Shown one piece after another: positions 1 through 64,000 of a stretch of 64,000 bases of DNA. Both the position numbers and the translations under genes were made by a program. Under the pieces are notes generated by a model. That model was given only the letters and a program-made list of their open reading frames with translations, was not told where the DNA came from and made no database searches. The first letter of the stretch is position 1. The number at the start of each line of letters is the position of its first letter. Source of the DNA: a virus (Duplodnaviria; Heunggongvirae; Uroviricota; Caudoviricetes); the IMG/VR virus record IMGVR_UViG_3300033463_000048, positions 39,434-103,433 of that record; one strand, 5' to 3'.

Positions 1-1270
1 TCATTTGAATAATATCCAAACAATAAAGAAGTAAGAATCCACCACCAGAACCACGCGCTGGACCGACAATTGTACCTGCGTTCCAACATTCATCTATATT
101 CTTTTGAAGATTTAAGAAGTATGCAGACCATCTTGCATTATTTACTTCAGAAGATTCCCAAGTACGCTGAAGATTGTCCTCTAATTCTCTATATGCTTCT
201 TCATTCTGCAAATCATCGTGCTTTTTAATTCCTTCAATTACCGCATTAACAAGATATTTATCAGAATAATGTGGAGATTCAATAAACTTTTTGAGAGTTG
301 GCATATATTCTACATATTTGTCATACTCATTCTCATACGTATTGATCGCGCGCCACATAAGTTCAGGGATACGCAAGGGTTTACATAAAGAGAAATCTTC
401 ACATTTATCTGCAATTTCTTTTATATTACTATATGCAATATCTAATTGCTCTTTCGTGAGATAAGGGAAGAAAGATTCTAATTCTTCTGTACCCATCATA
501 TAAGTGGTTGCATAGAAGTCATCAACCTCTCTATCACCATTCTGAGCATTCAAATAAGCCTTATGGATAAATCTATCTTCTTTAGACAAATAATGCGAGT
601 CAGTTGTGATAATATATGGAATGTTGTACTTTAAACTAAATTCCAATAACTGCTTATTCACAAGAATCTGCTCTTTGTTGTTACTTGGCTGCATTTCAAA
701 GTAGAAGTTTCCTTCTCCAAAAATCTGTGCCATTTGTCTAATCCAAATATCAATCTTATCCCATAAGGCGGGGTTAGACTGTGCCCTCAAAATCTGAGTG
801 GGAAGACATCCGCCAAGACATGCAGTACTACCTATTACATGTCCTGGGTTTGAACCAATTATATCTATTAAATCTTGATAATATGTTGGCACTCGTCTCA
901 TACTGCGTGATACATATGAACGCATCCACGCGCGAGTTGAGATTTCCATTATCTGTTTTGCGCCTACGAGATCGCGCGCGATAAGAATAAAATGATAATA
1001 TCTATCAACATCTTTATTATAATTATCTGCGTTTAATCCATTACGACAAAGATAAATCTCATTTCCTCTTAATGCTTTAATTTGAGGGAAGTCCTTTGCT
1101 ATTTGTTCAATTTTAATCCAAGAAGAAACTGTTTCGTGGTCAGTAAAAGCCAAGACAGAATGATCCAACTCAACTGCCTTCTTAAATGCGTCTTTTACTT
1201 TGATAATACAATCACGGAGACGAAGATTTGAATACTCTGTGTGACCGTGAAGACTACCTGGATATATCAT
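1..1270 (-). CDS. dnaE: DNA polymerase III alpha-like (DnaE-type) N-terminal PHP domain; gene continues beyond window start
   Basis: Minus-strand ATG at 1268-1270 preceded by an RBS. Translation begins MIYPGSLHGHTEYS...LAFTDHE (PHP metal-binding motifs) and later contains GPARGSGGGFLLLY, which resembles the DnaE motif GPGRGSAAGS. The reading frame runs off position 1. Confidence 0.7.
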   Translation of the reverse strand, partial: MIYPGSLHGHTEYSNLRLRDCIIKVKDAFKKAVELDHSVLAFTDHETVSSWIKIEQIAKDFPQIKALRGNEIYLCRNGLNADNYNKDVDRYYHFILIARDLVGAKQIMEISTRAWMRSYVSRSMRRVPTYYQDLIDIIGSNPGHVIGSTACLGGCLPTQILRAQSNPALWDKIDIWIRQMAQIFGEGNFYFEMQPSNNKEQILVNKQLLEFSLKYNIPYIITTDSHYLSKEDRFIHKAYLNAQNGDREVDDFYATTYMMGTEELESFFPYLTKEQLDIAYSNIKEIADKCEDFSLCKPLRIPELMWRAINTYENEYDKYVEYMPTLKKFIESPHYSDKYLVNAVIEGIKKHDDLQNEEAYRELEDNLQRTWESSEVNNARWSAYFLNLQKNIDECWNAGTIVGPARGSGGGFLLLYCLDIIQM

Positions 1271-1297
1271 AAAATTTCTCCTTTTTACCTATTTTCT

Positions 1298-1336
1298 ATA
1301 ATAATTATACTATAATTTTGTAATTTTTTCAAGTTT
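1298..1336 (-). promoter_or_regulatory. conserved promoter-family member (minus orientation) upstream of dnaE-like gene
   Basis: Plus coordinates attata 1304-09 and tttcaa 1327-32; minus strand reads TTGAAA-17-TATAAT. Confidence 0.6.
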
Positions 1337-3095
1337 AAAAATCAAGAATACTGTCTGTAATTTCAAAGTTATCAACCATAATCTGCGCGCTTATCTTTCC
1401 GCACCATTCATTTAAGTTGGCGCGACCAATAAGTGTTATGGTCATTTTATCATATTTTTTAAACTCATCAATTCTTTTACATTTAAAGAACATATATGAC
1501 ACACCATTAACTGTAATTTTAACTGTATCATTTGTCTTACCCATAATTTGAATTGCAGATTTAGGAATATCTCTTAAAGTAACTTTAATAATTGGTTGGG
1601 GATTACCTTGTCCCCAAATATAATCGGTACTTCCAATTTCTTTAATAAGTTTTTCTATATCTTGATCAGTACCTTCTCTTTCAAAGTTAATATCATAGCA
1701 ACTTTCGGTAAAATTTAAATGTGAAAGTTCTTTATTAGCAAAATCGTGTAGGGCGCGAAGCTTTGAGTTTGGAATTGAAACTCCAAAAGCTTGATCGTGT
1801 CCTTCAGCATATTCCATTAATCCACTATTTAAAAGAAAACGTCTAAAGTCCTTTAACTCACTCTGACTTACTCCTCGCGCGCTACCGCGGATATAACCTT
1901 CATCATTAAGTCGTGCAACAATAGTTGGGCGCTTATGCTTGTCTGCAAGGCGCATTGCGATAAGTCCATTCAACTCTGAAGGAAATATATCTTCATCCTC
2001 AAGTCTAATAAAAAGAATTTGATTAGAAAGCAAATCATTTTTTGCAATCTTCATTTCCATTCTTTCACAAACATCGTCTCTAATCTTATTTTGATGGTCT
2101 CTATTATTACCACATTCACGTGCGGCTTCATTGGCAATTGTATCCATTTCACCTTTATGTCCTCGCTTTTCGCTAGGAATTAATTGATTACCATCCAAGA
2201 AAGCTTTAACCATCTTTTCTTTAGATGCTTGTGAACCAACTCTAATTGTAGCATTTACAAGAGGAACCAAATAAAATGCAACTGAAATTGGGTTTAGTTT
2301 ATCACAAATATCTTCAAAACTTGCACCAACCTTGCCACTAATTGAATAACCTTGTTTTTCAATTAAGGTTCTAAAAAATACGTTTTTGATATTTTCAGCC
2401 TTAAGACCAATTCTGATAATATATGCGTTCTCTGGTTCAACTACACTACCCATATCACCAATTATACCGAAGGCCGCGAGATCAATATAGTCAAATGCAT
2501 ATGATACATTCAAAAGTCTGTCTATATATCGACAAAATTGAAATACTACTCCAGCACCGGTAAGTTGCTTATTAGGATAATTCGGAGAGGTTTGATTATT
2601 AATAATAATTGCATTATCACTAAGCTGACTTCCATCAGAAAGTTCATGATGGTCAAGGACCAGGCAAGGAGCTACTTCCTTAAGTCGTTCGTGATAGATA
2701 TAATCATTAGTAGAACTATCGGGAAGAATAATTAAATCATATTCATCGTCACTATCTAAGATCTGCTGACAAATATCCTCAAGTCCGTGTTGTTTCCCGG
2801 AATGAATATATACGGTAATTATTTTTTCAGGATTTATTTTCTTAGTATATCCATAAGCAATTGCGGCTGAAGTAAATCCATCATTATCACTATCTACCAC
2901 CAAGGCAAAAGGTTTATTGCTGTTCACCTTACTTACATATAACTCCGCGCCTTCTTTAATATTTTTTAACTTACAGGGGTCTGATAGTTGATCGGGATAT
3001 GGATAAAGTACAGACCCTACATCCAACCCACGGGCGTGGAGTAAATTATTTAAGTAATCTGATTGAAAATTTTCATTTACTAACTTACACTTCAT
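1335..3095 (-). CDS. recJ: RecJ-like DHH-family ssDNA exonuclease
   Basis: DHH phosphoesterase motifs VVDSDNDGFTSAA and LVLDHH; GGH-like region; 586 aa. Confidence 0.65.
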   Translation of the reverse strand: MKCKLVNENFQSDYLNNLLHARGLDVGSVLYPYPDQLSDPCKLKNIKEGAELYVSKVNSNKPFALVVDSDNDGFTSAAIAYGYTKKINPEKIITVYIHSGKQHGLEDICQQILDSDDEYDLIILPDSSTNDYIYHERLKEVAPCLVLDHHELSDGSQLSDNAIIINNQTSPNYPNKQLTGAGVVFQFCRYIDRLLNVSYAFDYIDLAAFGIIGDMGSVVEPENAYIIRIGLKAENIKNVFFRTLIEKQGYSISGKVGASFEDICDKLNPISVAFYLVPLVNATIRVGSQASKEKMVKAFLDGNQLIPSEKRGHKGEMDTIANEAARECGNNRDHQNKIRDDVCERMEMKIAKNDLLSNQILFIRLEDEDIFPSELNGLIAMRLADKHKRPTIVARLNDEGYIRGSARGVSQSELKDFRRFLLNSGLMEYAEGHDQAFGVSIPNSKLRALHDFANKELSHLNFTESCYDINFEREGTDQDIEKLIKEIGSTDYIWGQGNPQPIIKVTLRDIPKSAIQIMGKTNDTVKITVNGVSYMFFKCKRIDEFKKYDKMTITLIGRANLNEWCGKISAQIMVDNFEITDSILDF

Positions 3096-4144
3096 TTAAT
3101 TTTTACCCTTTTCTCTAAAAGTTTTTCAAAAATTTCTTCTCCCTTGTCACAAGGAGAATCTTTAAGTTCGGTCAAACTATTCATATCATATATAAAACTC
3201 ATTTGACCATAGTTTTTATATTTATTACAAAACTCTTTTAACTTATTAAAATATTTTTCGCTTCTTCCAATTTCTTCATTATCATAACAGATAATAATTT
3301 CTCTTGGATGACAAGTTTTTACTAATAGTTTCATTTGAAACTTATTTAAGCTACTACCACATGTTGCAACTGCGCAGTTGGGACGAGAAAAACTATCTAA
3401 TTTAAGAACGCTTTTTTCACCCTCAAATAGAAGAGCATATCCTTCTCGTTTTATATTTTCTTTATTGATATTAAGTCCATATAAATTTAAACCAAGAGGA
3501 TGCGCATACCATTTGCCTTCTATACAAACTGGCATATATTTACCAAATTCTTTTGCTTCTTCTTCATTAAGTGCGCGACCACGGATTCCAACCAATTTAC
3601 CATTCACATCATAATGTGGAATAATAATCTTATTTCTACTAATAGAATAAGATATGTTAAACCTATCCATCGCTTCCTTTGTAATTCCCTCATTTAACCA
3701 TTCGGGCGCATAGAATTTAGTAAAACATTCTAATATACAAGGATCATAAGTTGTAAGTTCAGGAACATCTTCAAACTTATATTTATCACGCACACTATTA
3801 TATTTTTCAACTGCAAAGTCATTACCTAAACTATATTTACTACAATCTAAAATTACTTGATAGATATCTTGAAACCAATCATAATCAATATCGCGCGTTT
3901 CATAAAATCGCTTTAAGAAAGTAAAGATAGAAAAACTATCGGAACAATCTGTATAACAATGAAATATATGATTGTTTTTATAATAATATAATTTCCACGA
4001 TGCAGTTTCTATATTTGCATTATGACATACAGTAGGCATAATGAGGGCTTCATCTGTTTCTTTGAAAGGTATGCCCATTCTTTCTAATAATTTCTTTATA
4101 CTTTCAACGTCTAAGTTATCTGTAATTTCTTGATAATTAATCAT
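3092..4144 (-). CDS. dnaG: DNA primase (DnaG-like zinc-binding plus TOPRIM)
   Basis: Cys/His cluster CHNANIE...HCYTDC near the N-terminus; acidic TOPRIM-like motifs LLFEGEKS and CYDNEE; overlaps helicase gene in operon. Confidence 0.6.
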   Translation of the reverse strand: MINYQEITDNLDVESIKKLLERMGIPFKETDEALIMPTVCHNANIETASWKLYYYKNNHIFHCYTDCSDSFSIFTFLKRFYETRDIDYDWFQDIYQVILDCSKYSLGNDFAVEKYNSVRDKYKFEDVPELTTYDPCILECFTKFYAPEWLNEGITKEAMDRFNISYSISRNKIIIPHYDVNGKLVGIRGRALNEEEAKEFGKYMPVCIEGKWYAHPLGLNLYGLNINKENIKREGYALLFEGEKSVLKLDSFSRPNCAVATCGSSLNKFQMKLLVKTCHPREIIICYDNEEIGRSEKYFNKLKEFCNKYKNYGQMSFIYDMNSLTELKDSPCDKGEEIFEKLLEKRVKIK

Positions 4145-5703
4145 TTCTCACCATTTAACTCTTTCGTCATCTGTGTTATTTCTGCAAATTCTTCGTCGTC
4201 CCAATTATATACTTCATAAGCGTTTTGTGTAAAGAAATTCTCAATTGGATCAAGTCGAGAGTCAGTTATAAACAAATCAACTTTCTTTAATCTTGCTAAA
4301 TCCACAATAGACCAAATTCTAACTTGTGTCCATTTACCACTTCTAACTTTAAATATATCTGTTACACAGTTTGGCATACCATATTTTTCTATTGTTGGCT
4401 TTAAAATCTCAAGTTCTTCTTTTGTTGGACGCGCCATAATTGCACCATTATCTGCTTTATTAATTGTGCTACGACCACCTGCCAAACTTGCTTCATTTCT
4501 TATATTTTTATTATCATCTGCATTTGCATTAACCTGAGTTGAAGTAAACATCGCAACATTTAATTCAACCGCCAAATCTTTAAGCGCAGTAGAAAACATC
4601 AACAAAACTTCGTCATTTCTCAAACTAAATCCTTGGAACTCACGCAACAGACTTGGGCCAATGAAGATATAATCATAGAACACATATCCAATATTTTTAG
4701 TTAAACAATTCTCTCTTACAATCAATTTAACCGATTCAATTGTTGGATTCGGCATTTTTACCAATACAAAATTATCCTTAAATCTTTCTACAATTCTCTG
4801 TGCCTTTTCGATTAATTCCATTTCTGCTTTCGTGAAATGTCCATAATCAAAACGACTATCATCAATATCAGTTAAATATGCAAGAACCATCCGTCTAACT
4901 TGCTTAAATGTCTGCTCAGTTACAATAAACAGAACTTTCTCACTACTACCGCGCTGCTCCCATTTTCTATTATTTGAGTTATATCTAATAGGATATGCTA
5001 AATAACATGCATCTGCTACTGCTTGACGCGTCTTACCCACGCCAGATGAACCTGATCTAATAGTCAATGCACCAGGCTGTGCGCCACCAATAACCTCATT
5101 ATAGATAGATCCTTGGATGGGGAGACCGATAGTAACTTCATTATTCAATTCATCAAGGAAGCCAGTAAAATCGTCTGCCAAATTTTCAACCTTGACTTCT
5201 TCTGATTGTGCATATTTATTCTCTAAATGGAGAACTTTTTTCTTTACAGTATCACAAATTTCTTGAGTTGTTAAACTCTCAAACCGCGCATTAATCTGTT
5301 CTGCCTTTGGATTTGTAAAGTCATCACAATAAAATTCTGATACATCAAAACCTTGTTTATTTAAATCGCGCAAAAGATTTATTTTCTTTAATCTTCCATA
5401 ATAATATGGAAACAAATCAACAGAACTTAATTCAATTATATCATTTAAATATTCAATTCCATTCTGTTGAGAAAATACAGTCTTTGCCATATCATTGACT
5501 TCAAGATAATTCTCAATATCAATAGGATTTATGGTGTTCGCGCCTTGTGAGTGAAGACCTACAATTGCAGTGAATATGTACTTTTCAAATTTTGTAGAGA
5601 AATCGGATACTGTCAGAGCATATTTATCAACTTCACTTAAAAGTTGTGCTCTCTTCATAAGACAACCCAATACTTGCTGGATAGTAGTCTTATCAGCAAC
5701 CAT
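4141..5703 (-). CDS. dnaB: DnaB-family replicative DNA helicase
   Basis: RecA-like core with Walker A GAQPGALTIRSGSSGVGKT and DnaB-like N-terminal domain; 520 aa. Confidence 0.7.
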   Translation of the reverse strand: MVADKTTIQQVLGCLMKRAQLLSEVDKYALTVSDFSTKFEKYIFTAIVGLHSQGANTINPIDIENYLEVNDMAKTVFSQQNGIEYLNDIIELSSVDLFPYYYGRLKKINLLRDLNKQGFDVSEFYCDDFTNPKAEQINARFESLTTQEICDTVKKKVLHLENKYAQSEEVKVENLADDFTGFLDELNNEVTIGLPIQGSIYNEVIGGAQPGALTIRSGSSGVGKTRQAVADACYLAYPIRYNSNNRKWEQRGSSEKVLFIVTEQTFKQVRRMVLAYLTDIDDSRFDYGHFTKAEMELIEKAQRIVERFKDNFVLVKMPNPTIESVKLIVRENCLTKNIGYVFYDYIFIGPSLLREFQGFSLRNDEVLLMFSTALKDLAVELNVAMFTSTQVNANADDNKNIRNEASLAGGRSTINKADNGAIMARPTKEELEILKPTIEKYGMPNCVTDIFKVRSGKWTQVRIWSIVDLARLKKVDLFITDSRLDPIENFFTQNAYEVYNWDDEEFAEITQMTKELNGEK

Positions 5704-5704
5704 A

Positions 5705-6253
5705 TTATTCCTCCTCTTCTATCTCATCAAAATTAAAAGCTTTAACTTGTCTTAATCTTTTTGACCGTTGAACAGATTGTACATCGCGCGCGAAACGTTG
5801 TTTCAACTGCTCTTCAATCTTCTGGCAAATACCAACTTCACGCTGTTCAAGACGCGCCCAATATTCGCATCCTTCCGTATAAATATATGGGATAATTCCA
5901 ATTCCACCTTCAGACTTATCTTTGTCTCCTTTTTTTACATCATAAAAATATCGAAGACAAAAATAAATTCCCTTCGCTGTCATTTTCTTTTTTAAAAAAT
6001 TATCCCATTGAGATTTCATTTTTAAGAAATCAACTACAATTTTTTGATCCTTCATTAAGAAATCCCAACTTGCTTGGAACCATAACTCATCATCCATTTC
6101 TGCTTCAATTGATTTTGCTTTTCGTCCAAAATTCTCATAGCATTTTAGATGATAATACCAATTAGTTGATGGCATAACCCAATCTTTTTCCTTATCGGTA
6201 TCAAATTGTTCTTTACAAATTCGACATTTTACTATATGCATATGATTCACCAA
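5705..6253 (-). CDS. hypothetical protein with N-terminal CxxC...HxxC zinc-finger
   Basis: ORF with HIVKCRICKEQF...YHLKCY; own promoter motif upstream. Confidence 0.4.
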   Translation of the reverse strand: MVNHMHIVKCRICKEQFDTDKEKDWVMPSTNWYYHLKCYENFGRKAKSIEAEMDDELWFQASWDFLMKDQKIVVDFLKMKSQWDNFLKKKMTAKGIYFCLRYFYDVKKGDKDKSEGGIGIIPYIYTEGCEYWARLEQREVGICQKIEEQLKQRFARDVQSVQRSKRLRQVKAFNFDEIEEEE

Positions 6254-6277
6254 CTTTTTTTAAAGATTTTTATTTCT

Positions 6278-6343
6278 ATAATAATTATACACTAATTTTG
6301 CAAAAAAATCAAATTTAGGGTGCCGCACTCAGTACGGCACCCT
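6278..6343 (-). promoter_or_regulatory. terminator hairpin (agggtgccg...cggcaccct) immediately followed by conserved promoter (TTGATT-17-TATAAT) on minus strand
   Basis: Hairpin 6317-6343; plus coordinates aatcaa 6307-12, attata 6284-89. Confidence 0.65.
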
Positions 6344-6354
6344 TGGGTTGGTTA

Positions 6355-7341
6355 TTACTTAAGCATATTTTCCATTTCCATTACTGCGAGTTCAAGCACT
6401 TCTGCCTGATCTTCAGTAACTTCAGAAAGTTTAATTTTGCGCCCGAAGGTAATCTCAAGTTTCTTCAGAATACGTTCAGCAATTTCTTTCTTCTCTTCTT
6501 CTGTAGAACCCTTCTCAAGATTTTTTGCCCATAGTTCGCCAGCATAAGATTTAAGCTCATTAAAGTCAATTTCTTTAACTTCACGCTCAATTTTATCGAC
6601 GATTGTAGCATTATTATTAGTGCCTTCTGCTTCGATTGCTTTTACAAGATTATCTAAAACCGCTTGATAAGAGAATTCAATCTTAGGCGGAAAATAAGTA
6701 AATCTGTTTCCTGCTCTAACAGTAGGAGTTTCGCGCGTATAAAGCATACGGTGAGAAATTCCGTTTTCATCAAACTCCATTACGCCAATTCCAATTATAT
6801 CAACTAATCTGTTGATTACATTGAAGGCGCGCTTATCAAGTTTTGGTTGAATACGCACAACAGTTTTATCTGTATCAACCTCAATTTCTTTTTCTTCAGT
6901 ATGGCAAGCAAAAACCATACCATATCCAAGATTTGCTATTGAAAGAATAGTTTTCTGAAATTCCGCTTCGTAAAGCGCGTATGCTTTACCATAAGGTAAA
7001 TCACCAAGTGATTGAACACTATTCTGTGAACATACAAAATCCTGGCAAAGAGTTGCGGCTAAGTCAATCGTATCAAAACAGATAGTATGGAATTTCTCTC
7101 TAACCTTAGGGTCTTTAAGCTGCTTTACTATCTGTTTGACTTCACTCCAAGTAGTAACCGTTTGTGCATAAACCCCGGCATGGGCGTTAAGTCCGGGTTC
7201 AAAAGAAAGAATTAACGCCCCAGGGATGTTACACATAAAAGTTGTCTTACCATATTTATAAGGTGCGGCAAGAAGGATATACTTATTGGATAGGTCCCGT
7301 GTAATTACGGTAGGCTCGAGAGCCAATAAATCTATTGCCAT
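6355..7341 (-). CDS. P-loop ATPase (AAA_24/Sak4-like recombination-associated ATPase)
   Basis: Walker A LLAAPYKYGKTTF near the N-terminus; Walker B-like ICFDTID; located with replication genes. Confidence 0.5.
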   Translation of the reverse strand: MAIDLLALEPTVITRDLSNKYILLAAPYKYGKTTFMCNIPGALILSFEPGLNAHAGVYAQTVTTWSEVKQIVKQLKDPKVREKFHTICFDTIDLAATLCQDFVCSQNSVQSLGDLPYGKAYALYEAEFQKTILSIANLGYGMVFACHTEEKEIEVDTDKTVVRIQPKLDKRAFNVINRLVDIIGIGVMEFDENGISHRMLYTRETPTVRAGNRFTYFPPKIEFSYQAVLDNLVKAIEAEGTNNNATIVDKIEREVKEIDFNELKSYAGELWAKNLEKGSTEEEKKEIAERILKKLEITFGRKIKLSEVTEDQAEVLELAVMEMENMLK

Positions 7342-7360
7342 ATTGTCCCCTCCTTAGGAA

Positions 7361-8284
7361 TTAAAATCCTAAACTAGCGAGGTCAATACCCTTTCCTTTA
7401 GACGAAGTAGTATTAGCACTTGCATTAGTCTTAGTTTCTGCCTGAGACTTCAACTTAGCAAGACGTGCCTTTCTTAATTCTCCACCGCGCAAAATCTCTG
7501 CATCAGAGAACTCATAATCGCCATCCTTTGGAGGCCATCCAGCACGAAGAACCAACTCACTTACATTTCTTGTACGAGTTGTGTACATCGTCTCGTCACC
7601 AAATCCTGCGCCTTCAATTTCCTTAGTTTCTGTGATACTTGAGAAGTTAAGTACACCCATTGTATCAACGGTAGAACCAGGAGTCCAGTTGTCCTGAATA
7701 AATGCAATAGCCTTATCATTAGCTACAACAAAATCCATTACATCTGCGCTCTCATCATACTTAATCAAGATACCTTTAACCACAAGACGACCAGTAGGCT
7801 CATCGTTCTTAATTTCTTCTGAAATGCTCTGTACATACATAGGAGCAATAGAGAACTTAGCAGTCATCTTAGTATCCTTGTTAGGAGTGATGATGTTAAT
7901 AAAACTTGCTGTGACACGTGGGAAAGATACAAGAGCATCACCCTTATAATACTCATTCATCTCAAGTCGCGCACCACTGATATTAACCCATGTTGCCTTC
8001 TCAATACCAACCGATGCGATAGACTGGATCTTATCAATAACTTCATTAAGAGAAGCATAAATCTTATTAGGAGTTTTATCCTTCTTAAACTCCGGCTGGA
8101 ATACAGATACCGGAATCTCAAGAACGGTAGGATCTTCATCTGCGCTATAAAGCGCCTGTTCTACTCTAATCTTAAGAGTACCTCTAATGCAGTTGTTAGT
8201 TACGCCATCTTTTACATATGATGCTTTTTCCAAATCATTTTCGCTTACGATACCACAAATTGTTACGTCAATTACACTCTTCAT
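7361..8284 (-). CDS. hypothetical protein, possible phage SSB-like DNA-binding protein
   Basis: 307 aa; C-terminal tail GIDLASLGF ends in an aromatic residue, as in the interaction tails of some phage SSBs; position between ATPase and topoisomerase genes; weak. Confidence 0.3.
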   Translation of the reverse strand: MKSVIDVTICGIVSENDLEKASYVKDGVTNNCIRGTLKIRVEQALYSADEDPTVLEIPVSVFQPEFKKDKTPNKIYASLNEVIDKIQSIASVGIEKATWVNISGARLEMNEYYKGDALVSFPRVTASFINIITPNKDTKMTAKFSIAPMYVQSISEEIKNDEPTGRLVVKGILIKYDESADVMDFVVANDKAIAFIQDNWTPGSTVDTMGVLNFSSITETKEIEGAGFGDETMYTTRTRNVSELVLRAGWPPKDGDYEFSDAEILRGGELRKARLAKLKSQAETKTNASANTTSSKGKGIDLASLGF

Positions 8285-8320
8285 TTTTTAAATTCCTCTT
8301 TTTCATTTCATTTCTTTTTC

Positions 8321-8357
8321 GTAGAAAATGGGCGGGGCTTATTTCATCCCCGCCCGG
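8321..8357 (-). terminator. rho-independent terminator (minus strand)
   Basis: gggcgggg-cttatttcat-ccccgccc with T-run on minus strand. Confidence 0.8.
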
Positions 8358-8385
8358 TGTTCTTTGGACTAACCTCTATTTTTAA

Positions 8386-8641
8386 TTACTCTTCAGCATC
8401 GAGGTCAAGATCCTTACCAGCGTCAGTAAGGAATACATACTTAACAGGCTTGTCCTCACCCTCAACAGTAACCTTCTCATAGTCTACAAGACCCTTAGCC
8501 TTAGGTCCCTTTGTGCCAAGACCAGTGATAACAGGATTAAGCTGCTTTGCTTCCTTGCCAAGTGCATTGCACAACTCAGTAAACTCTACTCTACCATTGT
8601 CCTTAAGATACTTGATTACGTCTTTCTGATTGTTTGTCATT
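8386..8641 (-). CDS. small winged-helix-like protein (start probably MTNNQK at 8641)
   Basis: RBS ggagaaacaaacaaATG; tandem upstream promoters; acidic C-terminus. Confidence 0.4.
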
Positions 8642-8704
8642 TGTTTGTTTCTCCTAAACATTTTTAATATTGTAATTTTGTTATGAAAGTTCTTTCAACT
8701 TTCT

Positions 8705-8862
8705 AAATAAATTATACCAAAGTTTTTAGAAAAAATCAAATTTTAAATCTCAATTCTTATAAAATTTTTAAGGCTTTTCTAAACCGTGCAAATAGATTTA
8801 AAAATTTTTTCTTTCTTTCACTTTCTAACTATATTATACATAAATTTTGTATAATATTCAAA
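8705..8862 (-). promoter_or_regulatory. two tandem conserved promoters (minus orientation) upstream of 8386..8641 gene
   Basis: attata 8711-16 / aatcaa 8734-39 and attata 8833-38 / attcaa 8856-61 (plus coordinates); both 17-bp spacers. Confidence 0.55.
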
Positions 8863-8873
8863 TTTTATAAACG

Positions 8874-11243
8874 TTATTCACATTTTAAAATTTTTAAAAC
8901 TTCGCCAACATCGTTTAATTTAATGGATTTAATTCCAACAGTTAATTTTGATTGAAGTGGCACATCGTCAGAGGTTAATTTAATTGTAGAAAGGGAAGAA
9001 CCAATAATTAAGTCGACTTTTTGAGATATAGGTATAAAGTCTGCTAACGAATCAGTTCCGTTAAATTTTTGGATTTTTGAACCTTTAGTATTCTTTCCTT
9101 GAAGGCTAAATTCCTTATAGTCTGTTCTCTTAAAAAGTCCATTACGAGAGATTGAAATAATTTCTTTTGTATCTTTTGGAATTAAATGGGCGGCTATTAC
9201 TTCATCACCTTCATTTAATTTAATACCATGTACTCCCGCAGTTACACGACCAGTGGCGCGGACATCATCCGTTTTAGTAATAAGGAAGTTACCACTCTTG
9301 GTTGCAATACCAATATCTTCTTCATTACAAGGAAGAACCGCAACAATTTTATCACCATTATTAAGGTTGATCGCGCGTAGTGATCCACGTTTTAAGTTAT
9401 ATTCACTTAATTCAGTCTTCTTTAACATACCATCTTTAGTTATAAAGATTATATATTTTTGAGACTTATTAGATTGAGTGAGCGCGCAAACTCGGTTATT
9501 ATCTCCAAGAGAAATATAGTTTGAGATATATGTCTTTTGGTTTAGTTCAATAGAAGATGCTTTACAATTATACACATCACCTGACTCTGTAAAGAAAAGT
9601 AAATCACCCGTATTATCTGTAATAATAGAGGTTGTTACATATTCATCCTTATCGAGTTTGAGTTTATTACCCACACCACCTCTACGCTGAGTATAGAGAG
9701 TAGAGGACTCAATGGCGATTAGGTTATCTTTATTTGTAAGAGAAACCTGAAGTTGTTTTTTCTCTACGGGTTCATCATCAGTAGAAGAAAGATTCATAAC
9801 TCTCGTGCGGCGTGCATCACCAAATTTATCCGCAACTTCTTTCCAACCGTTTATCAACTGTTGGTTAAAGAGTTCTTCTGTATTTAAAATCTTTTCAATA
9901 CGTACGCTTTCTTTAACCAATTCTTCGCGTTCATCTTCAAGTTTCTTTACTTCCAAATGCGCAAGACGAGATAATTTCATATCTAATACGGCTTTTGCCT
10001 GCGCATCATCGAGTAAGAAATTTTTCTGTAATGCGGATGATGCGGTCGCAGTAGAAGAAGAAGTTTTAATTACTTGAACAACTTCCTCAATACTAGCGAG
10101 ACAGATTAAAAGCCCATCTATAATATGAATACGGTCTTTAATTTTCTTAAAATCAAATTCAAAACCACGTCGATATACTTCTTTTTCGTGATCAATATGG
10201 GCTTGAAGCATTTCTTTCCAAGTAAAGACTTTTGGATACCGCCCGTTTTCAAGCATTGTAAAATTAATCCCAAAATAAGATTGAAGAGAAGTATTCTTAA
10301 AAAGATACCTCAATACTTTATCGGGGTTAGCTGTTTTTGTAAGATAAATTTTAATTAGTGGTTTCTCACCGGTTAAATCATTAAATCTATCTATGCCTGG
10401 ATTTGTTAATTTCTTTTTTTCTTCTTCGTTAATTATATCTTCTAATTCTTTACAAATAGTATTCGTATAAACAGAATATGGAATTTCCGTAACTTCAAAA
10501 CATCTATCTTTAGGATTGTATTCAACCACACTTCTTATTTTACAAGCGGCTCCATTACCAACGCGCATAGATTCTTTTACTTCTGCTTCGTTATATAATA
10601 TACCTCCCGTTGCAAAGTCAGGAACACAATATATATCTTCAAAATCACAGTTTGGATTTTGCAAAAGAGTAATAAGTGCATTATTAATTTCTCTTATATT
10701 ATATTGTGGAATTGATGAAGCCGCACCAACTGCTATACCTTGCGAGCCATTACAAATATTGTAAAACCCTTTGCTTGGAATTACAGAAGGCAATTCATTT
10801 CCCTCTATACCAATAGGATTATCCCACCATTCTTTTATGGTATCTTTTGCAATATCATTAAAAAGATATTCTCCTAAAGCAGAAAATCTTATTTTAGTAT
10901 AACGCATAGCCGCCCAGTTTTCACTTTCAATAAGATTACCACCATTACCTTTTACTTCCATAAGAGGATATCTCATAGAAAAAGGCTGTGCAGCTCTCAT
11001 TATGATTCCTAAACAAGACGTATCACCATGTAGATACCAACCACCTTTAAGCGCATCCCCTACGGGACCTGTGGAAGCTTGATGGGGTTTATTGTGGGGA
11101 TACTTGTTTTTATACATACAATAAAATATTGCTCGTGCAGATGGTTTTATTGCATCTCTTACATCAATGAGGGCGCGACTTTGAATTGTCGCACCAGCAT
11201 ATTGAGTAAAACTTTCTTCTATTTTTTCCTTTAGATTACTCAT
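8874..11243 (-). CDS. gyrA: type II DNA topoisomerase subunit A (GyrA/ParC-like)
   Basis: SRALIDVRDAIKPSARAIFYCMY matches the GyrA active-site region; C-terminal beta-pinwheel-like repeats; 789 aa. Confidence 0.85.
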   Translation of the reverse strand: MSNLKEKIEESFTQYAGATIQSRALIDVRDAIKPSARAIFYCMYKNKYPHNKPHQASTGPVGDALKGGWYLHGDTSCLGIIMRAAQPFSMRYPLMEVKGNGGNLIESENWAAMRYTKIRFSALGEYLFNDIAKDTIKEWWDNPIGIEGNELPSVIPSKGFYNICNGSQGIAVGAASSIPQYNIREINNALITLLQNPNCDFEDIYCVPDFATGGILYNEAEVKESMRVGNGAACKIRSVVEYNPKDRCFEVTEIPYSVYTNTICKELEDIINEEEKKKLTNPGIDRFNDLTGEKPLIKIYLTKTANPDKVLRYLFKNTSLQSYFGINFTMLENGRYPKVFTWKEMLQAHIDHEKEVYRRGFEFDFKKIKDRIHIIDGLLICLASIEEVVQVIKTSSSTATASSALQKNFLLDDAQAKAVLDMKLSRLAHLEVKKLEDEREELVKESVRIEKILNTEELFNQQLINGWKEVADKFGDARRTRVMNLSSTDDEPVEKKQLQVSLTNKDNLIAIESSTLYTQRRGGVGNKLKLDKDEYVTTSIITDNTGDLLFFTESGDVYNCKASSIELNQKTYISNYISLGDNNRVCALTQSNKSQKYIIFITKDGMLKKTELSEYNLKRGSLRAINLNNGDKIVAVLPCNEEDIGIATKSGNFLITKTDDVRATGRVTAGVHGIKLNEGDEVIAAHLIPKDTKEIISISRNGLFKRTDYKEFSLQGKNTKGSKIQKFNGTDSLADFIPISQKVDLIIGSSLSTIKLTSDDVPLQSKLTVGIKSIKLNDVGEVLKILKCE

Positions 11244-11246
11244 TAT

Positions 11247-13109
11247 TTACTCCCTTATAGTTGAAAAATCAATTTTATTCATTATAAATTCTTTACGTGG
11301 TTCTACATTTTCACCCATCAAATCATAAAGAAGATTAATTGCTTCTTCATTCCATTCCATAGTTTCCAATCTTTGATATTGTGGACTAAACATAGAAGTT
11401 CTAACCTGTTCTGGCTCTAAAGAACCAAGACCCTTATTACGTTGAATATGTCCTTTTATAGTTGGACGTGCAGCATCCATTTCTTCATCTGTAAAATAAT
11501 AGCTTTCTTTCCCATTATGTTCTACAATATATAATGGAGAACGAAGCCAACATAAACGCCCTTCTTTAATAAATTCAGGCGCAAGGAATTGAAGAGCGGC
11601 CATAATTAAAAGACCAATATGATAACCATCTGCATCGGCATCAGTACATATTGCCAATTTTCCATAGCGCAATTTCTTGGAGTCATATTTTCCGGGAATA
11701 ATGTTCATTGCACTGAGAATAAGTTTAATTTCTTCATTTTCAAAAATTCTTTCTTCAGAATTTGAAAGGCAATTAATTATTTTACCTCTTAAAGCAAGAA
11801 GTCCAAATTTTTTATAATCGCGCCCTTGAGCAACACCGCCCAAAGCAGAATCACCTTCTTGAAGAAGAAGGATAGAATTTTCTCCTAAGAACTCAGCGTC
11901 TTTTAATTTATCAGATGCAAAAACTTTCTTCTTTTGATTTTTTTCTACTTCTTTTACCGCACCCAATACTTGTTGGCGCGCCTTTTCTGCTGCGGCTTCT
12001 GCTTTAGCAATTTTCTTCATTAATTCTACAATAGAATTAAATTCATCTGCGTGTCTAATTTTCATTTGCTTTAATGCATCAGAAAAAGCATTAGACGCGA
12101 GAGTGCGAAGATTTGCATTATTAATTTTCGATTTAGTTTGATTTGCAAAGGAAGGTTGCCCAACAGAACAGTTTATTACATAGAACATGCCCTTGCGGAT
12201 ACTATCCCCATCAAATTCAGATTTAGCAAGATTATTAAAAGTTCTTGTAATTGCGTTCTTTGCGCCCGTCACTGGTGTACCACCTTCGGGACAACGTAAA
12301 CCATTTACAAATACATATGATTGTTCGCGCCCATCAGACCATTGAAAGGCAATTTCAACTTTGTCTCCACTTTCATCTTGCGCGCTACCGGTTACAATAT
12401 GCTTATGTAATGGCTTTTGAATATTGTCTTTTACAAAATCTTGAATACCATTCTTAGAACAAAATGATTTCTTCTTTTTACCATCTTCTATTACTTCAAA
12501 AGTAATCCCGGTATAAAGATAAGAAATTGCTTTAATGTCTTCACAAATTTTGTCATAAGAATAAGTTATATCGCCATTCTTAAAAACTTTGGCGTCGGGC
12601 GCAAACGAGATATAAGTTCCATTCTTTTCTGAAGTTTTAAACTCTTTATAATCTTTAAGATTACCTTCTTCAAAATCTGCTTGCGCGCAAACTCCATCAC
12701 GATAGGATTTTACGGTAAACTTAGTAGAACTTAAACACACACACTTTGCGCCGATACCATTTAAGCCTGATACATTCTTATATACATGATCATCAAACTT
12801 ACCACCTGTATGGGATTTAGAATAGATAGAAACCAATACATTCTCTCCATCTTCTCTAATACCAAAAGGTACTCCACGTCCATAGTCACGTACAGTAATA
12901 GTATTGGTTTTTGTATCAAGGTCAATAGAAATTTTATCTCCATAACCGGCAATTGCTTCGTCAGTAGAGTTATTAATAATTTCCTTAAGTGCTTGATAGG
13001 CTCCATCACTATCATCCGATCCAAGATACATCTGGATACGGGTACGGACACCTGTACGGAAGTCTAATGATTTAATGTCATCAATTCCATAATTTTCCAT
13101 TAAACTCAT
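11247..13109 (-). CDS. gyrB: type II DNA topoisomerase subunit B (GyrB-like GHKL ATPase plus TOPRIM)
   Basis: GHKL motifs (IINNSTDEA, GLNGIGAK), TOPRIM EGDSALG, 620 aa immediately upstream of subunit A. Confidence 0.85.
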   Translation of the reverse strand: MSLMENYGIDDIKSLDFRTGVRTRIQMYLGSDDSDGAYQALKEIINNSTDEAIAGYGDKISIDLDTKTNTITVRDYGRGVPFGIREDGENVLVSIYSKSHTGGKFDDHVYKNVSGLNGIGAKCVCLSSTKFTVKSYRDGVCAQADFEEGNLKDYKEFKTSEKNGTYISFAPDAKVFKNGDITYSYDKICEDIKAISYLYTGITFEVIEDGKKKKSFCSKNGIQDFVKDNIQKPLHKHIVTGSAQDESGDKVEIAFQWSDGREQSYVFVNGLRCPEGGTPVTGAKNAITRTFNNLAKSEFDGDSIRKGMFYVINCSVGQPSFANQTKSKINNANLRTLASNAFSDALKQMKIRHADEFNSIVELMKKIAKAEAAAEKARQQVLGAVKEVEKNQKKKVFASDKLKDAEFLGENSILLLQEGDSALGGVAQGRDYKKFGLLALRGKIINCLSNSEERIFENEEIKLILSAMNIIPGKYDSKKLRYGKLAICTDADADGYHIGLLIMAALQFLAPEFIKEGRLCWLRSPLYIVEHNGKESYYFTDEEMDAARPTIKGHIQRNKGLGSLEPEQVRTSMFSPQYQRLETMEWNEEAINLLYDLMGENVEPRKEFIMNKIDFSTIRE

Positions 13110-13125
13110 ACTCCTTCTATTTTAT

Positions 13126-13188
13126 ATATAAATTATACAATAATTTTGTTTAAAAATCAAATTTAGGCATCATTTATTGATGCCTAAA
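13126..13188 (-). promoter_or_regulatory. terminator hairpin (ttaggcatca...tgatgcctaa) followed by conserved promoter (minus orientation) upstream of gyrB-like gene
   Basis: attata 13132-37, aatcaa 13155-60, 17-bp spacer; hairpin 13163-13188. Confidence 0.65.
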
Positions 13189-13901
13189 GCTTTTTCAGTA
13201 TTTTCTTTAAATTTAATGTGTAATAATCCCGCAGATGGATCCCACGGTTTTGGATATATACAATGAACTATGGTTAATGGAATTTTTTCTACCTCACTTT
13301 GTCTATCAGTTAAACGAGAACAATTATAACAATGATTAATAAATTTTATTTTCCCCTTACAGATTGTATTAATAGCATCTTGGTCTGGGAATTTTAATTT
13401 TTTGGTTTGAAGTAAATTACATAATTTTAAATCAATATGATCTCTACGCATAGCACGCAAATTAAGAAGTAAAACACCACTATTTATATAATTTTCTTTT
13501 GTATGAATTCCAGTTTCTGCTTCTTTTACTCCACACATATAATTTTCTTCAAAATCAGTATTCCATAAATTTTTTATTTTATTATAAAAGAAAACGTCTA
13601 AATCAAGATAAAGTATTTTATCTTCAAGTAAAATTTGAGAAACATAACAACGAGTAAAAGACATATACGTCCAAGCATTATCTTTATTTGGTCCATCTTT
13701 TATATATTTTGGAAAATTATTTATATTAACTAATCTAACTCTTTTATCTAAAGGGTATGGAAATTCATCATCTTCTATAAAAAGATAAATACGATATACT
13801 TCTGGATTAGTTTTAACCAAATTATATATAATACCTGGCGCATATTCATATAAGTTTCTTGTAATGGAAAACATTACGGTTATATCATTATTACCATCCA
13901 T
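13170..13901 (-). CDS. family 8 glycosyltransferase (LgtC/galactosyl- or glucosyltransferase-like)
   Basis: DLDVFF (DxD), NSGVLLLNL and HCxxPKPW motifs typical of GT8. Confidence 0.7.
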   Translation of the reverse strand: MDGNNDITVMFSITRNLYEYAPGIIYNLVKTNPEVYRIYLFIEDDEFPYPLDKRVRLVNINNFPKYIKDGPNKDNAWTYMSFTRCYVSQILLEDKILYLDLDVFFYNKIKNLWNTDFEENYMCGVKEAETGIHTKENYINSGVLLLNLRAMRRDHIDLKLCNLLQTKKLKFPDQDAINTICKGKIKFINHCYNCSRLTDRQSEVEKIPLTIVHCIYPKPWDPSAGLLHIKFKENTEKALGINK

Positions 13902-14964
13902 ACATTTCTTTCTCCCGTTTAGTTTTCTTTGGCATATTTGTCCAAACTAACAAATCACGTGCTCTTGTGGCTGCTACATAACTTAAGCACTTTTCTTCAG
14001 TATTATACATACGCGCCCCAACCACAATTACGTTCTTTCGCTCTAAGCCTTTCGCGCTATGAATTGTGAGGATTTTAACTGTGTTGTCTTCCATTTTTTC
14101 TCGAAGTTGTTCTGTGGTTAATTCGTTTCTTTTAAGTATATCGTATGGAAGTCCAACATCTTTAAATTTTCGTGCCACTTCATCAATTTGCGCATTAGTA
14201 CGAGTAAGAACAAACCAATCACGATATTCGTCTGTACTCTTTCTAATTCCTTTTACAATTTTACTTAAGTCATAAGTCATATCATAAACTTTACCGATAT
14301 TATCTCGCGCGGGATAAGATGTGTCCATATAATCTAATCCGGCAAGATTGATAATACGTTTTGCAAAATTTAATATCGCGCGACTATTACGGAAATTTTT
14401 GGTTAGGTCGTAGGTTTTTATTTTGGGGTCTTTTGCTAAGTCAAGGAGTATGTCAGGTCGGCTACCGCGGAACGTATAAATACTTTGACGCCAATCGCCC
14501 ACCATCATCCATTTCTTTGGCTTAATATAGTCAAGGATAACCTTAAACTGCATATCTGTAGAATCTTGCGCCTCATCAAGAAATAGATAATCCACTTCTC
14601 TAATACAATGAAGATTCTTACTAATTAAGTTAAACAAATCATCAAACTTTTCTTCTGATATAATAAAAGAAGTATCAATTCCATTTGAAGTTAAAAGAGA
14701 ATTAACATAAGAATGGATAGTTCCTACAAACATTCCATCTTTATAATCTTCCCCAAGGCGTGCACGTAGAACTTCTGCGGCGTTATTTGTGAAAGTAAAA
14801 ACTACAATTCGCACGGGATTGGTATCTGGCATTTGAAGTACTTTTCTAACCTTTTCAGTTAAAGTTTCTGTTTTTCCACTTGCGGCTGTAGCATTTACTA
14901 CAATAAAATCTTCTGTTGAATTGATAACTGCTTGCTGTTCTTCTGTAAAATCTTTATATTCCAT
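13891..14964 (-). CDS. compact UvrD/PcrA-like SF1 helicase
   Basis: Motif I VVNATAASGKT, motif VI-like LTIHSAKGLERKNVIVVGA; 357 aa. Confidence 0.6.
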   Translation of the reverse strand: MEYKDFTEEQQAVINSTEDFIVVNATAASGKTETLTEKVRKVLQMPDTNPVRIVVFTFTNNAAEVLRARLGEDYKDGMFVGTIHSYVNSLLTSNGIDTSFIISEEKFDDLFNLISKNLHCIREVDYLFLDEAQDSTDMQFKVILDYIKPKKWMMVGDWRQSIYTFRGSRPDILLDLAKDPKIKTYDLTKNFRNSRAILNFAKRIINLAGLDYMDTSYPARDNIGKVYDMTYDLSKIVKGIRKSTDEYRDWFVLTRTNAQIDEVARKFKDVGLPYDILKRNELTTEQLREKMEDNTVKILTIHSAKGLERKNVIVVGARMYNTEEKCLSYVAATRARDLLVWTNMPKKTKREKEMYGW

Positions 14965-16052
14965 TAATTTTCCTCTTCTACTTGATATTCTATAAGTTTT
15001 CTTTTTTGAGAATTAGAATACCTAAAATATCTATTATGAGTATGCTTCTTTTTTCCATCGCAAACTTTTTTGATGTCATTATAAGAAAAACCCAATTCTT
15101 TTTCTGCTTGTGTGGAAGATTTATATTTTTTAATAATACTACCATTTTCATCTATTTCTTCTATTTCACAACATTGAGAAGATAAAAGATATTTTTCATA
15201 TCGTTCTTCAAAACTATCTATTCCATTAAGTCTAAACCAAATATACCCTCCAGCGGTAATTTGATTACCTAATGCTGCGGCTTTTATACTACTAACATCT
15301 ATTTTTAATTGTTTTGATGCTTCACCAGCACTTTTCCAATTCTTAACAAAATTACCCTCTAAGTCATATTGACAGAGTATTTTTGTTATTGTTTTATTAT
15401 TTTTAACATCTTCTATTATTTTATTTATATTTTGTTCATCTTTCTTATAAATCCATATATAACCACATCCATAATGATGTGAAGGAATAAGTTTAGGCAA
15501 ATCTAAACCAGTTTCTTTTTTTGCTTGAGCGTAATTTTCATATATTCCAATTAAGTCTCCATTAAAGGTATATTGTAGCACTGTTCGCGGTTGACAATAT
15601 AATTCCAAAGACTTAACTCTTTTTAGAATACAGCTACGAGATGCGCCTAAAAGATTAGCAACCACAGGAACAGATTTTAATTCTTTATATGCTTCTATAA
15701 TTTCTTCATCAGAGAATTTTTGATGACCGCTACCACCACTTGAGATATTATATCCTATTTCCTTATTTGTTGAATTATATAAATCAATATAATATATTTC
15801 TTTATCATTTAATTCTTCATTTTTTACTCTTTCTAGTATTTCTCTTTTAAAATTTTTTTTACCATATTTTTTAATAGCATTACATAAAGCAGGACAATCA
15901 TTATTTGGATTATTATAAGCCCAAAAAATATGTTGCTGCCATCTTATGGGTTCTGGTACAATAGTTTGACCTATATATATTTTATTATTAATTAAATTTG
16001 TAATTTTATAAATTACTCCCATATTATCCTCCAGACTTAATATTATATCCAT
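14964..16052 (-). CDS. GIY-YIG homing endonuclease
   Basis: GVIYKITNLINNKIYIGQT ... YNISSGG GIY-YIG core; C-terminal DNA-binding repeats. Confidence 0.8.
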   Translation of the reverse strand: MDIILSLEDNMGVIYKITNLINNKIYIGQTIVPEPIRWQQHIFWAYNNPNNDCPALCNAIKKYGKKNFKREILERVKNEELNDKEIYYIDLYNSTNKEIGYNISSGGSGHQKFSDEEIIEAYKELKSVPVVANLLGASRSCILKRVKSLELYCQPRTVLQYTFNGDLIGIYENYAQAKKETGLDLPKLIPSHHYGCGYIWIYKKDEQNINKIIEDVKNNKTITKILCQYDLEGNFVKNWKSAGEASKQLKIDVSSIKAAALGNQITAGGYIWFRLNGIDSFEERYEKYLLSSQCCEIEEIDENGSIIKKYKSSTQAEKELGFSYNDIKKVCDGKKKHTHNRYFRYSNSQKRKLIEYQVEEEN

Positions 16053-17070
16053 AGATATCTGATTTATAAAAATCTATATAAAATTTTTCTCTTTCACCTA
16101 GATTTTTATCTAATGGAACTTCTTCTAATATTGTAAAAGTAAAATTATCCCAATTACTAAATAATGCTTTATGGATATTTGTTCTACTTATTGTTCCAAT
16201 ATTAAGTGAGGTTTTTATGTGCTCAGTCCATCTTTTTGTGATTTCTGCTTTAGTTTTACCTATATAAATTTCTCCACTTTTTTCATTTTTAATCATATAT
16301 ATAACATTTTTGGGATCTTTATTTCCTAAAGTTCTTTTCAGCATATTTTTAAAAGGTTGTTGAATATATTCTGTCCATATTATTTTATAAATGGTTTCTT
16401 TATTATTAAAATGATTTAATATAGAAACCAAATAGTTTATATCTGCTTTTGCTTCATCGGATAAACAAACTCTATAGAAATCTTGATTTTCAGAAATTTC
16501 ACGTTGACGTAGAATTTCCTTATTTATAACTTCGCGTTTTTGACGATAGTCTTCAACTTCTGTTTTAAGAGAAGAAAGTTCGAGATTCGCCCTCTCGATT
16601 TCTTCTCTATGCTTTTCCAAGAACTCTTCTAATTCTTCGCTTGACTCAGATTTAAGTTGTGAGAGTATAGAATCAAGTTGAGATTTATAAGAAGTATAAT
16701 TGGAATTATAGTAGTTTTGAAGAGTAAGGTCAATATTGTCTTTTTTAATTTGGAGTTGATTTTGAAGTTGAGCTTCAATTTCTTGCGCGCTTTCACGCTT
16801 AGATTCCAAAGTTTTTTCAATGCCGCGCAGATTAGATTTAGCAACTTCAGCATTTGCAATGGCCACGTCTGCGAGATTTTTGGCTTGGGTAAGTCTTTCT
16901 TCCTCTTTCCGCTCCAAGGACGAAATTTCCCATAATCTATTTTTATAAGATTCTTCTAATTTTTTATTTAATTCTATATAACTATCTTTAGAAAGTTTAT
17001 TTACTTTCTTTTTAAAGTAAATTATATAAATTAATAAACCTATAATTAAAGTAATTAAAAAATAATACAT
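16024..17070 (-). CDS. membrane-anchored coiled-coil protein with C-terminal GIY-YIG nuclease domain
   Basis: N-terminal TM helix LITLIIGLLIYIIYF, long Glu/Lys/Leu-rich heptad region, C-terminal VIYMIKNEKSGEIYIGKT...YNIKSGG. Confidence 0.6.
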   Translation of the reverse strand: MYYFLITLIIGLLIYIIYFKKKVNKLSKDSYIELNKKLEESYKNRLWEISSLERKEEERLTQAKNLADVAIANAEVAKSNLRGIEKTLESKRESAQEIEAQLQNQLQIKKDNIDLTLQNYYNSNYTSYKSQLDSILSQLKSESSEELEEFLEKHREEIERANLELSSLKTEVEDYRQKREVINKEILRQREISENQDFYRVCLSDEAKADINYLVSILNHFNNKETIYKIIWTEYIQQPFKNMLKRTLGNKDPKNVIYMIKNEKSGEIYIGKTKAEITKRWTEHIKTSLNIGTISRTNIHKALFSNWDNFTFTILEEVPLDKNLGEREKFYIDFYKSDIYGYNIKSGG

Positions 17071-17078
17071 ATAAATTA

Positions 17079-17125
17079 CCCTCCCTTATATAGTAATTAT
17101 ACCATAAATAAGAGAGGGTGTCAAA
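17079..17125 (-). promoter_or_regulatory. promoter (TTGACA-17-TATAAT, minus strand) whose -10 lies in the loop of an 10-bp hairpin
   Basis: ccctccctta 17079-88 / taagagaggg 17109-18; attata 17096-17101; tgtcaa 17119-24. Confidence 0.55.
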
Positions 17126-17129
17126 TTTT

Positions 17130-17645
17130 TCAATTTATAAAAAGCTCTTCATCATCCGATACAACTTCCCAATCAACGGTGCGTAAATACATTCGTTCTA
17201 TTCTTCCATTACCGTCTTCGTTTTTATAATCAATATATAACTTATCTAAAATTTCCCTATCTGTTTCCGGAATTTTTCTTATCTTCTTATATTTACTATA
17301 AATACGCTCTATATCAGTACGAAGTAAATCGCGGTTACTTGCATTTAATAAATTAATTTTATGATCGATTCCACCGATAATTTCTTTAAATTCCATATCT
17401 GCGTCATGAAGTTTTGTAAATTCTGGCTGTAATGCGTTCTTTACATCTTCAATTATGGTTTTTCGTAGTTTTTTATTTTCATCTTCCTTCTTTTTCTTAA
17501 TACGTTTACCAAAGAATAGAGTAACCCCTTTCATTCCACCAAGGATCACTCCAACTGCTGCCACAATAGAAGAAACGTAAATTAAAAAATCTACGATATT
17601 AAATACGAATAAAAATGATAACATTCTGTTGCGCCTCCCACACAC
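17130..17645 (-). CDS. small membrane protein (one TM, basic and acidic C-terminal region)
   Basis: Hydrophobic segment LSFLFVFNIVDFLIYVSSIVAAVGVIL; function unknown. Confidence 0.4.
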   Translation of the reverse strand: MCGRRNRMLSFLFVFNIVDFLIYVSSIVAAVGVILGGMKGVTLFFGKRIKKKKEDENKKLRKTIIEDVKNALQPEFTKLHDADMEFKEIIGGIDHKINLLNASNRDLLRTDIERIYSKYKKIRKIPETDREILDKLYIDYKNEDGNGRIERMYLRTVDWEVVSDDEELFIN

Positions 17646-17749
17646 GCTTTCTAACTAAAAGTGGAAGAATTATAAAGGGACTCAAAAAAGGTGATAGTCG
17701 AAGTAATTTTTTTACTTTATAAAAGAAGAAAGGACTTAAGGAGGCTTTT

Positions 17750-18067
17750 ATGGTTTGGATTAAGGATAAAGAAAATGAAATTCATTTTACAAGAGGAGAT
17801 AGCGGAAATTTCTCTGTAAGTTTATTTAATAAAGATGGAAGCGCATGTACGATGGGCGCAAATGATACAATTATTTTTTCTATGAGAAATGACCAAATGG
17901 TTGTGTTGACCAAAACTTTTACTACAAATCAAATTATAATTAACCCAAGTGATACAAAAAAACTCGCCTGTCAGCCTTATAGATATGAAGTTGAATTACA
18001 TAGTGGAAATAATGTATATACTGTAATTGCTTGGTCACTTTTTATTTTGGAAAGAGAGGTTTTATAA
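17750..18067 (+). CDS. hypothetical protein (first gene of plus-strand structural block)
   Basis: RBS aaggagg upstream; 105 aa. Confidence 0.45.
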   Translation: MVWIKDKENEIHFTRGDSGNFSVSLFNKDGSACTMGANDTIIFSMRNDQMVVLTKTFTTNQIIINPSDTKKLACQPYRYEVELHSGNNVYTVIAWSLFILEREVL

Positions 18068-18247
18068 TGGATTTGATGCCGGGGATTATGGACTTGAGTC
18101 GTCCTAATTATAAAGATAGTGAAATATATGGGAAAATTAAAATAGATAACTATGTAGTTGGCGCGCTCACCATAAACTCTTTGGTTACGGCAACCATAAA
18201 TACTGTAAATTATGTTGAGGGCGCAGTACACGTAGAGGGAGTAAATA

Positions 18248-18604
18248 ATGAATGAGGGATATATTTTAAGAGGAACTACTCCTCATTTAACAATTAAACT
18301 TAAACCTCAAGACCTCACAGTCGATCAAATAGATGCGCTTGAATGGTGTTTTAAACAAGGAAAGATAATTTTAAAGAAAGGATTAAATGACTGTATTGTT
18401 GATACGGAATTAAATACAGTTACATATCATTTCTTAGAGTCTGAAACCCTTATGTTTGGTACAGATTCAAGCGTGAAATTCCAACTTAGATTTAAAGTTG
18501 GAAATGAGTTAATTGGTACGAAGGAAGCAAAACTTACCTTTACTGAACTTTTGAGTAATTCTGAGTTTGAGGATGAAGGAAATGTTGAACAACCTGGAAC
18601 TTAA
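18248..18604 (+). CDS. hypothetical virion-associated protein
   Basis: ORF with RBS ggaggg; overlaps neighbours. Confidence 0.45.
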   Translation: MNEGYILRGTTPHLTIKLKPQDLTVDQIDALEWCFKQGKIILKKGLNDCIVDTELNTVTYHFLESETLMFGTDSSVKFQLRFKVGNELIGTKEAKLTFTELLSNSEFEDEGNVEQPGT

Positions 18605-18965
18605 TATGAAAGTTATAAAGCCAATTAAACTAATTGATTGTGAGATTAGTCTTGATGGGAACTACTTAGATATAGAAAAAGAAATTAATTCTGCTTCAAT
18701 TACTGTAGATTTAGATTGGGAATTAGATATAGAAACCGAAATGAGTTTAAATTTGGTTAGCTATGAATTTGAAGTGGATTTAATGTATAGAGTGGAGGGT
18801 GGCGGTCAGTACCCGGAATATCATGGCCCGTATCTTGTAATTCCAAAATCAGTTGATCAAGAATTAGGTACAAAGGATAAAATTACAAAAAGAAATGTAT
18901 TAGTAAAAGAAGTCCCTACGGCGGAAACTTCAAACACAAAGGGATATACTTTTACTATATTATAG
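18567..18965 (+). CDS. hypothetical virion-associated protein
   Basis: 132-aa ORF in structural block. Confidence 0.4.
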   Translation: MRMKEMLNNLELNMKVIKPIKLIDCEISLDGNYLDIEKEINSASITVDLDWELDIETEMSLNLVSYEFEVDLMYRVEGGGQYPEYHGPYLVIPKSVDQELGTKDKITKRNVLVKEVPTAETSNTKGYTFTIL

Positions 18966-18977
18966 GAGGAAAAATAA

Positions 18978-19565
18978 ATGCCAATTCCTGAGCATACAAT
19001 AAATAAAGTCATTTATGATGGAAATGTGCTTATTGACTTGACGAGCGATACCGTTGTTGCAAATAAATTATTGTATGGTTATACCGCGCACAGTGCGGAT
19101 GGTGAGATTATTACTGGTACTTGTACCTTTGATGCAGATACTAGTGATGCAACAGCAACAGTTGCTGAAGTTTTAAGCGGAAAAACGTTTTATAAAAATG
19201 GACAGAAGTTGACCGGTACAATGACCAATAGAGGCGCAGTTACCGGTACAATTAGTACAGTAGCGGGTGTATATACAATTCCGCAAGGTTACCACGATGG
19301 TAGTGGCACAGTTAGTATTGATTCTACAGAACAAAGTAAAATTATAGCGGGCAATATTAAGTCTGGAGTTATTATCTTAGGAGTAACTGGTACATATACT
19401 GGTGAAGCAATTAGCGCGCAATCTAAGAATGCAACTCCTACTACTAGTCAACAGACTATTACCCCTGATTCTGGATATGATTACTTGAGTCAGGTAGTAA
19501 TTGCTGCGATTCCTTATACCGAGACAATTAACGCGGCGGGAGGATATACTGCTAGTATTGCCTAA
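18978..19565 (+). CDS. tail fibre-associated protein sharing N-terminal anchor domain with downstream fibre
   Basis: N-terminus TINKVIYDGNVLIDLTSDTV nearly identical to N-terminus of 19581..22502; Gly/Thr-rich repeats. Confidence 0.55.
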   Translation: MPIPEHTINKVIYDGNVLIDLTSDTVVANKLLYGYTAHSADGEIITGTCTFDADTSDATATVAEVLSGKTFYKNGQKLTGTMTNRGAVTGTISTVAGVYTIPQGYHDGSGTVSIDSTEQSKIIAGNIKSGVIILGVTGTYTGEAISAQSKNATPTTSQQTITPDSGYDYLSQVVIAAIPYTETINAAGGYTASIA

Positions 19566-19580
19566 TTGGAGTAAAAGGAT

Positions 19581-22502
19581 ATGGCGATTAATAAAGTCAT
19601 TTATGATGGGAATACGTTAATTGATTTGACAAGTGATACTGTGGATGCAAGTACACTATTAGTTGGATATACTGCACACGATCGTAGTGGCGCGGTTATT
19701 AATGGTGCATTTGATTCAAGTATTTACGTTTTAAAAGCTGGAGATACGATGACCGGCGCGCTCACCTTATCGGGCGCGCCTACTTCTAATTTACACGCTG
19801 CAACTAAAAAATACGTAGATGATGCTGTTGGCGCAATTACAGATACGAAAGTTACGCAGACAGTTACAACTACTAGCGCGGCTTATCCTATTCTTTTTGG
19901 CGCAAGTTCTATTACACTTAACTCAGAAGCAACGACCAAAACCGAGGGCGCGCGGATCAGTGGTGCGATTAGTGTTAATCCTGCTACGGGTACTATTAAT
20001 GCAAGACGTATTCATACGGGAACTACTTCACAGTATGGGCGCGTTGTGTTGGGTAATGGTATTGCGAATGGTACTGCTGGATGCTCTCATGGAGAGATTT
20101 ATATTTATGGTAAAGGGGATAAGTATGCTAGAATTTATGATAAAGATGGCGTACTTACTGCAAATAGAGAACTTTATTTTCCTAATATAAGTGGGTATAT
20201 TACCATTATAGATTCCATAACGGGTACTGCCGGAAATGGGAAGACGATTACAAGTTTTACCAATAGTAATGGTGAGGTAGATATTACTTTTGGTAATATA
20301 TCTATCACTAAATCTCAAGTAAGTGATTTTCCAACTCTTGCGACTGTAGCAACTAGTGGATCTTACAATGATTTAAGTAATAAACCGACTATTCCTACAA
20401 TTACTGATACCTATTCTGGGACTTCCTCTAACGGAATGAGCGGTAAAGCAGTTAAAAGTGCCATTGATGCACTTGATGGATCTATTACAGGTTCGGCTGG
20501 ATCAGGTAAAACCCTTACTGCATTTTCACAGACCAATGGTGTAGTTAGCGCGACTTTTGGAAATATTAGTATAACTAAATCTCAAGTTTCTGATTTTCCT
20601 ACATTAGCTACCGTAGCAACTAGTGGAAGTTATAATGACTTAACTAATAAGCCCACTACTTTTGTACTAAAAGCGGGCGATACAATGACCGGTGAACTTA
20701 TTATGGATAATAAGGCGGTCAAAGTTAATATTGGTAATAGTGCTATTGCTACATTCCAAGCGATCGCACAATCGGGTGTAAAATGTACTAGTTCTTATAT
20801 ATCTGGCGCCTGTGCGCATGGTATGTGGTCAACTGGTTATGCTACTTCGTTAACAGATACAACCACTTATGTGGAAGATGGAGCATGGATAATTTATCGT
20901 ACAACTGGTGGAGATATTTGCATTCCTAAATGGGGTTCTATTGGAACAGCATCTAAACCTATATATTTTGATGCATATGGTAAGCCGCTTGAATGTAATA
21001 CAATTCCAACAATAACCGATACGTATTCGGGAACTTCTTCTGATGGTATGAGCGGTAAGGCTGTAAAAAGTGCTATTGATGCGCTTGACGGATCAGTTAC
21101 GGGAAGCGCGGGCGCTGGAAAGACTTTAACTGCTTTTTCTCAGACTAATGGAGTGGTAACGGCTACATTTGGAAATATATCTATTACTAAGTCCCAAGTG
21201 AGCGATTTTCCTACACTTGCAACAGTTGCAACGAGCGGAAGCTATACCGATTTAAGTAATAAACCTACTATTACTGATGAAAATGTATTACAAACACAGA
21301 CCCTTTCAAGTAATACAAGTACATATCCTATCTTATTTTCTGCAACTTCTCATACAGCAGGAAATGATCCATCTACGACTACAACAGGCGCAAGAATAAG
21401 TGGTGGAATTTTTTATCAACCATCAACTGCAACATTATATGTAAGAAAAATTCATTCTAGTACTACAACTGCATATAGTAGAGTTGTTCTTGGTAATGGA
21501 ATTGCTGATGGAACGGCTGGTGCCTGCGATGGTAGAATTGTTATTTATGGTAAAGGAACTAAGTATTTCCAACTTGCAGATAATAATAATGCATTGACTG
21601 CAGATCGTACACTTAATGCACCTGACGTAAGTGGTACTATTGCAACTCTTGAACATATATATAGTATATCTGGTCGTGTAGCAACAATTGCTGCCAATTC
21701 TAATTTAAATTCCTCAGCCTTTACTGTGCCGGGTAGGTATTATTGTAGTTCTACTAATGCTGCTACATTAACTAATAGCCCGGTTACAACTACTGGATTT
21801 GTTATGGATGTAGAGAATTTAGTTGGTAGTGCAATGGTAGAAATTGGAGGCACCGCAAGTAATTATCGTAGAAGAACAATTCGTGGAGCAACTTCTTCTG
21901 ACTGTGTATATATACAAATTTGTTATACTGACTCAAGTAAAGTAGAAACCTATAATAGCTGGATTAGAATGGCTTCTACAAGTACCGCACTTTTGAAGTC
22001 CGGTGGAACAATGACGGGCGCCTTAACACTTTCTGGCGCGCCAACATCAAATCTTCATGCGGCGACAAAGAAATATGTAGATGATGCAGTTTCAGGATTA
22101 AGTGGAACAGTTACATCTGTAGAAGTTACGGGTAGTAAGGGAATTAGTGTAAGTGGTAGTCCGATTACTACTAGTGGAACTATTGCAGTTAGTGTATCTA
22201 CTTCAAGTGGAACGGCTACAAGAAATACAACTAATACTTCTGCGGGTGTAGTTAAATATAATAAATATGGTAGAGTTGTAAATGTATATACTGATACAAA
22301 TATTACTTGTAGTGGTACATTAAATAGTGGTAAAGTAATATGTACTCTTCCAAAGCCTGCACAAATAACTACTGTTGGAGAATTTAGCTTTGGCTCTTAT
22401 TCTTCAGTTCCATTTGCAATTAATACCGATGGAGAGTTATATCCACTTTCAACGATATCTGGAACCGGTAGAGTTGGTTTCACATATATATCTGCTTCTT
22501 AA
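19581..22502 (+). CDS. tail fibre protein with internal repeats
   Basis: 973 aa; LKAGDTMTGALTLSGAPTSNLHAATKKYVDDAV motif at both ends; three copies of a ~90-130-aa repeat. Confidence 0.65.
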   Translation: MAINKVIYDGNTLIDLTSDTVDASTLLVGYTAHDRSGAVINGAFDSSIYVLKAGDTMTGALTLSGAPTSNLHAATKKYVDDAVGAITDTKVTQTVTTTSAAYPILFGASSITLNSEATTKTEGARISGAISVNPATGTINARRIHTGTTSQYGRVVLGNGIANGTAGCSHGEIYIYGKGDKYARIYDKDGVLTANRELYFPNISGYITIIDSITGTAGNGKTITSFTNSNGEVDITFGNISITKSQVSDFPTLATVATSGSYNDLSNKPTIPTITDTYSGTSSNGMSGKAVKSAIDALDGSITGSAGSGKTLTAFSQTNGVVSATFGNISITKSQVSDFPTLATVATSGSYNDLTNKPTTFVLKAGDTMTGELIMDNKAVKVNIGNSAIATFQAIAQSGVKCTSSYISGACAHGMWSTGYATSLTDTTTYVEDGAWIIYRTTGGDICIPKWGSIGTASKPIYFDAYGKPLECNTIPTITDTYSGTSSDGMSGKAVKSAIDALDGSVTGSAGAGKTLTAFSQTNGVVTATFGNISITKSQVSDFPTLATVATSGSYTDLSNKPTITDENVLQTQTLSSNTSTYPILFSATSHTAGNDPSTTTTGARISGGIFYQPSTATLYVRKIHSSTTTAYSRVVLGNGIADGTAGACDGRIVIYGKGTKYFQLADNNNALTADRTLNAPDVSGTIATLEHIYSISGRVATIAANSNLNSSAFTVPGRYYCSSTNAATLTNSPVTTTGFVMDVENLVGSAMVEIGGTASNYRRRTIRGATSSDCVYIQICYTDSSKVETYNSWIRMASTSTALLKSGGTMTGALTLSGAPTSNLHAATKKYVDDAVSGLSGTVTSVEVTGSKGISVSGSPITTSGTIAVSVSTSSGTATRNTTNTSAGVVKYNKYGRVVNVYTDTNITCSGTLNSGKVICTLPKPAQITTVGEFSFGSYSSVPFAINTDGELYPLSTISGTGRVGFTYISAS
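20200..21265 (+). repeat. intragenic tandem/dispersed repeats (three copies of FGNISITKSQVSDFPTLATVATSGSY(N/T)DL(S/T)NKPT module)
   Basis: Near-identical nucleotide blocks at ~20270-20400, ~20560-20660 and ~21170-21260. Confidence 0.7.
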
Positions 22503-22517
22503 GGAGGAAGTTAAAAA

Positions 22518-22721
22518 ATGTATTATTTAGCAATTATTCAAAATTATACAACACCGGCCTTTTATGCTTATGATACAAAAAGTGCCGCATTGAGTGCGTT
22601 TCATAATGAATTGGCATATCGCCATGAATCGCGCACTTCAACGGTTTGTATTTTGTATGATAGAAAAGGTAACGAGTTAAAAAGAGATTATTATGATGTA
22701 CAAGATGTAGAGGAGGTATAA
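22518..22721 (+). CDS. hypothetical protein
   Basis: RBS aaggagg; 67 aa. Confidence 0.4.
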   Translation: MYYLAIIQNYTTPAFYAYDTKSAALSAFHNELAYRHESRTSTVCILYDRKGNELKRDYYDVQDVEEV

Positions 22722-22725
22722 GTAA

Positions 22726-22911
22726 ATGGTAAAACTTATTAGTACAAATGGGGTTTATGATGCTCCAATTCCTACCTACTATATTGAAGATGAGAATGAC
22801 TTGACTAATGTACCTGCCGAAGCGCCCGCTGGAACGATTGTGGAGTGTAATGCGAGTGGTGGATTTAAGCTATTTATGAAGGATAGCCAAGGGAATTTTA
22901 ATGAACTTTAA
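22726..22911 (+). CDS. hypothetical protein
   Basis: 61 aa, RBS ggaggt. Confidence 0.35.
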   Translation: MVKLISTNGVYDAPIPTYYIEDENDLTNVPAEAPAGTIVECNASGGFKLFMKDSQGNFNEL

Positions 22912-22922
22912 GAGGTGAGAGT

Positions 22923-23570
22923 ATGGAAGATAGAGATTTAATGCTTTATTCTTATCTTAAAGGAAAAGGAGGCGGAGGCGGCGGTGGCGGAGAAAAGCCG
23001 CTAAAAATTCTTGATTATCAAGAAGTTAGAAGTGGTAATGGTACTTCTTGGACTTCCAAATCTTTTTCATTAAAGGCTGGGGATACTCTTATTTTTGCTA
23101 TAATGCATAGAGATGAAATTACTACCGCACCTCAAGGTTTTACTTTGATTACAAGTAATCAATCTATGAGTTGGCAACGAATTTCGATATATGCCTATAC
23201 TGCAACAGACACGGAAACTAAGACGGCAAGTTTTACACTATCTAATGCAAGAAGATATGATTGTTATTTATGGAAAATGGAAAACGTGTCCGTATCTGAA
23301 AATGCTAGTTTAAAAAAGGGACAAAAGTATAGTGGTAGTTTTTCATTTACGAATGAATATCGACCAATGTTGATTTTATTTGGTTGTTATAATGGTAATA
23401 ATTGGAGCCTTTCTAGTGAATTAAAAGGACAACTTATATTTCCGGTTATGGAATTCACAACTTATGCAATAAATTTTAATACTGCTTATTCTTCTACACT
23501 TACCTTTACTGCTCCAAGTGATCAATGGAGTACGGCAGGTATATATTTAACAGAAGTAAGCGAACCTTAA
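22923..23570 (+). CDS. hypothetical structural protein with poly-Gly linker
   Basis: KGKGGGGGGGGEK linker then beta-rich domain; followed by strong terminator. Confidence 0.45.
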   Translation: MEDRDLMLYSYLKGKGGGGGGGGEKPLKILDYQEVRSGNGTSWTSKSFSLKAGDTLIFAIMHRDEITTAPQGFTLITSNQSMSWQRISIYAYTATDTETKTASFTLSNARRYDCYLWKMENVSVSENASLKKGQKYSGSFSFTNEYRPMLILFGCYNGNNWSLSSELKGQLIFPVMEFTTYAINFNTAYSSTLTFTAPSDQWSTAGIYLTEVSEP

Positions 23571-23599
23571 ATTTGTTTTTAAGGTAATAAAGAATAACT

Positions 23600-23625
23600 A
23601 GAAGGGACATTAGTCCCTTCTTTTT
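23600..23625 (+). terminator. rho-independent terminator
   Basis: gaagggac-atta-gtcccttc followed by ttttt. Confidence 0.8.
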
Positions 23626-23764
23626 ATATACTTTTTATATAAAATGCCCAATCCCTATATAAATCTTTGTTGAAACGTGATACGCATTTCCTCACACCAT
23701 TCGTGAGATTGCGCATCACGTTTTTTACTTTAGAATAGAACAGAGAAAAGGAGGAAAAATCTAA

Positions 23765-24157
23765 ATGTTCATTGCATATAACCCAAACCCAATCGCGCGC
23801 AGAGTAGGAGATTGTAGCGTGCGAGCTATCGCCAAAGCACTATCTATTTCTTGGGAAGAAGCCTACGCACGCCTTACCGCTGCAGGATTTGCTATGGGCG
23901 ATATGCCATCTGCGGATATAGTATGGGGTGCAGTATTACGACAAAACGGTTTCGCGCGCGAAGCAATACCTAATACTTGCCCCGACTGCTATACCGCGCA
24001 AGATTTTTGTAAAGACCATCAAACCGGCACATATGTACTCTCCTTCGGTGGCCATGTAGTTACGGTAGTAGATGGGAATTTATATGATACTTGGGATAGT
24101 TCCCAACTAATCCCGCAATTCTATTGGTATAAGGAGAAAGAAAATGGAACTGAATAG
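23765..24157 (+). CDS. hypothetical protein with possible Cys/His peptidase-like dyad
   Basis: GDCSVRAIAKAL ... GGHVVTVVDG pattern; speculative. Confidence 0.3.
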   Translation: MFIAYNPNPIARRVGDCSVRAIAKALSISWEEAYARLTAAGFAMGDMPSADIVWGAVLRQNGFAREAIPNTCPDCYTAQDFCKDHQTGTYVLSFGGHVVTVVDGNLYDTWDSSQLIPQFYWYKEKENGTE

Positions 24158-24524
24158 GAATTATAATTATTATACCCCATATGTACCAACTTACGTTGGC
24201 TCTCAACAGATTCCTACGTATTCTTTGCGCCCTACACCTCTCCAATGGTATTGGTTCCAAGGCGGAGAAGAGGTTGCAAAGAACTGGTCGGTAATGCCGG
24301 GTAACACAGTTGCACTATGGGATGCAGATACGCAAGTTATATATTTAAAATCGACCGATCAAACTGGACGCCCAACCATTCAGACTTTGGATTATACAAT
24401 CCGTGAAAATATGGTGAGCGCGCCAAGTGAGTATATAACTAAGTCAGAACTTGATTCTGCAATTTCTTCTCTTCAAGAGAAGTTAGATTCTATTTTAAAG
24501 AAAAAGGAGGATAAGTCTAAATGA
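24144..24524 (+). CDS. hypothetical protein
   Basis: 126-aa ORF, ATGA overlap with upstream gene. Confidence 0.4.
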   Translation: MELNRNYNYYTPYVPTYVGSQQIPTYSLRPTPLQWYWFQGGEEVAKNWSVMPGNTVALWDADTQVIYLKSTDQTGRPTIQTLDYTIRENMVSAPSEYITKSELDSAISSLQEKLDSILKKKEDKSK

Positions 24525-24727
24525 ATCCACTCTACCAACAATTAATGGCTAACTCGCCTGCTAATGGCGCGATGAATTTACTTCAGCGTTTTATGGAGTT
24601 TAGAAATAACTTTTCAGGAAATGCACAGCAAGAGGTTCAAAAGCTCCTGAATTCTGGTCGCATTTCTCAAGAACAGTATAATAATGCAATAATGCAAGCA
24701 CAACAATTATCTCAATTTTTTAAGTAA
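24521..24727 (+). CDS. hypothetical protein
   Basis: 68 aa, Gln/Asn-rich. Confidence 0.35.
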   Translation: MNPLYQQLMANSPANGAMNLLQRFMEFRNNFSGNAQQEVQKLLNSGRISQEQYNNAIMQAQQLSQFFK

Positions 24728-24781
24728 TAAATCGGTGCGCACGATTTATATATAATTTATTTTTTAGGAGGACATAAAGAA

Positions 24782-25438
24782 ATGGCTTTAACAGAAAGCG
24801 AAGGAATGGGTACAACTATGCTCGTTTCACCCGCCGGTGCGAACGGTGGATTTGGTAACGGATTTGGAGACGGTGGCTGGTGGATTTTGTTGCTGTTTAT
24901 TCTCCTTGGTGGTAATGGCTTCGGAGGTAATGGAATGGGAGGAATCTATCCTTGGATGAATCAGTCTAACCAAATCTCAAATGGTTTTGAGAACCAACTT
25001 TTAAATTCTAATATCGCTGGTATTAGAGGAGATTTAGGCGCACTTCAGAACGCGCTTATTGATGGACAGTTTGCAAATCTTCAGCAAAGCTTTGGCGTAC
25101 AGAGCGCACTTCAGAATTGCTGCTGCGAGAATAGAGGCGCGATTGCGGATCTTAAATATACGATTGCAACGGAAAACTGCGCGGATCGTGCGGCGGTTTC
25201 TGATGCATTGCGCGATGTAATTGTGGCGCAGACTGCATCTACTCAGAGAATCCTCGATCAGATGTGCCAGGATAGAATTGATGCGAAGAACGAGAAAATT
25301 GCTGATCTTCAGAGACAACTTACTATGGCTAGTCTTTCGGCTGCACAGAATGCTCAGACGCAGACTATTCTTGCGGATAATGCACTTCAGACAGTTACTT
25401 TGGAGCAGTATCTTCGTAGTCAGGCCGCTACCGCCTAA
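24782..25438 (+). CDS. Gly-rich membrane protein with coiled-coil C-terminus
   Basis: GFGNGFGDGGWWILLLFILLGG TM segment, CCCENRG motif, Ala/Gln-rich coiled coil. Confidence 0.45.
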   Translation: MALTESEGMGTTMLVSPAGANGGFGNGFGDGGWWILLLFILLGGNGFGGNGMGGIYPWMNQSNQISNGFENQLLNSNIAGIRGDLGALQNALIDGQFANLQQSFGVQSALQNCCCENRGAIADLKYTIATENCADRAAVSDALRDVIVAQTASTQRILDQMCQDRIDAKNEKIADLQRQLTMASLSAAQNAQTQTILADNALQTVTLEQYLRSQAATA

Positions 25439-25449
25439 GGAGGTAGTAT

Positions 25450-25755
25450 ATGCATAAGCTTTATGAATTAAAAGAAACGCTTTGTAAGGAATTAGAGGAA
25501 TATGCAAAGAGAGGAAGTAATTTAGATTTACAAAGTTTAAATACAATTGATACACTCGCGCACGCTATAAAGAATTTGGATAAGATAATTGGCGCGAATG
25601 ATTATTCTTCTATGAATTCCTATGGTAATGGTTGGTCTACTCGTGGACGCTATAGTTATAGTGATATGAAAGAGGGATTAAAGAAATTAATTGATAGCGC
25701 GCCGGATGAGCAGACAAAAAGTGAATTAATGCGTATGGCGCAGAGATTTGAATAA
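25450..25755 (+). CDS. hypothetical protein
   Basis: 101 aa; followed by terminator. Confidence 0.4.
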   Translation: MHKLYELKETLCKELEEYAKRGSNLDLQSLNTIDTLAHAIKNLDKIIGANDYSSMNSYGNGWSTRGRYSYSDMKEGLKKLIDSAPDEQTKSELMRMAQRFE

Positions 25756-25772
25756 GTTTATTCTCATACTGA

Positions 25773-25809
25773 AGGGAGAGACTCTAAGTTTTAGAGTCTC
25801 TTCTTTTTT
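25773..25809 (+). terminator. rho-independent terminator
   Basis: gggagagactctaa-gtt-ttagagtctcttc followed by tttttt. Confidence 0.8.
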
Positions 25810-25854
25810 ATATATAAAGGCTTTAAAAAATTTACTTTATTTGAGAAAGAAGTC

Positions 25855-25895
25855 CCAATTTGACTTTCATTGGGATTTATGGTATAATTTAAGAG
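25855..25895 (+). promoter_or_regulatory. sigma-A-type promoter (TTGACT-17-TATAAT) with -35 box inside a hairpin loop
   Basis: ttgact 25860-65, tataat 25883-88, spacer 17; inverted repeat tcccaat/attggga flanks -35. Confidence 0.6.
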
Positions 25896-25928
25896 AATAG
25901 GGAAAGTTTAATTGGAGGAAAAGGATTT

Positions 25929-28772
25929 ATGAGATATAGAGGTGCGGTAAATTATTATGTAAATTTGCCTGCTAATCCTGTACAAGGAGACGTATGGGTA
26001 GTACGTTATCAAGGAGCATCGGGCCAGACTCCTAATGGACATGCATATTGTTGGGAGAATGCGCCGGTTACTACAGATAGAACATATATTGGAGACGTAG
26101 CGGCTTATACAAATTTAGTTAACCATCAATCGGATATAATTAATTGGTTAAAAGATAAAGAACAAAAAGGTATTGCTTGGGCGGGGTTTATTTTTGGAAA
26201 TAATATTACATTTATGGCGCCCAGTAGTACTATTGCAGATGAAGAAGGAGAATATAATAGAGGTGATTTTTTATATCCTCTTGTTTATAGAACTTTAAAT
26301 GGAAGTATATATAATTATAAAATTAGAAAATCAGATAAAGTATCTAATAGTGGTTCTAATTTTAGAGGAAATTATGCTTTTGATTGGAGGCATTATTATA
26401 GTCCGACAAACACTTTAATAGTTTTACCAAGTGCTATAACGTATAGATTATATAATGGAGATTCAACAGAAAATGTAACTATAAATAATGTTCTTTATAC
26501 AAGTTATGCTTTTGGTAGAGTTTCTCCAGGTTCAGTTTCTAGTCCTCCTACAAATACAAATCAATATCAACAATATTTTGGTAATAATACTTCTTCAACA
26601 ATTTATTACGACTGTTTTACTACAGATGAGGCTTCTACCGTTATTGGTAACTTCGTTTCAAGTCGTCCTCTTCTTGATGTAAATGGCGTGCTTGTAGAAC
26701 CTGGTCCTACCACATATACTCTTTGTTATGCTGGTACTGAAGAAGCTCTCCAATGGGTAGATCTTGGTGATCTTGGTGGCAATCTCCCTTCCGGTAAAGG
26801 GAAAATTTACTATAATGGAATCTGTTATAGTGCCGGCGGTGGAGAAAGTGGGAAGTTTTTCCATAGAGAAGAAATTGATACGACTACTTCTAATTTAATT
26901 GTAGTTGATAATTCAACTTTTACCAATCCAAACTCGACTCCTTTAGCAGAGAATATTATTTTATTAAATGAAAGTGAATTAACTCTTATTGCAGATAGTG
27001 AGAACGAATGTAATAGTAATATTATCGCGCAAGAAGGAGGATTAATTACTGGTAAGAAAATTTCAAATAATATAATCCTTGGAAAATATAATTATATATA
27101 TAGTGATAATTATTTTAAAAATGCAATTATATTAGGGCAAAGCAACCACTATGCATCATCAACTACGCCTAATAGTGATTCAAATCCAATTTTAATTGGA
27201 TATAATAATACCGTAGAATGCGATGGCGCGCTTGAAACGAGTACTGTTGATGTGCCTTATATTTTATTAGGTTCTAATAATACTGCATATGAACAAAGTG
27301 ACACAGAAAATAGTTATTATGTTGCTGCAATTGGAAATTCTAATACAGTTAAAGGTACAAAAAGTATTGCCATTGGATATAACGTTATTGTAAGCGGAGA
27401 ATATACTAATTCGCTTGGGACCTCTTATTGGGGAAATAATACTGTTTTAGGTAATGAGATAAATGTTAGTGGCTCTTATATAAAAGCACTTGGTAGAAGT
27501 ATAAATTTTGGTAATAGTTCTGAAATGGTCTTGATAGGTCAAATTCTTAACGGTGCCAACGCATATGAAAGTGCGGTTATTGGATACTATAATAGTATGG
27601 CTAGTTCTACTTGTTGTGGTGTTTTTGGTGCAAATACTTATACTTTTGCCGGAAATTATTATACATATGCTATTGGAGTACAAAATCAAGCAACTTCATC
27701 ATATTATTCTTATATTTTAGGTTATTATAATCGTATAAATGGTTCTAATTTTGGACATATTGTTGGATATAATAACACAATTAATAGTTGTAGTTATCAA
27801 GGTGCCTATATATTTGGATATACTAATTCTTTAAGTGCCGCCAACGATAGTTATGTAATAGGACAAGAGAATACAGTTACTGGTAGTATGTATAATTATG
27901 CTATTGGTAAAAATATTTATCTTTTAAATGGTTCTAATAATAACCTTATTTTTGGTAAGGGTATAGAATTAACGAGTTTTTCTGATAAAATTCGTATTGG
28001 TTATTATCCATTAACTAATAATGATTTCTTTGCTATTGGTGATGGAGAAGATTCTAGTCGTTCTTCAGTTTTTCGTATTGACGCAAATAAAAACTTCTAT
28101 CTAAACTCAACTGTTCCATTACCTCCAGTTCCAAGCGCAGATGGAACTTATACGCTTTCTGTTGCATCGGGCGCATCATCATGGGTGACTGGTGGAGGTG
28201 GAAGTTCGGTAGTTGCAAATCCTAGTGGAAGCGCGACTGATTCACTTACGAAGATTTCTATTGATAATATAATTTATAGTTTAAGTGGAACGGGTACTTA
28301 TGTAGAGGCAAACCCTAGTGGTACGGGAAGTACAGACTTAACTTCAGTTGAAATTGGAAGCACAATTTATAATATACCACAAGGAGTTAATGTAGTTGCT
28401 AATCCAAGTGGAACCGCAAGTACGGACTTAACTTCTCTTGAAGTGGGTAGTACAGTATATTCAATTCCTCAGGGAACGAGCGTAACAGCGAATCCAAGTG
28501 GAAGTGCAACCGACACATTAAACAAATTACAGGTCGGCTCGACGATTTACAGCATCCCATCCGGCGGCGGACTGATCGTATCAGGAACACTTGCAGCCGG
28601 CGCAACATCAATCACATTGTCAGATGCCGGAATAACAACTTCTGCAATGGTAGACATTTATACTGACGAATACGGAGTAAACCCAACAGACGCCGTTGTT
28701 ACAAATGGAAGCATCACACTGACCTTTGCAGCACGTCAGACAGCATTAAACATAAAGGTTTGTTTTTCATAG
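25929..28772 (+). CDS. tailspike / receptor-binding protein with parallel beta-helix repeats and C-terminal tandem repeats
   Basis: 947 aa; repeated GxNNTV/NxxxG beta-helix-like units; four tandem ~38-aa repeats ANPSG(S/T)A(T/S)D...; C-terminus GC-rich. Confidence 0.6.
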   Translation: MRYRGAVNYYVNLPANPVQGDVWVVRYQGASGQTPNGHAYCWENAPVTTDRTYIGDVAAYTNLVNHQSDIINWLKDKEQKGIAWAGFIFGNNITFMAPSSTIADEEGEYNRGDFLYPLVYRTLNGSIYNYKIRKSDKVSNSGSNFRGNYAFDWRHYYSPTNTLIVLPSAITYRLYNGDSTENVTINNVLYTSYAFGRVSPGSVSSPPTNTNQYQQYFGNNTSSTIYYDCFTTDEASTVIGNFVSSRPLLDVNGVLVEPGPTTYTLCYAGTEEALQWVDLGDLGGNLPSGKGKIYYNGICYSAGGGESGKFFHREEIDTTTSNLIVVDNSTFTNPNSTPLAENIILLNESELTLIADSENECNSNIIAQEGGLITGKKISNNIILGKYNYIYSDNYFKNAIILGQSNHYASSTTPNSDSNPILIGYNNTVECDGALETSTVDVPYILLGSNNTAYEQSDTENSYYVAAIGNSNTVKGTKSIAIGYNVIVSGEYTNSLGTSYWGNNTVLGNEINVSGSYIKALGRSINFGNSSEMVLIGQILNGANAYESAVIGYYNSMASSTCCGVFGANTYTFAGNYYTYAIGVQNQATSSYYSYILGYYNRINGSNFGHIVGYNNTINSCSYQGAYIFGYTNSLSAANDSYVIGQENTVTGSMYNYAIGKNIYLLNGSNNNLIFGKGIELTSFSDKIRIGYYPLTNNDFFAIGDGEDSSRSSVFRIDANKNFYLNSTVPLPPVPSADGTYTLSVASGASSWVTGGGGSSVVANPSGSATDSLTKISIDNIIYSLSGTGTYVEANPSGTGSTDLTSVEIGSTIYNIPQGVNVVANPSGTASTDLTSLEVGSTVYSIPQGTSVTANPSGSATDTLNKLQVGSTIYSIPSGGGLIVSGTLAAGATSITLSDAGITTSAMVDIYTDEYGVNPTDAVVTNGSITLTFAARQTALNIKVCFS
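28196..28560 (+). repeat. four tandem ~114-bp coding repeats in tailspike C-terminal region
   Basis: ANPSGSATDSLTKISIDNIIYSLSG / ANPSGTGSTDLTSVEIGSTIYNIPQG / ANPSGTASTDLTSLEVGSTVYSIPQG / ANPSGSATDTLNKLQVGSTIYSIPSG. Confidence 0.7.
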
Positions 28773-28784
28773 GAGGACGGCAAC

Positions 28785-29396
28785 ATGGCTTTTTTTCGAT
28801 GCGGAACAGGCAGTGGCGGAACAACAATTGTTGCGCCCGAAATAACAGGATCATTCGGAAATGCAAACGGCCTTCAAATTCAAAACGGGAAGTATATTCG
28901 AAACTTCGGGACAGGTGCAAATGATAATTCCTTCTATCCGCGAACAAGCAGCAATTCTGCGCCTGTGTATGATTTTTCAAAAGATTTTCACATGCGCTTG
29001 AAAGTGAAGTTTACAGGCACATTTTCCGGCGGACAAAGGATTTGCGATCCGCTTATAATTTACTTCAGACAGTCAGGAACGGGAAACAGGGCCGTTGTAG
29101 AATGGTTAGACATAAACAATGCAATCAATTATATCAGGGTGGGCGGCGACGAATTAAACTATACAGCTGACACATGGTATACTATCGACTTGGAAAGCAT
29201 CAGCAATGTTCAAACGTTTACTATCACAGACGGCGTCACGACTGTTACAAAAACAGAACACTTTGCGCAACATGCGGCAATGACAAATCAACGCTTCGGA
29301 AATATCGACAGAACAAATTTGTCTGCTGTGTTTGATTTTTCAGATTGCTTCTTTGAACAGGACGGCGTTATACTGTGGGGCAACAGAAATTCTTGA
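28785..29396 (+). CDS. hypothetical protein in GC-rich mosaic segment (possible receptor-binding accessory protein)
   Basis: RBS aggagg; codon usage and GC clearly higher than flanks. Confidence 0.5.
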   Translation: MAFFRCGTGSGGTTIVAPEITGSFGNANGLQIQNGKYIRNFGTGANDNSFYPRTSSNSAPVYDFSKDFHMRLKVKFTGTFSGGQRICDPLIIYFRQSGTGNRAVVEWLDINNAINYIRVGGDELNYTADTWYTIDLESISNVQTFTITDGVTTVTKTEHFAQHAAMTNQRFGNIDRTNLSAVFDFSDCFFEQDGVILWGNRNS

Positions 29397-29456
29397 TGCG
29401 CACAAAAACCGTCTGAAAATTTCATTTTCAACACATTTTGAAAATTATATAAAATA

Positions 29457-29490
29457 AAGGCATCAGATTTATTTCTGATGCCTTTTCCAA
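29457..29490. terminator. bidirectional rho-independent terminator
   Basis: aaaggcatcaga-tttat-ttctgatgcctttt between convergent genes. Confidence 0.75.
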
Positions 29491-29867
29491 TCTTCATCGT
29501 TCTTCCATTTACTTCGCGCCAAAAACTTATTCTGAAATAAGTCTTCCGCACAATTTATATCTTCAATTTCCCAATAGGGAATACAGTAAATATAAATCTT
29601 ATTCGCTAAACAATAAGAAATTTTTCTCCTATCTCGTTCTTGCGCCTTATGAAATTCGGTCCGGTTTTTGAAATAGATAGGTATCTGTTGGTAATGTTGG
29701 GCGCCGTTGAACTCGAGGATTGAATTTCTACTTGGGATATAGAAATCAAACCTATACTTTCCTCCACGTAAATCCTCAAACGTCTTTTCGCGCTCAAACT
29801 TAATTCCTTTTTTATTTAATAAATCTGCAACTTTTTCTTCGCCTTTACTCATAATTATCCACCTCAC
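29469..29867 (-). CDS. PD-(D/E)XK-like (DUF559/Vsr-like) endonuclease inserted opposite to the structural operon
   Basis: GIKFEREK...YRFDFYIP...ILEFNGAQHY resembles the restriction-endonuclease-like fold. Confidence 0.45.
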   Translation of the reverse strand: MRWIIMSKGEEKVADLLNKKGIKFEREKTFEDLRGGKYRFDFYIPSRNSILEFNGAQHYQQIPIYFKNRTEFHKAQERDRRKISYCLANKIYIYCIPYWEIEDINCAEDLFQNKFLARSKWKNDEDWKRHQK

Positions 29868-29947
29868 TACAATAAAGTAGATTTCTTATAAAAAAACTCT
29901 ACTTATTATAGAGAAAAAGGAATTTTTCACAAAAGGAGCAAAAGGAA

Positions 29948-30805
29948 ATGATAGAAGAAAGAGCACGTTTTATACAACGTTCAAATCCAACCAATAGTTG
30001 GGTTACATATAATCCCGTTCTCCGAAAAGGAGAAATTGGAATAGAAGAAACAACTGATGGGCGCAGATTAATGAAAATCGGTGATGGACAGACTCCGTGG
30101 AATAATCTTCCATATGCAGAACCATACACTGATAAAACACTCTCACTCCACGACTACGCCGCAGACGCTTGGGCGGTAGGAGCGCGTATTAGTGATTTAG
30201 AGTCACGCGTTATAATTCTCGAAAATCCCAAAGTAGAAATTTCTACGTTTTCGTGCGCGCCATCATCTTTTCAATTAGGAAATATAGTTACGTCTGTAGT
30301 ATTAACTTGGAATTATATAAATGGGGAAGATGTAGTATCTCAGTCGATTAATGGAACTTCTATTCCTATTGCCGATAGAACTTACACATTCTCTGATCAA
30401 TCAATTACTTCAACTACAAGTTTTACTTTAACTTGTATAGATACAGATAATCGCTCAATTTCTAAAACAATTTATTTAACGGCGCTACCAATTATTGTTT
30501 ATGGTGCCGCGGAGATCCCATCTGAATACGATTCTACGTTCTTAAATTCCTTAAGCTCTCAACTTTATGATGGAACAGATACATCAGTTACTATAAATGC
30601 CGCAACTAATAAATATTCCTATATTTGTTATCCATTACGTTACGGCGCAAAACATTTCCTTTTTAATAATATAGAAGGCGGTTTTGCTTATCAAGATACA
30701 ATAAGCTATACTAACTCCTATGGCTATACTGAAAGCTATTACATTTACCGTTCAGATTATCCAAGTCTCGGACAAATAAAAATTAAACTAAGAGGTGAAG
30801 TATAA
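29948..30805 (+). CDS. tail fibre protein with conserved N-terminal NPVLxxGExGxE...KIGDGxTxWNxLPY motif
   Basis: RSNPTNSWVTYNPVLRKGEIGIEETTDGRRLMKIGDGQTPWNNLPY, a motif shared by many phage and prophage fibre and hyaluronidase N-termini. Confidence 0.55.
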   Translation: MIEERARFIQRSNPTNSWVTYNPVLRKGEIGIEETTDGRRLMKIGDGQTPWNNLPYAEPYTDKTLSLHDYAADAWAVGARISDLESRVIILENPKVEISTFSCAPSSFQLGNIVTSVVLTWNYINGEDVVSQSINGTSIPIADRTYTFSDQSITSTTSFTLTCIDTDNRSISKTIYLTALPIIVYGAAEIPSEYDSTFLNSLSSQLYDGTDTSVTINAATNKYSYICYPLRYGAKHFLFNNIEGGFAYQDTISYTNSYGYTESYYIYRSDYPSLGQIKIKLRGEV

Positions 30806-31269
30806 TGAGTTATTTCTCAACCGATTTAATAACGGGACTTCACCCAAAAAGTGATTTCCCCGTTCTTCAATCACATTATGTTGAAGTAGAAGATGATGGG
30901 CGCAGATTAAATCAAAGACTTCCATTTCTTTGTACGTCTCTACCTACGGCTTCTGCTGATTATTTCATGACTACAGCGATTCTTTCGCAAGGTGATAATA
31001 CAATTCCATATATTTGTCTCATAGTAGAGGGCACATACCAATGGGTTTTATATTCTGACCTAATAAATGGTGGCACTGGCGTTGATTCTCTTGAGTCTTT
31101 AAGCGATACAGATATTTCTCAAAAGAAAAATCAAGACATACTTTACTATGATAGTTCAAGTAATATGTGGAAAAACCGTTTATTTTCAAAACGTGTGAGC
31201 GCGACAGAATATGCTCTTGTAGATAATAAATATACAGATAATGTAATTTATTTTGTAACTAACGACTAA
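30805..31269 (+). CDS. hypothetical tail-associated protein
   Basis: ATGA overlap with upstream fibre gene; 154 aa. Confidence 0.4.
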   Translation: MSYFSTDLITGLHPKSDFPVLQSHYVEVEDDGRRLNQRLPFLCTSLPTASADYFMTTAILSQGDNTIPYICLIVEGTYQWVLYSDLINGGTGVDSLESLSDTDISQKKNQDILYYDSSSNMWKNRLFSKRVSATEYALVDNKYTDNVIYFVTND

Positions 31270-31282
31270 AGGAGGAATTTAA

Positions 31283-32464
31283 ATGGCAACTGCATTTATG
31301 TATGTAGAAGATTTTCTTGCGGGATGCTATTCATTTGTAGGAGTTTCAAAATATGTAAGTGGTGGATATGGTCAACCACTTACAAGCGCTTTTCTCGCAG
31401 GAAAAGAAAATAAGAAATGGTTTAAGGATAAATCAAAGCAAGACCCTTCAAAGACTAACTGGGAATATCTTTCTCAATTTGCAGATCAGGGATGGTATTG
31501 CACTGACTGCGTATGTCTTTTAAAAGGTGTACTTTGGGGATATCGTGGTGATGGCACAGAAGGTAAATTTGGCTCTAATGGAGTAGAAGATTCTACTGAT
31601 GCAGAATTTTATGATATGTGCTATAATAAAATAGATATTTCTAAGGGGAAAAATAGAGATAAGCTTAAGCCGGGAATGATCCTTCATATGAAGGGACACG
31701 TTGGTACTGTATTTAAGGTTAATGGAAGTGATATTAAAGTAATTGAGAGTTCTCCTAGCCTTGATGGAACTAAAGTAAGTTCAATTAACTATCAACAGTG
31801 GACTGGTGCTGGATATAGTCCTTATATTATTTATGAAGCGAAACCACAGCCACAACCTACACCTGCACCTGTGATAGATCCTATTAAAGCGGGAGATATA
31901 GTTACAATTAAAGAAGGCGCAATTTATGGTGGATCTGCATATGGGACAAAAGTACCTTCTGCCTATATTGGAAAGCCTTATACCGTAACAAAAGTAGAAA
32001 CTCATAATAATGAGAAAGAGGCTTTAATTAAAGAACTTAATTCTTGGGTTCCTACTATGTACCTTACAGTAGTTAAAATTACTGTTGGGATGACTGTAGA
32101 GATTGTTGAGGGCGCGGTGTATGGAGGATCATCTTATGGAGTAAAGGTTCCAAGTGGATGTATTGGTAAGCCTTATACCGTAACCAAAATTGAAACTCAT
32201 AATAATGAAGAAGAGGCACTTTTAAAAGAACTTAATTCTTGGGTTGCGACTAAGTACCTTAAGCCTTATGTAGCAACGACTACACAGAAATATCCTGTAA
32301 AAACCGTATGGGTACAGAATTTGAATGTGAGATATGGGCCTGCAATGTATTATTCAGTAGTGGATATGGTTCATAAAGGAACCAAATTTACTGTATATGA
32401 AACAAAAGGCGATTGGGCACGCGTCGGTAAGAATCAATGGGTTTATAAAAAATATCTTGAATAA
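31283..32464 (+). CDS. endolysin: NlpC/P60- or CHAP-like Cys/His peptidase plus two cell-wall-binding repeats plus C-terminal SH3b-like domain
   Basis: Catalytic-like Cys (GWYCTDCVCLLKG) and His (HVGTVF); two ~65-aa repeats (IYGGSAYG..KPYTVTK.ETHNNE); C-terminal SH3b-like WVQNLNVRYGP...GDWARV. Confidence 0.7.
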   Translation: MATAFMYVEDFLAGCYSFVGVSKYVSGGYGQPLTSAFLAGKENKKWFKDKSKQDPSKTNWEYLSQFADQGWYCTDCVCLLKGVLWGYRGDGTEGKFGSNGVEDSTDAEFYDMCYNKIDISKGKNRDKLKPGMILHMKGHVGTVFKVNGSDIKVIESSPSLDGTKVSSINYQQWTGAGYSPYIIYEAKPQPQPTPAPVIDPIKAGDIVTIKEGAIYGGSAYGTKVPSAYIGKPYTVTKVETHNNEKEALIKELNSWVPTMYLTVVKITVGMTVEIVEGAVYGGSSYGVKVPSGCIGKPYTVTKIETHNNEEEALLKELNSWVATKYLKPYVATTTQKYPVKTVWVQNLNVRYGPAMYYSVVDMVHKGTKFTVYETKGDWARVGKNQWVYKKYLE

Positions 32465-32498
32465 AAAAGAGAGGAGTCAATTATGACTCCTCTTTTAT

Positions 32499-33599
32499 TT
32501 ACTCTAATACCTGCGCCCAATCACATTCTCTAGGCGTCTTATCATCACGGAACCTAATAAGGCGGGGGTGGCGAATATGATGAGATACCTTATCAATCTG
32601 CATACCACCAACTTCTACAACCTTACCTTTATACGCTTCAGGGTTAGCTAAAACTTCTTCAGTAAGTCCGCTCAAATCACCAAAATAAACTGGCTGTCCA
32701 TCCTTTACCAGTCCAAGTTTAAGCGATCCCGCCCAACCATTATAAAAGTTCTTTGTAACTGGCACAATCGGTTCACCACGCATATAATCTTGGTAGTAAA
32801 CACCCTCAGGTAGATTCTCTTCTTTAATATTATCATACCAATAAGTCCACAACTCAATAGATTTTCCTTGATAAAGTTTAGAAGCAGGATTATACCCCAT
32901 GATAAAGCAATCAATAGTTTGTTTAAGTTCTTGCTTTACCTTAATACTTACTCGCGCGGGAGTACGCTTATCATATACGATAGCGTCATTGCGCATAATA
33001 ACCATTCCTTCGCGCCCACTAGCAAGATATTCTTGAAGTTTGTCCCATAATTCTTCACCCTCATAAAATTCTGCATAGTGAATATATTCACTAGAATATT
33101 TCTTCATTTGGTTAATATAATTTTGACGTTCTTTGTATGGAGTTTTATTTAGATTTTTCCCTTCAAAAGCCATACAATCAAAGATATGAAAATGAAGTGG
33201 GGTTTTCTTTTGACGTTCTATTGCTTTTTCTTTAAGGCAACCAAGAATACTAGTAACATTTTTACTACCCTCTGCATCTGGAATATAAACTTCTGCAAGA
33301 ACACAAGTTCCATTTGGGAGAATACCCATCCATTCTTTAAGCTGCGGCACCCAATCAATTTTATCCACAACTTCCCCGTTTACATTTCGTGAGCGCGCGA
33401 TCATAAAACAATTGCCATCTTCATCCTTAAGGATGCGTTGATAAAATCCATCTACTTTTAAACTCCCACTATATTCTCCTGAAAAAATAGCATTTTTTAC
33501 AGTTTCTTTTCTAATATTTTCAGAAGTAGAAGCGGGAAAACTCCAATATTTCATTGGAGAAATATTAAGCCAATCAATTTTATTAATATAACCTTTCAT
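32499..33599 (-). CDS. ATP-dependent DNA (or RNA) ligase
   Basis: Adenylation motif I SLKVDGF (KxDG), OB-fold-like C-terminal region. Confidence 0.65.
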   Translation of the reverse strand: MKGYINKIDWLNISPMKYWSFPASTSENIRKETVKNAIFSGEYSGSLKVDGFYQRILKDEDGNCFMIARSRNVNGEVVDKIDWVPQLKEWMGILPNGTCVLAEVYIPDAEGSKNVTSILGCLKEKAIERQKKTPLHFHIFDCMAFEGKNLNKTPYKERQNYINQMKKYSSEYIHYAEFYEGEELWDKLQEYLASGREGMVIMRNDAIVYDKRTPARVSIKVKQELKQTIDCFIMGYNPASKLYQGKSIELWTYWYDNIKEENLPEGVYYQDYMRGEPIVPVTKNFYNGWAGSLKLGLVKDGQPVYFGDLSGLTEEVLANPEAYKGKVVEVGGMQIDKVSHHIRHPRLIRFRDDKTPRECDWAQVLE

Positions 33600-34420
33600 T
33601 CAATATATCTCCATTCGTATCCATTACAAGTTTTTCTTTTACCTTTACACACTTTTGAAATACTGCTAGGATCTGTTTTAGTTTCTTCACCGGCTTGTTT
33701 TATTGTGTTATATTCTTTTATCAGTTTTCCATTTTTGTATTGTCCTACTTTTCTTAATGGACATTGTTTTAATTTTCTTTTTTGAGGAAGTTCATCTCCT
33801 TCTCTTATCCAAAAGAAACCTTTATATCCATTTTTAGTATTACAAGCAGTTTTTATACTATCCTTATTAAAACCAGTAATATAACTTGCTTCCTTTAAAG
33901 AAGAATAAGAGTTTACTAATTCTAATTCTTCTGTATATTGTAATACTCTTGATTCACTTTGCTTTATCCCGCTGTGTAAAAATCCTCTATCAATAATTTC
34001 TTCTTTATCATAAAGTCCTAATTCTTTCAACACATCTACAACAGATGAATACCACACCCCAAGTTCTTCTGATATTTGACGGACTGATTGTCCTTCTAGA
34101 TATTTAGTAGCAACTTCTTCTCTTTGTATCCATTTTCGGCCATCTCCTCCAATGGTGGTATTGTATCCATTTTTAATTGTGTCTAATTCTTTAATCCAAT
34201 AGATTTCTCTTTCATTAAGAATTTCATCAGAAACATTCTCTTCTAAAGGAATTATAGAAAAATGTTCTAAACCATATTTATTCATCGCTCGATATAAATG
34301 AGTATCGCTCTTCTTTGAAGCATAAATATGTTTACTCCAACGCGAAGCTAAAGTTTCAACAGTTTTCCCAATATAAATTTTTGAATTAAGATCATTTATA
34401 ATTTTATAAATAGTTCCCAT
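33596..34420 (-). CDS. GIY-YIG homing endonuclease
   Basis: GTIYKIINDLNSKIYIGKT ... YNTTIGGDG; C-terminal HTH-like repeats. Confidence 0.8.
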   Translation of the reverse strand: MGTIYKIINDLNSKIYIGKTVETLASRWSKHIYASKKSDTHLYRAMNKYGLEHFSIIPLEENVSDEILNEREIYWIKELDTIKNGYNTTIGGDGRKWIQREEVATKYLEGQSVRQISEELGVWYSSVVDVLKELGLYDKEEIIDRGFLHSGIKQSESRVLQYTEELELVNSYSSLKEASYITGFNKDSIKTACNTKNGYKGFFWIREGDELPQKRKLKQCPLRKVGQYKNGKLIKEYNTIKQAGEETKTDPSSISKVCKGKRKTCNGYEWRYIE

Positions 34421-34508
34421 AAGAAAATTCCTCCTGTTTTCTAAAATAAAGTAAAGATTTGTCCAAGGAAATCTACTTTTAAGATGCCATTTATAAAATA
34501 ATTATAAC

Positions 34509-35045
34509 TTAATTTTCTTTTTCTTTCAAATTTAAAGTCTCAAGGAAGAACTCTGCGGTTTCCTTTAACTCATCAATCGTTCCGTCATTTAAAATCCAAT
34601 AATCATAAGTATAATCAAAGACTTCTTCATCTGCATGATTGGAAGTTTCTTTTTCTTCTGCTTCTTTTCTGGATACAAATATAGTTGTCGCGCTGAATAC
34701 GTCTTTAAGTTTCTCAAGTTCCTTTGGTTCTCTTACACAAATAAATAATGCGCAATCATCTATAACTCCTTCAGATGCAAGTACGTCTTCCCAAAGTCCT
34801 TTTTCATATTCCAACTCTTTAAGAGGAACGTCTCTCCACTCGGTAAGTAAATCTTTCATGTCAGAAAGAAACTTTCTGTCCTTTGGAGTTTTCTCTCCAT
34901 TCCAACCACAATAAAATGCAATTTTCTTTACAAAATCAATTGATGAAATGCTATGTGCGCGAACACCCAAGATATCTTTACAATAATTAATAAATGTGTC
35001 TTTACCAGCGGTTGCACAGCCATTAACCAAAATTACTTTTATCAT
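34509..35045 (-). CDS. deoxynucleoside monophosphate kinase-like P-loop kinase
   Basis: MIKVILVNGCATAGKDTF resembles the T4 gp1 dNMP kinase N-terminus. Confidence 0.55.
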   Translation of the reverse strand: MIKVILVNGCATAGKDTFINYCKDILGVRAHSISSIDFVKKIAFYCGWNGEKTPKDRKFLSDMKDLLTEWRDVPLKELEYEKGLWEDVLASEGVIDDCALFICVREPKELEKLKDVFSATTIFVSRKEAEEKETSNHADEEVFDYTYDYWILNDGTIDELKETAEFFLETLNLKEKEN

Positions 35046-36000
35046 ATTCTACTCCTAGTTCATTAAGCCACTCTAAAAAAGTTTGTGGAAATACATAAAT
35101 TTTCTTATCTATTGATTTAAATTGGTGTATTTTATCAGAAAGTTCTTCCCAAAATTTAGGACTATTTATTGCTTTTTTTATTGCTGGAATCGAAAAAAAA
35201 TCTTTTAAAAGACGGATTATTTCTTCAGGAATTTCGAATCCGCGTGCTAATGCTGTTTGGAAATATCCGTATGAATGAAAACCATATCCTGCCAGTTTAT
35301 ATACATTTATTCCCTTTTCGTTAAGAAAAATAACTGCTTTGCATACAGCAGTAATATAATCTAGTCCTAAAATACCATTACGTGCAGTGCCTGTTGCTCT
35401 AGTTAAAGAATTATTTTCATCTCTCCAAAGATATAATGGATCCTCTAAATATTTTACATTAGAAGTAAGTCCCATACACTTGATTAAGAAACAAATATCT
35501 TCATTACCTCTAAGCCCTTCTTCAAATCTTATATCATTATTTCTAAGAAAAGAAGTTTTAAAAATTTTTCCATGAAGCCAAATCCTGGCACTAGTTTTAG
35601 GATGAATAAGTTGATCTGCGCTTTTCTTTGATTCTACAGCAATTGTAGACATTACTATGTCAGTATTTAAGTCACGAGTAATTTCATAACTTAATTTTTT
35701 TATTGTATTAGGCATCAGCATATCATCTGAATCAAGAAAAGTTACATAATCTATATTAGATCTATAACATATATCTAACCCATATTGGCGCGCCATGCCT
35801 GGACCGCTATTCTTTTCCATTCTAAAGCATTTAATATGTAATTTATCTACGTATTCATCACATATTTCACATAAATCAATATCACTACAATCATCAATTA
35901 CAATTGTGAAAAAACGTTTGTTTGTTTGATTAACCAAAGAGTCAAGAGCCTCTCTTAACTGATCTGGTCGGTTATAAGCTGGAATTATAACTGCTAACAT
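35023..36000 (-). CDS. family 2 glycosyltransferase (GT-A fold)
   Basis: IIPAYNRPDQLREALDSL...IDDCSD and DSDD motifs. Confidence 0.75.
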   Translation of the reverse strand: MLAVIIPAYNRPDQLREALDSLVNQTNKRFFTIVIDDCSDIDLCEICDEYVDKLHIKCFRMEKNSGPGMARQYGLDICYRSNIDYVTFLDSDDMLMPNTIKKLSYEITRDLNTDIVMSTIAVESKKSADQLIHPKTSARIWLHGKIFKTSFLRNNDIRFEEGLRGNEDICFLIKCMGLTSNVKYLEDPLYLWRDENNSLTRATGTARNGILGLDYITAVCKAVIFLNEKGINVYKLAGYGFHSYGYFQTALARGFEIPEEIIRLLKDFFSIPAIKKAINSPKFWEELSDKIHQFKSIDKKIYVFPQTFLEWLNELGVEYDKSNFG

Positions 36001-36456
36001 TTACTTCTCCTTGACCGCGGCGCCCTTAGCAAGACAGTCAACCATTTCATTGCCTTTAATACCCGCGTGTCCTTTTACTTTAAAAAATTCATATTGTGGA
36101 TTCTCAAAGAAAGGAATTAACTCTTCCCACAGATCGCGGTTTTTAACTACCGTGTTCTTCGAGGTAATCCACCCATTTTCTTTCCACTTTATATACCACT
36201 TTTGCTTATAAGCATTAATAAAGTAGGCAGAGTCACTATAAATACCAATTACTTCTCCCATATCGGCATAACGTTTAGCTAACTTGCACCCTTCAAGCGC
36301 ACCCATAAGTTCCATTCGGTTATTTGTGGTTTTTTCAAAAGGGCCGCCTGAGAAGTAGAATTTATCTTGTCCTATCTGAAGCATAATACCGTATCCACCT
36401 ATAGATTCTTCGGTACCATTACCGCGCGTACTACCATCAGTATAGACTTGAATCAT
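36001..36456 (-). CDS. rnhA: ribonuclease H (RNase HI)
   Basis: YTDGS, NNRMEL, SDS, KVKGHAGIKGNEMVDCLA catalytic motifs. Confidence 0.8.
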   Translation of the reverse strand: MIQVYTDGSTRGNGTEESIGGYGIMLQIGQDKFYFSGGPFEKTTNNRMELMGALEGCKLAKRYADMGEVIGIYSDSAYFINAYKQKWYIKWKENGWITSKNTVVKNRDLWEELIPFFENPQYEFFKVKGHAGIKGNEMVDCLAKGAAVKEK

Positions 36457-36836
36457 TTTATTTTTCCTTTCGTTTTAAGATAGTAATCAATAAGATCCTT
36501 TGCTTTATAATACTCTAAATCAAGTACTCCTTCGTAGGACTTCTTGATTATTTTTTGAAGTTTAACTACATCAACACCTTTTTCTTTTAACTTTTTAATT
36601 TTACAACCATACTTTTTTCCAAGTTTTCTTCTTAAGAAGAAACCTAAATTGGCTTTAAGTTCTTTTCTAACTAAGTTCGCAACCATCGCGCCCATTGCTA
36701 AATAGACCTCTTCTCTATCCCCGAAGCGATTATCAAAACTACTAAAGTCTAGACAAATCTCTTTCTTATCAATAGAATACATATTGATTAAGGTTGCAAT
36801 AGATGATAAAATTCCATCATAATCTTTTTCACTCAT
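36453..36836 (-). CDS. hypothetical basic protein
   Basis: 127-aa ORF with promoter motif upstream at 36860-36898. Confidence 0.4.
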   Translation of the reverse strand: MSEKDYDGILSSIATLINMYSIDKKEICLDFSSFDNRFGDREEVYLAMGAMVANLVRKELKANLGFFLRRKLGKKYGCKIKKLKEKGVDVVKLQKIIKKSYEGVLDLEYYKAKDLIDYYLKTKGKIK

Positions 36837-36859
36837 TTGAACAAACTCCTTCCCATTTT

Positions 36860-36898
36860 TCTTTTATTATACCATACTTTTTCAGAAAAAGCAAATTT
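36860..36898 (-). promoter_or_regulatory. conserved promoter-family member (minus orientation)
   Basis: Minus strand reads aagcaa(-35-like)-17 bp-tataat; plus-strand coordinates attata 36866-71, aagcaa 36889-94. Confidence 0.55.
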
Positions 36899-36959
36899 AC
36901 TGATTTTGATTTCAATTTTTTTACTTATTTTAAGAGAAAGAAAATTTGAAAAAATTTTT

Positions 36960-37000
36960 AAATTGTGTTATTCGCGTGCGCACCCGCGCGTCATGCGCGC
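36960..37000. promoter_or_regulatory. cluster of GC palindromes (GTGCGCAC, CGCGCG-tcatg-CGCGCG) in AT-rich divergent intergenic region; candidate operator
   Basis: ttattcgcgtgcgcacccgcgcgtcatgcgcgcgttatttt immediately downstream of an AAATTTGAAAAAATTTTTAAATTG promoter-like motif. Confidence 0.5.
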
Positions 37001-37044
37001 GTTATTTTAATAAGGAAGTCATTTTGGAGAAAAGGAGTTTTTGT

Positions 37045-38058
37045 ATGGGAGTAGATTTTGTAGATTTCTCTTTCAATGGGAGAACCAATAGACAACTAAA
37101 TATCTCACGTGTCAGTGACGGCTCACGATATACAGAACAGCTACTTCCTCAATTAAAGGACACAACAGTTGATCCCGAGGGAGTAGATGGAGTTTTATTT
37201 TTTAATACATTTTATAAAACTAAACAAATTACATTAAATATTGCTTTTGATGCAGTTACAGAAACACAACTTAGGGAAATACGTAAAATTTTCTGTGGGC
37301 GCCAACCGGCAGATTTAATTTTTTACGAACGTCCATATAAGATATATAATGCAAAAGTAACTGGCACACCAGAAATTAAAGTTATCCCTTTTAGAGAAAG
37401 ACTTGTTTCTGGTAGTAATACTTATATCTTACCTGCAAATGATCCAATTCGTAGTGCAATTCCAGGGGATGATGGAGTGCGCACAGAAATGGTCTATGCA
37501 GAAAATCCGGTACGTATATATAAAGGAGAGGGTACAATAACTCTCTCTGCTTTCACCCCATATGCACACACGCCTGAGAATGGCAAATATCTTGATGGCG
37601 CGGCTTATAGTTCTTGTACTAATATAAGTGACTGGGCAGAAAGCGCGGGATTACTCCCTCATCAAACAGTAGATGGGGTTACTTATGATTCATTTTCTCA
37701 TCTTACTAATCAGATAAGAGTATATAATCCTGGCGATTTGCCTACTCCGTTTGTTTTAAAATTTCAAACAACCGCGGCTGGAGAAACTTCGATTAGCCTT
37801 GGAAAAACAGGACAACTCCCTGAATATGTTCTCACCTTAAATTCCCCTTCTGCGGGAGCATACTTTCTTTTGGACAGTAAGCAGGGACTTATATATAACT
37901 GCGATTCAAGTTATAATCCTATTTCCGTAGCAAATAATTATATAACCGGTGGTACGGCATTATTTAAAATCGGACTTTGTACAATTGAAGATGATTATCG
38001 TTTTACTTTAAGTAATGTATCTAATGCTACCATCTTATATAATTATCTATATTTCTAA
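37045..38058 (+). CDS. siphovirus-type distal tail protein (Dit)-like / phage tail family protein
   Basis: Start MGVDFVDFSFNGRTN with RBS aaaaggag; FxFNG N-terminus resembles Dit; the annotated ORF start at 36946 is probably too far upstream. Confidence 0.45.
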   Translation: MGVDFVDFSFNGRTNRQLNISRVSDGSRYTEQLLPQLKDTTVDPEGVDGVLFFNTFYKTKQITLNIAFDAVTETQLREIRKIFCGRQPADLIFYERPYKIYNAKVTGTPEIKVIPFRERLVSGSNTYILPANDPIRSAIPGDDGVRTEMVYAENPVRIYKGEGTITLSAFTPYAHTPENGKYLDGAAYSSCTNISDWAESAGLLPHQTVDGVTYDSFSHLTNQIRVYNPGDLPTPFVLKFQTTAAGETSISLGKTGQLPEYVLTLNSPSAGAYFLLDSKQGLIYNCDSSYNPISVANNYITGGTALFKIGLCTIEDDYRFTLSNVSNATILYNYLYF

Positions 38059-38070
38059 GGAGGAAAATTT

Positions 38071-38382
38071 ATGGACTATGTAATTGTAATTCTTAAATTG
38101 GTTTGTTTCCTTGCGGCGCAAATTCCTCTTATTATCCAACTAATTAAATATGTAAAGACTGCCGCAAAGGAAAAAGACGGTTGGAAACGTCTTGTAGGAC
38201 TTGCATTAGTTTACATTCAAGAAGCAGAAAAACTTTTTGATAATGGCGCGAGTCGTAAAGAATGGGTTTCTACAATGATTCTTACTACTGCTGATGAAAT
38301 TGGATATAAACTTAGTGAAGATGAACTTTCTAAGTTGATTGATGATTTAGTTGGAATGAGTAAGAATGTTAATGTTGGATAA
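38071..38382 (+). CDS. putative holin-like small membrane protein
   Basis: N-terminal TM helix, charged C-terminus, 103 aa, followed by terminator. Confidence 0.4.
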   Translation: MDYVIVILKLVCFLAAQIPLIIQLIKYVKTAAKEKDGWKRLVGLALVYIQEAEKLFDNGASRKEWVSTMILTTADEIGYKLSEDELSKLIDDLVGMSKNVNVG

Positions 38383-38387
38383 GTTTG

Positions 38388-38417
38388 AAGGCTAGTCTAA
38401 GGACTAGCCTTTAAAAT
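38388..38417 (+). terminator. rho-independent terminator
   Basis: aaggctagtc-taag-gactagcctt followed by T-rich run. Confidence 0.7.
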
Positions 38418-38455
38418 TTGAAAATTTTATAAAATTTAGGTATAATTTATGTAGA
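38412..38455 (+). promoter_or_regulatory. conserved promoter-family member
   Basis: ttgaaa 38418-23, tataat 38441-46, spacer 17, then TTATGTAGAAAG. Confidence 0.65.
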
Positions 38456-38480
38456 AAGAGTAAAAGGAGAAAAAGTTTAA

Positions 38481-38783
38481 ATGGCTAATGCAGTTACAAA
38501 AGAGAAGATTAAGCAAATTAATCAGCTTTATTATGAATATCATAACTATGCAAAGGTTGGTAGAGAGTTAGGCATCGGCGCGGCAACTGTTAAAAAGTAT
38601 GTTGATCCCAACTACGCGCCCGTTGATGAAAGTTTGATAATCCGGTTCGATCCGGAAAAGGATATGCCCAGGGAATTCTCCACTCAGAGGTTTATGGAAG
38701 TTGAGAATTTTGGCGATTTGTGCATTCTTACGGAAGATGAACGAGAAGAAATAGAGATACTTCACGGAGAAATGGAGATTTAA
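38481..38783 (+). CDS. HTH DNA-binding protein (sigma region-4-like), possible transcription regulator
   Basis: YAKVGRELGIGAATVKKYV helix-turn-helix. Confidence 0.45.
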   Translation: MANAVTKEKIKQINQLYYEYHNYAKVGRELGIGAATVKKYVDPNYAPVDESLIIRFDPEKDMPREFSTQRFMEVENFGDLCILTEDEREEIEILHGEMEI

Positions 38784-38784
38784 G

Positions 38785-39144
38785 ATGATTGAGAAAAAAA
38801 AGATTTTCTATTTTAGGGAACGCGAAGGCGAACCTAATAGATATACTCTTGCAATAGATTATGATCTTGCAGAAGAGTTTTATATTAAATCTACAGAAGG
38901 AAGTTTCAACGTACTATTCGCGCGAGTTTTAAATATGGATTATCCAACCTTTCTTCGGTTTTGTCGAGACGTTGGTGGCGCGGAATTGATTGGTAAGAAC
39001 ACGTCTTATGTATATCCCGTCTTTAAAAAGACAAGCGAAGCAATTCAGATTTTGGATATGCTGAATGCGCAGATGAATTTGATTAAGTGGGAAAAGGATC
39101 ATCCCGATTGGGAAAAGCATCAGGAATATTTGGAGAAGAAATGA
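38785..39144 (+). CDS. hypothetical protein
   Basis: 119 aa; ATGA overlap with next gene. Confidence 0.4.
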   Translation: MIEKKKIFYFREREGEPNRYTLAIDYDLAEEFYIKSTEGSFNVLFARVLNMDYPTFLRFCRDVGGAELIGKNTSYVYPVFKKTSEAIQILDMLNAQMNLIKWEKDHPDWEKHQEYLEKK

Positions 39145-40010
39145 ATATAAATATTGATGATTTAAAAGCTTGTTTGGAAAAAGATTTACAAATTGTCTCA
39201 GAAGAAGAATTTGAATGGAGAGAAAAAGAAAAAAGGAGCCACGGAGATTTTTATACTCTTGAAGAAATTTGTGGAAAAGTTCAAGAGGGTATAGTTCCTT
39301 ATCAGATTCTTTGGTATATTTTGAGATATTACGTCTTAGATAAAAAAGAAATTTCAAAAATTGTTTCTACACTTGAAATTGATCGAGTGTTATTTGATAC
39401 AGATAAAGCGTATAATTCTTTTGGAGTAACTGGAAATTGTGAAGAAGTTAGTCATAGTGAAGAGATAACTTCCTCAAAACTAGTACATAATAGTTCTTAT
39501 GTAAGAGATAGTTATGATGTCGGCGCGTCGAAATATGTAAGTAATAGTTCATATATTTCTTCAAGTAAAAAGATAACTTATTCTACTCATATTTTTGACT
39601 CAAGTAATGTGGACCATTCGGCTTATATCTCAACTTCTTCAGGGGTAACTGATTGTCAGTACATTAAATTAGGAAATAATATTTCAAATAGTGTTTTTTG
39701 TCTTGGCTGTGACGATTTTGAAAATGGTTTATTCTGTGCCTTTATTAAAAATGAAAAAGATAAGTATTTTATCTTTAACAAAGAAGTTTCAAAAGAAAAT
39801 TTTGATAGGGCGCGAGACGATTTAATTGATATGTTTGGAAAGTTCTTTTATGTAGAACGCAATAAAGATGGCACCTATATTAAAGAGCGTGATATAAATG
39901 CCTTTAAAGAATATTGTTCTTCTATTGTTGGATATGATAAGGTAATATTTGATTATCTAATGAGAGAGATATTTGGTTTGTGGAAGCCAGTGGTGATGGG
40001 AAAATTTTGA
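39141..40010 (+). CDS. hypothetical protein with Ser/Asn-rich pentapeptide-like repeats
   Basis: Start MNINIDDL at 39141; repeats SNSSYISSSKKITYSTHIFDSSNV. Confidence 0.45.
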   Translation: MNINIDDLKACLEKDLQIVSEEEFEWREKEKRSHGDFYTLEEICGKVQEGIVPYQILWYILRYYVLDKKEISKIVSTLEIDRVLFDTDKAYNSFGVTGNCEEVSHSEEITSSKLVHNSSYVRDSYDVGASKYVSNSSYISSSKKITYSTHIFDSSNVDHSAYISTSSGVTDCQYIKLGNNISNSVFCLGCDDFENGLFCAFIKNEKDKYFIFNKEVSKENFDRARDDLIDMFGKFFYVERNKDGTYIKERDINAFKEYCSSIVGYDKVIFDYLMREIFGLWKPVVMGKF

Positions 40011-40164
40011 AATTTTCTAAAATTTAAATTATAATAAGTTTATAAAGAGTTCCGAGTGAAAGCCTAGCGCTTGGGGAGGAAAGCGGTATAAAGTCCTCAA
40101 CACCATAAATGTAGAAACCGGTTATACTGGGGCCGGCGGCGCGGAAAGTAGGAACTCTAATATC

Positions 40165-40236
40165 AGGGGTATAGCACAATGGTTAGTGCACCAGGCTTTG
40201 ACCCTGGGGATGCGGGTTCGATCCCCACTACCCTTG
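40165..40236 (+). tRNA. tRNA-Gln (anticodon TTG)
   Basis: Acceptor AGGGGTA/TACCCTT (one G-U), D-arm GCAC-AATGGTTA-GTGC, anticodon arm CCAGG-CTTTGAC-CCTGG, T-loop TTCGATC. Confidence 0.65.
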
Positions 40237-40266
40237 CTTAAGATTATTAAAAGGAGAAATAAAAAA

Positions 40267-40404
40267 ATGACTAACTCAGAAAAGCTGGCACTAATGGAAA
40301 ATCGTTATATTACTCTTAAAGAAAAAGAAAAGAATATTAAGTGTCCGGGAGTTCTTCGTCGCCTCGCGCGCGAAATTAGAAATTTGAAAAAGAAAGGAAA
40401 CTAA
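40267..40404 (+). CDS. small basic protein
   Basis: MTNSEKLALMENRY...; RBS aaaggag; the upstream part of the annotated ORF overlaps the tRNA. Confidence 0.35.
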   Translation: MTNSEKLALMENRYITLKEKEKNIKCPGVLRRLAREIRNLKKKGN

Positions 40405-40405
40405 A

Positions 40406-40666
40406 ATGGAGTGGAAAGATCACAAAGCCACTAAATGTGTTTTCGATACCGAAGATAAAAAGGCTATTTATCGAGTGATAGGAATGTTAGAGTATATACG
40501 TATGCAAAGGAATTGTATGGAAGCTGATGGTTTTACAACCTTTTTGCAAATGGGTGGTCTTCCTACTATTTATAGCGTAGATACTTTAAATAAAATCATA
40601 GAAGTTCTTAAAGATATGATGGAAAATACAACTATTGAACTATTAGAAAGGAATAAAAATGCTTAA
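40406..40666 (+). CDS. hypothetical protein
   Basis: 86 aa. Confidence 0.4.
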   Translation: MEWKDHKATKCVFDTEDKKAIYRVIGMLEYIRMQRNCMEADGFTTFLQMGGLPTIYSVDTLNKIIEVLKDMMENTTIELLERNKNA

Positions 40667-40877
40667 ACTTACTTTCTCAGAAAAATTTGTTAATGCGCCG
40701 GATTTTTATCACGATATTGATTTTACGACTAATCTGAGTGAAGATGCTTCTATTGGTGATTATGTAGATGCATTTAAGAAGTTTCTTTTTGCAGCAGGCT
40801 TTTATCCCGATACTATTAATAAGTATATTAATGATGATGCCTTAGATGAGTTTTATAATAGTCAGATTTCTGACTAA
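40659..40877 (+). CDS. hypothetical protein
   Basis: 72 aa. Confidence 0.35.
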   Translation: MLKLTFSEKFVNAPDFYHDIDFTTNLSEDASIGDYVDAFKKFLFAAGFYPDTINKYINDDALDEFYNSQISD

Positions 40878-40903
40878 ATATATCTTTGTGGGAGGAACCC
40901 CAT

Positions 40904-41116
40904 ATGAGTCTCGACAAAGCAATTAAACACAAGAAAGAAAAACGTAAACCTTATTACGGTTCAAAAGCTGTCTGTAAAAGTTGCCGCAATAATGGTAGTT
41001 GTGAATGGTGTAAAGAAAATCGTCTACACAAATTTGAGAAATCAGTAATTATAGACGACGAAATGCAAGCGGAAATTGATACAGCGATAAGTGTAGAAAG
41101 AGAAGAAAATGTATAA
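40904..41116 (+). CDS. small Cys-rich (CxxC...CxxC) protein
   Basis: MSLDKAIK...CKSCRNNGSCEWC. Confidence 0.4.
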   Translation: MSLDKAIKHKKEKRKPYYGSKAVCKSCRNNGSCEWCKENRLHKFEKSVIIDDEMQAEIDTAISVEREENV

Positions 41117-41309
41117 ATTTCAAAATGTAAAATCAAGCGCAATTTCAAAAATAGGATTTGATAAAGAAACTAATAAATTAGCTGTAATTTTCCACCACGG
41201 TAGAGAATATGAATATGAGGGTGTTTCAGAAGCAACCTTTAAGCAGTTTATAAACGCTCCGTCAATCGGAAAATATTATAATCAGCATATTAAAGGACTT
41301 CTTCCTTAG
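41109..41309 (+). CDS. KTSC-domain protein
   Basis: SSAISKIGFDKETNKLAVIFHHGREYEYEGVSEATFKQFINAPSIGKYYNQHIK matches the KTSC domain pattern. Confidence 0.55.
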   Translation: MYKFQNVKSSAISKIGFDKETNKLAVIFHHGREYEYEGVSEATFKQFINAPSIGKYYNQHIKGLLP

Positions 41310-41329
41310 TAAAAGATAGAATTTTAAAA

Positions 41330-41369
41330 CGGAACTCCCACTTTTATTTAAGGGAGTTCCGATTTTTTT
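41330..41369 (+). terminator. rho-independent terminator
   Basis: cggaactccc-12 nt loop-gggagttccg followed by attttttt. Confidence 0.8.
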
Positions 41370-41387
41370 GGAGGAATAAATATATAA

Positions 41388-42002
41388 ATGGCAAAATATG
41401 AAAAGTATGAGGGTATGTCCCTTCCAGATCCTGATCGCGTGCAATACTATGAGCAACTTACGAATCGTACAATGTGGATTGTAGATGAGATAGATGACTC
41501 ACTTTATTCAGTGATTGAAAAAATTATTCGATTTAATAGAGAAGATGCAGAGGCGGGATTGGATGATCCTTATGATCGTCAGCCTATTAAACTTATAATC
41601 GCATCACCTGGAGGACTTGTTGATAATGCGCGCTCACTTGTTTCTATTATGGCGATTTCTCAAACTCCAATTATTACAATTGGTATTGGACAAGTAGCGA
41701 GCGCGGCATCAATGATCTTCTTGGCAGGGCATAAGCGTATTGCTACAAAGAATACTTATTTCGTATTTCATAATGGAAGTTGTGAAAATTTGAGTGGTAC
41801 TTTTGCTGAATTACGCGCTTTCATGATGAATTATGAAAAGGAAATAGAAGAACTTTCTGAATTTTATAAAGAATATACTTCATTTGATCCAGAGTATATT
41901 GATGAAAAATTAAATGAAGGAGATTGGTATATTAGAATCGATGAAGCTATAAAGTGTGGAATCGTTGATGAAGTTACAGACGATATATCAATTTTCTTTT
42001 AA
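41388..42002 (+). CDS. clpP: ClpP-family serine protease
   Basis: IASPGGLV and GQVASAASMIFLAGHKR match ClpP catalytic Ser and His regions. Confidence 0.65.
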   Translation: MAKYEKYEGMSLPDPDRVQYYEQLTNRTMWIVDEIDDSLYSVIEKIIRFNREDAEAGLDDPYDRQPIKLIIASPGGLVDNARSLVSIMAISQTPIITIGIGQVASAASMIFLAGHKRIATKNTYFVFHNGSCENLSGTFAELRAFMMNYEKEIEELSEFYKEYTSFDPEYIDEKLNEGDWYIRIDEAIKCGIVDEVTDDISIFF

Positions 42003-42013
42003 AGGAGAATTAA

Positions 42014-43630
42014 ATGATAAATTATTTCGGCTATCTTGAAGTGGAACTTAATGATGAGGACTTTGCAACACTACAAGGAGGAAGCACACCTGAGTCTTTG
42101 GGAGAGTTAAAAGAGAACCAATATATTATTGCTAAAGACCGGTTTGGGAGAGTTGAATATTTTCAGTTTAAGAATAGTAAAGTAGAAAGAATTTTATATA
42201 CTGAATTAGGGAATGATTTTACAGGTAAAATTAAACCATTAAACGACCAACAAGTTTGCGCCTTTCATATGTTAAGAGATAAGGACGTTCCGGTGAAACT
42301 TATAACTGGTAAGTTTGGTACCGGTAAGGCGCAACCAATAGATACAGTAATCCCTACCCCAATGGGTATGAAGAGACTTGGGGATATAAAAGTTGGAGAT
42401 TATGTGTTCGCGCGTGATGGACGTAAAACGAAAGTTTTAGGTATATTTCCTCAAGGAGTTCTTACTAATTATAGAGTAGAACTTAGCGACGGGCGCGTTG
42501 TATTTTGTAATGATGAACATATTTGGACTTGCGTGGATAAAGATGGAAATTTTTTTGATACTACAATTAAAGAAATTATAAGTTCTTATATGTTATATGA
42601 GGGAGAATATTATAGAATCCCTTGGAACGAAGCAGTTAAATATGAAGCAGTTATAGACGAAAGGGATTTTTATAAGGAAGGACATTACATCTCTTGTGAA
42701 ATTCCTAAAGAATTTATGACCGCGCCGATTGATCAAAGAATGCGTCTTTTAGCTGGAATTATTGATTCTAAAGGACTTATCAAGGCACGCCGCTTATATT
42801 TAAGACTTAAGGACTTTAATCTTATTAGGGATATGTATTCTTTCTTAATGGGATTAGGAATTTACGCATATAATGATGATACTGTAATTGAAGATAACTT
42901 AACTGCGGAAATTCATTTATGTTTAAACGAAAAGCAAATAAGTGAAATTTCTCCTTATCTTTATATGTTTGAATTAGAGAGACAAATCGATCCCGAGGAG
43001 AAACCTGCACTAGAAATCACCGATATATATACTGTTGGTGAAGCAGAAATGGTATGTATTTTGGTTGATAATCCAGAGCATTTATATTTGACTAATGATT
43101 ATATTGTAACTCATAATACAATGGCAAATATTGTTGCCGCGCTGGAAGCGGTTCAAAAGGGTGAGTTTGAGAAGATTATATTTATTAGAAATAATGTACA
43201 AGTGGCTGGGACAGATCCCATTGGCGCACTTCCAGGAGACGAACATGATAAACTTCTTCCGTATTTAATGCCTTTTGCAGACCATTGCGGTGGTATAGAA
43301 GGTATTCAAAGATTAATAGAAGAAGAAAAACTTGAAGTAATTCCTCTTGCTTTTTTAAGAGGTCGTAGTATTAGAAATGCTATTCTTTATTCAATGGAAT
43401 CAGAAAATTTAACTAAAGAACATATTCAATTAATTTTAGGAAGAGTAGATAAGGGTTCTCAGTTATGGATGGATGGAGATATTAAGCAAAGAGATAAGGC
43501 TATATTTGAAAAGTCTCAAGGACTTGAAATTATGATTGAAAGACTGGCGGGGAATCCTTTATTTGGCTATGTAAATTTAGTTAAGTCAGAACGTTCACCA
43601 ATAGCCGCACTTAGCGATCTACTTGATTAA
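42014..43630 (+). CDS. phoH: PhoH-like ATPase interrupted by an intein
   Basis: The 105-aa N-extein ends GKFGTGK; the C-extein TMANIVAALEAVQKGEFEKIIFIRNN...LPGDEHDKLLPYLMPFADH is a PhoH core. Removing residues 106-368 restores the Walker A motif GTGKT. Confidence 0.8.
   Translation: MINYFGYLEVELNDEDFATLQGGSTPESLGELKENQYIIAKDRFGRVEYFQFKNSKVERILYTELGNDFTGKIKPLNDQQVCAFHMLRDKDVPVKLITGKFGTGKAQPIDTVIPTPMGMKRLGDIKVGDYVFARDGRKTKVLGIFPQGVLTNYRVELSDGRVVFCNDEHIWTCVDKDGNFFDTTIKEIISSYMLYEGEYYRIPWNEAVKYEAVIDERDFYKEGHYISCEIPKEFMTAPIDQRMRLLAGIIDSKGLIKARRLYLRLKDFNLIRDMYSFLMGLGIYAYNDDTVIEDNLTAEIHLCLNEKQISEISPYLYMFELERQIDPEEKPALEITDIYTVGEAEMVCILVDNPEHLYLTNDYIVTHNTMANIVAALEAVQKGEFEKIIFIRNNVQVAGTDPIGALPGDEHDKLLPYLMPFADHCGGIEGIQRLIEEEKLEVIPLAFLRGRSIRNAILYSMESENLTKEHIQLILGRVDKGSQLWMDGDIKQRDKAIFEKSQGLEIMIERLAGNPLFGYVNLVKSERSPIAALSDLLD
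42329..43117 (+). mobile_element. intein (263 aa) with LAGLIDADG homing-endonuclease domain; Ala1, C-terminal HN, +1 Thr
   Basis: Block A AQPIDTVI, block B NDEHIWT, LAGLIDADG-like MRLLAGIIDSKG, C-terminal YIVTHN followed by T. Confidence 0.75.
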
Positions 43631-44435
43631 GGTATTAAAAATGACAAATATTTATAAGATAACAAATATTGTTAATGGTAATATTTATATTGGAAAAACA
43701 ATTAACAATATTAATGACCGTTGGAAAGAACATATTTACTCTGCGATATCAAAAGATAAAGATGGTAATTGTCCTCTTCATTGTGCTATTAGAAAATATG
43801 GAAAAGAAAATTTTTTAATAGAATTAATTGATAGGTGCGAGGATTTTGATAGTTCAAATAAGGAAAAGTATTGGATAAAATACTATGATTCTTATAATAA
43901 TGGATATAATGCTACTTTGGGTGGGGATGGAAATCCATTATATGATAGAGAATATATCAAAAAATTATGGGACGATGGGCTGTCTAATAAAGAAATTAGA
44001 GAAATTATTGGTTGTGATAAGAAAGTAATAAGAAAGACTCTTTATTCTTATGGCATAACAAAAGAAGAGCTTTATAAAAGAAGAGGGAAGAATATAGAGA
44101 AAGATATAGATAAAGATTATTTAAAAGAGTTATGGGATGAAGAGCTAACTCTAACCCAAATTGCCGAAATTTTTAATGTTGAACAAAAAACTATTATGCG
44201 AAGATTAGAAAAAATTGGTATTGACTCTAATCAACGACATAATAGATATTATGATTCACTTTTAAAGGTTCATTGGTCTGTTATTTTAAATTTGTATAAA
44301 GAAGGAAAAACTATTTCAGAAATTCGAAAAATAACGGGCTGTGGATTTAATTCTATAGAAAAAACAATAATCAGGCATCGAGACTATTTAAAAGATAAAA
44401 ATGAAGTCAGGACTATGGCTGATTTGCTTGATTAA
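43623..44435 (+). CDS. GIY-YIG homing endonuclease
   Basis: NIYKITNIVNGNIYIGKT ... YNATLGGDG; repeated HTH-like modules. Confidence 0.8.
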   Translation: MIKVLKMTNIYKITNIVNGNIYIGKTINNINDRWKEHIYSAISKDKDGNCPLHCAIRKYGKENFLIELIDRCEDFDSSNKEKYWIKYYDSYNNGYNATLGGDGNPLYDREYIKKLWDDGLSNKEIREIIGCDKKVIRKTLYSYGITKEELYKRRGKNIEKDIDKDYLKELWDEELTLTQIAEIFNVEQKTIMRRLEKIGIDSNQRHNRYYDSLLKVHWSVILNLYKEGKTISEIRKITGCGFNSIEKTIIRHRDYLKDKNEVRTMADLLD

Positions 44436-44452
44436 GTTGAGGAGGAAGAGGT

Positions 44453-46447
44453 ATGAGAGGATATACCTATTATAATCCAGGTGGTGCCGCCGGCATGAGG
44501 GATAGATATTATAGCGTAATTAATTTAAATGACCCATTTAATAAACCCAATCCTTATGGTATGGCTGCAATAAGAAATGCTAAGGATACTATAACAGAAT
44601 CTCGTGTTTCTATTGAACATTTGGCCGATTATCTTGATCAATTGGCTGCTAGGCTAGAAAATGATGAAGATAGATATATTCAAAAGAAGATAGCTCAGTT
44701 TGAAAAAGACCCTTATTTTAAAGGAGAAATTGAGGGAGAAACAAATGGCGTGGGAATGTTAAGAGCAATAAAAGATGCTCAAAAAAAGGGTAATTATTCT
44801 GATGCTTTTACTCTTTTGTTTAATGCCAGACAATCTCTTCAAACTTTAATGAATCAACGAAATGCATCTATAAGAACTTTTAAAAAAAATGCAAAAAATC
44901 TTCAAGGCATACAAAAAACAACCGAATGGCGCGAAAATGTAGACCTTGTAAAATTAATGAATGATGATAAACTTTTTGAAGAACTTGAAAATAGTTTTGA
45001 ACAAAGTTTTGATATTAATGATCCTAAACTGAGTCCAAAATTTACTAATGAATATTATATTGGTATAGCAGAAAAAATGGAAGAAGCAATCCGAAATGAG
45101 CAATTTCGAAGAGGAAATTATGCAAATTTAGATCCTGTCTTTAAAAGAAAAGGAGGAATAACAGACCAAATTAAAGACATATTTGCTCAAGCTGGACTTA
45201 TAAGAATGACAAATTCAGAAAGAGAATTATTGAAAGATATAAATCATAAAGAAAGTAACGCTGATAAACTTAGAGATTCAAAAATAAATGCTATTCTAAA
45301 AAAGGCAGTTTTGCAGAATACGGACATGAAGAAAAGAAATAAAAAACAGTCAACTCTTTTGAAAGAAATTTTGGATGTTATAAATTCTGGCGACCCTACT
45401 GAGTTATTTGGTTCTTTAAAATTACAAAAAGATATGGGAGTCATTGGAGTAGCGCTAACTGGTTCTCAAAGAGGAAAAAGAACTAACTGGTTAGGTGAAT
45501 CTTTTACAGTACAAAGAAGAGAAGACGTTGTTGCTTTTGATATTACTACTGATTATGATAAAGTTGTTGAAAAAGTAAGAGATTATTTTTATAATACTTA
45601 TGATTGGGCTACAATGTCTACTGAGCAAATGGAAAAATTAATTCAAGAAACCGCCCAAAAATGGGTAGAGGAAGGACGCGCCTTAGAAGATTTTTTTACT
45701 ATAAGAATAAATACTAAAGGTTATACTTCTAATCTTGATTTAGCTATTTTAAATAAAGGTACAAAATTAAAAGCGGCTGAAACCAATTTAATAAATCTTT
45801 CACAGAGTTTGAAGAGTGTTCAAGGTAACGTAGATAAGATAACTGGCTCTTCAGCAAGTAATTTTATAGGGAAGGCAAAAAGCATAGATAATCTTATTTT
45901 TTTGTTAGATAGCGCAATTCCTATTGGTATGTCTAGTGATATTTTATCTTCAATAGAAGATTGTATTGCTTCTATGTGTTGGATTTGGATGTGGGATGCC
46001 AATATGACAGATTTAGTTAATTTAGGAGATAATTCATCCAATTCAAATACTTTATATTTATTTCAATCTGGTGGTGCTTTGTTTAGTGGCTCTCAAATTA
46101 TTAAAGAGGCTTCAAAAGAAATAAAAGGCACGAGTATGGGTGGTATTATTAAAGTACATTTATCAATGACAAAAGATGTAAATAGAGAATATTATTTAAG
46201 TTTAAAAGAAAAGTTCCCTGTACCAGCAATTACAAAAGGAGAATCTTATACATATATAGATTCAAAAGGGCGAGAAAAAACTAGTAATAAGCATTATGGT
46301 AGCTATGAAGATCAACAAAAAGCATTGGAAAAACGTTGGGTTATGTTGAGAAATAAAGTTATAAATGATAGTACCTTACATATTGATTTTAATCAAAGGA
46401 TGATGGATAGTTTGCTTATGAAATTATCTGTTTTAAGAAATTTGTAA
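44453..46447 (+). CDS. large hypothetical protein (664 aa)
   Basis: No recognisable motif; coiled-coil-rich middle. Confidence 0.4.
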   Translation: MRGYTYYNPGGAAGMRDRYYSVINLNDPFNKPNPYGMAAIRNAKDTITESRVSIEHLADYLDQLAARLENDEDRYIQKKIAQFEKDPYFKGEIEGETNGVGMLRAIKDAQKKGNYSDAFTLLFNARQSLQTLMNQRNASIRTFKKNAKNLQGIQKTTEWRENVDLVKLMNDDKLFEELENSFEQSFDINDPKLSPKFTNEYYIGIAEKMEEAIRNEQFRRGNYANLDPVFKRKGGITDQIKDIFAQAGLIRMTNSERELLKDINHKESNADKLRDSKINAILKKAVLQNTDMKKRNKKQSTLLKEILDVINSGDPTELFGSLKLQKDMGVIGVALTGSQRGKRTNWLGESFTVQRREDVVAFDITTDYDKVVEKVRDYFYNTYDWATMSTEQMEKLIQETAQKWVEEGRALEDFFTIRINTKGYTSNLDLAILNKGTKLKAAETNLINLSQSLKSVQGNVDKITGSSASNFIGKAKSIDNLIFLLDSAIPIGMSSDILSSIEDCIASMCWIWMWDANMTDLVNLGDNSSNSNTLYLFQSGGALFSGSQIIKEASKEIKGTSMGGIIKVHLSMTKDVNREYYLSLKEKFPVPAITKGESYTYIDSKGREKTSNKHYGSYEDQQKALEKRWVMLRNKVINDSTLHIDFNQRMMDSLLMKLSVLRNL

Positions 46448-46500
46448 ATTTTTTAAAATTATAATATAATAAAAGAAAAAGAGAAAGAGAGTTTAAAGAA

Positions 46501-47382
46501 ATGACTGTATTTTTAACCGGTGATACACATGGCGAAACTATAGATACATATCAGCGTATTAATTATATGCTGAATAATGAAAGGGAAAAAGCAGATGGAT
46601 TTATTGCTTCTGATGATACTGTTTTGGTTATTTTGGGAGATTTTGGAGGGAACTTCGGAGGAGGACAGTCAGTAGAAGATATCGAATTTAAAGAAATGCT
46701 AGAAGAGTTTGGAATTACATATTTTGTAATTCGTGGCAATCATGACCAGCGCCCTTCTAACTTATTTAATGGTGATACTTGGCATTTCGAGCAAATGTTC
46801 GATGGTCCTACTTATGTAGAAAATAGATTCCCACATATCCATTATGCAATGGATTATCCTTGGGTTTATAATATCGAAGGTAAGAAGACCTTGGTCCTTC
46901 CTGGCGCATATAGTGTAGATAAGGGTTGGCGCATTAATTATGAGAGAAGATATAAAATTCCTATTTGGTTCCCTGATGAGCAGATGACTTCTGCAGAACG
47001 CGAGTATGCTATGACTTTGTGTAGACTTAATGATTTTAAGTTTGATATGATTCTTAGCCATACCGCTCCTTTTTCTAAGATTCCTCATTCTAGTTTTAAA
47101 TATGGAAGAGATATTATTAATGGTTGTGTAGTAGATACTACTATGGAAGAACTTTTTGATAATATTTATAAGATGTGTGAATTTAAACTATGGGCCTGGG
47201 GTCACTATCACGAGAATTTTGGCGCAAAAGACCTTAGCGAGGACAAATATTATCTTTGCCTTTATGAAAGAATTGATAGTCTTGAAAAATTGTTTTACAA
47301 TGGCCCAAGCTATCGATATGCAGAAAGACAAGATATATATAATAAAGTTTTTGAAAAAGTAGAGGACACAAATGGACAGTAA
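46501..47382 (+). CDS. calcineurin-like metallophosphoesterase (Ser/Thr phosphatase-like)
   Basis: GDTHG, GDFGGN, GNHDQ motifs. Confidence 0.7.
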   Translation: MTVFLTGDTHGETIDTYQRINYMLNNEREKADGFIASDDTVLVILGDFGGNFGGGQSVEDIEFKEMLEEFGITYFVIRGNHDQRPSNLFNGDTWHFEQMFDGPTYVENRFPHIHYAMDYPWVYNIEGKKTLVLPGAYSVDKGWRINYERRYKIPIWFPDEQMTSAEREYAMTLCRLNDFKFDMILSHTAPFSKIPHSSFKYGRDIINGCVVDTTMEELFDNIYKMCEFKLWAWGHYHENFGAKDLSEDKYYLCLYERIDSLEKLFYNGPSYRYAERQDIYNKVFEKVEDTNGQ

Positions 47383-48220
47383 GGATTTAAGGTTTATAAA
47401 GTTTTTACTTCTTTTAATTATTATTGGGATTATATATGTATTATATGATCTTAGTAATAATAACCGAGAAATAGAAACTTGGAAAGTAGATTGGGGAGTA
47501 GATGAAACACCCACAGTAGAACCTTCTCCCACAGAAGGAATGGGGATTTCAATATCGCGCGCGAAGCCTACGGATTGGATTTCTCCTACTCCAACTTTTA
47601 CAATTACGCCGGAGCCGACGGCAACGCCGACTCCGACTTTTGTTGTAATAGACACACCTACTCCTAAGCCTACGAAAACTCCTAAACCTACTAAAACACC
47701 TACTTCTAAACCGACTCCGCGCCCTACACCAAAACCTACACAATCCGTATATCCATGTGAAAAGACGGTGCCGCGCGGTGGTCATGATTGGAAACCATGG
47801 GCGCGCCATACAAAAATTACACTTAAATCTTCACCACAGTATAAGCTACAGAAGAAAGCAAAGACGGATTCTAATGGGTTGAGATATTGTATAGATCCCA
47901 GTGGTGAAAAAAGATACTGTGTCGCGCTGAATACGTATTGGTGCGGCGGTAGCCCTGAAGATATTGGAAGATGTTTTGATGTGGTTATGGCTAATGGAAG
48001 TACACTTAAGTGTTGTTTGGGTGATGTAAAGAAAGATGAGAACTCATGGAAGGGGCAATGTAAGTTTGGAAGTAAGGGAGAATTATTAGAATTCCAAGCA
48101 GAGCAAAAGAAATTAAGTAAGAAAATAAATGGTGATGTATCCGCGCTAGGTGGCGCATTTGAAGGAGAAGCAGTTAAGATAATTGCTTATGACTTCTTTA
48201 TAGAAGGGTTTGGTGAATAA
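47372..48220 (+). CDS. membrane-anchored protein with Pro/Thr-rich linker and Cys-rich C-terminal domain
   Basis: TM LLLLIIIGIIYVLY; PTPTxxP repeats; 9 Cys in C-terminal 120 aa. Confidence 0.45.
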   Translation: MDSKDLRFIKFLLLLIIIGIIYVLYDLSNNNREIETWKVDWGVDETPTVEPSPTEGMGISISRAKPTDWISPTPTFTITPEPTATPTPTFVVIDTPTPKPTKTPKPTKTPTSKPTPRPTPKPTQSVYPCEKTVPRGGHDWKPWARHTKITLKSSPQYKLQKKAKTDSNGLRYCIDPSGEKRYCVALNTYWCGGSPEDIGRCFDVVMANGSTLKCCLGDVKKDENSWKGQCKFGSKGELLEFQAEQKKLSKKINGDVSALGGAFEGEAVKIIAYDFFIEGFGE

Positions 48221-48308
48221 AATGGAATTTATTTTTCTTTTTATTTTGTTTATGTGGCTATTTGATGATTTTGACTCGGAGAAAAGAGACGACGAGTAGG
48301 GAGGCACT

Positions 48309-48554
48309 GTGGATATTGTCACAATATTATCAATTTTTGGATTAGTTTCTACTATAAGTGGGAATGTATTAATTAATTATAGAAGAAAAATTGGATTTTT
48401 GGTTTGGATTATTGGTAATATATTGTGGATTTTAGTTAATGTGTTTGGGACGTTTAATGTGTTTATGGTTATAATGTATGTACTTTATGCGGTACTTAAT
48501 GTTGATGGCTGGATTAAATGGAGTAAAATACAAAAAGGAAAGGCTTCTAAGTAG
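48309..48554 (+). CDS. small polytopic membrane protein (GTG start)
   Basis: Three hydrophobic segments; 81 aa. Confidence 0.4.
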   Translation: MDIVTILSIFGLVSTISGNVLINYRRKIGFLVWIIGNILWILVNVFGTFNVFMVIMYVLYAVLNVDGWIKWSKIQKGKASK

Positions 48555-48566
48555 AGGCCTTTTTAA
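48539..48566 (+). terminator. rho-independent terminator
   Basis: aaggcttctaagtagaggcc ttttt. Confidence 0.65.
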
Positions 48567-48606
48567 ATTTGAAAATTTTTTAAAATTATTATATAATTTA
48601 TATAGA
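48563..48606 (+). promoter_or_regulatory. conserved promoter-family member
   Basis: ttgaaa 48569-74, tataat 48592-97, spacer 17, then TTATATAGAAAA. Confidence 0.65.
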
Positions 48607-48628
48607 AAATAAAGAAAGGAATAAAAAA

Positions 48629-48835
48629 ATGGATACGGCTTTCTATTTGGATGCAGAAAAGTTTGTACGATTTATCGGTGATTTGGCTGATAAGGTTCCG
48701 AAGACACCCTTAACGCGCGATGTAGTTAATAGAATTATTGATTATGTTGAGCAGAATATGGAACATAAAGAGTTCTGTCCTTATGGTTTTACTGAGATAG
48801 ATAAAGAAGTTTGTGGAGTTTGTAGAAGTAACTAA
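48629..48835 (+). CDS. hypothetical protein
   Basis: 68 aa, C-terminal CxxC. Confidence 0.4.
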   Translation: MDTAFYLDAEKFVRFIGDLADKVPKTPLTRDVVNRIIDYVEQNMEHKEFCPYGFTEIDKEVCGVCRSN

Positions 48836-48858
48836 GAGATAGAAAGAAGGATACAACT

Positions 48859-49545
48859 ATGGGAAAGTTCTATGAGAGTCCTACTGAGAAAGAAATGGAA
48901 ATTGCTAGAGAAATCTGCGGATATATAAATGATGATACTTCAATTGGTGCTCTTGCTTCTTTTGGGATATATTGGGTTAATGCCGGTTGTGAAAAATCAG
49001 TTTATAGAAGCGATAAATTGCCCGGTTGGGTTATAAAAGAAGGCAATGAAAGTTGTTATTATGAAGCAAAAAATTATGAGCGCGCGAAAGAAGAGGGACT
49101 TACTTTTTATTTTGCGCCTTCGTATTTTATAGTAAAAAAAGAAAAGGAAGTCGGTAGTAAAGAGCATAGTGTGATTATTGATAGATATTATACTATGCAG
49201 AAAGAAGTAATTTGTGATGAAGGCACAAATTGGGATAGCGTTAATGAGTATATTAAAAATAATTATTATACTGATGAAGACTTTGATAAAGTAGAAAGTG
49301 GCGAACGTCTAGAAAGCGAGATTTTTGAAAAATATGAAGAAGATCTTAGTGATATGGATAACGTAGATGCGCTTATTGGTTTCACTAACGCAATAGAAAA
49401 AGATATTTTTGAAGAATTTTGTGATAGGCTTAATTTGAACGATCTTCATTTGGGAAACTTTGGATTTAGTACAGAAGAAAGAAGAACTGTTATTGTAGAT
49501 TACAGTGGCTATCATTGCTGGGAAACTTTTGGAGAAATTGCATAG
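48859..49545 (+). CDS. hypothetical acidic protein
   Basis: 228 aa. Confidence 0.45.
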   Translation: MGKFYESPTEKEMEIAREICGYINDDTSIGALASFGIYWVNAGCEKSVYRSDKLPGWVIKEGNESCYYEAKNYERAKEEGLTFYFAPSYFIVKKEKEVGSKEHSVIIDRYYTMQKEVICDEGTNWDSVNEYIKNNYYTDEDFDKVESGERLESEIFEKYEEDLSDMDNVDALIGFTNAIEKDIFEEFCDRLNLNDLHLGNFGFSTEERRTVIVDYSGYHCWETFGEIA

Positions 49546-49594
49546 GTTTTTGTATAAAATATACAAAAAAAACGAAAAGTCGAGAAGTAAATTT

Positions 49595-49640
49595 TACTTT
49601 TTGACTTTTTTTTAAATTTTTGGTATAATATATATAGAAA
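49595..49640 (+). promoter_or_regulatory. sigma-A-type promoter (TTGACT-17-TATAAT), variant of conserved family
   Basis: ttgact 49601-06, tataat 49624-29, followed by ATATATAGAAAGAGTGAG. Confidence 0.65.
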
Positions 49641-49661
49641 GAGTGAGAAAGGAATAAAGAA

Positions 49662-49919
49662 ATGGAATTGTTTCTAAAAAGCAAAAAGGGAGAAAATAAA
49701 TATTATAAAACGGATATTTATATGGATCCGCTGCCTGAGAGTTGCTATAAATGTCCGTTCTTTTATTTGACCAACCCTGATGAAGGAGGTGGTTGGTATG
49801 AGCATTGGACTTGTTTTTTAGGAGTACTCAGAACAAAAAGAGATTATGCTGGAATTGCATTGGAAAGAAGTAAGAAGTGTCCACTTAAGAAAGGAGTTAA
49901 AAATGAAATTCTTAGTTGA
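49662..49919 (+). CDS. hypothetical protein
   Basis: 85 aa. Confidence 0.4.
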   Translation: MELFLKSKKGENKYYKTDIYMDPLPESCYKCPFFYLTNPDEGGGWYEHWTCFLGVLRTKRDYAGIALERSKKCPLKKGVKNEILS

Positions 49920-50091
49920 ATATAGAGAAGCAAAATATTGCACTGCTGAAGTTTATGCAGATACTAGTGAAAAAGCAAAAGAAAAATTTATACAAGAATG
50001 GGAAAGTGGAAGAGCCTTTTGTGTAGACGAAAGTGGTTTAGAATTAGACATTTACAATGTTTGTGAGGACAATGAAAATGAGAACAATTGA
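49903..50091 (+). CDS. hypothetical protein (start MKFLVEY)
   Basis: RBS aaaggag; 62 aa. Confidence 0.35.
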   Translation: MKFLVEYREAKYCTAEVYADTSEKAKEKFIQEWESGRAFCVDESGLELDIYNVCEDNENENN

Positions 50092-50368
50092 TGTAGATGC
50101 ATTACTTCAAAAGGCAAAGATTATAAAAGTAAAAATCGGCGGCGATAAAGTTGTCGATATGATTATGGTGCAGGATTTGATGAGCGCACCAACTGTTGAA
50201 GCAACTCTCGAAGAAACTCATTGGCTTTTTGATAAGAGTAATAAGGATAAGTTTATCTGCGCGAAATGCGGAAATTCTATTAGTGGAGATATGATTGGAG
50301 GACGTTATGTCGCGCACAATGGGTTTTTCCCTTATCCTTATTGTCCTATGTGTGGAAGAAAGGCATAA
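50057..50368 (+). CDS. zinc-ribbon family small protein (C-terminal YPYCPMCGRKA)
   Basis: CAKCG...YCPMCG. Confidence 0.45.
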   Translation: MFVRTMKMRTIDVDALLQKAKIIKVKIGGDKVVDMIMVQDLMSAPTVEATLEETHWLFDKSNKDKFICAKCGNSISGDMIGGRYVAHNGFFPYPYCPMCGRKA

Positions 50369-50371
50369 AAA

Positions 50372-50596
50372 ATGAACGAATGGATTCCTATTACAAAACA
50401 ACTACCGGAAGAAAAAAGAACAAAAGGTTATGGTTTATGTAATGTATTAGTAACACATAAATATTCTGGTGTCTTACGTACTGGTAAAGCTATATTTACT
50501 AATGGAAAATTTTATACTATAAATTATCAAATACCAGATGAGACCGTAATTGCTTGGATGCCATTACCTGAACCATATAAAAGAGAAGAGGTATAG
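50372..50596 (+). CDS. hypothetical protein
   Basis: 74 aa. Confidence 0.4.
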   Translation: MNEWIPITKQLPEEKRTKGYGLCNVLVTHKYSGVLRTGKAIFTNGKFYTINYQIPDETVIAWMPLPEPYKREEV

Positions 50597-50598
50597 AA

Positions 50599-50991
50599 AT
50601 GGAAGAGTTTACAGTTGAGTATGGAAGAACTTTTACACTTACAATTGGTGATGTAGAAGTATGTAATCTTGTGATTAACAATGGAGTTAATGGTAAGTGG
50701 ACTATTACTGCGTGGTATACAAAAGAAGGTTATGGTCATAAAGGATATGGTACTCAACTGATGAAGCGCGCGATTAATCAGATGTACGAGTGGTATGGAA
50801 AGCCGCGCGTAATTGAATACGTATGGAATGGCGCGAATCAGTATGTATATGATTGGTTAGAGAAGTTTGATCCGGTATGTAAGTGCCCATTAGCTGTGTT
50901 GAAGATGCAGAATGATGATGAGTGGGACGCGCATATTTATTTGTTGAATGTAGATAAATTTTTGGAATATTTTGGAGTAGAGAATGAGTAA
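50599..50991 (+). CDS. possible GNAT-like acetyltransferase
   Basis: GYGHKGYGTQLMKRAI resembles GNAT motif A; weak. Confidence 0.3.
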   Translation: MEEFTVEYGRTFTLTIGDVEVCNLVINNGVNGKWTITAWYTKEGYGHKGYGTQLMKRAINQMYEWYGKPRVIEYVWNGANQYVYDWLEKFDPVCKCPLAVLKMQNDDEWDAHIYLLNVDKFLEYFGVENE

Positions 50992-51409
50992 AGAATTTAA
51001 TAAAACAGAAGAGAAAGAGCTTGAGACAAAAGTGCGAAATATTTGGTCTAATTATCTTACTTTAGATTCTGATGTTAAGGATATTATATATAGTTATAAA
51101 GGTATTTATCCTTTTGATATCTGTAATATAAATGTTGCTAATGGATATATTGATATTGATTATTCTTATAGCAAGGATAAGGGTAACTTAGATTTATATT
51201 TTGATTATATTTCTTTCCCAATTGAATGGCTTTTTTATTATATTAATGATCGTGAGTATTTTGGTTATAAAATAGAAGAGCAGAAAATGTGGGATGAACA
51301 GGCAGAAAAAGAAAGACGGTATGAAGAACTCAAAGAAATTTATAGATATAAAGAAGCTGAGTTTGAAGAATATTTGAGACTTAAGGAAGAATTTGGAGAT
51401 TTAAAATGA
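50984..51409 (+). CDS. hypothetical acidic protein
   Basis: 141 aa. Confidence 0.4.
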   Translation: MSKEFNKTEEKELETKVRNIWSNYLTLDSDVKDIIYSYKGIYPFDICNINVANGYIDIDYSYSKDKGNLDLYFDYISFPIEWLFYYINDREYFGYKIEEQKMWDEQAEKERRYEELKEIYRYKEAEFEEYLRLKEEFGDLK

Positions 51410-51469
51410 GTGATTGGTATACAGATTATTGTCCAAATTGCGGCGCAGAAATGGAGGTAGACGAATGAG
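51407..51469 (+). pseudogene. 20-codon remnant ORF (MSDWYTDYCPNCGAEMEVDE), apparent internal-deletion relic of a zinc-ribbon paralogue
   Basis: Its C-terminus mirrors ...YCPHCGARMEVNK of the next gene. It ends in the same GGAGGTAGACGAATGA junction seen at 52134-52149. Confidence 0.45.
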
Positions 51470-51794
51470 ACTGATTGATGCGGATGCTGTAAGTGAACAA
51501 ATGCGACCATATATAAGTTTGCACAAAAACTCCGAAGATTTATTTTTGGCGGGATGTGGCGACGGAGCATATCATTATCAATTTGCAGTTGACCACGCAC
51601 CAACCATCGAGGAACGCAAGACGGGCAAGTGGGAAGTAAAACTCATTCGTCCCATTGCTCACTTGCTTATATGCTCTAACTGCGGAGCGGAGATAAACAT
51701 AACAGAAGAAGCGCACTTGGAATACTACAAAAGAGATTTTCGATACTGTCCGCATTGCGGTGCAAGGATGGAGGTAAACAAATGTGGGCAATAA
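51465..51794 (+). CDS. zinc-ribbon family small protein
   Basis: Start MRLIDADAV; CSNCG...YCPHCGARM. Confidence 0.45.
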   Translation: MRLIDADAVSEQMRPYISLHKNSEDLFLAGCGDGAYHYQFAVDHAPTIEERKTGKWEVKLIRPIAHLLICSNCGAEINITEEAHLEYYKRDFRYCPHCGARMEVNKCGQ

Positions 51795-51922
51795 TTGGCG
51801 TTGTTATTGGTATTATTATTAATCGACTTATAATCGAGCCATTGGAAGAAAGACGCTATAGAAAGATGTGTGAAGATGCAGGGCTTATTCCAGTACAGTG
51901 GTACTACAGACGGAGGTAAACA

Positions 51923-52150
51923 ATGACGGATAAAGAGATTATCGATCTTGTAGCGGAGAAAGTCACAGAGGCATATAGCCGAGGTGTTAAGGACGGAATG
52001 AAGATGGCAAATGATTATCGAACAGTAACAATAAAGGACATTTATCCATCGTTTCCATCACAAGCCGACATGGTTTCAGTATATGCCGCACCCGTATACC
52101 CTCGGTACAATACAGTTATGACACAAGAGAAAGTGGAGGTAGACGAATGA
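51923..52150 (+). CDS. hypothetical protein
   Basis: 75 aa; ends at conserved GGAGGTAGACGAATGA junction. Confidence 0.4.
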   Translation: MTDKEIIDLVAEKVTEAYSRGVKDGMKMANDYRTVTIKDIYPSFPSQADMVSVYAAPVYPRYNTVMTQEKVEVDE

Positions 52151-52455
52151 CAGCACAAGAAATGATGGTAAGAAGTGAAATAAGACAAATCCTTAATGAA
52201 GCAGGAATCAATAGAGAAACCATTAAACAAATGGTAAAAGATACTATTACAGATGTTGTAAAAGCGCAAGTAAATCAAGTTCTTATGGAACGTAAGGAAA
52301 AAGACTTAAAGGAAGTTGTAATAGATTATTTAGATAGTAATATGTGGGGTATTATACGTAAAGTAACAGATGAAGTGGTCAAGCAGAAAATGCGTTGGCT
52401 TGATTTTTCTGTAAAAGTTGATGTTACGGATAAGAGTAAAAAAGAGGTAGAGTAA
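52147..52455 (+). CDS. hypothetical protein
   Basis: 102 aa. Confidence 0.4.
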   Translation: MTAQEMMVRSEIRQILNEAGINRETIKQMVKDTITDVVKAQVNQVLMERKEKDLKEVVIDYLDSNMWGIIRKVTDEVVKQKMRWLDFSVKVDVTDKSKKEVE

Positions 52456-52658
52456 TGGGAATTTATGTTGATATTACTTTACGAAATTCAAAAACAGGTG
52501 AAGAAAAAATAATTGAGTTTTGGAGCGCGGCTTCATATTCTGAAGCATGGCGCGGAGCTGTTGAGAAGGGATTACATAAGTTAAGTGACCTTTGGTCTCC
52601 CGAAGGGGATGATAAATATTGGTTTTTAGCGAGTCTTACAGATACGACAAGGAGATAA
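52455..52658 (+). CDS. hypothetical protein
   Basis: 67 aa. Confidence 0.35.
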   Translation: MGIYVDITLRNSKTGEEKIIEFWSAASYSEAWRGAVEKGLHKLSDLWSPEGDDKYWFLASLTDTTRR

Positions 52659-52664
52659 AATGGA

Positions 52665-52967
52665 ATGGCAAAATATATAATTACAATGCCTGTATGTTAT
52701 AAAAAAGCATTAGAAAATGATACATTTGGTTCTCATAAATGGGATTGGATCTTTAGGGAACTCTGTAAAATAGCGAAACCATATGAAGAACCCGAGGAAG
52801 CAGAATGGAAAGACTATTATTTTATGGGTCAGCGCGAAGGATTAGAGTGTTCTAAATGTCATAATGTAGTGGATTTTTATCGTTTTCCTTACTGTCCTTG
52901 GTGCGGAAGAAAGATGAAAATCGCGCCTTGTGGTGGGCGCAGAGGATTAGGAGTAATAGATGACTAA
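52665..52967 (+). CDS. zinc-ribbon family small protein (FPYCPWCGRKM)
   Basis: CSKCH...YCPWCG. Confidence 0.45.
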   Translation: MAKYIITMPVCYKKALENDTFGSHKWDWIFRELCKIAKPYEEPEEAEWKDYYFMGQREGLECSKCHNVVDFYRFPYCPWCGRKMKIAPCGGRRGLGVIDD

Positions 52968-53160
52968 TAAAGAAAAAGCAATTGTAATGGCACATACTGG
53001 AATTTGTATGCTTACTGGAGATAAAATGAAATATTTTTACGAGTATTTGGAAGAGTTATATGGTAGACCGGTATATACCCATGAGATTCTTTATTTAGAT
53101 ATTAAAGAAAAGTCTAAGAAGGATTTTATTAAATTATGTAAGGATATAGAAGTAAAATAA
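52960..53160 (+). CDS. hypothetical protein
   Basis: 66 aa. Confidence 0.35.
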   Translation: MTNKEKAIVMAHTGICMLTGDKMKYFYEYLEELYGRPVYTHEILYLDIKEKSKKDFIKLCKDIEVK

Positions 53161-53180
53161 AAATAAAAGGAGAAATATAA

Positions 53181-54161
53181 ATGATTTTTTCAATTGTTGG
53201 ACTTATTATTGCTGTTGTTGGATTTTTCTTGCTTAATGAAGTTACAGAATCAATCGCAACGCGCCTTTTGGCATCAGTTCTGACTCTCGTTGTCTTTGTA
53301 ATTCTTGGGTGTATTACTTCTGTTCCTACCGGTAACACTGGTGTAGTTGTTACCTTCGGACATGTAGAAGATTACACTCTAGATTCTGGTATCCATTTTG
53401 TTGCACCTTGGCAGACAGTAAAGAAAATGGATAATAAGACGCAGATTTATAATGTAGAGTTATCTTGCTTTTCTTCCGACATTCAGGAAGTAACTATTAA
53501 GTATGCAGTAAACTATAGTATTGATAAGCAGAATGCGCAGATTATTTATAAGACAATTGGTGAAAACTATGTTGCTACTGTAATGGAGCCAAAGGTTCAA
53601 GAAGCAGTAAAGGGTATTATTGCAAAATATACTGCTGAGCAGTTGATTGGTATTCGTGCGAACTTGTCTACTCAGGTAGAAGAAATTCTCACTGCGTCTT
53701 TGGCAAATTATTATATTAATGTAGTATCTACTTCCCTTAGCGACATTGATTTTACCGATGCCTTCACTGATGCTGTAGAAAAGAAACAGGTGGCAGAACA
53801 GAATAAGTTGCGCGCTAAGACTGAGCAGGAACAGGCAATTATCGAGGCTAATGCGTCTGCAGAGAAGCAGGTAATTAAGGCGCAGGCAGATGCTGATGCG
53901 GCGATTATCGCGGCAGAGGCTGATAAGAAGGTACAGCAGATTAATGCTGATGCGGCTGAGTATGCGGGACAGAAGGAAGCTGCGATTTTGAGTAATATTG
54001 GTGAGCAGTTGACGAAGTATCCGGGATTGCGCGAGTATTATTACTTCCAGGCTTGGGATGGGAAACTTCCTATTACTATGCTTGGTGGAGATACAAGTGT
54101 AATTATGGATGGATTAGTTAATTCTGAAAACAATGTTGAAATTGAAAAGGGCGTAGAGTAA
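53181..54161 (+). CDS. SPFH/band-7 (prohibitin/HflK-C-like) membrane protein
   Basis: N-terminal TM(s), then SPFH-like core and long Ala/Gln/Glu coiled coil. Confidence 0.55.
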   Translation: MIFSIVGLIIAVVGFFLLNEVTESIATRLLASVLTLVVFVILGCITSVPTGNTGVVVTFGHVEDYTLDSGIHFVAPWQTVKKMDNKTQIYNVELSCFSSDIQEVTIKYAVNYSIDKQNAQIIYKTIGENYVATVMEPKVQEAVKGIIAKYTAEQLIGIRANLSTQVEEILTASLANYYINVVSTSLSDIDFTDAFTDAVEKKQVAEQNKLRAKTEQEQAIIEANASAEKQVIKAQADADAAIIAAEADKKVQQINADAAEYAGQKEAAILSNIGEQLTKYPGLREYYYFQAWDGKLPITMLGGDTSVIMDGLVNSENNVEIEKGVE

Positions 54162-54185
54162 TCTGCGCCCTTAGGGGAGATTTAA

Positions 54186-54581
54186 ATGGTAGATATATCA
54201 GTATATAATAACTGCATGAATAAACTTGCAAAAGATAATATAAAAATTAATGAATATGGTGCTTTAGAGGTTAATGCGGATGTATTTATAAAAGCAAATA
54301 TGTCTGATAAAGAAATCAAAGATTTTATCTATCAAATTTTTGATATGATGATTGAAGATTGGAATGAGGAGCATCCTTATATAGAAGCTAATTTCACTAA
54401 TTTTATTGGTGAAAGATTTTTAAGTTATCTTGAGGATTTTGAATTTAATTGCTTTGAAAGTGATAGTTTTTGGGATATTACTATTTATTATAAAAATTCA
54501 ATTATATACGTATGGGGCAACGCTTTTGAAGGCTACATTCATTTAGGTTATGAAGGCGATAAGGTAGAGGAAGAAGAATGA
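54186..54581 (+). CDS. hypothetical protein
   Basis: 131 aa. Confidence 0.4.
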   Translation: MVDISVYNNCMNKLAKDNIKINEYGALEVNADVFIKANMSDKEIKDFIYQIFDMMIEDWNEEHPYIEANFTNFIGERFLSYLEDFEFNCFESDSFWDITIYYKNSIIYVWGNAFEGYIHLGYEGDKVEEEE

Positions 54582-54853
54582 AGAATACTTATGATTATTT
54601 TAATAGGGTTAAATCACTCTATGAGGAATGTATGAATAAAATGGAACCCCAAGACCACAAGGAAATGGGATTTCTCCTCGGGATGCAACACGCGCGAGAT
54701 ATATTGGTAAGGGAGTATCATAATTATACTATGAATGAGTTGGAGAATTTATTTGTTACTCCGTTACCCACGGAAAAAGTTGTTGACTTATTCTTCAATA
54801 AGGATTTGGCTAATTTTCTAGAAGATTGTTTAGATAAGGAGAAAGATAAATGA
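54578..54853 (+). CDS. hypothetical protein
   Basis: 91 aa. Confidence 0.4.
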   Translation: MKNTYDYFNRVKSLYEECMNKMEPQDHKEMGFLLGMQHARDILVREYHNYTMNELENLFVTPLPTEKVVDLFFNKDLANFLEDCLDKEKDK

Positions 54854-55146
54854 AGAAATTTAGTAAATTTGATAAGTTTATATTTGGTTTAACCGCAGCA
54901 ATTGTAATTTTCTTAATTGTTGTACTTGTTCTAATTTTCGCGCCTTCAAAGCGTGAGCCATTTAATAAAGAATTGTATGACCAGTTTATTGCAGTAGAGA
55001 AGTACGGTAATAGTCAGAGGGGATTGCTTATTGTGTATGATAAGGATACAAAGGTAATGTATTATTTTATTGATGATGCATATCAGATGGCACTTACCCC
55101 TATTTATAATAGTGATGGAACCATTAGACTTTACGAAGGCGAGTAA
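54850..55146 (+). CDS. small membrane protein
   Basis: TM LTAAIVIFLIVVLVLIF. Confidence 0.4.
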   Translation: MKKFSKFDKFIFGLTAAIVIFLIVVLVLIFAPSKREPFNKELYDQFIAVEKYGNSQRGLLIVYDKDTKVMYYFIDDAYQMALTPIYNSDGTIRLYEGE

Positions 55147-55147
55147 A

Positions 55148-55678
55148 ATGGGAAAATATTGGAGACACTTCAAAACAGTATGTAAACATAAATTCTTTGT
55201 ATTCAAAGAGTGCAGAAAATGTGGAATAACTTGGCAAGGATTTGTACACGACTTGTCTAAATTTTCTGTTACTGAATTTATGCCATCTGCAAAATATTTT
55301 CAAGGTGACAGAAGCCCAATTCAAGCAGAGAAAGAAGCGATAGGCTACAGCAAGGCTTGGCTACATCATAAATCACATAATAAACATCATTGGCAGTATT
55401 GGACAGATTTTGGCACGAGTGGAAACATCATCAAAGTAAAGATTCCGATTAAGTATGTAATCGAAATGGTATGTGACTGGATTGGAGCGGGAAAAGCATA
55501 TTCAACAAAGAAGTGGGGTCAAACTGAGCCACTTGATTATTATATAAATCACATCAAAAAAGAATCCCACATTCATCCTGAAACAGAAAGAACAGTGATG
55601 TATCTGTTACAGGTTCTTGCAGACAAAGGACCGGATAAATTTCACAATGAAGCAAAGAAATTGCTGAAAGAAGGGTAA
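55148..55678 (+). CDS. His-rich hypothetical protein (WLHHKSHNKHHWQYW)
   Basis: Start MGKYWRH after TAA; 176 aa. Confidence 0.4.
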   Translation: MGKYWRHFKTVCKHKFFVFKECRKCGITWQGFVHDLSKFSVTEFMPSAKYFQGDRSPIQAEKEAIGYSKAWLHHKSHNKHHWQYWTDFGTSGNIIKVKIPIKYVIEMVCDWIGAGKAYSTKKWGQTEPLDYYINHIKKESHIHPETERTVMYLLQVLADKGPDKFHNEAKKLLKEG

Positions 55679-55681
55679 AAA

Positions 55682-55930
55682 ATGGGAATTTTTTATGATA
55701 AATATGTTTTCTTCAGATATAGTAATAGAAATGATTTCGTTCCAGATTATCCCGAAGATTTTGAGAAAATTGTAAAGTATCTACAATCTCAGGGTAAAAT
55801 TAAATGTAGTGCGCGCCGGTTACAGAGTCTCTATAGAGATTATTGTGATGAAACTGCTAGTGCGGGTTGGTTGGACGTCGATGAAGATGTACTTGCGCGT
55901 TTTGCAGAATGGTTGAATAGACAAGATTAA
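55682..55930 (+). CDS. hypothetical protein
   Basis: 82 aa. Confidence 0.4.
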   Translation: MGIFYDKYVFFRYSNRNDFVPDYPEDFEKIVKYLQSQGKIKCSARRLQSLYRDYCDETASAGWLDVDEDVLARFAEWLNRQD

Positions 55931-55941
55931 AGGAGATAAAA

Positions 55942-56514
55942 ATGCATTATTGTACTTATATTTTTACAGAGAAAATCCCAACCAATGAAGATATCGATAG
56001 AGTAATGGCTCCATTTTATGAGGGCGATTTCTATCGAAAACTTGATGAAGGTAGTGATGGTGAACGCCCCGCATTTTTGTGGGATTGGTGTGTCCTTGGT
56101 GGACGTTATTGCGGAGACATTAAACTTAGAATTGACAAAGATAACAAAGAATATAAATGGTATATCTATATGTCTGGTGGGAGAGAGGGAAAGATTTTTC
56201 GTTCTAGTATCTTTAAAACTCTTTCTTCAGGCGAAAAAATTTATTTTAGTGAAGAAGATTATTATCCATACATGGGCTGGCACGATGGATACTTATATGT
56301 AGATGGCGCCTATGCAAAAGATATAATGAATATTGATGATCTTAATTGCTATCAGTTTATTGACGAGAATGGAATGGGTTTTGCACGTGAGTCTTGGAAT
56401 GATGCAGCAGAGAAATTTGAAAAAGATGAACTTTTTGATGAAGAGTTTAAAGCAACTATTGAGCGCGCAAAAGAAAATAATTTGTTTATTACGGTGATTG
56501 ATTGTCATGATTAA
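55942..56514 (+). CDS. hypothetical protein
   Basis: 190 aa. Confidence 0.4.
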   Translation: MHYCTYIFTEKIPTNEDIDRVMAPFYEGDFYRKLDEGSDGERPAFLWDWCVLGGRYCGDIKLRIDKDNKEYKWYIYMSGGREGKIFRSSIFKTLSSGEKIYFSEEDYYPYMGWHDGYLYVDGAYAKDIMNIDDLNCYQFIDENGMGFARESWNDAAEKFEKDELFDEEFKATIERAKENNLFITVIDCHD

Positions 56515-56539
56515 AGATTTTACCAAGGAAAAGAAGAAA

Positions 56540-56734
56540 ATGTGCGATTGTAGAAAATGTGAAAACTCTGAGTTAAGATGGGGTGATAAAGGCGAACTCG
56601 TATGTTGGCTTCAGAGTGATATAGAATATATTCATTATTGTGATTGGGCAGTAGAAATGGTAGAGAATGGAAAAGATTTTTACTGTGAAGATTATAAAGA
56701 AGAACCAGGAAAATTTTTGGAGGAAGATAAATGA
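56540..56734 (+). CDS. small Cys-rich protein (MCDCRKC...)
   Basis: RBS aaggaaaag; CxC...C..C. Confidence 0.35.
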   Translation: MCDCRKCENSELRWGDKGELVCWLQSDIEYIHYCDWAVEMVENGKDFYCEDYKEEPGKFLEEDK

Positions 56735-57141
56735 ATATGACTGGATGGATATGTCCAACTTGTGGGCGCACTTACTCTCCATATGTGAGTACGTGTGAGT
56801 ATTGTAATGAAACCTATGATAATGGGATGGATAAAATTATATCGAAGGGCGCACTGCCACAGAAAGAAGAGATTGTAGTAGAGTCCAAACCAAACATTGA
56901 TTTGACTAGTATTATTGCGCCTATTCGAGAAGAAATTATAGATTTGAGACGAGATTTACCTTTAGATATTACTGATAAATCAATCAGAGATCGTCAAGAA
57001 GGGTATAATCTCGCAATTGATGACGTACTTGAATTAATTGATAGTGAAACCACAGATAAAACTGTTGTAATTGAAATCACAAATCCTTTCTGTAAGGGAA
57101 ATTGTGAAACTTGTACTATGAATTGTAAACGGAGGGGATAA
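56731..57141 (+). CDS. hypothetical protein with N- and C-terminal Cys clusters
   Basis: WICPTCG...CEYC ... CKGNCETCTMNC. Confidence 0.4.
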   Translation: MNMTGWICPTCGRTYSPYVSTCEYCNETYDNGMDKIISKGALPQKEEIVVESKPNIDLTSIIAPIREEIIDLRRDLPLDITDKSIRDRQEGYNLAIDDVLELIDSETTDKTVVIEITNPFCKGNCETCTMNCKRRG

Positions 57142-57142
57142 T

Positions 57143-57442
57143 ATGGACTCATTTATTTATAAAGCAAGCACAATGCGTGGAGAAACTCAACTTGCTCTTA
57201 CTGAAATTGAAATTAAGCGGCGCATTAACGAAACAATTAAAAACGCAGCAATTGCCGGTGAGTATTGGTGTCATTTTGTTATGCCTACACTACTTGAAGA
57301 GAAAGTTGTTGACGATATTGTAAGTGCGCTTCTTGCGTGTGGATATAGAGTTAAGGTTATGTTTAATAAAACATACTGTTTAACCATTCTTTGGGCGCCG
57401 GAAGATATGAAAGTTACTTTCGATGGAGAAGACTGGAGTTAA
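57143..57442 (+). CDS. hypothetical protein
   Basis: 99 aa. Confidence 0.4.
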   Translation: MDSFIYKASTMRGETQLALTEIEIKRRINETIKNAAIAGEYWCHFVMPTLLEEKVVDDIVSALLACGYRVKVMFNKTYCLTILWAPEDMKVTFDGEDWS

Positions 57443-57445
57443 GCT

Positions 57446-57667
57446 ATGGAAGAACTTAGAGATCGTGATTTAATGAACATCTATGAAATCTACGACCGAC
57501 TTCTCGATCTTGCTTGCGCGACTAATGATAAAGAAGAGGAATTGGTTTTGAGAAATGCAAGCAGAATGCTTAGAGAAATTGAAATTTATGCTAATAATAT
57601 ATCTGAAAATGATAATATGTTTTGGTCTAAAGGCGTTATAAAGGATATTATCTATCCTCTTGGATAA
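57446..57667 (+). CDS. hypothetical protein
   Basis: 73 aa. Confidence 0.35.
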   Translation: MEELRDRDLMNIYEIYDRLLDLACATNDKEEELVLRNASRMLREIEIYANNISENDNMFWSKGVIKDIIYPLG

Positions 57668-57671
57668 GCTA

Positions 57672-57716
57672 TAAAAAATTTGAAAAAAATATAAAATTAT
57701 ATTATAATTAATATAG
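57672..57716 (+). promoter_or_regulatory. conserved promoter-family member
   Basis: ttgaaa 57680-85, tataat 57703-08, spacer 17, then TAATATAGAAAATAAG. Confidence 0.6.
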
Positions 57717-57738
57717 AAAATAAGAAAGGAGCTTAAAA

Positions 57739-57984
57739 ATGGAACATCTTATCCCTGAAGAATTTAACTCTAAAGAATTTAACTACAACATTGAACTTTG
57801 TATGGAAGTTGTAGAAAAATTCCATAGAATTCAGTTGATTGATAGCGATCTTGCTGCTGCAATTATTCCTACTCTAATCGATAATTATGCAGATGGACTT
57901 GGTATTGATGCAGTTGAATTTGCAAAAACTCTTGTCCCATTGATTGAAACCAATCACCGTGAAAACCCGGAATTATACAAATAA
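57739..57984 (+). CDS. hypothetical acidic protein
   Basis: 81 aa. Confidence 0.4.
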   Translation: MEHLIPEEFNSKEFNYNIELCMEVVEKFHRIQLIDSDLAAAIIPTLIDNYADGLGIDAVEFAKTLVPLIETNHRENPELYK

Positions 57985-58026
57985 AATTTGAAAAAGTTTT
58001 AAAATTATTGTATAATTTATTTAGAA
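57982..58026 (+). promoter_or_regulatory. conserved promoter-family member
   Basis: ttgaaa 57988-93, tataat 58011-16, spacer 17, then TTATTTAGAAAGTTGAGAGAG. Confidence 0.65.
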
Positions 58027-58061
58027 AGTTGAGAGAGAATTAAAAAGAAAGGAGAGTAAGA

Positions 58062-58475
58062 ATGGGACTTGATATGGGTGTAGTAGTGGAACGTTATCCT
58101 GAAACTACGGTAAAAACTATTGGAATGAATCGTCTGTTTAAGAAAACTGACCAGGCGGTTTATGAAGATTCGAATTTTAAAAAGCCGCTTACAGAAGTAA
58201 TATATTTTCGTAATGCGTATGAAATCCGCAATCGTCTTTCGAGAGTTATCGCACACAACCATTTTTGGGGAGAGTTCGCCCATAAGGGTGGATATGCTAT
58301 TCTTACTCTTCGTGATGTTGCGCGCTTCATCGAAGTTCTTGATGAAATGAGCAAAGAAAAAGAGAATGATGATTATTACATTCCTACAAAAGAAGATGTG
58401 CGTAACATGAAAATTCTTTATCGCTTTATGAAACTTAATCCTAACGCTTCTGTTAAGTATTATGACTCTTTTTAA
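58062..58475 (+). CDS. hypothetical protein
   Basis: 137 aa. Confidence 0.45.
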   Translation: MGLDMGVVVERYPETTVKTIGMNRLFKKTDQAVYEDSNFKKPLTEVIYFRNAYEIRNRLSRVIAHNHFWGEFAHKGGYAILTLRDVARFIEVLDEMSKEKENDDYYIPTKEDVRNMKILYRFMKLNPNASVKYYDSF

Positions 58476-58487
58476 AGGAGAAATAGT

Positions 58488-58688
58488 ATGGACGAAAGAT
58501 ATAAGGAATTAATGCGCGCTCAACGCAAGTATGATAATTTAATTACTCTAATAGATAGTGGTGAATATAAGCCTACTGCAAGAGATTTTAGAGAGCTAGA
58601 GCACGCAAAAAAGGATTTGGAGTCTGCATATGCAGATACATATATTTTTGAGGAAATTATAGATAAGGAGAATTATAATGAAAACTAA
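58488..58688 (+). CDS. hypothetical protein
   Basis: 66 aa. Confidence 0.35.
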   Translation: MDERYKELMRAQRKYDNLITLIDSGEYKPTARDFRELEHAKKDLESAYADTYIFEEIIDKENYNEN

Positions 58689-58850
58689 AACCGTACCTGC
58701 ACTGATGCCCACTAGGAAAGCACGTCGCGCGAGAGCAAAGAACAATATGTATGATGTACCTCATTTGTTTAAGCGTACTTCAGCGCGCAATGCAAAGCGT
58801 CAGAGTTATTTCTCACTTCATTGGAGAGAGGCGGTAATGTTTGATGAGTG
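58678..58850 (+). CDS. small basic protein (MKTKTVPALMPTRKARRARAKNNMYD...)
   Basis: 57 codons, Arg/Lys-rich; below the ORF-track cutoff. Confidence 0.3.
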
Positions 58851-59161
58851 ATTTTGAGAACCAACTTCAAATTATTCTTTCAAAACATATTCTCGTTTTT
58901 ACACCCGACTATCACGTTGTAGTATATAGTTGGCGCGCCATGCAAGAATTAGCGGAATACTTCAAAACTTACCAAAGCGCGCACACAGATTTTCTATATA
59001 CCTCTATGGCGCAGTCTACTGCGCCTGGGGATTATGCTGGCGCGGATGCGTGGGGCGCATTTAGTTGGGTAGATAATGGTGAAATTAAAATGTTTGGATT
59101 AAATTTTATGCAGGAAGCGCAGGAAAATAGATTTAAGCAATTTAATTCCACTTCTAATTGA
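58841..59161 (+). CDS. hypothetical protein
   Basis: 106 aa; last ORF before long non-coding region. Confidence 0.4.
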   Translation: MMSDFENQLQIILSKHILVFTPDYHVVVYSWRAMQELAEYFKTYQSAHTDFLYTSMAQSTAPGDYAGADAWGAFSWVDNGEIKMFGLNFMQEAQENRFKQFNSTSN

Positions 59162-59303
59162 ACTCATTAGTTTACGGAAAACCGCGAACTAATGGGTTCG
59201 CGAGATAAGTTCAACTCTTATATGAGTTATTGGTTTGACTTTATTTGACTCCTTTCTTTAGTTGTACCTCTTTCTTACAGCGCGGACGAGAGTTCGCGCA
59301 CCT

Positions 59304-59381
59304 GGGGGTAAGAATGGTTTCGACTACGCTTAAACCCAAAGTGGACTGCGTAGGACGCGGGATCGTAACCCGCTACCTCCA
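59304..59381 (+). ncRNA. non-canonical tRNA-like element (candidate tRNA mimic/Y-RNA-like module)
   Basis: Acceptor-like GGGGGTA/TACCTCC plus discriminator A. T-arm GCGGG-ATCGTAA-CCCGC. Internal CTACGC-18 nt-GCGTAG stem instead of a canonical anticodon arm. Lies within an ORF-free GC-rich segment. Confidence 0.4.
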
Positions 59382-59571
59382 CTCAGGAAGACCATCCCAT
59401 CGCGGCGTATGATCTTCTACCGTTATCATGAATTTCGAGTACTTAAACTACCACCGGCACTCAACTTAGGCGTCCTTGAGATATGCGAGTCAGTGATATG
59501 TGGCATTTAGTGGGGAACGGTATATAAGAACGCAAAGTAAAGTACTCCTCTCTTTGAGAGAATTAAAATTT

Positions 59572-59616
59572 TAAAATTTGAAAAAGTTTTAAAATTTTGG
59601 TATAATTTTTATAGAA
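59572..59616 (+). promoter_or_regulatory. conserved promoter-family member
   Basis: ttgaaa 59578-83, tataat 59601-06, spacer 17, then TTTTATAGAAAGTTGAGAGAG. Confidence 0.65.
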
Positions 59617-59655
59617 AGTTGAGAGAGAAATCTCACTTTATATTACAACAATATC

Positions 59656-59725
59656 GCGGAGTAGAGGAGAGGAACCTTGCTAGGCCCATAACCTAGAGAC
59701 GCGAGTTCGAATCTCGCCTTCCGCA
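59656..59725 (+). tRNA. tRNA-Met/Ile2-like (anticodon CAT) with short D-arm
   Basis: T-arm GCGAG-TTCGAAT-CTCGC, anticodon arm CTAGG-CCCATAA-CCTAG, acceptor GCGGAGT/CTTCCGC with one mismatch. Confidence 0.5.
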
Positions 59726-59729
59726 ATCA

Positions 59730-60110
59730 AAGGTGCACACAGCAAACTTTTTAAACAAGCATATGATTAGGGATCATATCCTCCACAATAGGATAAGCGA
59801 AGTTGGCGCCTTGTATTTTTAACTTAAAAGCACTTACTGCAATTTTAAAACCGCCGAAAGGCTCCACAGATTAAAGATGAAAATGCAACTTTAGTGGCAT
59901 CCTGCCATAAACTTAAAAAAGTGCTTTGGAATTTTTAAAACTTAAAAGCTCACCCAGCAAACTTAAATTGGGATAATAAAACAACATTGTGAACGCTGTT
60001 TTTAAGTGGTTCAAGTCCACTATAAAGAGCTTTGTAAATTGAAAAGAAACTTAAACGCCCTTTCTGCAATCTTAAAAAATAGCTTAAAGGTAAAGCAATT
60101 CACTTGTAAT
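59730..60110 (+). repeat. array of degenerate 30-45-nt repeats (AACTTAAAAGC..C(A/T)GCAAAC/CTGCAAT.. units) with embedded tRNA-arm-like hairpins
   Basis: Units gcacacagcaaac, gcacttactgcaat, gctcacccagcaaac, gccctttctgcaat each preceded by aactt-aaaag. T-arm-like GTGGTTCAAGTCCAC at ~60005. No ORF of 60 aa or longer on either strand. Confidence 0.5.
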
Positions 60111-60160
60111 GAATATATGCGGTTCGAATCCGTTTTTGGGCGTTGTATTTTTACTAAACT
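60063..60160 (+). other. degenerate tRNA-like sequence (anticodon-arm ATTCA-CTTGTAA-TGAAT; T-loop GCGG-TTCGAAT-CCGT)
   Basis: Imperfect acceptor pairing; probably a decayed tRNA or tRNA-like RNA. Confidence 0.3.
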
Positions 60161-60175
60161 TAAAGGAGAATTCTT

Positions 60176-61765
60176 ATGTCAGATTTTTGGTCACTTATGA
60201 AAAACGAAGATAATTACACATATACAGAGAATGGCGCAGTAGCATATAAGAGTTCTCTTAATAAGTGTTTGGATATGTTTGCAACCTTCGGCGCTTTGAG
60301 AAAAGAGTCCGATTGGTCAACATATACGCAGATATTCCTCGATGCAATTGCTGAGGATCCTGTAACTGCAATGAAGGTTTTGTTCTATGTGCGTGATATT
60401 CGTGGTGGACAGGGCGCACGTACAATCTTCCGTAAGTGTATGGAAGCTCTCGTAAATACTCATACGGATTATCTTAAGGCTGTAATTGAGTTAATTCCTG
60501 AGTATGGTAGATGGGATGACCTTTTTGTACTAATTAAATACCGTAATAGAGAAGTAAATCAGATTATTCTTGAGTTCATTGCTAAGACCCTTACAACTGA
60601 TCTCTGTGGATTATCTAATACACTTCTTGCAAAGTGGATGCCTTCAGAGTCTGCCTCAAATGTAGAGCAGAAGAAGTTGGCTGCATACTTTACAAATAGA
60701 CTTTTCAATGGAGATAAGAGAACTTATCGTAAGACAATTTCTCGTCTTCGTGAGAATAGTCATATTGTAGAGACTTCAATGTCCGCAAATAAGTGGGATA
60801 TTGATTTCTCAAAGGTGCCTTCACGGGCATCTCTAAAATATAAAGACGCCTTCTATAACCACAATCCTGAGGGTTATACAAAGTATCTGTATGATGTCGC
60901 AACCGGTAAGGCTAAGATTAATGCGGCTGCTTTGTTCCCAGTAGATATTGTAGAAAAGGCTCAGATAACTTCTCTTAGCGATAAGAGAAATGTTATCACC
61001 CTTGATGCAATGTGGAAGGCTCTTCCTAACTACCTTGAAGGTAAGGAAGAAACTGGATTGTGTGTTGTAGACGTTTCCGGTTCCATGAGTGGAACACCTT
61101 TGAACGTTGCTTTGTCACTTGGCTTGTACTGTGCAGAGCGCGCGAAGGGTCCTTACAATGGAAAGTTTATTACATTCTCTGAGAGACCTCAGATGGTTGA
61201 AGTTCGCGGCAAGAATCTTGTCGAGAAGCTTCAGAATATGAATCGCGCGCATTGGGATATGAATACAAATATCGAAGCGGTATTTGATTTGATTCTCGAT
61301 ACGGCAATTCGTAATAAGCTTCCACAGTCTGATATTCCTTCAAAGTTGTATATCATTAGTGATATGCAGTTTGACGCAGCAAGAAATGAGTATGGTTCTT
61401 GGTACGGTTATCGCCGTAAGCCAAGAGCTAACGAAAGAACCTTTATGACAACCATAAAGGAGAAGTTTGCTCGTGCGGGCTATGATATGCCACTTCTTGT
61501 GTACTGGAATGTAAGACCAAGTAAGGCGGGAATGTTTCAGGAAACCGTCGGTGGTGAACAGTGCTGTATGGTTAGCGGGTTCTCTCCTTCGTTGTTCAAG
61601 GCTGTAATTGAAGGCACTTCTTACGAAGAGCAGGTAATTACAACCGAAACGGGCGAGAAGAAGACCGTTACCGTACAGAAGCTGAACCCATTGGATATGA
61701 TGATGAAGACATTGTCAAATCCAAGATACGATGCGGTTGGTGAAGCAATGAAGGCGTTTAGTTAA
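60176..61765 (+). CDS. Ro60/TROVE-like RNA-binding protein with C-terminal vWA (MIDAS DxSGS) domain
   Basis: N-terminus GAVAYKSSLNKCLDMFATFGAL and VLFYVRDIRGGQGARTIF fit a TROVE-like pattern. The vWA MIDAS motif is CVVDVSGSMSGTPL. The C-terminal CCMVSGFSPSLFKAVI parallels Ro60 MCGFDTGALDVI. Total length 529 aa. Confidence 0.5.
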   Translation: MSDFWSLMKNEDNYTYTENGAVAYKSSLNKCLDMFATFGALRKESDWSTYTQIFLDAIAEDPVTAMKVLFYVRDIRGGQGARTIFRKCMEALVNTHTDYLKAVIELIPEYGRWDDLFVLIKYRNREVNQIILEFIAKTLTTDLCGLSNTLLAKWMPSESASNVEQKKLAAYFTNRLFNGDKRTYRKTISRLRENSHIVETSMSANKWDIDFSKVPSRASLKYKDAFYNHNPEGYTKYLYDVATGKAKINAAALFPVDIVEKAQITSLSDKRNVITLDAMWKALPNYLEGKEETGLCVVDVSGSMSGTPLNVALSLGLYCAERAKGPYNGKFITFSERPQMVEVRGKNLVEKLQNMNRAHWDMNTNIEAVFDLILDTAIRNKLPQSDIPSKLYIISDMQFDAARNEYGSWYGYRRKPRANERTFMTTIKEKFARAGYDMPLLVYWNVRPSKAGMFQETVGGEQCCMVSGFSPSLFKAVIEGTSYEEQVITTETGEKKTVTVQKLNPLDMMMKTLSNPRYDAVGEAMKAFS

Positions 61766-61787
61766 AACCTAAACGCCTTTTTCTTTT
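61751..61787 (+). terminator. rho-independent terminator overlapping the stop codon and abutting tRNA-Asp
   Basis: aaggcgtttag-ttaaaac-ctaaacgcctt followed by tttcttttg. Confidence 0.75.
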
Positions 61788-61859
61788 GGTTCTATGGTAT
61801 AACGGTTAGAATGTCGCGCTGTCAACGCGGAGACGGGAGTTCAACTCTCCCTAGAACCG
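61788..61859 (+). tRNA. tRNA-Asp (GTC)
   Basis: Acceptor GGTTCTA/TAGAACC, anticodon loop CTGTCAA, T-arm GGGAG-TTCAACT-CTCCC. Confidence 0.8.
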
Positions 61860-61864
61860 TCTAT

Positions 61865-61937
61865 GGTGGAAGTGGCAGATAGGCAATGCGCTAGATTGTG
61901 GCTCTAGTTTATGCGAGTTCAAATCTCGTCTTCTACC
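61865..61937 (+). tRNA. tRNA-His (GTG) with encoded G-1 and C73
   Basis: Extra 5' G, acceptor GTGGAAG/CTTCTAC, anticodon arm CTAGA-TTGTGGC-TCTAG, T-arm GCGAG-TTCAAAT-CTCGT. Confidence 0.8.
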
Positions 61938-61945
61938 TTTAATAT

Positions 61946-62025
61946 GGGCGTGTAGCCTAATTGGCTGAGGCAGCAAACTGTTAATTTGTCCTTCGGGAAT
62001 GTGGGTTCAAGTCCCACCGCGCCCG
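61946..62025 (+). tRNA. tRNA-Asn (GTT)-like with extended 11-nt variable region
   Basis: Acceptor GGGCGTG/CGCGCCC, D-arm GCCT-AATTGGCTG-AGGC, anticodon loop CTGTTAA, T-arm GTGGG-TTCAAGT-CCCAC. Confidence 0.55.
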
Positions 62026-62035
62026 CTTATAAAAT

Positions 62036-62117
62036 GCGCGTATCGCCTAGTGGTAGGGCACATGACTTTTAATCATGCGGATATAATCCATCGGTGGTTC
62101 GAATCCACTTGCGCGCA
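62036..62117 (+). tRNA. tRNA-Lys (TTT)-like with long 15-nt variable arm
   Basis: Acceptor GCGCGTA/TGCGCGC, anticodon arm CATGA-CTTTTAA-TCATG, T-arm GGTGG-TTCGAAT-CCACT. Confidence 0.55.
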
Positions 62118-62204
62118 GTAAATTTTGAACCCTGTTTTAAACTATTATATTTATTTATTAACAATTTTACTTATAGTTAGAAAATAAATAGGAGGCTCAA
62201 TAAA

Positions 62205-62816
62205 ATGAGTAATAGTAAATCAGTGGTTAATCATATCAAAAAAAGAAAAAGAGATTTGGTAAGACTTTTTGGAGGGAAATGCTGTATTTGTGGTTTTGAT
62301 AAATATCCAGAGGCTTTAGAATTCCATCATATTAATCCCGAAGAGAAAGAGTTTGGTTTAATGGAGAAAGGTGCAACAACAAAAGCTTTGGAAAAACAAT
62401 TAAAAGAGCTAAAAAAATGCATTATGGTTTGTTCTAATTGTCATAAAGGCATTCATGCTGGAAGAATTGAGTTACCAACAGAAGTTCCTGGGTACGATGA
62501 AGAAATTGCTGAAGAACTACTAAGAGAAAACTACCGAATTAAACATGGACAGCAATTTTATTGTCCTCGATGCGGGGCGCCTGTAAGTACGAAAGGTGTT
62601 CATTGTATTCCATGTTCAAATCTTTTATCTAGAAAAGTAGATAGACCGAGCAGAGAAGAATTAAAAGAACTTATTCGAAATGTTGCCTTTACAAAAATTG
62701 CTGAAAAATTTGGTGTCTCAGACAATGCAGTTCGTAAATGGTGTAAAACATATAATTTACCATCAAAGAAAAAAGAAATATCCAATTATTCAGATGAAGA
62801 TTGGGAAAAAATTTAG
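62205..62816 (+). CDS. HNH homing endonuclease with C-terminal HTH
   Basis: CCICG...LEFHHINPEEKEF...CSNCH HNH core; second Cys4 cluster; C-terminal IAEKFGVSDNAVRKWC. Confidence 0.8.
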   Translation: MSNSKSVVNHIKKRKRDLVRLFGGKCCICGFDKYPEALEFHHINPEEKEFGLMEKGATTKALEKQLKELKKCIMVCSNCHKGIHAGRIELPTEVPGYDEEIAEELLRENYRIKHGQQFYCPRCGAPVSTKGVHCIPCSNLLSRKVDRPSREELKELIRNVAFTKIAEKFGVSDNAVRKWCKTYNLPSKKKEISNYSDEDWEKI

Positions 62817-62821
62817 TAAAT

Positions 62822-62893
62822 GCTCCTATAGTTTAATTGGTAAAATAAAAGCCTTGTAATCTTTAGTTCTCCGTTCGATTCGGAGTGGGAGCT
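62822..62893 (+). tRNA. tRNA-Thr (TGT)-like
   Basis: Acceptor GCTCCTA/TGGGAGC, anticodon loop CTTGTAA with weak stem, T-arm CTCCG-TTCGATT-CGGAG. Confidence 0.55.
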
Positions 62894-62944
62894 TTTCCGC
62901 ACGGAATAGGTGCGAGCTACGCGCCGTATCTATTTTGTGTATAT

Positions 62945-63029
62945 GCCGGATTGGAGTAATTGGTTATCTCAAGGACCTGCTAAGTCCTCCCACTGAAAGG
63001 TGGTGTGCGTTCGAGTCGCGCATCCGGCG
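62945..63029 (+). tRNA. tRNA-Ser (GCT), class II
   Basis: Acceptor GCCGGAT/ATCCGGC, anticodon arm AGGAC-CTGCTAA-GTCCT, long variable arm CCCACTGAAAGGTGG, T-arm GTGCG-TTCGAGT-CGCGC. Confidence 0.8.
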
Positions 63030-63034
63030 CTTAT

Positions 63035-63109
63035 GTGTACGTACCCAAGTGGTTTAAGGGGCTGGACTGCAACTCCAGTATTTCGTGAGTTCGAATCTCA
63101 CCGTACACT
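63035..63109 (+). tRNA. tRNA-Cys (GCA)
   Basis: Acceptor GTGTACG/CGTACAC, anticodon arm CTGGA-CTGCAAC-TCCAG, T-arm GTGAG-TTCGAAT-CTCAC. Confidence 0.8.
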
Positions 63110-63114
63110 CTTAT

Positions 63115-63196
63115 GCTGCGTGTCCGGGCGGTGAGGGAGCGGTCTTGAAAATCGTTGGCTTGAAAGGGCTTGTAGGTTCGAATCCTATGCGCAGCG
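63115..63196 (+). tRNA. tRNA-Ser (TGA)-like
   Basis: Acceptor GCTGCGT/GCGCAGC, anticodon loop CTTGAAA, wobble-rich variable arm, T-arm GTAGG-TTCGAAT-CCTAT; D-arm irregular. Confidence 0.5.
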
Positions 63197-63202
63197 CTCT
63201 AT

Positions 63203-63276
63203 GGAAGCGTAATTCAGTTGGTCAGAATGCTCGTCTGATAAGCGAGTTGTCGGTAGTTCGAGTCTACCCGTTTCCA
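63203..63276 (+). tRNA. tRNA-Ile (GAT)
   Basis: Acceptor GGAAGCG/CGTTTCC, D-arm ATTC-AGTTGGTCA-GAAT, anticodon loop CTGATAA, T-arm GGTAG-TTCGAGT-CTACC. Confidence 0.8.
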
Positions 63277-63281
63277 CTTAT

Positions 63282-63353
63282 GCGGCCGTGGTGTAATGGT
63301 AGCATAGCGGTCTCCAAAACCGCGAGATTAGAGTTCAAATCTCTACGGTCGTG
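63282..63353 (+). tRNA. tRNA-Trp (CCA)
   Basis: Anticodon arm GCGGT-CTCCAAA-ACCGC, T-arm TAGAG-TTCAAAT-CTCTA, acceptor GCGGCCG/CGGTCGT (two G-U). Confidence 0.75.
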
Positions 63354-63377
63354 TATTTTAAATAGGTAGGTAAACTT

Positions 63378-63794
63378 ATGATAAAAAAGTGTTTAATTTG
63401 TGGAAATGAATTTGAAACAATCGAGCATGGTGAAGCAAGGAAATATTGTTTTGAGTGTTCACCTTCTTATAAAAAAGGAGATAATGTTGGCAGAGCCAAT
63501 ACTATTACTGCGATTAGGCACGCCTTAAAAAACGAATTAATTAAAAGAAAGGGCGGTGCTTGCGAGAAGTGCGGATATAATAGATGTTATGCTAGCCTTG
63601 AATTTCATCATTTAAACCCTGAAGAAAAAGAATTTACTATAAGTGAATACTGTTCGGGGAATAATGTTAGGGTTGAGTTGGCTCTTGAAGAAATTAAAAA
63701 GTGCGCTTTATTGTGTGCTAATTGTCATCGTGAATTCCATGACTTAAATACAAAAGAAAATATTACTTATGAAGAGTTTTTAAATGCTCAGTAA
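63378..63794 (+). CDS. HNH homing endonuclease (paralogue of 62205..62816)
   Basis: CLICG...LEFHHLNPEEKEF...CANCH; stop codon overlaps first bases of tRNA-Phe. Confidence 0.8.
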   Translation: MIKKCLICGNEFETIEHGEARKYCFECSPSYKKGDNVGRANTITAIRHALKNELIKRKGGACEKCGYNRCYASLEFHHLNPEEKEFTISEYCSGNNVRVELALEEIKKCALLCANCHREFHDLNTKENITYEEFLNAQ

Positions 63795-63858
63795 GCTAAT
63801 CAGGTGAAAGCGCCTGCCTGAAGAGCAGGAGAGTCTGGTTCGATACCAGAACTGAGCA
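63786..63858 (+). tRNA. tRNA-Phe (GAA)
   Basis: Acceptor GCTCAGT/ACTGAGC, anticodon arm CCTGC-CTGAAGA-GCAGG, T-arm TCTGG-TTCGATA-CCAGA. Confidence 0.75.
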
Positions 63859-63861
63859 TCT

Positions 63862-63933
63862 ATCCCCGTAGGCTAATGGAAAGACCGATTGGCTACGAAC
63901 CAATTAGTATCAGTTCGACTCTGGTTGGGGATG
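63862..63933 (+). tRNA. tRNA-Arg (ACG)
   Basis: Acceptor ATCCCCG/TGGGGAT, anticodon arm ATTGG-CTACGAA-CCAAT, T-arm ATCAG-TTCGACT-CTGGT. Confidence 0.7.
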
Positions 63934-63939
63934 TATAAT

Positions 63940-64000
63940 GCCGAGGGAACTGGCGTTCGGTCGGGCCTCATAAGCTCGATAGGGTGGGATCGAAACCCAT
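63940..64000 (+). tRNA. partial tRNA-like (possible CAT anticodon) truncated by window end
   Basis: Acceptor-like GCCGAGG, anticodon-like CGGGC-CTCATAA-GCTCG, T-arm start GTGGG-ATCGAAA-CCCAT at the window edge. Confidence 0.3.

Follow-up and report, generated by a model that had tools for sequence, protein, structure and literature searches.

A conserved phage gene family joining a predicted membrane anchor, a long helical stalk and a GIY-YIG domain, and its linkage to a UvrD-like helicase gene

What could a GIY-YIG nuclease domain be doing at the end of a phage protein that begins with a predicted transmembrane segment, and does the second GIY-YIG gene beside it belong to the same function? 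The question is raised by the 64,000-nucleotide stretch of Caudoviricetes DNA analysed here (the window), in which a first-pass annotation, made from the letters of the DNA, had reported two tandem open reading frames with GIY-YIG domains. Both frames, here named A and B, were recovered at the same positions, on the minus strand, and they are listed in Table 1 together with the neighbouring genes H and U and the associated signals.

Table 1. Genes, protein regions and expression signals around gene A in the window
Feature	Position	Strand	Description and basis
Gene H	13891..14964	-	357-aa UvrD-like SF1 helicase; Pfam UvrD-helicase (E=1.4e-29), UvrD_C
Gene B	14964..16022	-	352 aa; free-standing GIY-YIG/NUMOD homing endonuclease; longest ORF from 16052
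Gene A	16024..17070	-	348 aa; putative membrane-anchored long-stalk GIY-YIG nuclease; ORF, Pfam, homologues, AlphaFold2
A stop codon	16026..16024	-	TAA
A residues 255-348	16027..16308	-	GIY-YIG catalytic domain, I-TevI type
GGAGG	16028..16032	-	last Gly-Gly codons of A; ribosome-binding site for the next gene
A residues 195-254	16309..16488	-	small helical domain, family-specific, conserved; alignment, domain search
A residues 28-194	16489..16989	-	amphipathic helix, stalk, probable coiled coil; AlphaFold2, periodicity
A residues 2-23	17002..17067	-	predicted transmembrane anchor, N-out/C-in; hydropathy, AlphaFold2 helix
GGGAGGG	17079..17085	-	ribosome-binding site, 8 nt before the A ATG; read from sequence
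Promoter	17096..17124	-	sigma-70/sigma-A type, TTGACA-17-TATAAT with TG extension; 26 nt upstream of the A start codon
Gene U	17130..17624	-	164 aa, helical, N-terminal transmembrane segment; directly upstream of A; start ATG 17624

Anatomy of gene A and identity of gene B

The transmembrane and coiled-coil calls for A were based on hydropathy, charge bias, periodicity and an AlphaFold2 model (model pLDDT 88.9). The N-terminal transmembrane segment proposed by the first-pass annotation agrees with a Kyte-Doolittle maximum of 2.28 at residue 1 (19-residue window) and with a modelled helix at residues 2-23. On average, the segment is preceded by 0.13 K+R and followed by 5.3 K+R in 15 aa, which according to the positive-inside rule would place the nuclease in the cytoplasm; the mean flank before the segment is one residue, and there are essentially no extracytoplasmic residues. 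In the model, residues 28-194 form a single unbroken helix of 167 residues with no Pro and one Gly, and of 2000 shuffles no more than 0.1% attained the hydrophobic periodicity of this stalk at 3.5-3.6 residues. The heptad-rich region of about 200 aa described earlier divides into a stalk of about 167 aa and a conserved helical domain of 55 aa. Weak Pfam matches in the stalk (DUF4446, DUF948, DUF4407, ECH_2 and others) were discarded as low-complexity or coiled-coil noise. No PDB sequence match at E<=10 was obtained for residues 1-254, and the domain at residues 195-254 had no match in Pfam or PDB.

The C-terminal domain of A matches the GIY-YIG superfamily profile significantly, and the fold is present. 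It is closest to cleavage domains of the I-TevI type, not to SLX1 or UvrC, and T4 endonuclease II (EndoII) is a structural relative. A BFVD fold search with A returned two viral proteins of the same overall shape, the remaining matches being to GIY-YIG domains only. The identical A protein was called on independent assemblies, and both A and B are free of in-frame stops in the window, so that an alternative genetic code would leave them unaffected.

Gene B has the architecture of a classical homing endonuclease, as the first-pass annotation had proposed, with the Pfam domains PF01541 (GIY-YIG), PF07453 (NUMOD1), PF22083 (I-HmuI NUMOD-like) and HTH_50. On TIGR01453, B scored 75.1 bits, above the cutoff of 56.05, whereas A scored 51.2 bits, below it. 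The 29-nt overlap previously described between the two genes was given in reverse, with the start of A over the end of B; A lies upstream, so it is the end of A that meets the start of B. Moreover, the overlap exists only with the longest open reading frame of B, whose ATG at 16052 is without a ribosome-binding site. Another candidate ATG, at 16022, is located one base past the A stop codon (TAA-T-ATG) and 5 nt past the GGAGG, independent gene calls in the same sequence and in its relatives start B at this position (352 aa), and homologues of B open with MG(Y/H/V)IYKITN. The start of B is most likely at 16022, and the overlap is most likely an artefact of the longest-frame call.

As to a closer kinship of the two genes, the nuclease domain of A is 38% identical to that of B and 34-35% identical to those of the two other homing endonucleases in the window. 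A special tie through duplication was therefore rejected, and the tandem arrangement carries no particular significance.

The promoter upstream of A is a 12/12 match to the consensus, and no other site in the 64-kb window scores as high (expected number of 12/12 matches, 0.03). Of 111 non-redundant relatives, 74 have an 11-12/12 promoter no more than 130 nt ahead of their A gene, compared with 12 of 555 random windows.

Conservation of A and its linkage to gene H

The searches yielded 1152 homologues of A. When the conserved middle domain was used as the sole query, 430 clusters (50% identity) were obtained, every one of them with the architecture of A, which is therefore common to at least that many. 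The motifs VIY258 and Y269-I-G271 and the residues R280, H284, E328 and N343 do not vary among 54 homologues, in keeping with the catalytic Arg (R280) and Glu (E328) expected from the first-pass annotation, and all of the 116 distant full-length homologues have the GIY-YIG motif. A transmembrane helix was found in 114 of 120 close and 111 of 116 distant full-length homologues (about 95%), and D210, I211, I217, K229 and Y235 of the middle domain are invariant in the alignment. The stalk is weakly conserved (alignment A1); its sequence and length differ across the family, down to about 70 aa in a clade of 242-aa proteins. The conserved half evolves slowly, with up to 74% identity where H has about 45%. 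Judged by these comparisons, A is a member of a large conserved family and not an isolated fusion.

The family is at home in uncultured phage contigs of 100-135 kb from gut and rumen. Among 185,579 bacterial genomes, only two short MAG contigs matched, the patterns used being able to pick up close relatives only, and on this ground a bacterial or prophage origin of A was rejected. Megablast of positions 13000..18500 against 50,697 phage records gave no match, and tblastn with A in the phage collection found matches confined to GIY-YIG domains, the single exception being the metagenomic phage Phass-1, whose match extended beyond the nuclease domain; no cultured phage of that collection carried A. 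Literature searches found no account of a phage-encoded membrane-tethered GIY-YIG family. Some relatives read TAG as sense and have several TAG codons inside their A genes.

The gene most closely associated with A is H, in which the Walker A and DExQD motifs are invariant. Where there was room for a neighbour, H adjoins A in 80 of 81 loci sampled through A (about 99%), and A adjoins H in 69 of 75 loci sampled through H (about 92%), A being missing from about 8%. The adjacency survives an inverted order, with H followed by A after a 7-nt spacer. In relatives that lack B, the ATG of H is located 0-2 nt past the TAA of A, behind the same GGAGG; in the window, it overlaps the stop codon of B (TAATG). 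The pair is found within a block of replication genes that encode a gyrase-like topoisomerase, DnaB, primase, a RecA-like ATPase and RecJ, and the RecJ-like gene and a dNMP-kinase gene share the window with A. The adjacency of the two genes suggests that H, the UvrD-like helicase encoded downstream of B, is the real partner of A, and it is from this gene linkage that we infer their cooperation.

In the first four loci compared, the order was always A-B-H, which suggested B as a conserved partner of A; this was rejected as clade bias when 88, and then 79, further loci were used to determine the frequency of B, which proved to be missing from most junctions. B occupies 11 of 88 distinct A|H junctions, whereas H directly follows A in the other 77, and overall it lies between the two genes in about 12-20% of loci. 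It is present throughout the window's own clade (the window, L002, L004, L006, L008 and L011); nevertheless, for two loci with B there are close neighbours without it in which the A protein is 92-93% identical, and in L035, L077 and L078 another type of endonuclease occupies the same junction. The location of B, exactly between the stop of A and the start of H, and its presence in a minority of loci, a pattern in accord with mobility, point to a separate mobile homing endonuclease that appears to have been inserted at the coupling junction. A homing endonuclease gene located at the A|H junction may give the false impression of a functional tandem pair.

Resemblance to SNIPE and other systems

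A membrane nuclease that distinguishes self from non-self by location was first described in 2026 as SNIPE (PD-lambda-1), a bacterial membrane-bound GIY-YIG defence nuclease (Saxton et al., Nature 2026, PMC13190303). SNIPE consists of a transmembrane segment, a middle domain and a C-terminal GIY-YIG domain; its tether prevents self-cleavage, loss of the transmembrane segment is toxic, its DUF4041 contacts tape-measure proteins and DNA, and it cuts DNA during injection (PMC13190303). A resembles it in the single predicted N-terminal transmembrane segment, the cytoplasmic body and the elongated helical middle, as well as in a C-terminal GIY-YIG domain that is the most conserved part and an N-terminal region of low conservation and varying length. 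Both would also share the principle of keeping a dangerous nuclease confined by a tether. In contrast to SNIPE, A has a nuclease domain of the I-TevI type and virtually no periplasmic or extracellular residues, and it is found in large, apparently non-integrated phages while being almost absent from bacterial genomes. It is nearly always paired with a UvrD-like helicase, whereas the word "helicase" is absent from the SNIPE paper (PMC13190303). DUF4041 (PF13250) had no match at E<=1 in 54 members of the A family, and PADLOC gave no PD-Lambda-1 match at E<=1, reporting only HEase, UzuA and weak LmuB/ZorA matches. Because of these results, and the lack of a PDB match for residues 1-254, A was rejected as a member of the SNIPE family; not being a detectable homologue of SNIPE, it looks like an independent assembly of a SNIPE-like design.

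A differs from the homing endonucleases of the I-TevI type, whether free-standing or encoded in introns, in carrying the nuclease domain at the C-terminus and not at the N-terminus, and in its transmembrane anchor and stalk. NUMOD, HTH and zinc-finger DNA-binding modules were found neither in A nor in the 54 homologues, and A is near-universal at a fixed locus whereas those endonucleases are sporadic. The earlier statement that A is atypical for a homing endonuclease is borne out by the lack of NUMOD and HTH modules and by the presence of A in about 92% of related loci, and the evidence supports a membrane-tethered GIY-YIG nuclease whose behaviour is unlike that of a homing endonuclease.

EndoII (DenA) differs from A in being small and soluble and in having no known helicase partner gene, and it tells self apart by the modified cytosine of the phage, not by location. 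RmuC combines an N-terminal hydrophobic anchor and a long coiled coil with a C-terminal nuclease domain of the PD-(D/E)xK type, and phi29 p16.7, which has no nuclease, joins a transmembrane segment and a coiled coil to a C-terminal DNA-binding domain, by which phage DNA is organized at the membrane. Both are architectural analogues of A, which had no sequence match to either in Pfam scans.

Candidate functions of A and H

On balance, we favour a reading in which A and H constitute an early membrane-confined nuclease-helicase module that would destroy DNA at the membrane and spare the replicating phage DNA. The single N-terminal helix would anchor a DNA endonuclease in the cytoplasmic membrane, and the rest of A would be cytoplasmic, namely a helical stalk of 10-25 nm, probably a dimerising coiled coil, followed by the small helical domain and the I-TevI-type GIY-YIG domain. 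A would be transcribed early from its consensus host-type promoter and coupled in translation to H, a compact UvrD-like helicase, the two products acting together to nick or cut DNA and to unwind it. Apart from its tether, the nuclease would be non-specific; anchored in this way, it would reach only the DNA at the membrane, and replicating phage DNA would be spared.

The preferred target may be, though we propose it only tentatively, DNA that enters after the infection is established, as in a SNIPE-like superinfection exclusion. Nearly as likely, but still an uncertain choice, would be the host chromosome, with the RecJ-like exonuclease of the phage finishing the degradation. These roles, both raised by the first-pass annotation, are made more plausible by the SNIPE analogy and by the structural relationship to EndoII. 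The loss of A in about 8% of H loci suggests that it is useful but dispensable. The host-DNA and exclusion genes of T4 are likewise useful but dispensable. Several observations count against the module: a long rigid stalk would keep the nuclease away from the membrane, the lack of extracytoplasmic residues and of DUF4041 argues against a SNIPE-like action, the slow evolution of the conserved half suits a housekeeping enzyme more than an arms-race protein, and the TAG codons inside A in the relatives that read TAG as sense argue against very early translation there.

The strongest alternative, which we regard as improbable, is that A and H act on intermediates of replication or recombination of the phage itself, at a replication site attached to the membrane. 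Possible forms are nicking to load H for rolling-circle or recombination-dependent replication, resolution of branched DNA before packaging, or a role of the transmembrane segment and stalk as a replication organizer similar to p16.7. UvrD-like helicases typically load at nicks, and the replication gene block, the tight coupling to H and a nuclease half that is conserved as slowly as, or slower than, core replication proteins all agree with this alternative. However, A is missing from some otherwise similar H loci, which indicates that it is not essential for replication, its nuclease domain is not of the SLX1/UvrC kind, its strong promoter suggests immediate-early and not replication-phase expression, and neither an origin-like element nor one with a specific nick site was identified.

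A homing endonuclease that was domesticated or is in decay is a further reading of A: an I-TevI-like gene would have been fused to an existing membrane/coiled-coil gene and then lost its DNA-binding domain, so that the nuclease would have no membrane-related role or would still be selfish. This is very unlikely and appears largely refuted by the observed conservation. The match of residues 203-348 to PHROG 314 ("homing endonuclease") and the abundance of GIY-YIG homing endonucleases in the genome (three in the window) would fit it; neither decay nor selfish spread, however, would predict the invariant catalytic residues, an architecture, including the transmembrane segment, that is kept in 430 clusters, the constant and non-patchy location beside H, or the conserved promoter of A itself. 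Equally remote is a heterodimer in which the NUMOD modules of B recognize DNA and A supplies the membrane anchor: the abutting genes could be co-translated and B is fixed in the window's clade, but the many B-less junctions, the near-identical A proteins with and without B, the replacement of B by another endonuclease type and the equal distance of A from the other homing endonucleases all speak against the pair. Least likely of all is an export signal that would make A an extracellular or surface nuclease degrading, for example, extracellular DNA or biofilm matrix, as might be imagined from its hydrophobic N-terminus and from EndA, a membrane-attached surface-exposed nuclease of Gram-positive bacteria (PMC3025545), since A has no positive n-region before the hydrophobic core but a basic cluster after it, and its partner H is an ATP-dependent helicase that needs the cytoplasm.

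Returning to the membrane-confined module, the A family apparently represents a SNIPE-like design rebuilt in phages with a catalytic domain of the homing-endonuclease type and a helicase partner. It is possible, although we would not lean on it, that an independently evolved counterpart of SNIPE is encoded by large virulent phages infecting Bacillota of the gut and rumen, and that in it the early-expressed, tethered A nuclease and H reel in and shred any later-entering DNA; self and non-self might then, just as tentatively, be told apart by place and time, with neither DNA modification nor sequence recognition. If exclusion of competitors or breakdown of the host chromosome is the true role, the family would be a weapon, widespread but lacking annotation, of phages that are abundant in gut and rumen, and the idea that self and non-self are told apart by location could be tested in it a second time, independently of SNIPE. 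Present annotation labels A-type proteins as "homing endonuclease" or fragments them, as in the Phass-1 record. Genes of the U type (PHROG 4257/4105, no assigned function), at most tentative members of the A-H module, lie close to A/H in about 30 loci.

Gene layout and protein architecture

ORF analysis of the window resolved 14964..17070 into two adjoining minus-strand ORFs, gene A, encoding a predicted membrane-anchored GIY-YIG nuclease, and gene B, encoding a GIY-YIG/NUMOD homing endonuclease. The first-pass annotation had placed the tandem ORFs correctly and had reversed their order, A being the upstream member of the pair. The 29-nt overlap described there arises only from the longest B ORF, which opens at ATG 16052, and is most likely an artefact, because this ATG has no ribosome-binding site, whereas ATG 16022 lies one base past the A stop and 5 nt past a GGAGG sequence, is the start (352 aa) in independent gene calls on the identical contig and in relatives, and fits the N-terminus of B homologues, MG(Y/H/V)IYKITN. 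Gene A has its own ribosome-binding site, GGGAGGG, 8 nt 5' of the ATG. Its promoter (see the table) is the sole perfect match to TTGACA-17-TATAAT in the 64-kb window, with 0.03 expected by chance, and in 74 of 111 non-redundant loci a promoter matching 11-12 of the 12 consensus bases was found at most 130 nt upstream of A, as against 12 of 555 random windows.

Features of the window, ordered by position
Feature	Position	Strand	Remarks
RecJ-like exonuclease	1335..3095		
GT8 glycosyltransferase	13170..13901	-	11-nt overlap with H gene
Gene H	13891..14964	-	UvrD-like SF1 helicase
Gene B	ends at 14964	-	
Gene A	16024..17070	-	348 aa; stop TAA 16026..16024
Promoter of A	17124..17096	-	TTGACA-17-TATAAT with TG extension
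Gene U	17130..17645	-	directly upstream of A promoter; 164 aa from ATG 17624
132-aa protein	29469..29867	-	weak DUF559/Vsr-like (PD-(D/E)xK) match
GIY-YIG homing endonuclease, free-standing	33596..34420	-	274 aa
dNMP kinase	34509..35045		
GT2 glycosyltransferase	35023..36000	-	
tRNA-Gln, separate	40165..40237		ARAGORN
GIY-YIG homing endonuclease, free-standing	43623..44435	+	270 aa
SPFH/Band-7 membrane-scaffold protein	53181..54161	+	further upstream of tRNA cluster
tRNA-like gene	59161..59229	+	ARAGORN; four-base anticodon (aatg)
DUF2828/DUF7788 protein	60176..61765	+	inside tRNA cluster

Pfam detected GIY-YIG alone in the A protein (residues 255-340, E=3.2e-11), and no PDB match by sequence was found for residues 1-254. 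The AlphaFold2 model derived from 54 homologues (mean pLDDT 88.9) comprises a helix at residues 2-23, a single unbroken helix from 28 to 194, a small helical domain (196-248) and an alpha/beta domain (255-348). Residues Y258, Y269, G271, R280, H284, E328 and N343 show no variation among homologues, so that the catalytic Arg (R280) and Glu (E328) of the nuclease domain are present. The transmembrane segment noticed earlier was borne out by strong N-terminal hydropathy and the modelled helix 2-23, and the heptad-rich region by the periodic long helix: this contains no Pro and one Gly, and its hydrophobic periodicity of 3.5-3.6 residues was equalled in no more than 0.1% of 2000 shuffles, which suggests a putative coiled-coil stalk. 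Since Lys and Arg are scarce before the transmembrane segment (mean 0.13) and abundant in the next 15 residues (mean 5.3; 114 homologues), the N-terminus is predicted to be a reverse signal anchor, N-out/C-in. The same distribution, together with an N-terminal flank averaging one residue in these homologues, argues against an export signal, and an exported nuclease is unlikely.

The A family and its pairing with a helicase

Among 5.8 billion proteins, 1152 matches to A were found. The best 120 (269-377 aa, bit scores at least 240) carry an N-terminal transmembrane segment in 114 cases, the other six being short and probably truncated calls. Across homologues the stalk sequence is weakly conserved and residues 165-348 strongly, with up to 74% identity. 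A search with residues 150-254 alone against 1.84 billion cluster representatives (E<=0.001) matched 430 clusters. In the best 150 of these, the matched stretch lies about 95 residues from the C-terminus in every full-length protein, and the shorter entries look like fragments; full-length representatives have the transmembrane segment in 111 of 116 cases and the GIY-YIG motif in all 116. A 242-aa clade keeps the transmembrane segment with a stalk of only about 70 residues.

The family is carried by uncultured phage contigs of 100-135 kb, recovered from gut and rumen samples. In species-representative bacterial genomes, searched with patterns that reach close relatives alone, A was found on two short MAG contigs only (Bacillota, Ruminococcus). 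Among database phages, a longer match exists only in Phass-1, a TAG-recoded siphovirus whose hosts were tentatively assigned to Clostridia by its authors. Its homologue (5572..6552 of the Phass-1 locus, OQ749652), annotated as two hypothetical proteins, WIC39637 and WIC39636, is a full-length 326-aa gene once its 8 in-frame TAG codons are read as Gln. TAG also serves as a sense codon in other relatives (e.g. L006, 6001..7044); such codons inside A are unexpected, since A looks early elsewhere.

In the 88 loci fetched through A, the helicase gene H directly follows A in 49, is separated from it by a B-like gene in 13 (plus 4 truncated loci with B) and by a different Zn-ribbon/DUF559-like gene in 3, and lies directly upstream of A in 15, with a 7-nt spacer; one locus has no H despite room. 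Independent sampling through H gave 79 loci, of which 69 have A upstream of H, 60 of them within about 135 nt, and six lack A despite room. Where B is missing, the H ATG often stands 0-2 nt past the A TAA, and the nearly invariant terminal Gly-Gly codons of A (GGAGG) are predicted to act as the ribosome-binding site of H. Given the linkage in both samples, this spacing and the promoter, A and H form a conserved, early-looking pair that is frequently translationally coupled, near-core yet dispensable.

The U protein has an N-terminal transmembrane segment and is otherwise helical; it matches PHROG 4257/4105 (function unassigned) and, weakly, PADLOC LeoBC (E=8e-5), and its gene lies near A/H in about 30 relatives, at times on the opposite strand. 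The family of the 132-aa protein occurs in 75 of 89 loci sampled, directly upstream of A in the relatives examined; in the window it is found 12 kb from A, among tail genes.

Probable mobile endonuclease genes at the A|H junction

B contains GIY-YIG, NUMOD1 and I-HmuI NUMOD-like domains (Pfam) and scores above the TIGR01453 cutoff. It occupies 11 of 88 distinct A|H junctions, exactly at the A TAA/H ATG coupling point, and is present in L043 and L112 and missing from neighbours whose A is 92-93% identical. Some loci have B-like copies elsewhere, and between L002 and the window B is 75% identical, as against 58% for A and 55% for H. These domains, scattered occurrence, copies and identities fit a mobile homing endonuclease gene; in the clade to which the window belongs, no member lacks B, which may be vertically inherited there. 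An A-B heterodimer is unlikely. Another gene of 252-276 aa, with HTH/Zn-ribbon repeats and a DUF559-like C-terminus, occupies the junction in L035 (3746..4504), L077 (594..1424) and L078 (5595..6425). Several types of mobile endonuclease gene seem to have used this site as an insertion hotspot.

The two further homing endonucleases of the window share 30-38% identity with B and each other; one gene directly follows a DNA ligase gene, the other a PhoH-like gene. All three stand at the same distance from the A nuclease domain (34-38% identity). A is a GIY-YIG superfamily member descended from the I-TevI branch, but its membrane-anchor architecture, with no domain beyond GIY-YIG, sets it apart from homing endonucleases, as had been proposed; we reject its assignment to them, and a decaying homing endonuclease is unlikely. 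In L002 (10110..12230), L003 and probably L121 (2876..4927), H carries an intein-like LAGLIDADG insertion, giving 706 aa instead of about 350; in L121 the insertion lies right after the Walker A motif.

Proposed function

Of proteins with this design, SNIPE (PD-lambda-1) alone has been characterised. This bacterial defence nuclease has a transmembrane segment, a middle domain and, at the C-terminus, a GIY-YIG domain; it cleaves phage DNA during injection and attacks the chromosome when its transmembrane segment is missing (PMC13190303). A shares the layout but differs in catalytic subtype, genomic home and helicase partner, and fails, at the sequence level, the two SNIPE-defining features, DUF4041 and the PD-Lambda-1 profile; membership of the SNIPE family was therefore rejected. 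A profile scan of 54 homologues gave no match to DUF4041, T5orf172 or other extra domains, and no description of a phage family of this type was found in the searchable literature.

We propose that A faces the cytoplasm as a membrane-held endonuclease and acts together with H, the stalk probably dimerising it and so bringing two single-active-site domains together. By analogy with SNIPE, the tether would keep a non-specific nuclease on DNA located at the membrane and spare replicating phage DNA. Membrane-confined DNA destruction by A and H is the reading we favour, with modest confidence. As to its target, DNA arriving after infection is established (superinfection exclusion) is a tentative choice, and the host chromosome an only slightly less likely one; in the latter case A would nick, H unwind and the RecJ-like exonuclease digest, making the degradation route complete and supplying the dNMP kinase. 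The main rival, in which A and H would process replication or recombination intermediates of the phage itself, has a small but real chance: the nuclease half evolves slowly and A sits among replication genes, but A is lost in about 8% of loci and its promoter type argues against this role.

The GT8 and GT2 genes stand among DNA-metabolism genes; their products may modify DNA or the cell envelope, a distinction relevant to how the phage might shield its own DNA. The tRNA-like gene with the aatg anticodon opens a cluster of 15 tRNA genes (59161..63934), and the DUF2828/DUF7788 and SPFH/Band-7 proteins are unusual cargo for a phage.

Follow-up and report, generated by a model that had tools for sequence, protein, structure and literature searches.

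This locus raises the question of why a short, extremely GC-rich string stands in AT-rich DNA directly upstream of a Dit-like gene, and what has kept it there. The string, described in an earlier note as 41 bp long, is 29 nt as quoted, and corresponds to a GC-rich alternating purine/pyrimidine tract at positions 36973-37001, to which no strand is assigned (cgcgtgcgcacccgcgcgtcatgcgcgcg), of the window, i.e., the whole stretch of 64 kb that was analysed. With 24 of its 29 positions being G or C (83%), it stands against 21% G+C in the remaining divergent intergenic region, close to the ~20% given before for the surrounding DNA. It is the top 29-mer by GC content in the whole window, and the binomial expectation for a 29-mer this GC-rich is only ~0.009 per 64 kb. 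The symmetries reported earlier were also present: the perfect palindrome GTGCGCAC occupies 36976-36983, and inverted CGCGCG hexamers lie at 36985-36990 and 36996-37001, with tcatg between the two. The exact 29-mer had no match in an IMG/VR scan, and Rfam 15 gave no match at gathering or permissive level (24.5 bits at best, where gathering requires 100). Because GCGC and CGCG are enriched ~4-5 fold throughout the genome, raw counts of CGCGCG or GTGCGCAC overstate how special these motifs are. At the level of sequence, the case for the tract being special is carried by clustering and conservation, not by raw motif counts; it is the single intergenic GC cluster of such kind in the window, and the locus of each relative likewise contains a single one.

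The tract coincides with a predicted promoter. By sequence, a putative sigma-A-type promoter, P1 (TTGAAA-17-TGT-TATTCG), is located 5' of the Dit-like and holin-like genes on the plus strand. Its -35 region, AAAT-TTGAAA (36942-36951, with TTGAAA at 36946-36951), is common to the consensus "class A" promoters of the window, and AAAATTTGA within it is invariant among relatives. The extended -10 element TGT-TATTCG (36966-36974) follows exactly 17 nt past the -35 box. The tract had been described as replacing the -10/+1 region of a promoter motif, which holds in part: the -35 box, the 17-nt spacer, the extended-10 TG and TATT are all kept, and the tract takes over only from the fifth base of the hexamer slot (36969-36974). 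Since it begins at 36973, the hexamer lacks the usual final T, for which the extended-10 TG compensates in part. The tract extends from the final two bases of the -10 slot through the discriminator and the expected start site into the transcribed region of P1, of which it takes up roughly the first 20 bases. The sequence between -10 and +1 is G+C-rich, as in a GC-rich discriminator, and among the ~17 consensus promoters of the window the first 20 nt past the -10 are GC-rich only at P1, the others having 10-35% GC. In the clade of the window the -10 hexamer is crippled (TATTCG, no T at -7), so P1 may be weak or silent there.

Further signals surround P1. In tandem, just 5' of it, lies the "class B" motif TTTTTTTACTTATTTTAAGAGAAAG (36916-36940, plus strand), a candidate phage late promoter with three matches in the window against 0.3 expected, every one of them intergenic. 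It is conserved at the P1 locus in relatives (ACTT being invariant) and also precedes other structural and lysis genes; given this tandem arrangement, some transcripts could carry the whole tract as RNA. On the 3' side, a conserved T/A-rich block with a -10-like hexamer, followed by the SD-like polypurine AAGGAAG, occupies 37002-37018 (plus strand). The hexamer is TTTAAT in the window and TATAAT in several relatives. The block is invariant in the close clade as TAATAAGGAAG, is retained in distant lineages and is unique per locus; a role of TAATAAGGAAG as a recurrent late promoter was rejected because it is absent from other intergenic sites. Next comes the conserved ATTTTGGAG (37021-37029, plus strand), with its TTG 5 nt past AAGGAAG. 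In most relatives this TTG would start a mini-ORF of 3-9 codons of which the peptide is not conserved, and in the window the mini-ORF runs in-frame into the Dit-like gene.

The rightward unit consists of the Dit-like gene (distal tail/Sipho_tail RIFT, 337 aa, 37045-38058, plus strand; RBS AAGGAG at 37032-37037) and the holin-like gene (103 aa, 38071-38382, plus strand), the product of which has one N-terminal hydrophobic helix and a weak Holin_LLH match (E 1.7e-4, which does not reach the Pfam cutoff). Downstream there are a hairpin (38389-38410) and then, at 38418, the next consensus promoter. The locus is indeed a junction with a rightward block, but the block is not uniformly late, as had been proposed, having many early-type consensus promoters from 38418 on. 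On the minus strand, the divergent leftward promoter P_left (TTGCTT-17-TGG-TATAAT, 36866-36894), conserved in relatives, heads a unit with a 127-aa gene, RNase H, a GT2 glycosyltransferase, dNMP kinase and ligase. The 127-aa gene is absent from the L009 clade. RNase H is always found on the leftward side, in all lineages, even where the downstream gene is different.

The relatives form a broad family of phages known from rumen and gut metagenomes; they are uncultured, and their contigs measure ~100-135 kb. Near and distant DNA and protein searches among cultured phages gave no relative with the module, and the conserved enzymes of the phage are only ~33-35% identical to those of known phages. 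The module was kept in 18 related lineages with Dit proteins 30-81% identical, and its order is conserved: -35 box, 17-nt spacer, TATAAT/TATnnn, GC-rich tract of 10-30 nt, T/A-rich block and AAGGAAG. In every relative recovered the tract is at the homologous position, and in every lineage it starts within about 0-3 nt of the end of the -10 slot. The P1 spacer is exactly 17 nt in 18 of 18 lineages despite diverged spacer sequence, and the -10 hexamer is TATAAT in nine of the 18. A spacer of which the length is fixed while the sequence diverges indicates that the promoter geometry of P1 is under selection. The tract itself drifts in sequence and length among lineages, and its center changes freely by transitions. 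Because a conserved cis-element lies exactly on P1, a role of the tract in controlling the rightward Dit-like/holin-like unit is very likely as judged from the comparison, which supports the earlier proposal that the site controls the downstream transcription unit.

What stays constant in the drifting tract is the alternation of purines and pyrimidines. In the window the tract is composed of the blocks CGCGTGCGCAC, C, CGCGCGT and CATGCGCGCG, with alternating stretches of 11, 7 and 10 nt and phase slips between them. The alternating fraction was 0.88-1.0 over 15 lineages tested, all 15 of which showed significant alternation against mononucleotide shuffles (p <= 0.0045 each, these per-lineage statistics not being independent, since the lineages are kin). 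Perfect alternation runs of 18-30 nt occurred in six of them, and the tracts of L074 and L096 alternate perfectly. Tracts of equal length differed by 65 transitions vs. 10 transversions, whereas the adjacent spacer showed 23 vs. 101. In 706 kb of sequence (loci L017-L144), six of the eight GC-rich alternating runs of at least 12 nt were at a P1-type promoter. A scan with the 14-mer TGATATAATCACGC added one more member of the module (L245), and elsewhere none of the at least 120 chance matches listed alternated unbroken past 11 nt. Locus L067 has no GCGC in 6.7 kb, yet it kept a 20-nt, GCGC-free alternating tract, so a protein reading GCGC is not the point, and an array of GCGC-binding or methylation sites was rejected on this ground. 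Also rejected was a Chi site (lactococcal GCGCGTG), the exact 7-mer being found in ~6 of the 15 tracts and not enriched in the window (1 + 3 copies). In our reading, selection has kept GC-richness and purine/pyrimidine alternation (CG and CA/TG steps), not a particular sequence or palindrome. The tract also has the sequence expected of Z-forming DNA, with alternation over at least 8-12 bp mainly in CG and CA/TG steps.

We tentatively favor the explanation that the tract is a torsion-sensitive DNA gate on P1, i.e., the start region of a host-type promoter that has been kept GC-rich and alternating; we consider this quite possible, somewhat short of probable. The cluster would be the discriminator and initial-transcribed region of the sigma-A promoter P1 serving the Dit-like/holin-like unit, and it would make P1 depend on DNA topology. 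In the B-form, the tract would give a promoter that is consensus in other respects a start region that is hard to melt. Once negative superhelical stress is high enough, the tract is predicted to convert to left-handed Z-DNA before any other site nearby. The stress could come from transcription out of P_left, the strong divergent early promoter, arising behind the departing RNA polymerases; the -35 box of P_left is ~50 bp from that of P1. With Z-DNA over -8 to ~+20, neither open-complex formation nor elongation would be possible, and torsion that otherwise could open the adjoining, very AT-rich promoter DNA would also be absorbed. In the direction that we prefer, the gate would be shut early, with supercoiled DNA and P_left firing, and would open later, once replication or relaxation of the phage DNA has set in and early transcription dies down. 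The holin-like gene would then be silent early despite lying among early genes. We infer that P1 fires, with its start in the tract, and that a B-Z or torsional transition of this sign takes place in vivo; the direction of the gate is the least secure step, and the sign of regulation is a guess. The more specific form of this explanation, a naturally selected phage Z-DNA switch that is in the Z-form while P_left fires and the DNA is supercoiled, returns to the B-form upon relaxation by replication, and so times the holin-like/tail pair without a dedicated repressor, appears rather doubtful to us.

Z-propensity was calculated with B-Z energies taken from Table 1 of PMC3024258. According to this model, no other site in the 64-kb window is as Z-prone as the tract or as cheap per turn relieved, and the same holds for 12 of 14 relatives; in L008 and L012 the tract does not rank first. 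The flip of the tract was predicted at sigma ~ -0.04 for a 5-kb domain in a one-run model. When strand separation of the AT-rich flanks was allowed to compete, the Z state won or lost depending on the duplex-stability parameters. Formation of Z-DNA is penalized by a CCC phase slip in the center of the tract in five of the 15 lineages (the window, L005, L016, L030 and L087). Unconstrained supercoiling in vivo is below the predicted B-Z onset. Z-form (CG)n is said to block E. coli RNA polymerase in vitro and to form in vivo upstream of active promoters, reportedly from work by Peck and Wang in 1985 and Rahmouni and Wells in 1989. The genome encodes two glycosyltransferases and a dNMP kinase, which suggests that the DNA may contain hypermodified bases, and in that case all energetics would change.

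Compared with a torsion-sensitive gate on P1, we give less weight to an operator or an RNA hairpin. If the tract were a protein-binding site, a phage or host factor on it would repress or activate P1, or a second promoter formed with the downstream TATAAT-like hexamer, with recognition via CGCG/CACGCG-type half-sites, DNA shape or Z-DNA rather than strict sequence. This we regard as unlikely, even though the tract overlaps -8 to ~+20 of the promoter, the classic operator position, and the site is unique per locus. Like palindromic repressor operators over -10/+1, it has short palindromes (GTGCGCAC and CGCGCG-N5-CGCGCG); the ends of the tract are fairly constant, starting with CACGC or CGCG and ending with GCGCG. 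Furthermore, one and the same 18-mer is present in L009 and L096, the Dit proteins of which are very divergent, and in several lineages with a downstream TATAAT the tract takes the -35/spacer position, like in activator-dependent late promoters. The hexamer CACGCG or CGCGTG is found in 14 of the 15 lineages, but in any tract of alternating CG/CA, CACGCG should arise by chance. Unlike palindromic repressor operators, the tract varies in length (10-30 nt), has a center that drifts by transitions, and keeps only the R/Y class. Conserved half-sites at a conserved spacing were not seen among the relatives, and no dyad of fixed spacing was found across lineages; with the variable length, this is unlike the behavior of a classical operator, although a protein that recognizes DNA shape or Z-DNA may be involved. 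Palindromicity was not above the expectation from alternation only: hairpin or cruciform stability compared to purine/pyrimidine-pattern shuffles gave a mean z of -0.10 and a combined p of 0.51 (15 lineages). The palindromes, which the earlier note took as the functional feature, are thus not supported in that role, and the inverted hexamers are judged from the sequences to be a by-product of CG alternation. Neither an HTH regulator nor another DNA-binding protein was identified beside the tract, where Pfam, PHROG and PDB gave no lead for the divergent 127-aa protein or the neighboring 100-aa protein. The same inverted hexamers (36985-37001, plus strand), being followed by TTATTTTAAT, make the site resemble an intrinsic terminator on the plus strand. 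The tract in transcripts started upstream (e.g., class-B) could fold to a GC hairpin and act as an attenuator or terminator, or as a 5' stabilizer together with AAGGAAG, an explanation that we find distinctly improbable. The window copy does score as terminator-like (hairpin and U-run) on the plus strand only, a hairpin spanning the tract is possible in every lineage (-8 to -20 kcal/mol), and the class-B motif is 5' of P1 in all lineages. The polypurine AAGGAAG and mini-ORF that come next are conserved and recall the 5' stabilizers of Bacillus mRNAs, and a short region with a terminator-like hairpin at its end comes after the module in L152 and L149. Selection for a hairpin was nevertheless rejected, none of three tests being in support: the hairpin of the window had a z of -0.05 against dinucleotide shuffles (single-sequence z-scores were not significant), the alternation-preserving shuffles gave the result above, and RNAalifold across the relatives found four pairs (-2.5 kcal/mol) with no covariation or compensatory change. 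A selected terminator structure, recognizable by covariation or above-background stability, is thus not apparent, and the stable leader hairpin offered earlier as an alternative to the operator is a weak candidate. At least five T in the 8 nt 3' of the tract occur in only ~7 of 17 lineages, the T-run being lost in most relatives, and the distant clade has TATATAAT instead. The start of P1 must fall inside the tract, and hence the 5' arm is left untranscribed in P1's own transcripts in short-tract relatives. The ordinary terminators of the phage are mixed-sequence stems, not alternating CG, and a hairpin in RNA does not need purine/pyrimidine alternation. In the window copy, a GC hairpin with a T-rich run follows closely on a promoter that heads a late-type unit, which is reminiscent of lambda tR' 3' of PR', but in the phage no selection on the hairpin is evident beyond composition, relatives do not keep the U-run, and the expected P1 start is inside the hairpin. 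No Q-like antiterminator, as for lambda tR', was identified in the phage.

Two further explanations concern the DNA itself. The tract could be a replication or topology site, either a promoter-primed origin or a preferred site for the phage type II topoisomerase between the divergent units. For an origin, the P1 transcript would stay hybridized to the DNA through its very GC-rich first 10-25 nt, beside the AT-rich DNA that unwinds most easily, and RNase H would process the hybrid. RNase H is the conserved divergent neighbor in all lineages, which may be plain synteny. Within 5 kb, stress-induced melting is predicted to be strongest just 5' of the tract (36900-36972), and topoisomerase II is encoded by the phage along with further replication genes; type II topoisomerases favor alternating purine/pyrimidine DNA. 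The cumulative GC skew has a local minimum at ~37 kb, but skew tracks gene orientation and a deeper minimum lies at ~17.5 kb. Iterons or initiator-binding repeats were not seen, and R-loop stability does not require alternation; we consider such a site very unlikely. The remnant of a mobile GC cluster (REP- or MITE-like, or as the GC clusters of yeast mitochondria), inserted in the promoter with the flanking TTATT...TTATT as target-site duplication, is hardly credible. In the window TTATT is found directly on both sides of the tract, a GC island within AT-rich DNA, and the -10 hexamer appears interrupted. However, the TTATT repeat is lost in relatives, there is one copy per window or locus and no dispersed family, and half of the lineages have a perfect TATAAT upstream. 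Insertion with target-site duplication was rejected on the positional conservation across 18 lineages.

A torsion-sensitive gate on P1 has partial precedents. G+C-rich discriminators resist melting and make promoter activity dependent on negative supercoiling, as for tyrT, rrn and fis in E. coli (review PMC6700405). Like these, P1 has GC-rich DNA from the -10 to the expected start site, in what looks like a sigma-70-type promoter, and its link to a divergent promoter fits transcription-supercoiling coupling (PMC6700405). In contrast to the ~6-8 nt of the E. coli cases, the GC stretch of the phage is 10-30 nt long and extends far into the transcribed region, and it alternates, which the discriminator model does not need. 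The host of the phage is Firmicute-type, where discriminator physiology differs, and ppGpp/DksA logic is not implied. The Halobacterium bop promoter has an RY box of alternating purines and pyrimidines. This promoter is reported to be stimulated by supercoiling and a non-B structure (Yang et al. 1996, cited in PMC3184054). The tract also resembles Z-forming (CG)n/(CA)n "flipons" in being alternating, CG/CA-rich, near the start site and predicted to flip under transcription-generated negative supercoiling (PMC3024258). Unlike flipons and the bop RY box, it is not upstream of the start site but on it, phase slips occur in several copies, and its Z-form is a prediction. To our knowledge, natural Z-DNA tracts have been described neither from bacteriophages nor from sigma-A promoters of bacteria.

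If the gate explanation is true, purine/pyrimidine alternation itself would be under purifying selection at a prokaryotic promoter, with transitions tolerated and transversions purged over 18 lineages. Z-DNA in bacteria and phages has been studied mostly with engineered inserts, and the tract would be a rare natural case of non-B DNA as a regulatory device in these systems. It would also provide a simple, protein-free coupling of late/lysis gene expression to genome topology. Even without Z-DNA, the combination of a consensus -35/-10 with an SD-like leader and, between them, a start region of alternating GC makes a well-defined new promoter architecture. As to the gene content of the phage, it encodes its own two-subunit type II topoisomerase, which we counted in favor of the torsion-gate explanation.

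The GC-rich tract upstream of the gene for the Dit-like (distal tail) protein, cgcgtgcgcacccgcgcgtcatgcgcgcg, occupies window positions 36973-37001 and is 29 nt long, not 41 nt as the earlier note had counted. The palindrome GTGCGCAC lies where that note placed it, as do the two CGCGCG hexamers with tcatg between them. Its description of the surroundings as about 20% GC also holds, since the remainder of the 208-bp intergenic region has 21% G+C against 83% in the tract. The tract is the highest-GC 29-mer of the 64-kb window, for which the binomial expectation of a stretch this GC-rich is about 0.009 per 64 kb, and the remaining GC-rich patches all lie inside genes or tRNAs. Raw motif counts overstate its specialness because GCGC and CGCG are enriched genome-wide (311 and 217 occurrences in the window, versus 23 for GGCC and 75 for CCGG). 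The GCGC count is 5.4 times the base-composition expectation; coding sequences hold 256 copies, spread over all three frames, where synonymous-codon shuffling leaves 100.7 +/- 7.6, and the excess is 4.8-5.7 fold in the close relatives L005, L008, L009, L012, L015 and L016. The case for the tract therefore rests on clustering and conservation. DNA-level selection, modification or a binding protein might each be asked to explain the over-representation. In the closest relative (L004, Dit 81% identical) the contig starts within the GC tract (L004 1-23), which points to a break in assembly or coverage there; a physical DNA end is less likely.

The tract overlaps a putative sigma-A-type promoter, P1, on the plus strand, with TTGAAA at 36946-36951, a 17-nt spacer and TGT-TATTCG at 36966-36974. 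About 17 near-identical consensus promoters, AAATTTGAAAAA-N-TATAAT-TTATATAGAAAG, occur in the window (class A; for example at 1332, 6312, 8739, 8861, 13160, 34529 and 36894 on the minus strand and at 38418, 40007, 48569, 49601, 57680, 57988 and 59578 on the plus strand). These are presumably early promoters, conserved downstream of the -10 and AT-rich (10-35% GC) over the first 20 nt in all cases. The motif at 36942, previously read as promoter-family-like with its -10/+1 region replaced, is indeed the -35 half of the class-A-type P1, but the -10 slot passes into the tract only at its fifth base. The divergent promoter P_left (36894-36866, minus strand, TTGCTT-17-TGG-TATAAT) is a regular family member that drives the leftward operon; its -35 box and the P1 -35 box are about 50 bp apart. 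The P_left spacer holds a CodY-box-like palindrome, TTTTTCAGAAAAA (36880-36892), that is not conserved in relatives. Directly upstream of P1 lies a copy of a second motif, class B (TTTTTTTACTTATTTTAAGAGAAAG, 36916-36940). This motif, TTTTTTACTT-W5-6-AGAGAAA, stands immediately before the ribosome-binding sites of structural and lysis genes and is kept in relatives, with copies at 17709, 23722, 29900, 36918 and 62164 on the plus strand and at 34453 on the minus strand. It is probably a phage late promoter; the window showed no gene for a sigma factor.

The intergenic region with the tract divides two divergent gene sets. Leftward, on the minus strand, lies an operon for a 127-aa protein, RNase H, a family-2 glycosyltransferase, a dNMP kinase, a GIY-YIG endonuclease and an ATP-dependent ligase. 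Rightward, the Dit-like gene (37045-38058) is followed by a 103-aa gene with an N-terminal hydrophobic helix and a weak Holin_LLH match. Because a hairpin and then the class-A promoter at 38418 follow this holin-like gene, the P1 unit comprises two genes. Early-type promoters surround it, and the plus block, which the earlier note called late/accessory, is not uniformly late.

Homologues retrieved with a Dit protein search were 81-58% identical, on syntenic contigs, and every one carried a GC cluster at the matching spot, differing in sequence and length (CGCGCGTGCGCCCGCACGCATGCGCGCG in L005, CGCGCGTGACGCGCGCG in L008, CGCGCACACGCACGCGCG in L009, CGTATGCGCGTCGCGCGCG in L012, CGCGCGTGCGCTCGCGTGTACATGCGCGCG in L015 and GCGCGCACCCGCGTGCG in L016). 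Scanning metagenome and viral contigs with the Dit alignment and DNA patterns added lineages with Dit only 30-38% identical. In these the module has a perfect -10, with AAAATTTGATTTT-17-TATAAT directly before the tract (CACGCACACGCGTGCGCG in L056, CACGCGTGCACACACGCGCG in L071, CACGCGTACACGCACGTGCGTGCACACGCG in L074 and CACGCGCACACGCACGCGCG in L096). The spacer is 17 nt in 18/18 tabulated lineages and the -10 is TATAAT in nine of them; the last 0 to 3 nt of the -10 slot already belong to the tract, which is 10-30 nt long. Strict spacer length despite turnover of spacer sequence argues that P1 is a genuine polymerase-binding promoter, and the tract position implies that its start site would lie inside the tract. 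RNase H and the GT2 gene occupy the divergent side without exception, L146 included, in which a gene other than Dit lies downstream; in L096 the downstream gene is amidase-like. The tract is followed by a T/A-rich block, often TATATAAT, and then by an SD-like AAGGAAG with a TTG 3-5 nt on (window 37012-37029 and homologous positions in relatives). This TTG starts a mini-ORF of 3-9 codons with an unconserved peptide, which in the window runs in frame into the Dit-like gene; the arrangement could be a ribosome-loading or stabilising leader. Further viral contigs carry the promoter and alternating-tract module (L152 8734-8830; L149, minus strand, around 1811-1844; L245, with 7 + 25 nt of alternating tract after TTGACA-17-TATAAT). 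There, a short region ending in a terminator-like hairpin follows the module, possibly a small RNA.

Across these relatives, the conserved property is purine/pyrimidine alternation at high GC content. In 15/15 lineages a fraction of 0.88-1.0 of the tract alternates (p at most 0.0045 in each versus mononucleotide shuffles), and six of the 15 have perfect alternating runs of 18-30 nt. Among equal-length tracts, transitions outnumber transversions 65:10, compared with 23:101 in the adjoining spacer of the same pairs. The lineages share ancestry and these statistics are not independent, but Dit divergence of 60-70% should have randomised neutral sites. The 706 kb of loci L017-L144 hold eight GC-rich alternating runs of at least 12 nt, six of them at this promoter, and among the 120 listed chance matches to TGATATAATCACGC elsewhere none showed unbroken alternation longer than 11 nt. 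A GCGC array is ruled out as the selected feature, because L067, with zero GCGC in 6.7 kb, retains a tract, CACATGCGTACACGCACGCG.

Left-handed Z-DNA requires alternating CG and CA/TG. With the dinucleotide B-Z energies and the costs of junctions taken from Table 1 of PMC3024258, the tract has the lowest Z-forming cost per superhelical turn relieved across the whole window, and it ranks cheapest in 12/14 relatives' loci. For a 5-kb domain, a simplified one-run model predicts that the tract flips at sigma about -0.04, well ahead of other sites. When melting of the AT-rich flank competes, low-salt parameters predict that 36900-36972 melts instead above |sigma| about 0.045, and somewhat higher duplex stability makes the Z state predominant from -0.04 to -0.06. 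The modelled outcome thus hinges on duplex-stability parameters. A Z-DNA switch is one possible reading of the tract. The models are crude, with some assumed constants and at most one Z run plus one melted run. They also disregard the possible base hypermodification suggested by two glycosyltransferases and a dNMP kinase.

P1 may be viewed as a promoter of consensus type in which the discriminator and the initial transcribed region became GC-rich and alternating. As B-DNA, the tract would form a stiff start region that is difficult to open; as Z-DNA, it would block open-complex formation and polymerase passage. Z-form (CG)n stops E. coli RNA polymerase in vitro and arises in vivo upstream of active promoters. 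Firing of P_left, its -35 box about 50 bp from the P1 one, would drive negative supercoils towards the tract, and for this reason we favour a torsional gate. P1 would stay closed during strong early transcription and supercoiling and open once the replicating genome relaxes. Such late opening would fit a holin-like gene embedded among early genes. GC-rich discriminators make promoters dependent on negative supercoiling, and divergent promoters show the strongest supercoiling coupling (PMC6700405). The tract is conserved in position and alternation; that P1 fires, that a structural transition occurs and what sign its effect has are what we infer.

The earlier note had proposed a controlling protein-binding site or, alternatively, a stable RNA hairpin in the leader. 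A hairpin acting as attenuator or 5' stabiliser in transcripts from the class-B promoter would suit the window copy and the conserved AAGGAAG and mini-ORF, but the U-run is lost in most lineages and three tests agree against palindromes as the conserved feature. Single-sequence folds of the tracts were not better than dinucleotide shuffles. With DNA parameters, 15 tracts were no more stable than shuffles in which only the base content and the order of purines and pyrimidines of each tract were preserved (mean z -0.10, Fisher p 0.51), and RNAalifold on 16 lineages gave four pairs at -2.5 kcal/mol without compensatory change. Variable tract length and the lack of a conserved dyad likewise speak against a classical operator. 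A protein that reads DNA shape or Z-DNA, or loose CGCG/CACGCG half-sites, is possible, given the fairly constant tract ends and an identical 18-mer in L009 and L096. A replication or topoisomerase site, which the constant presence of RNase H next door and the strong destabilisation of the AT-rich flank might suggest, would leave the alternation unexplained. Positional conservation excludes a mobile GC cluster with TTATT duplication.

Functionally, the element of P1 and tract most resembles promoters with GC-rich discriminators and "flipon" tracts that form Z-DNA close to start sites. The closest known case in prokaryotes is the Halobacterium bop promoter with its reported RY box of alternating sequence; the title of that study is among the references of PMC3184054. 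Unlike these, the tract covers the predicted start site and is 10-30 nt long; it belongs to a phage promoter of sigma-A type, and what is conserved is its pattern, not its sequence. No matching family was found in Rfam or the literature and no cultured phage was found carrying the element.

The phage itself is distant from cultured phages: Dit gave no match with megablast or tblastn, and identity to known phages is only about 33-35% for topoisomerase II and a RecJ-like exonuclease. GT8 and GT2 glycosyltransferases and the dNMP kinase lie among replication genes (13170-13901, 34509-35045 and 35023-36000), a hint of hypermodified DNA, perhaps with glycosylated hydroxymethyl-pyrimidine. Four GIY-YIG homing-endonuclease-like genes are present (33596-34420, 14964-16052, 16024-17070 and 43623-44435). 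L005, L008 and L009 lack the copy that stands between ligase and dNMP kinase, and L005 lacks the one after PhoH, consistent with recent mobile insertions. The PhoH-like gene (42014-43630) encodes 538 aa, with an extra N-terminal P-loop segment matching terminase and DnaC-like profiles; its L012 homologue has 276 aa. ARAGORN detected a tRNA-like gene with a 4-nt anticodon (59161-59229). The adjoining 593-nt non-coding stretch (59413-60005) contains tRNA-Met as well as repeated copies of a GCAAACTT(T)AAA-like motif, and a block of 14 more tRNA genes (60072-63934) follows downstream.

Follow-up and report, generated by a model that had tools for sequence, protein, structure and literature searches.

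Known Class 3 Inteins and Their Relation to the PhoH Intein

Class 3 inteins are defined by the lack of a nucleophile at residue 1 together with the WCT triplet, i.e., Trp at B:12, Cys at F:4 and Thr at G:5 (PMC3196547, PMC5050341), and they have been reported as monophyletic (PMC3196547). Msm DnaBi1 is a crystallised class 3 intein from Mycobacterium smegmatis, for which His65, Trp67 and the roles of the triplet have been described (PMC6195587). Class 3 inteins at P-loop GK/T sites of phage ATPases (the slash marks the insertion point) have also been published (PMC5050341). Class 3 inteins of mycobacteriophages include the prototype MP-Be DnaB, MP-Catera gp206, TerL1-c, -d and -e and RecB; TerL1-a is a separate 'classic' P-loop insertion, placed after the invariant Lys of Walker A and before the nucleophilic Thr. 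The class as a whole has been proposed to stem from phages (PMC5050341, PMC3196547). Likewise, class 3 PhoH inteins of mycobacteria have already been published (PMC6195587, PMC4760082), among them M. fortuitum and M. xenopi PhoHi (Fig. 6a of PMC6195587), and 21 PhoH inteins are listed for Actinobacteria and Deinococcus-Thermus (Table 1 of PMC4760082). OBK00716 and EID13626 are accessions of mycobacterial PhoH inteins.

The phoH gene of the phage DNA analysed here (a stretch of 64,000 nt, called the window) carries an insert whose sequence points to a class 3 intein in the GTGK/T P-loop, splicing via block F and no longer homing, a reading to which we assign a probability of about 85%. It shares Ala1, the WCT triplet, His at B:10 and the terminal His-Asn with Msm DnaBi1, M. 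leprae DnaBi and M. chimaera DnaB-1 (PDB 6BS8, 6RIX; PMC6195587, PMC7664689), and like these inteins it interrupts a P-loop ATPase at its P-loop and matches the HINT fold. The block F string C-x-VDNPEHLYL is common, in near-identical form, to Msm DnaBi1 and the window intein (HMMER). However, the mycobacterial inteins interrupt DnaB before a +1 Ser, whereas the extein here is PhoH with a +1 Thr. As mini-inteins they have an unstructured linker where a folded half-endonuclease is predicted for the window intein, and their hosts are actinobacteria instead of a low-GC phage. Block B reads DxxH in the mycobacterial DnaB inteins and NxxH in the window; the residues concerned are Asp62 of Msm DnaBi1 and Asn61, a difference that counts against the class 3 reading.

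The PhoHi inteins of M. fortuitum and M. xenopi agree with the window intein in the PhoH extein and in class 3 with WCT, as judged from their published descriptions, but they reside in bacterial chromosomal genes and not in a phage gene. The mycobacteriophage inteins are, like the one studied here, phage-borne, inserted in ATPases and equipped with LAGLIDADG domains. Their exteins, however, are terminase, helicase and RecB, their hosts differ, and those tested splice efficiently, several with full endonucleases, whereas the endonuclease of the window intein is half-deleted and its splicing is predicted.

The N-terminal half of the insert finds its best PDB match in the class 1 intein gp41-1 (PDB 6QAZ; engineered WCT variant 6RIZ; PMC7664689), with 44.8–49.2 bits over about 70 residues, which is higher than for Msm DnaBi1 (HMMER). 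The two have in common a Cys that precedes the block B His by four residues, Thr at G:5 and the THN end, but natural gp41-1 is split and carries Cys1, Phe at B:12 and Asp at F:4. In the C-terminal half the order is reversed, the best match being class 3 Msm DnaBi1 with 16 bits against 1.9–7.3 bits for gp41-1. A cultured phage with a same-site intein (GSGK/AQP...) in a PhoH-family extein is Vibrio phage 1.161.O._10N.261.48.C5, whose gp150 (AUR91592, MG592529) is annotated only as a 'hedgehog/hint domain protein'. Its EDHLW, KCILIDDPSHLY and VTHN/T make up the class 3 signature; unlike the window protein, it has an N-terminal PIN-like extein domain and both LAGLIDADG motifs (LLGDGS and LMDTDG).

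The phoH Gene and the Insertion Site

The interrupted gene and its parts are as follows.

42002..42007, ribosome-binding site AAGGAG of the phoH ORF, read from the sequence
42014..43630, + strand, ORF of the phoH precursor, with 538 codons and a stop codon, 61.6 kDa (ORF list; Pfam PF02562; PHROG 2765/170, PhoH-like)
42014..42328, + strand, N-extein, 105 aa, ending in the Walker A stretch ...GKFGTGK, colinear with the intein-less L003 PhoH
42329..43117, + strand, predicted class 3 intein, 263 aa, 30.6 kDa (HMMER, AF2/Foldseek, family alignment)
43118..43627, + strand, C-extein, 170 aa, starting with Thr+1

The original prediction had placed a 263-aa insert directly after the Walker A Lys of a PhoH protein, with Ala at its first residue and a VTHN end followed by Thr. 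The PF02562 and PHROG 2765/170 matches identify the host protein as PhoH, and codon reading showed the predicted borders to be exact to the base. The N-terminal junction reads GGT ACC GGT AAG (G-T-G-K, to 42328) / GCG CAA CCA ATA (A-Q-P-I, from 42329), and the C-terminal junction GTA ACT CAT AAT (V-T-H-N, to 43117) / ACA ATG (T-M). The insert of 789 nt (263 codons) is in frame, and Thr+1 (ACA, 43118..43120) doubles as the Ser/Thr of the Walker A motif.

The unspliced ORF matches the Pfam PhoH profile PF02562 only at profile positions 33–188 (residues 369–524), whereas the insert-free protein matches positions 1–188 in one stretch (3.2e-35, 121.9 bits; gathering cut-off 27 bits). The prediction had also held that removing the insert restores a colinear PhoH and had proposed an alignment with intein-less homologues as a check. 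This alignment bears it out: the PhoH of L003, a relative with the same gene order, lacks the segment, reads GGTAGCGGTAAA/TCAATGATGTGT at the junction and aligns with the spliced window protein without a gap there (65% identity, E = 1e-132). Two other PhoH proteins (P0027 and P0102) are also intein-less, and the intein-less relatives carry GK/S or GK/T at the insertion site. The spliced protein further aligns through the GSGKT of a solved PhoH (PDB 3B85, 1.2e-17). Judged by these matches, the predicted spliced product is a PhoH family ATPase, Walker A motif included. A megablast search of 41388..44435 against GenBank phages gave no match, which argues that the window phage has no close cultured relative.

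Intein Blocks and Predicted Fold

Four splicing blocks were located within the insert.

42329..42367, + strand, block A (AQPIDTVIPTPMG), with the non-nucleophile Ala1 (GCG, 42329..42331)
42491..42532, + strand, block B (GRVVFCNDEHIWTC), with Cys60, Asn61, His64 (B:10) and Trp66 (B:12)
43046..43090, + strand, block F (EMVCILVDNPEHLYL), with Cys243 (TGT, 43055..43057) at F:4, the predicted initiating nucleophile
43097..43117, + strand, block G (DYIVTHN), with Thr261 (G:5), His262 and Asn263

The insert thus has blocks A, B, F and G, His at B:10, the C-terminal His-Asn and Thr+1. In the HMMER alignment with Msm DnaBi1, His64 and Trp66 fall on His65 and Trp67, Cys243 on Cys118 in '...RCVEVDNPEHLYL', and Thr261, His262 and Asn263 on Thr137, His138 and Asn139. 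A1, C60, H64, W66, C243, T261, H262 and N263 are invariant in an alignment of 14 family sequences, and Ala1 is also found in all 29 family members with a full start, the window counted. Cys60, although family-invariant, is non-catalytic and lies beside the active site.

Compared with solved inteins by sequence, the insert matches gp41-1 at 1e-14 and class 3 Msm DnaBi1 at 1.6e-12 (HMMER). A HINT fold is predicted by the AF2 model of the intein (pLDDT 91.1, pTM 0.86), for which Foldseek gave PI-SceI at 3.4e-12, MchDnaB-1 at 4.4e-8 and Msm DnaBi1 at 9.3e-8; the probability was 1.00 for PI-SceI and for the Tli/Pho VMA, Mch/Msm DnaB, gp41-1, Prp8, DnaE and RecA inteins. The likeness of the insert to inteins is far above chance level. 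A search of the six-frame translation of the window with the family HMM revealed no further inteins of the PhoH-intein family.

Same-Site Family and Selection

The same-site PhoH family has at least 29 inteins (28 metagenome relatives and the window), and all of those recovered carry Ala1, H-x-W, Cys at F:4 and THN/T. An exhaustive search of representative sequences found 12,799 relatives of the insert at E <= 1e-3. The best 146 of these are overwhelmingly A/P1 with WCT by a tally of signatures; 80 of their 117 intein copies show the full A1/W/C/T/+1T signature and 85 follow 'GK'. A search with a concatenated splicing domain revealed a further ATPase, P0121, that carries a mini-intein form. 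A candidate ClpP-PhoH fusion, P0025, was rejected, as the gene call runs through three stop codons.

Selection was assessed over the 263 intein codons and the C-extein in four lineages. The pS values are 0.39–0.86, with synonymous sites near saturation, while pN is 0.07–0.34 for the intein and 0.02–0.14 for the C-extein; given this saturation, dN/dS is just semi-quantitative. No indel, frameshift or stop was found in the 263 codons across the four lineages. The intein is under constraint and PhoH is kept functional, which means that the insert must be removed.

These data bear directly on the possibility that the insert is an inactive relic that does not splice, with phoH either dead or working while interrupted. 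The endonuclease part has clearly decayed, as would be expected of a relic, but the splicing part has not: Cys F:4 and His B:10, which are missing in Arth_1007, are retained in the window intein with all other catalytic residues, and the same-site relatives all keep the catalytic residues across a divergence that saturates synonymous sites. The 263 codons intact in four lineages argue in the same direction, and the strong purifying selection on the exteins makes no sense unless a functional P-loop is restored. We therefore consider a relic quite unlikely.

Endonuclease Remnant and the Neighbouring GIY-YIG Gene

The middle of the intein and the region downstream of phoH contain the following features.

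42629..43003, + strand, LAGLIDADG endonuclease remnant, about intein residues 101–225, a single half-domain
42740..42775, + strand, remaining motif of LAGLIDADG type, MRLLAGIIDSKG (block E), in which Lys replaces the catalytic Asp
43623..44435, + strand, free-standing GIY-YIG + HTH homing endonuclease gene, probable ATG 43641 (PF01541, 1.6e-9; PHROG 7168)

The LAGLIDADG-type motif noted in the original prediction, LLAGIIDSKG (42746..42775, intein residues 140–149), is indeed present but belongs to the surviving half of a truncated endonuclease. In the alignment its counterpart is LLQGLLDTDG, the second motif of relatives with a length of 340–368 aa, against which the window intein shows a gap of about 80 residues that has removed block C with the first motif. 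The remnant has an alpha-beta-beta-alpha-beta-beta-alpha layout (DSSP of the AF2 model). The catalytic Asp position is occupied by Lys (DSKG) in the window and in P0002–P0005, which represent the 263-aa Lys-form, and by His in P0006. The two-motif arrangement of blocks C and E, each with a catalytic Asp/Glu, is not found, and no LAGLIDADG Pfam family scored above threshold in the ORF (Hom_end, E = 0.22). The remnant is most probably a truncated, inactive homing endonuclease, and with the first half-domain and the Asp of the second motif lost the intein would home no more.

Single-motif LAGLIDADG enzymes work as homodimers. The remnant could accordingly be asked to act in this way, e.g., as an I-CreI-like dimer cutting intein-less phoH, which would leave the intein mobile. 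It is confidently modelled as one half-domain and is under purifying selection (pN 0.12–0.34, far under pS 0.61–0.75). However, the Lys or His at the catalytic Asp position, the sub-threshold scores of all LAGLIDADG Pfam families and the tethering of the half-domain to the HINT domain, with no second copy, make a still-mobile intein highly improbable.

The GIY-YIG gene lies directly 3' of phoH, outside the intein, and its presence varies among intein-carrying relatives. Collaborative homing, in which the GIY-YIG enzyme mobilises the nuclease-dead intein, was rejected as the reason for the presence of the intein because two relatives, L006 and L008, have the intein but not the gene, and because the tract of high identity around the gene between the window and L004 stops about 220 nt short of the intein. 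There was also no compositional sign of recent transfer, the GC content of the intein (0.31–0.40) being indistinguishable from that of the exteins. By its sequence, the window intein is an old resident that is not actively homing, i.e., one that probably splices but homes no more. It would persist through vertical inheritance because phoH can be restored solely by precise deletion.

As the half-domain keeps its exact length in four lineages and remains under purifying selection without the catalytic Asp, it may have been co-opted, e.g., for nucleic-acid binding or sensing; together with Cys60 it could make PhoH splicing conditional on redox, metal or substrate during infection. Regulated splicing has been shown for Msm DnaBi1. 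Alternatively, the family could record how class 3 arose naturally out of class 1, given its gp41-1-like N-terminal half, its DnaBi1-like C-terminal half and a relative in Lactococcus phage LW81 with both Cys1 and the F:4 Cys. We regard these ideas as unlikely, and the evolutionary one is the weaker of the two.

Class Assignment and Predicted Splicing

By Ala1 and the triplet W66/C243/T261, the window intein is assigned to class 3 and not to class 2. Tori and co-workers are said to have stated in 2010 that the +1 nucleophile of class 3 inteins is Ser or Thr; in the window intein it is Thr. The original prediction had left the alternative mechanism as 'class 2/3-like', of which the class 3 part stands and the class 2 part does not. 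Class 2 inteins are so far confined to KlbA genes, have otherwise class-1-like motifs and splice by direct attack of the C-terminal (+1) nucleophile (PMC3196547). A KlbA-type intein whose +1 residue attacks the N-junction amide with no block-F intermediate would share Ala1 with the window intein, but we attach scarcely any weight to it, as class-1-like motifs and a KlbA extein would be expected (PMC3196547), whereas the extein is PhoH, Cys F:4, Trp B:12 and Thr G:5 are invariant, the +1 residue is Thr and not Cys, and among inteins of solved structure the closest sequences are those of class 3 DnaB inteins and gp41-1.

Class 3 splicing passes through a block-F thioester branched intermediate and strictly depends on Cys F:4. 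For the window intein, the following course is proposed. The 61.6-kDa precursor would have no P-loop until splicing. Since Ala1 is unable to form the usual N-terminal (thio)ester, Cys243 (F:4), positioned by His64 and Trp66 of block B and Thr261 of block G, would instead attack the peptide bond between Lys(-1) and Ala1 to give a block-F thioester branched intermediate. The N-extein would then be handed to the Thr+1 hydroxyl to form the standard branched intermediate, cyclisation of Asn263 aided by His262 would free the 30.6-kDa intein, and an O-to-N acyl shift would yield a 31.0-kDa PhoH with the native GTGKT Walker A motif. The window intein adds no new mechanism, and the knowledge of splicing mechanisms is unchanged by it.

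The WCT triplet alone is no guarantee of activity, as its grafting with C1A on class 1 gp41-1 led mainly to C-terminal cleavage instead of splicing (PMC7664689). The graft bears on the window intein, whose N-terminal half resembles gp41-1.

Significance for PhoH and Class 3 Inteins

The gene caller and Pfam give just 'PhoH' for the 538-aa protein. Recognition of the intein mends this annotation, the predicted mature PhoH having 275 aa and an uninterrupted Walker A motif. The class 3 catalogue gains a clearly delimited PhoH lineage of uncultured phages with low GC, whose same-site members, at least 29 in number, cover the decay of the endonuclease from intact through point-inactivated to half-deleted. 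With its small size, its Thr+1 and what would be a naturally dead endonuclease, the 263-aa form of this class 3 intein is a candidate for protein engineering or conditional splicing.

Identification of the insert in phoH as an intein

The phoH gene lies in the following neighbourhood:
41388..42002, ClpP-like gene, upstream of phoH
42014..43630, + strand, phoH precursor ORF (538 aa; AAGGAG ribosome-binding site 6 nt upstream)
42329..43117, + strand, in-frame insert within phoH
43623..44435, + strand, free-standing homing endonuclease gene of the GIY-YIG type, encoding three or four HTH modules (Pfam PF01541, 1.6e-9; PHROG 7168)
44453..46447, + strand, 664-aa ORF downstream of the GIY-YIG gene

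The codons read G-T-G-K up to position 42328 and A-Q-P-I-D-T-V-I from 42329; the insert ends with V-T-H-N at 43117, and the extein resumes with T-M-A-N from 43118. This reading confirmed an in-frame insert of 263 codons that splits PhoH after the Walker A lysine, exactly where the original prediction had placed it. With the insert present, the Pfam PhoH profile (PF02562) matched only over positions 33-188, all downstream of the insert; its in silico removal gave a single contiguous match over positions 1-188 (3.2e-35). The spliced 275-aa PhoH aligned end to end with the intein-less PhoH of locus L003 (65% identity, E = 1e-132), without a gap at GK/S or GK/T (the slash marks the junction); its alignment with the solved PhoH 3B85 likewise ran on across the GSGKT motif, so the expected colinear protein is indeed restored. 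Gene order in L003 is the same as in the window, phoH lying behind a ClpP gene. The database protein P0025, a 'ClpP-PhoH fusion protein' (L003 2674..4128), was rejected as such, as its gene call crosses three stop codons (ML*R*G*MDYTGY); read with the standard code, ClpP and the intein-less PhoH are separate genes. This read-through call suggests that a reassigned stop codon may have been assumed when the source contig was called.

There is no reasonable doubt that the insert is an intein. By sequence (HMMER), it matched the solved inteins gp41-1 (1e-14 and 8e-12), Msm DnaBi1 6BS8 (1.6e-12) and MchDnaB-1 (7e-11). The AlphaFold2 model, built from a 14-sequence family alignment (mean pLDDT 91.1, pTM 0.86), retrieved only inteins and HINT proteins from the PDB with Foldseek: PI-SceI (3.4e-12, TM 0.70-0.74 over the query), the Tli and Pho VMA inteins, the class 3 inteins MchDnaB-1 and Msm DnaBi1 (4e-8 to 1e-7, TM ~0.8 over the target) and, further down, gp41-1, Prp8, DnaE, RecA, hedgehog and BIL domains. 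When 1.84 billion representative proteins were scanned exhaustively with HMMER, 12,799 relatives of the insert were recovered at E <= 1e-3, 6,394 of them at E <= 1e-10.

Class assignment and proposed splicing route

Class 3 inteins lack a nucleophile at residue 1 and carry a Trp (B:12)/Cys (F:4)/Thr (G:5) triplet, the first attack being made by the F:4 Cys to give a class-specific branched intermediate (PMC3196547; PMC5050341; PMC6195587; PMC7664689). All three residues aligned with those of Msm DnaBi1, whose roles are described in PMC6195587, and the block F string C-x-VDNPEHLYL is common to both inteins.

Table. Residues of the window intein (counted from Ala1) and their counterparts in the HMMER alignment
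Block position; window intein; Msm DnaBi1
B:10; His64; His65
B:12; Trp66; Trp67
F:4; Cys243; Cys118
G:5; Thr261; Thr137
G:6; His262; His138
G:7; Asn263; Asn139

Class 2 inteins are described as having otherwise class-1-like motifs, have so far been found only in KlbA genes and use direct attack by the C-terminal nucleophile (PMC3196547). The F:4 Cys, the B:12 Trp, the +1 Thr and the PhoH extein exclude this class, and the 'class 2/3-like' mechanism originally suggested therefore resolves to class 3.

By analogy with studied class 3 inteins, Cys243 would attack the Lys(-1)-Ala1 bond to form a block-F thioester branch, the N-extein would move to the Thr+1 hydroxyl, Asn263 would cyclise with the assistance of His262, and an O-to-N shift would restore GTGKT. 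Splicing of the 61.6-kDa precursor would yield PhoH of 31.0 kDa and an intein of 30.6 kDa. Homology establishes the residue assignments; the chemistry is inferred from the analogy.

The N-terminal half of the intein scored 45-49 bits against the class 1 intein gp41-1 versus 33 against class 3 DnaBi1, and the C-terminal half 2-7 versus 16 bits. The Lactococcus phage LW81 'PhoH' (ARM67638; L002 1435..3543) is an ATPase with a related intein at SGK/C, which has Cys1, a block B (NDEHII) without Trp, the F:4 Cys (EMVCFKVDN) and a VTHN/T end; two of the three residues of the class 3 signature are found in this class-1-type relative. The half-by-half scores and this Cys1 relative allow, without establishing, that PhoH inteins record a path from class 1 to class 3.

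Constraint and probable splicing competence

Four lineages (the window, L004, L006 and L008) were compared. Synonymous differences were near saturation (pS 0.39-0.86 overall), and no indel, frameshift or stop was found in the 263 intein codons.

Table. Synonymous (pS) and nonsynonymous (pN) differences among the four lineages
Region; pS; pN
Splicing domains; 0.54-0.81; 0.06-0.23
Endonuclease remnant; 0.61-0.75; 0.12-0.34
C-extein; 0.39-0.86; 0.02-0.14

The split P-loop and the strong constraint on this PhoH together imply that the insert is removed after translation; the constraint on the intein, along with its full set of catalytic residues, points the same way. We infer from these sequences that the intein splices. 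The published non-splicing class 3 relic Arth_1007 lacks the F:4 Cys and the B:10 His (PMC3196547), both of which are kept here. However, grafting WCT + C1A onto gp41-1 gave no splicing-proficient intein (PMC7664689), which calls for caution. Intein and exteins do not differ in GC content (0.31-0.40 in the intein), consistent with long residence.

Decay of the homing endonuclease

Two LAGLIDADG motifs (e.g., FLGDGC and LLQGLLDTDG) are found in relatives of 340-368 aa, which also match Pfam LAGLIDADG_3/Hom_end. The window intein shares with its five nearest relatives, P0002-P0006 (263 aa each), a deletion of ~80 residues that takes out the first motif and its half-domain. The remaining motif reads LLAGIIDSKG, with Lys (His in P0006) at the catalytic Asp position; no LAGLIDADG Pfam family reached threshold in the window intein, and the remnant is modelled as a single alpha-beta-beta-alpha-beta-beta-alpha half-domain. 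The original prediction was right about the LAGLIDADG-type motif, but the nuclease that contains it is most probably dead. In an alignment of P0007-P0030 and P0081, both catalytic Asp residues were intact, e.g., in P0007-P0009, P0011 and P0020, acidic residues were replaced in P0013-P0017 and P0019, and P0012 showed a separate, independent partial deletion. All steps of the decay expected from the homing cycle are therefore represented in the PhoH intein family.

Despite the predicted catalytic loss, the remnant is constant in length and constrained. The non-catalytic Cys60 (42506..42508) precedes the block B His by four residues. It is conserved in all 14 aligned PhoH inteins, and gp41-1 has a Cys at the equivalent position. 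In Msm DnaBi1, a redox trap with the F:4 Cys is formed by a non-conserved Cys, C48, and by analogy Cys60 might matter for regulation. These curiosities allow a co-opted regulatory role but do not establish it.

Neighbouring elements and distribution of the family

Directly 3' of phoH, the window, L004 and L009 have the GIY-YIG gene. L006 and L008 lack it, and there an ORF of ~700 aa directly follows phoH; the intein occurs in all five. Nucleotide identity between the window and L004, 65-88% in the background, reaches 93-95% across 43340..43939, from ~290 nt before the end of phoH into the 5' part of the GIY-YIG gene. The pattern resembles a tract of recent homing and co-conversion. The tract edge lies ~220 nt downstream of the intein, and since the tract stops short of the intein and the GIY-YIG gene comes and goes among intein carriers, the two appear to be independent selfish elements. 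The 664-aa ORF had no Pfam or PHROG match and has diverged strongly from the counterparts of 715-717 aa in relatives (~40-50% nucleotide identity, many gaps).

A whole-precursor search found same-site (GK/) inteins in 28 further PhoH proteins and one N-terminally truncated protein, from metagenomic contigs. All full-start copies have Ala1, block B H-x-W, the F:4 Cys and a THN/T end; A1, C60, H64, W66, C243, T261, H262 and N263 are invariant in the 14-sequence alignment. The intein-less relatives (L003/P0025, P0027 and P0102) read GK/S or GK/T. In a cultured phage, Vibrio phage 1.161.O, the PIN-PhoH protein gp150 (AUR91592; L001 775..3222) has a same-site class 3 intein (GSGK/AQP..., EDHLW, KCILIDDPSHLY, VTHN/T) with both LAGLIDADG motifs kept; GenBank annotates it only as 'hedgehog/hint domain protein'.

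Among the best 146 representative relatives, with many different exteins and commonly several inteins per protein, 117 intein copies were alignable; the A1/W/C/T/+1T signature was found in 80 of these and Pro1 in 14 more, and 'GK' precedes the intein in 85 copies. PHROG matches of the intein segment were to terminase, DnaC-like loader and primase families. These results agree with what has been published on class 3 inteins and on the 'classic' Lys/Thr P-loop insertion in phage ATPases (PMC5050341). P0121 (208 aa), a different small P-loop ATPase, contains a natural mini-intein of the same class 3 family (GQPKTGK/AQP...THN/T; ~140 aa), without an endonuclease domain and 52% identical to the splicing domain of the window intein.

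P-loop class 3 inteins are established, e.g., Msm and Mle DnaBi1 (PMC6195587), and a phage origin of the class has been proposed (PMC3196547, PMC5050341). Among bacterial proteins, PhoH is one of the most frequent intein hosts: 21 inteins are counted in Actinobacteria and Deinococcus-Thermus (PMC4760082), and Fig. 6a of PMC6195587 aligns two class 3 examples, from the PhoH of M. fortuitum and of M. xenopi. Full-text literature searches found no description of a phage PhoH intein. The window intein adds a new phage PhoH lineage to the known class 3 inteins, an addition that will not surprise the specialist.
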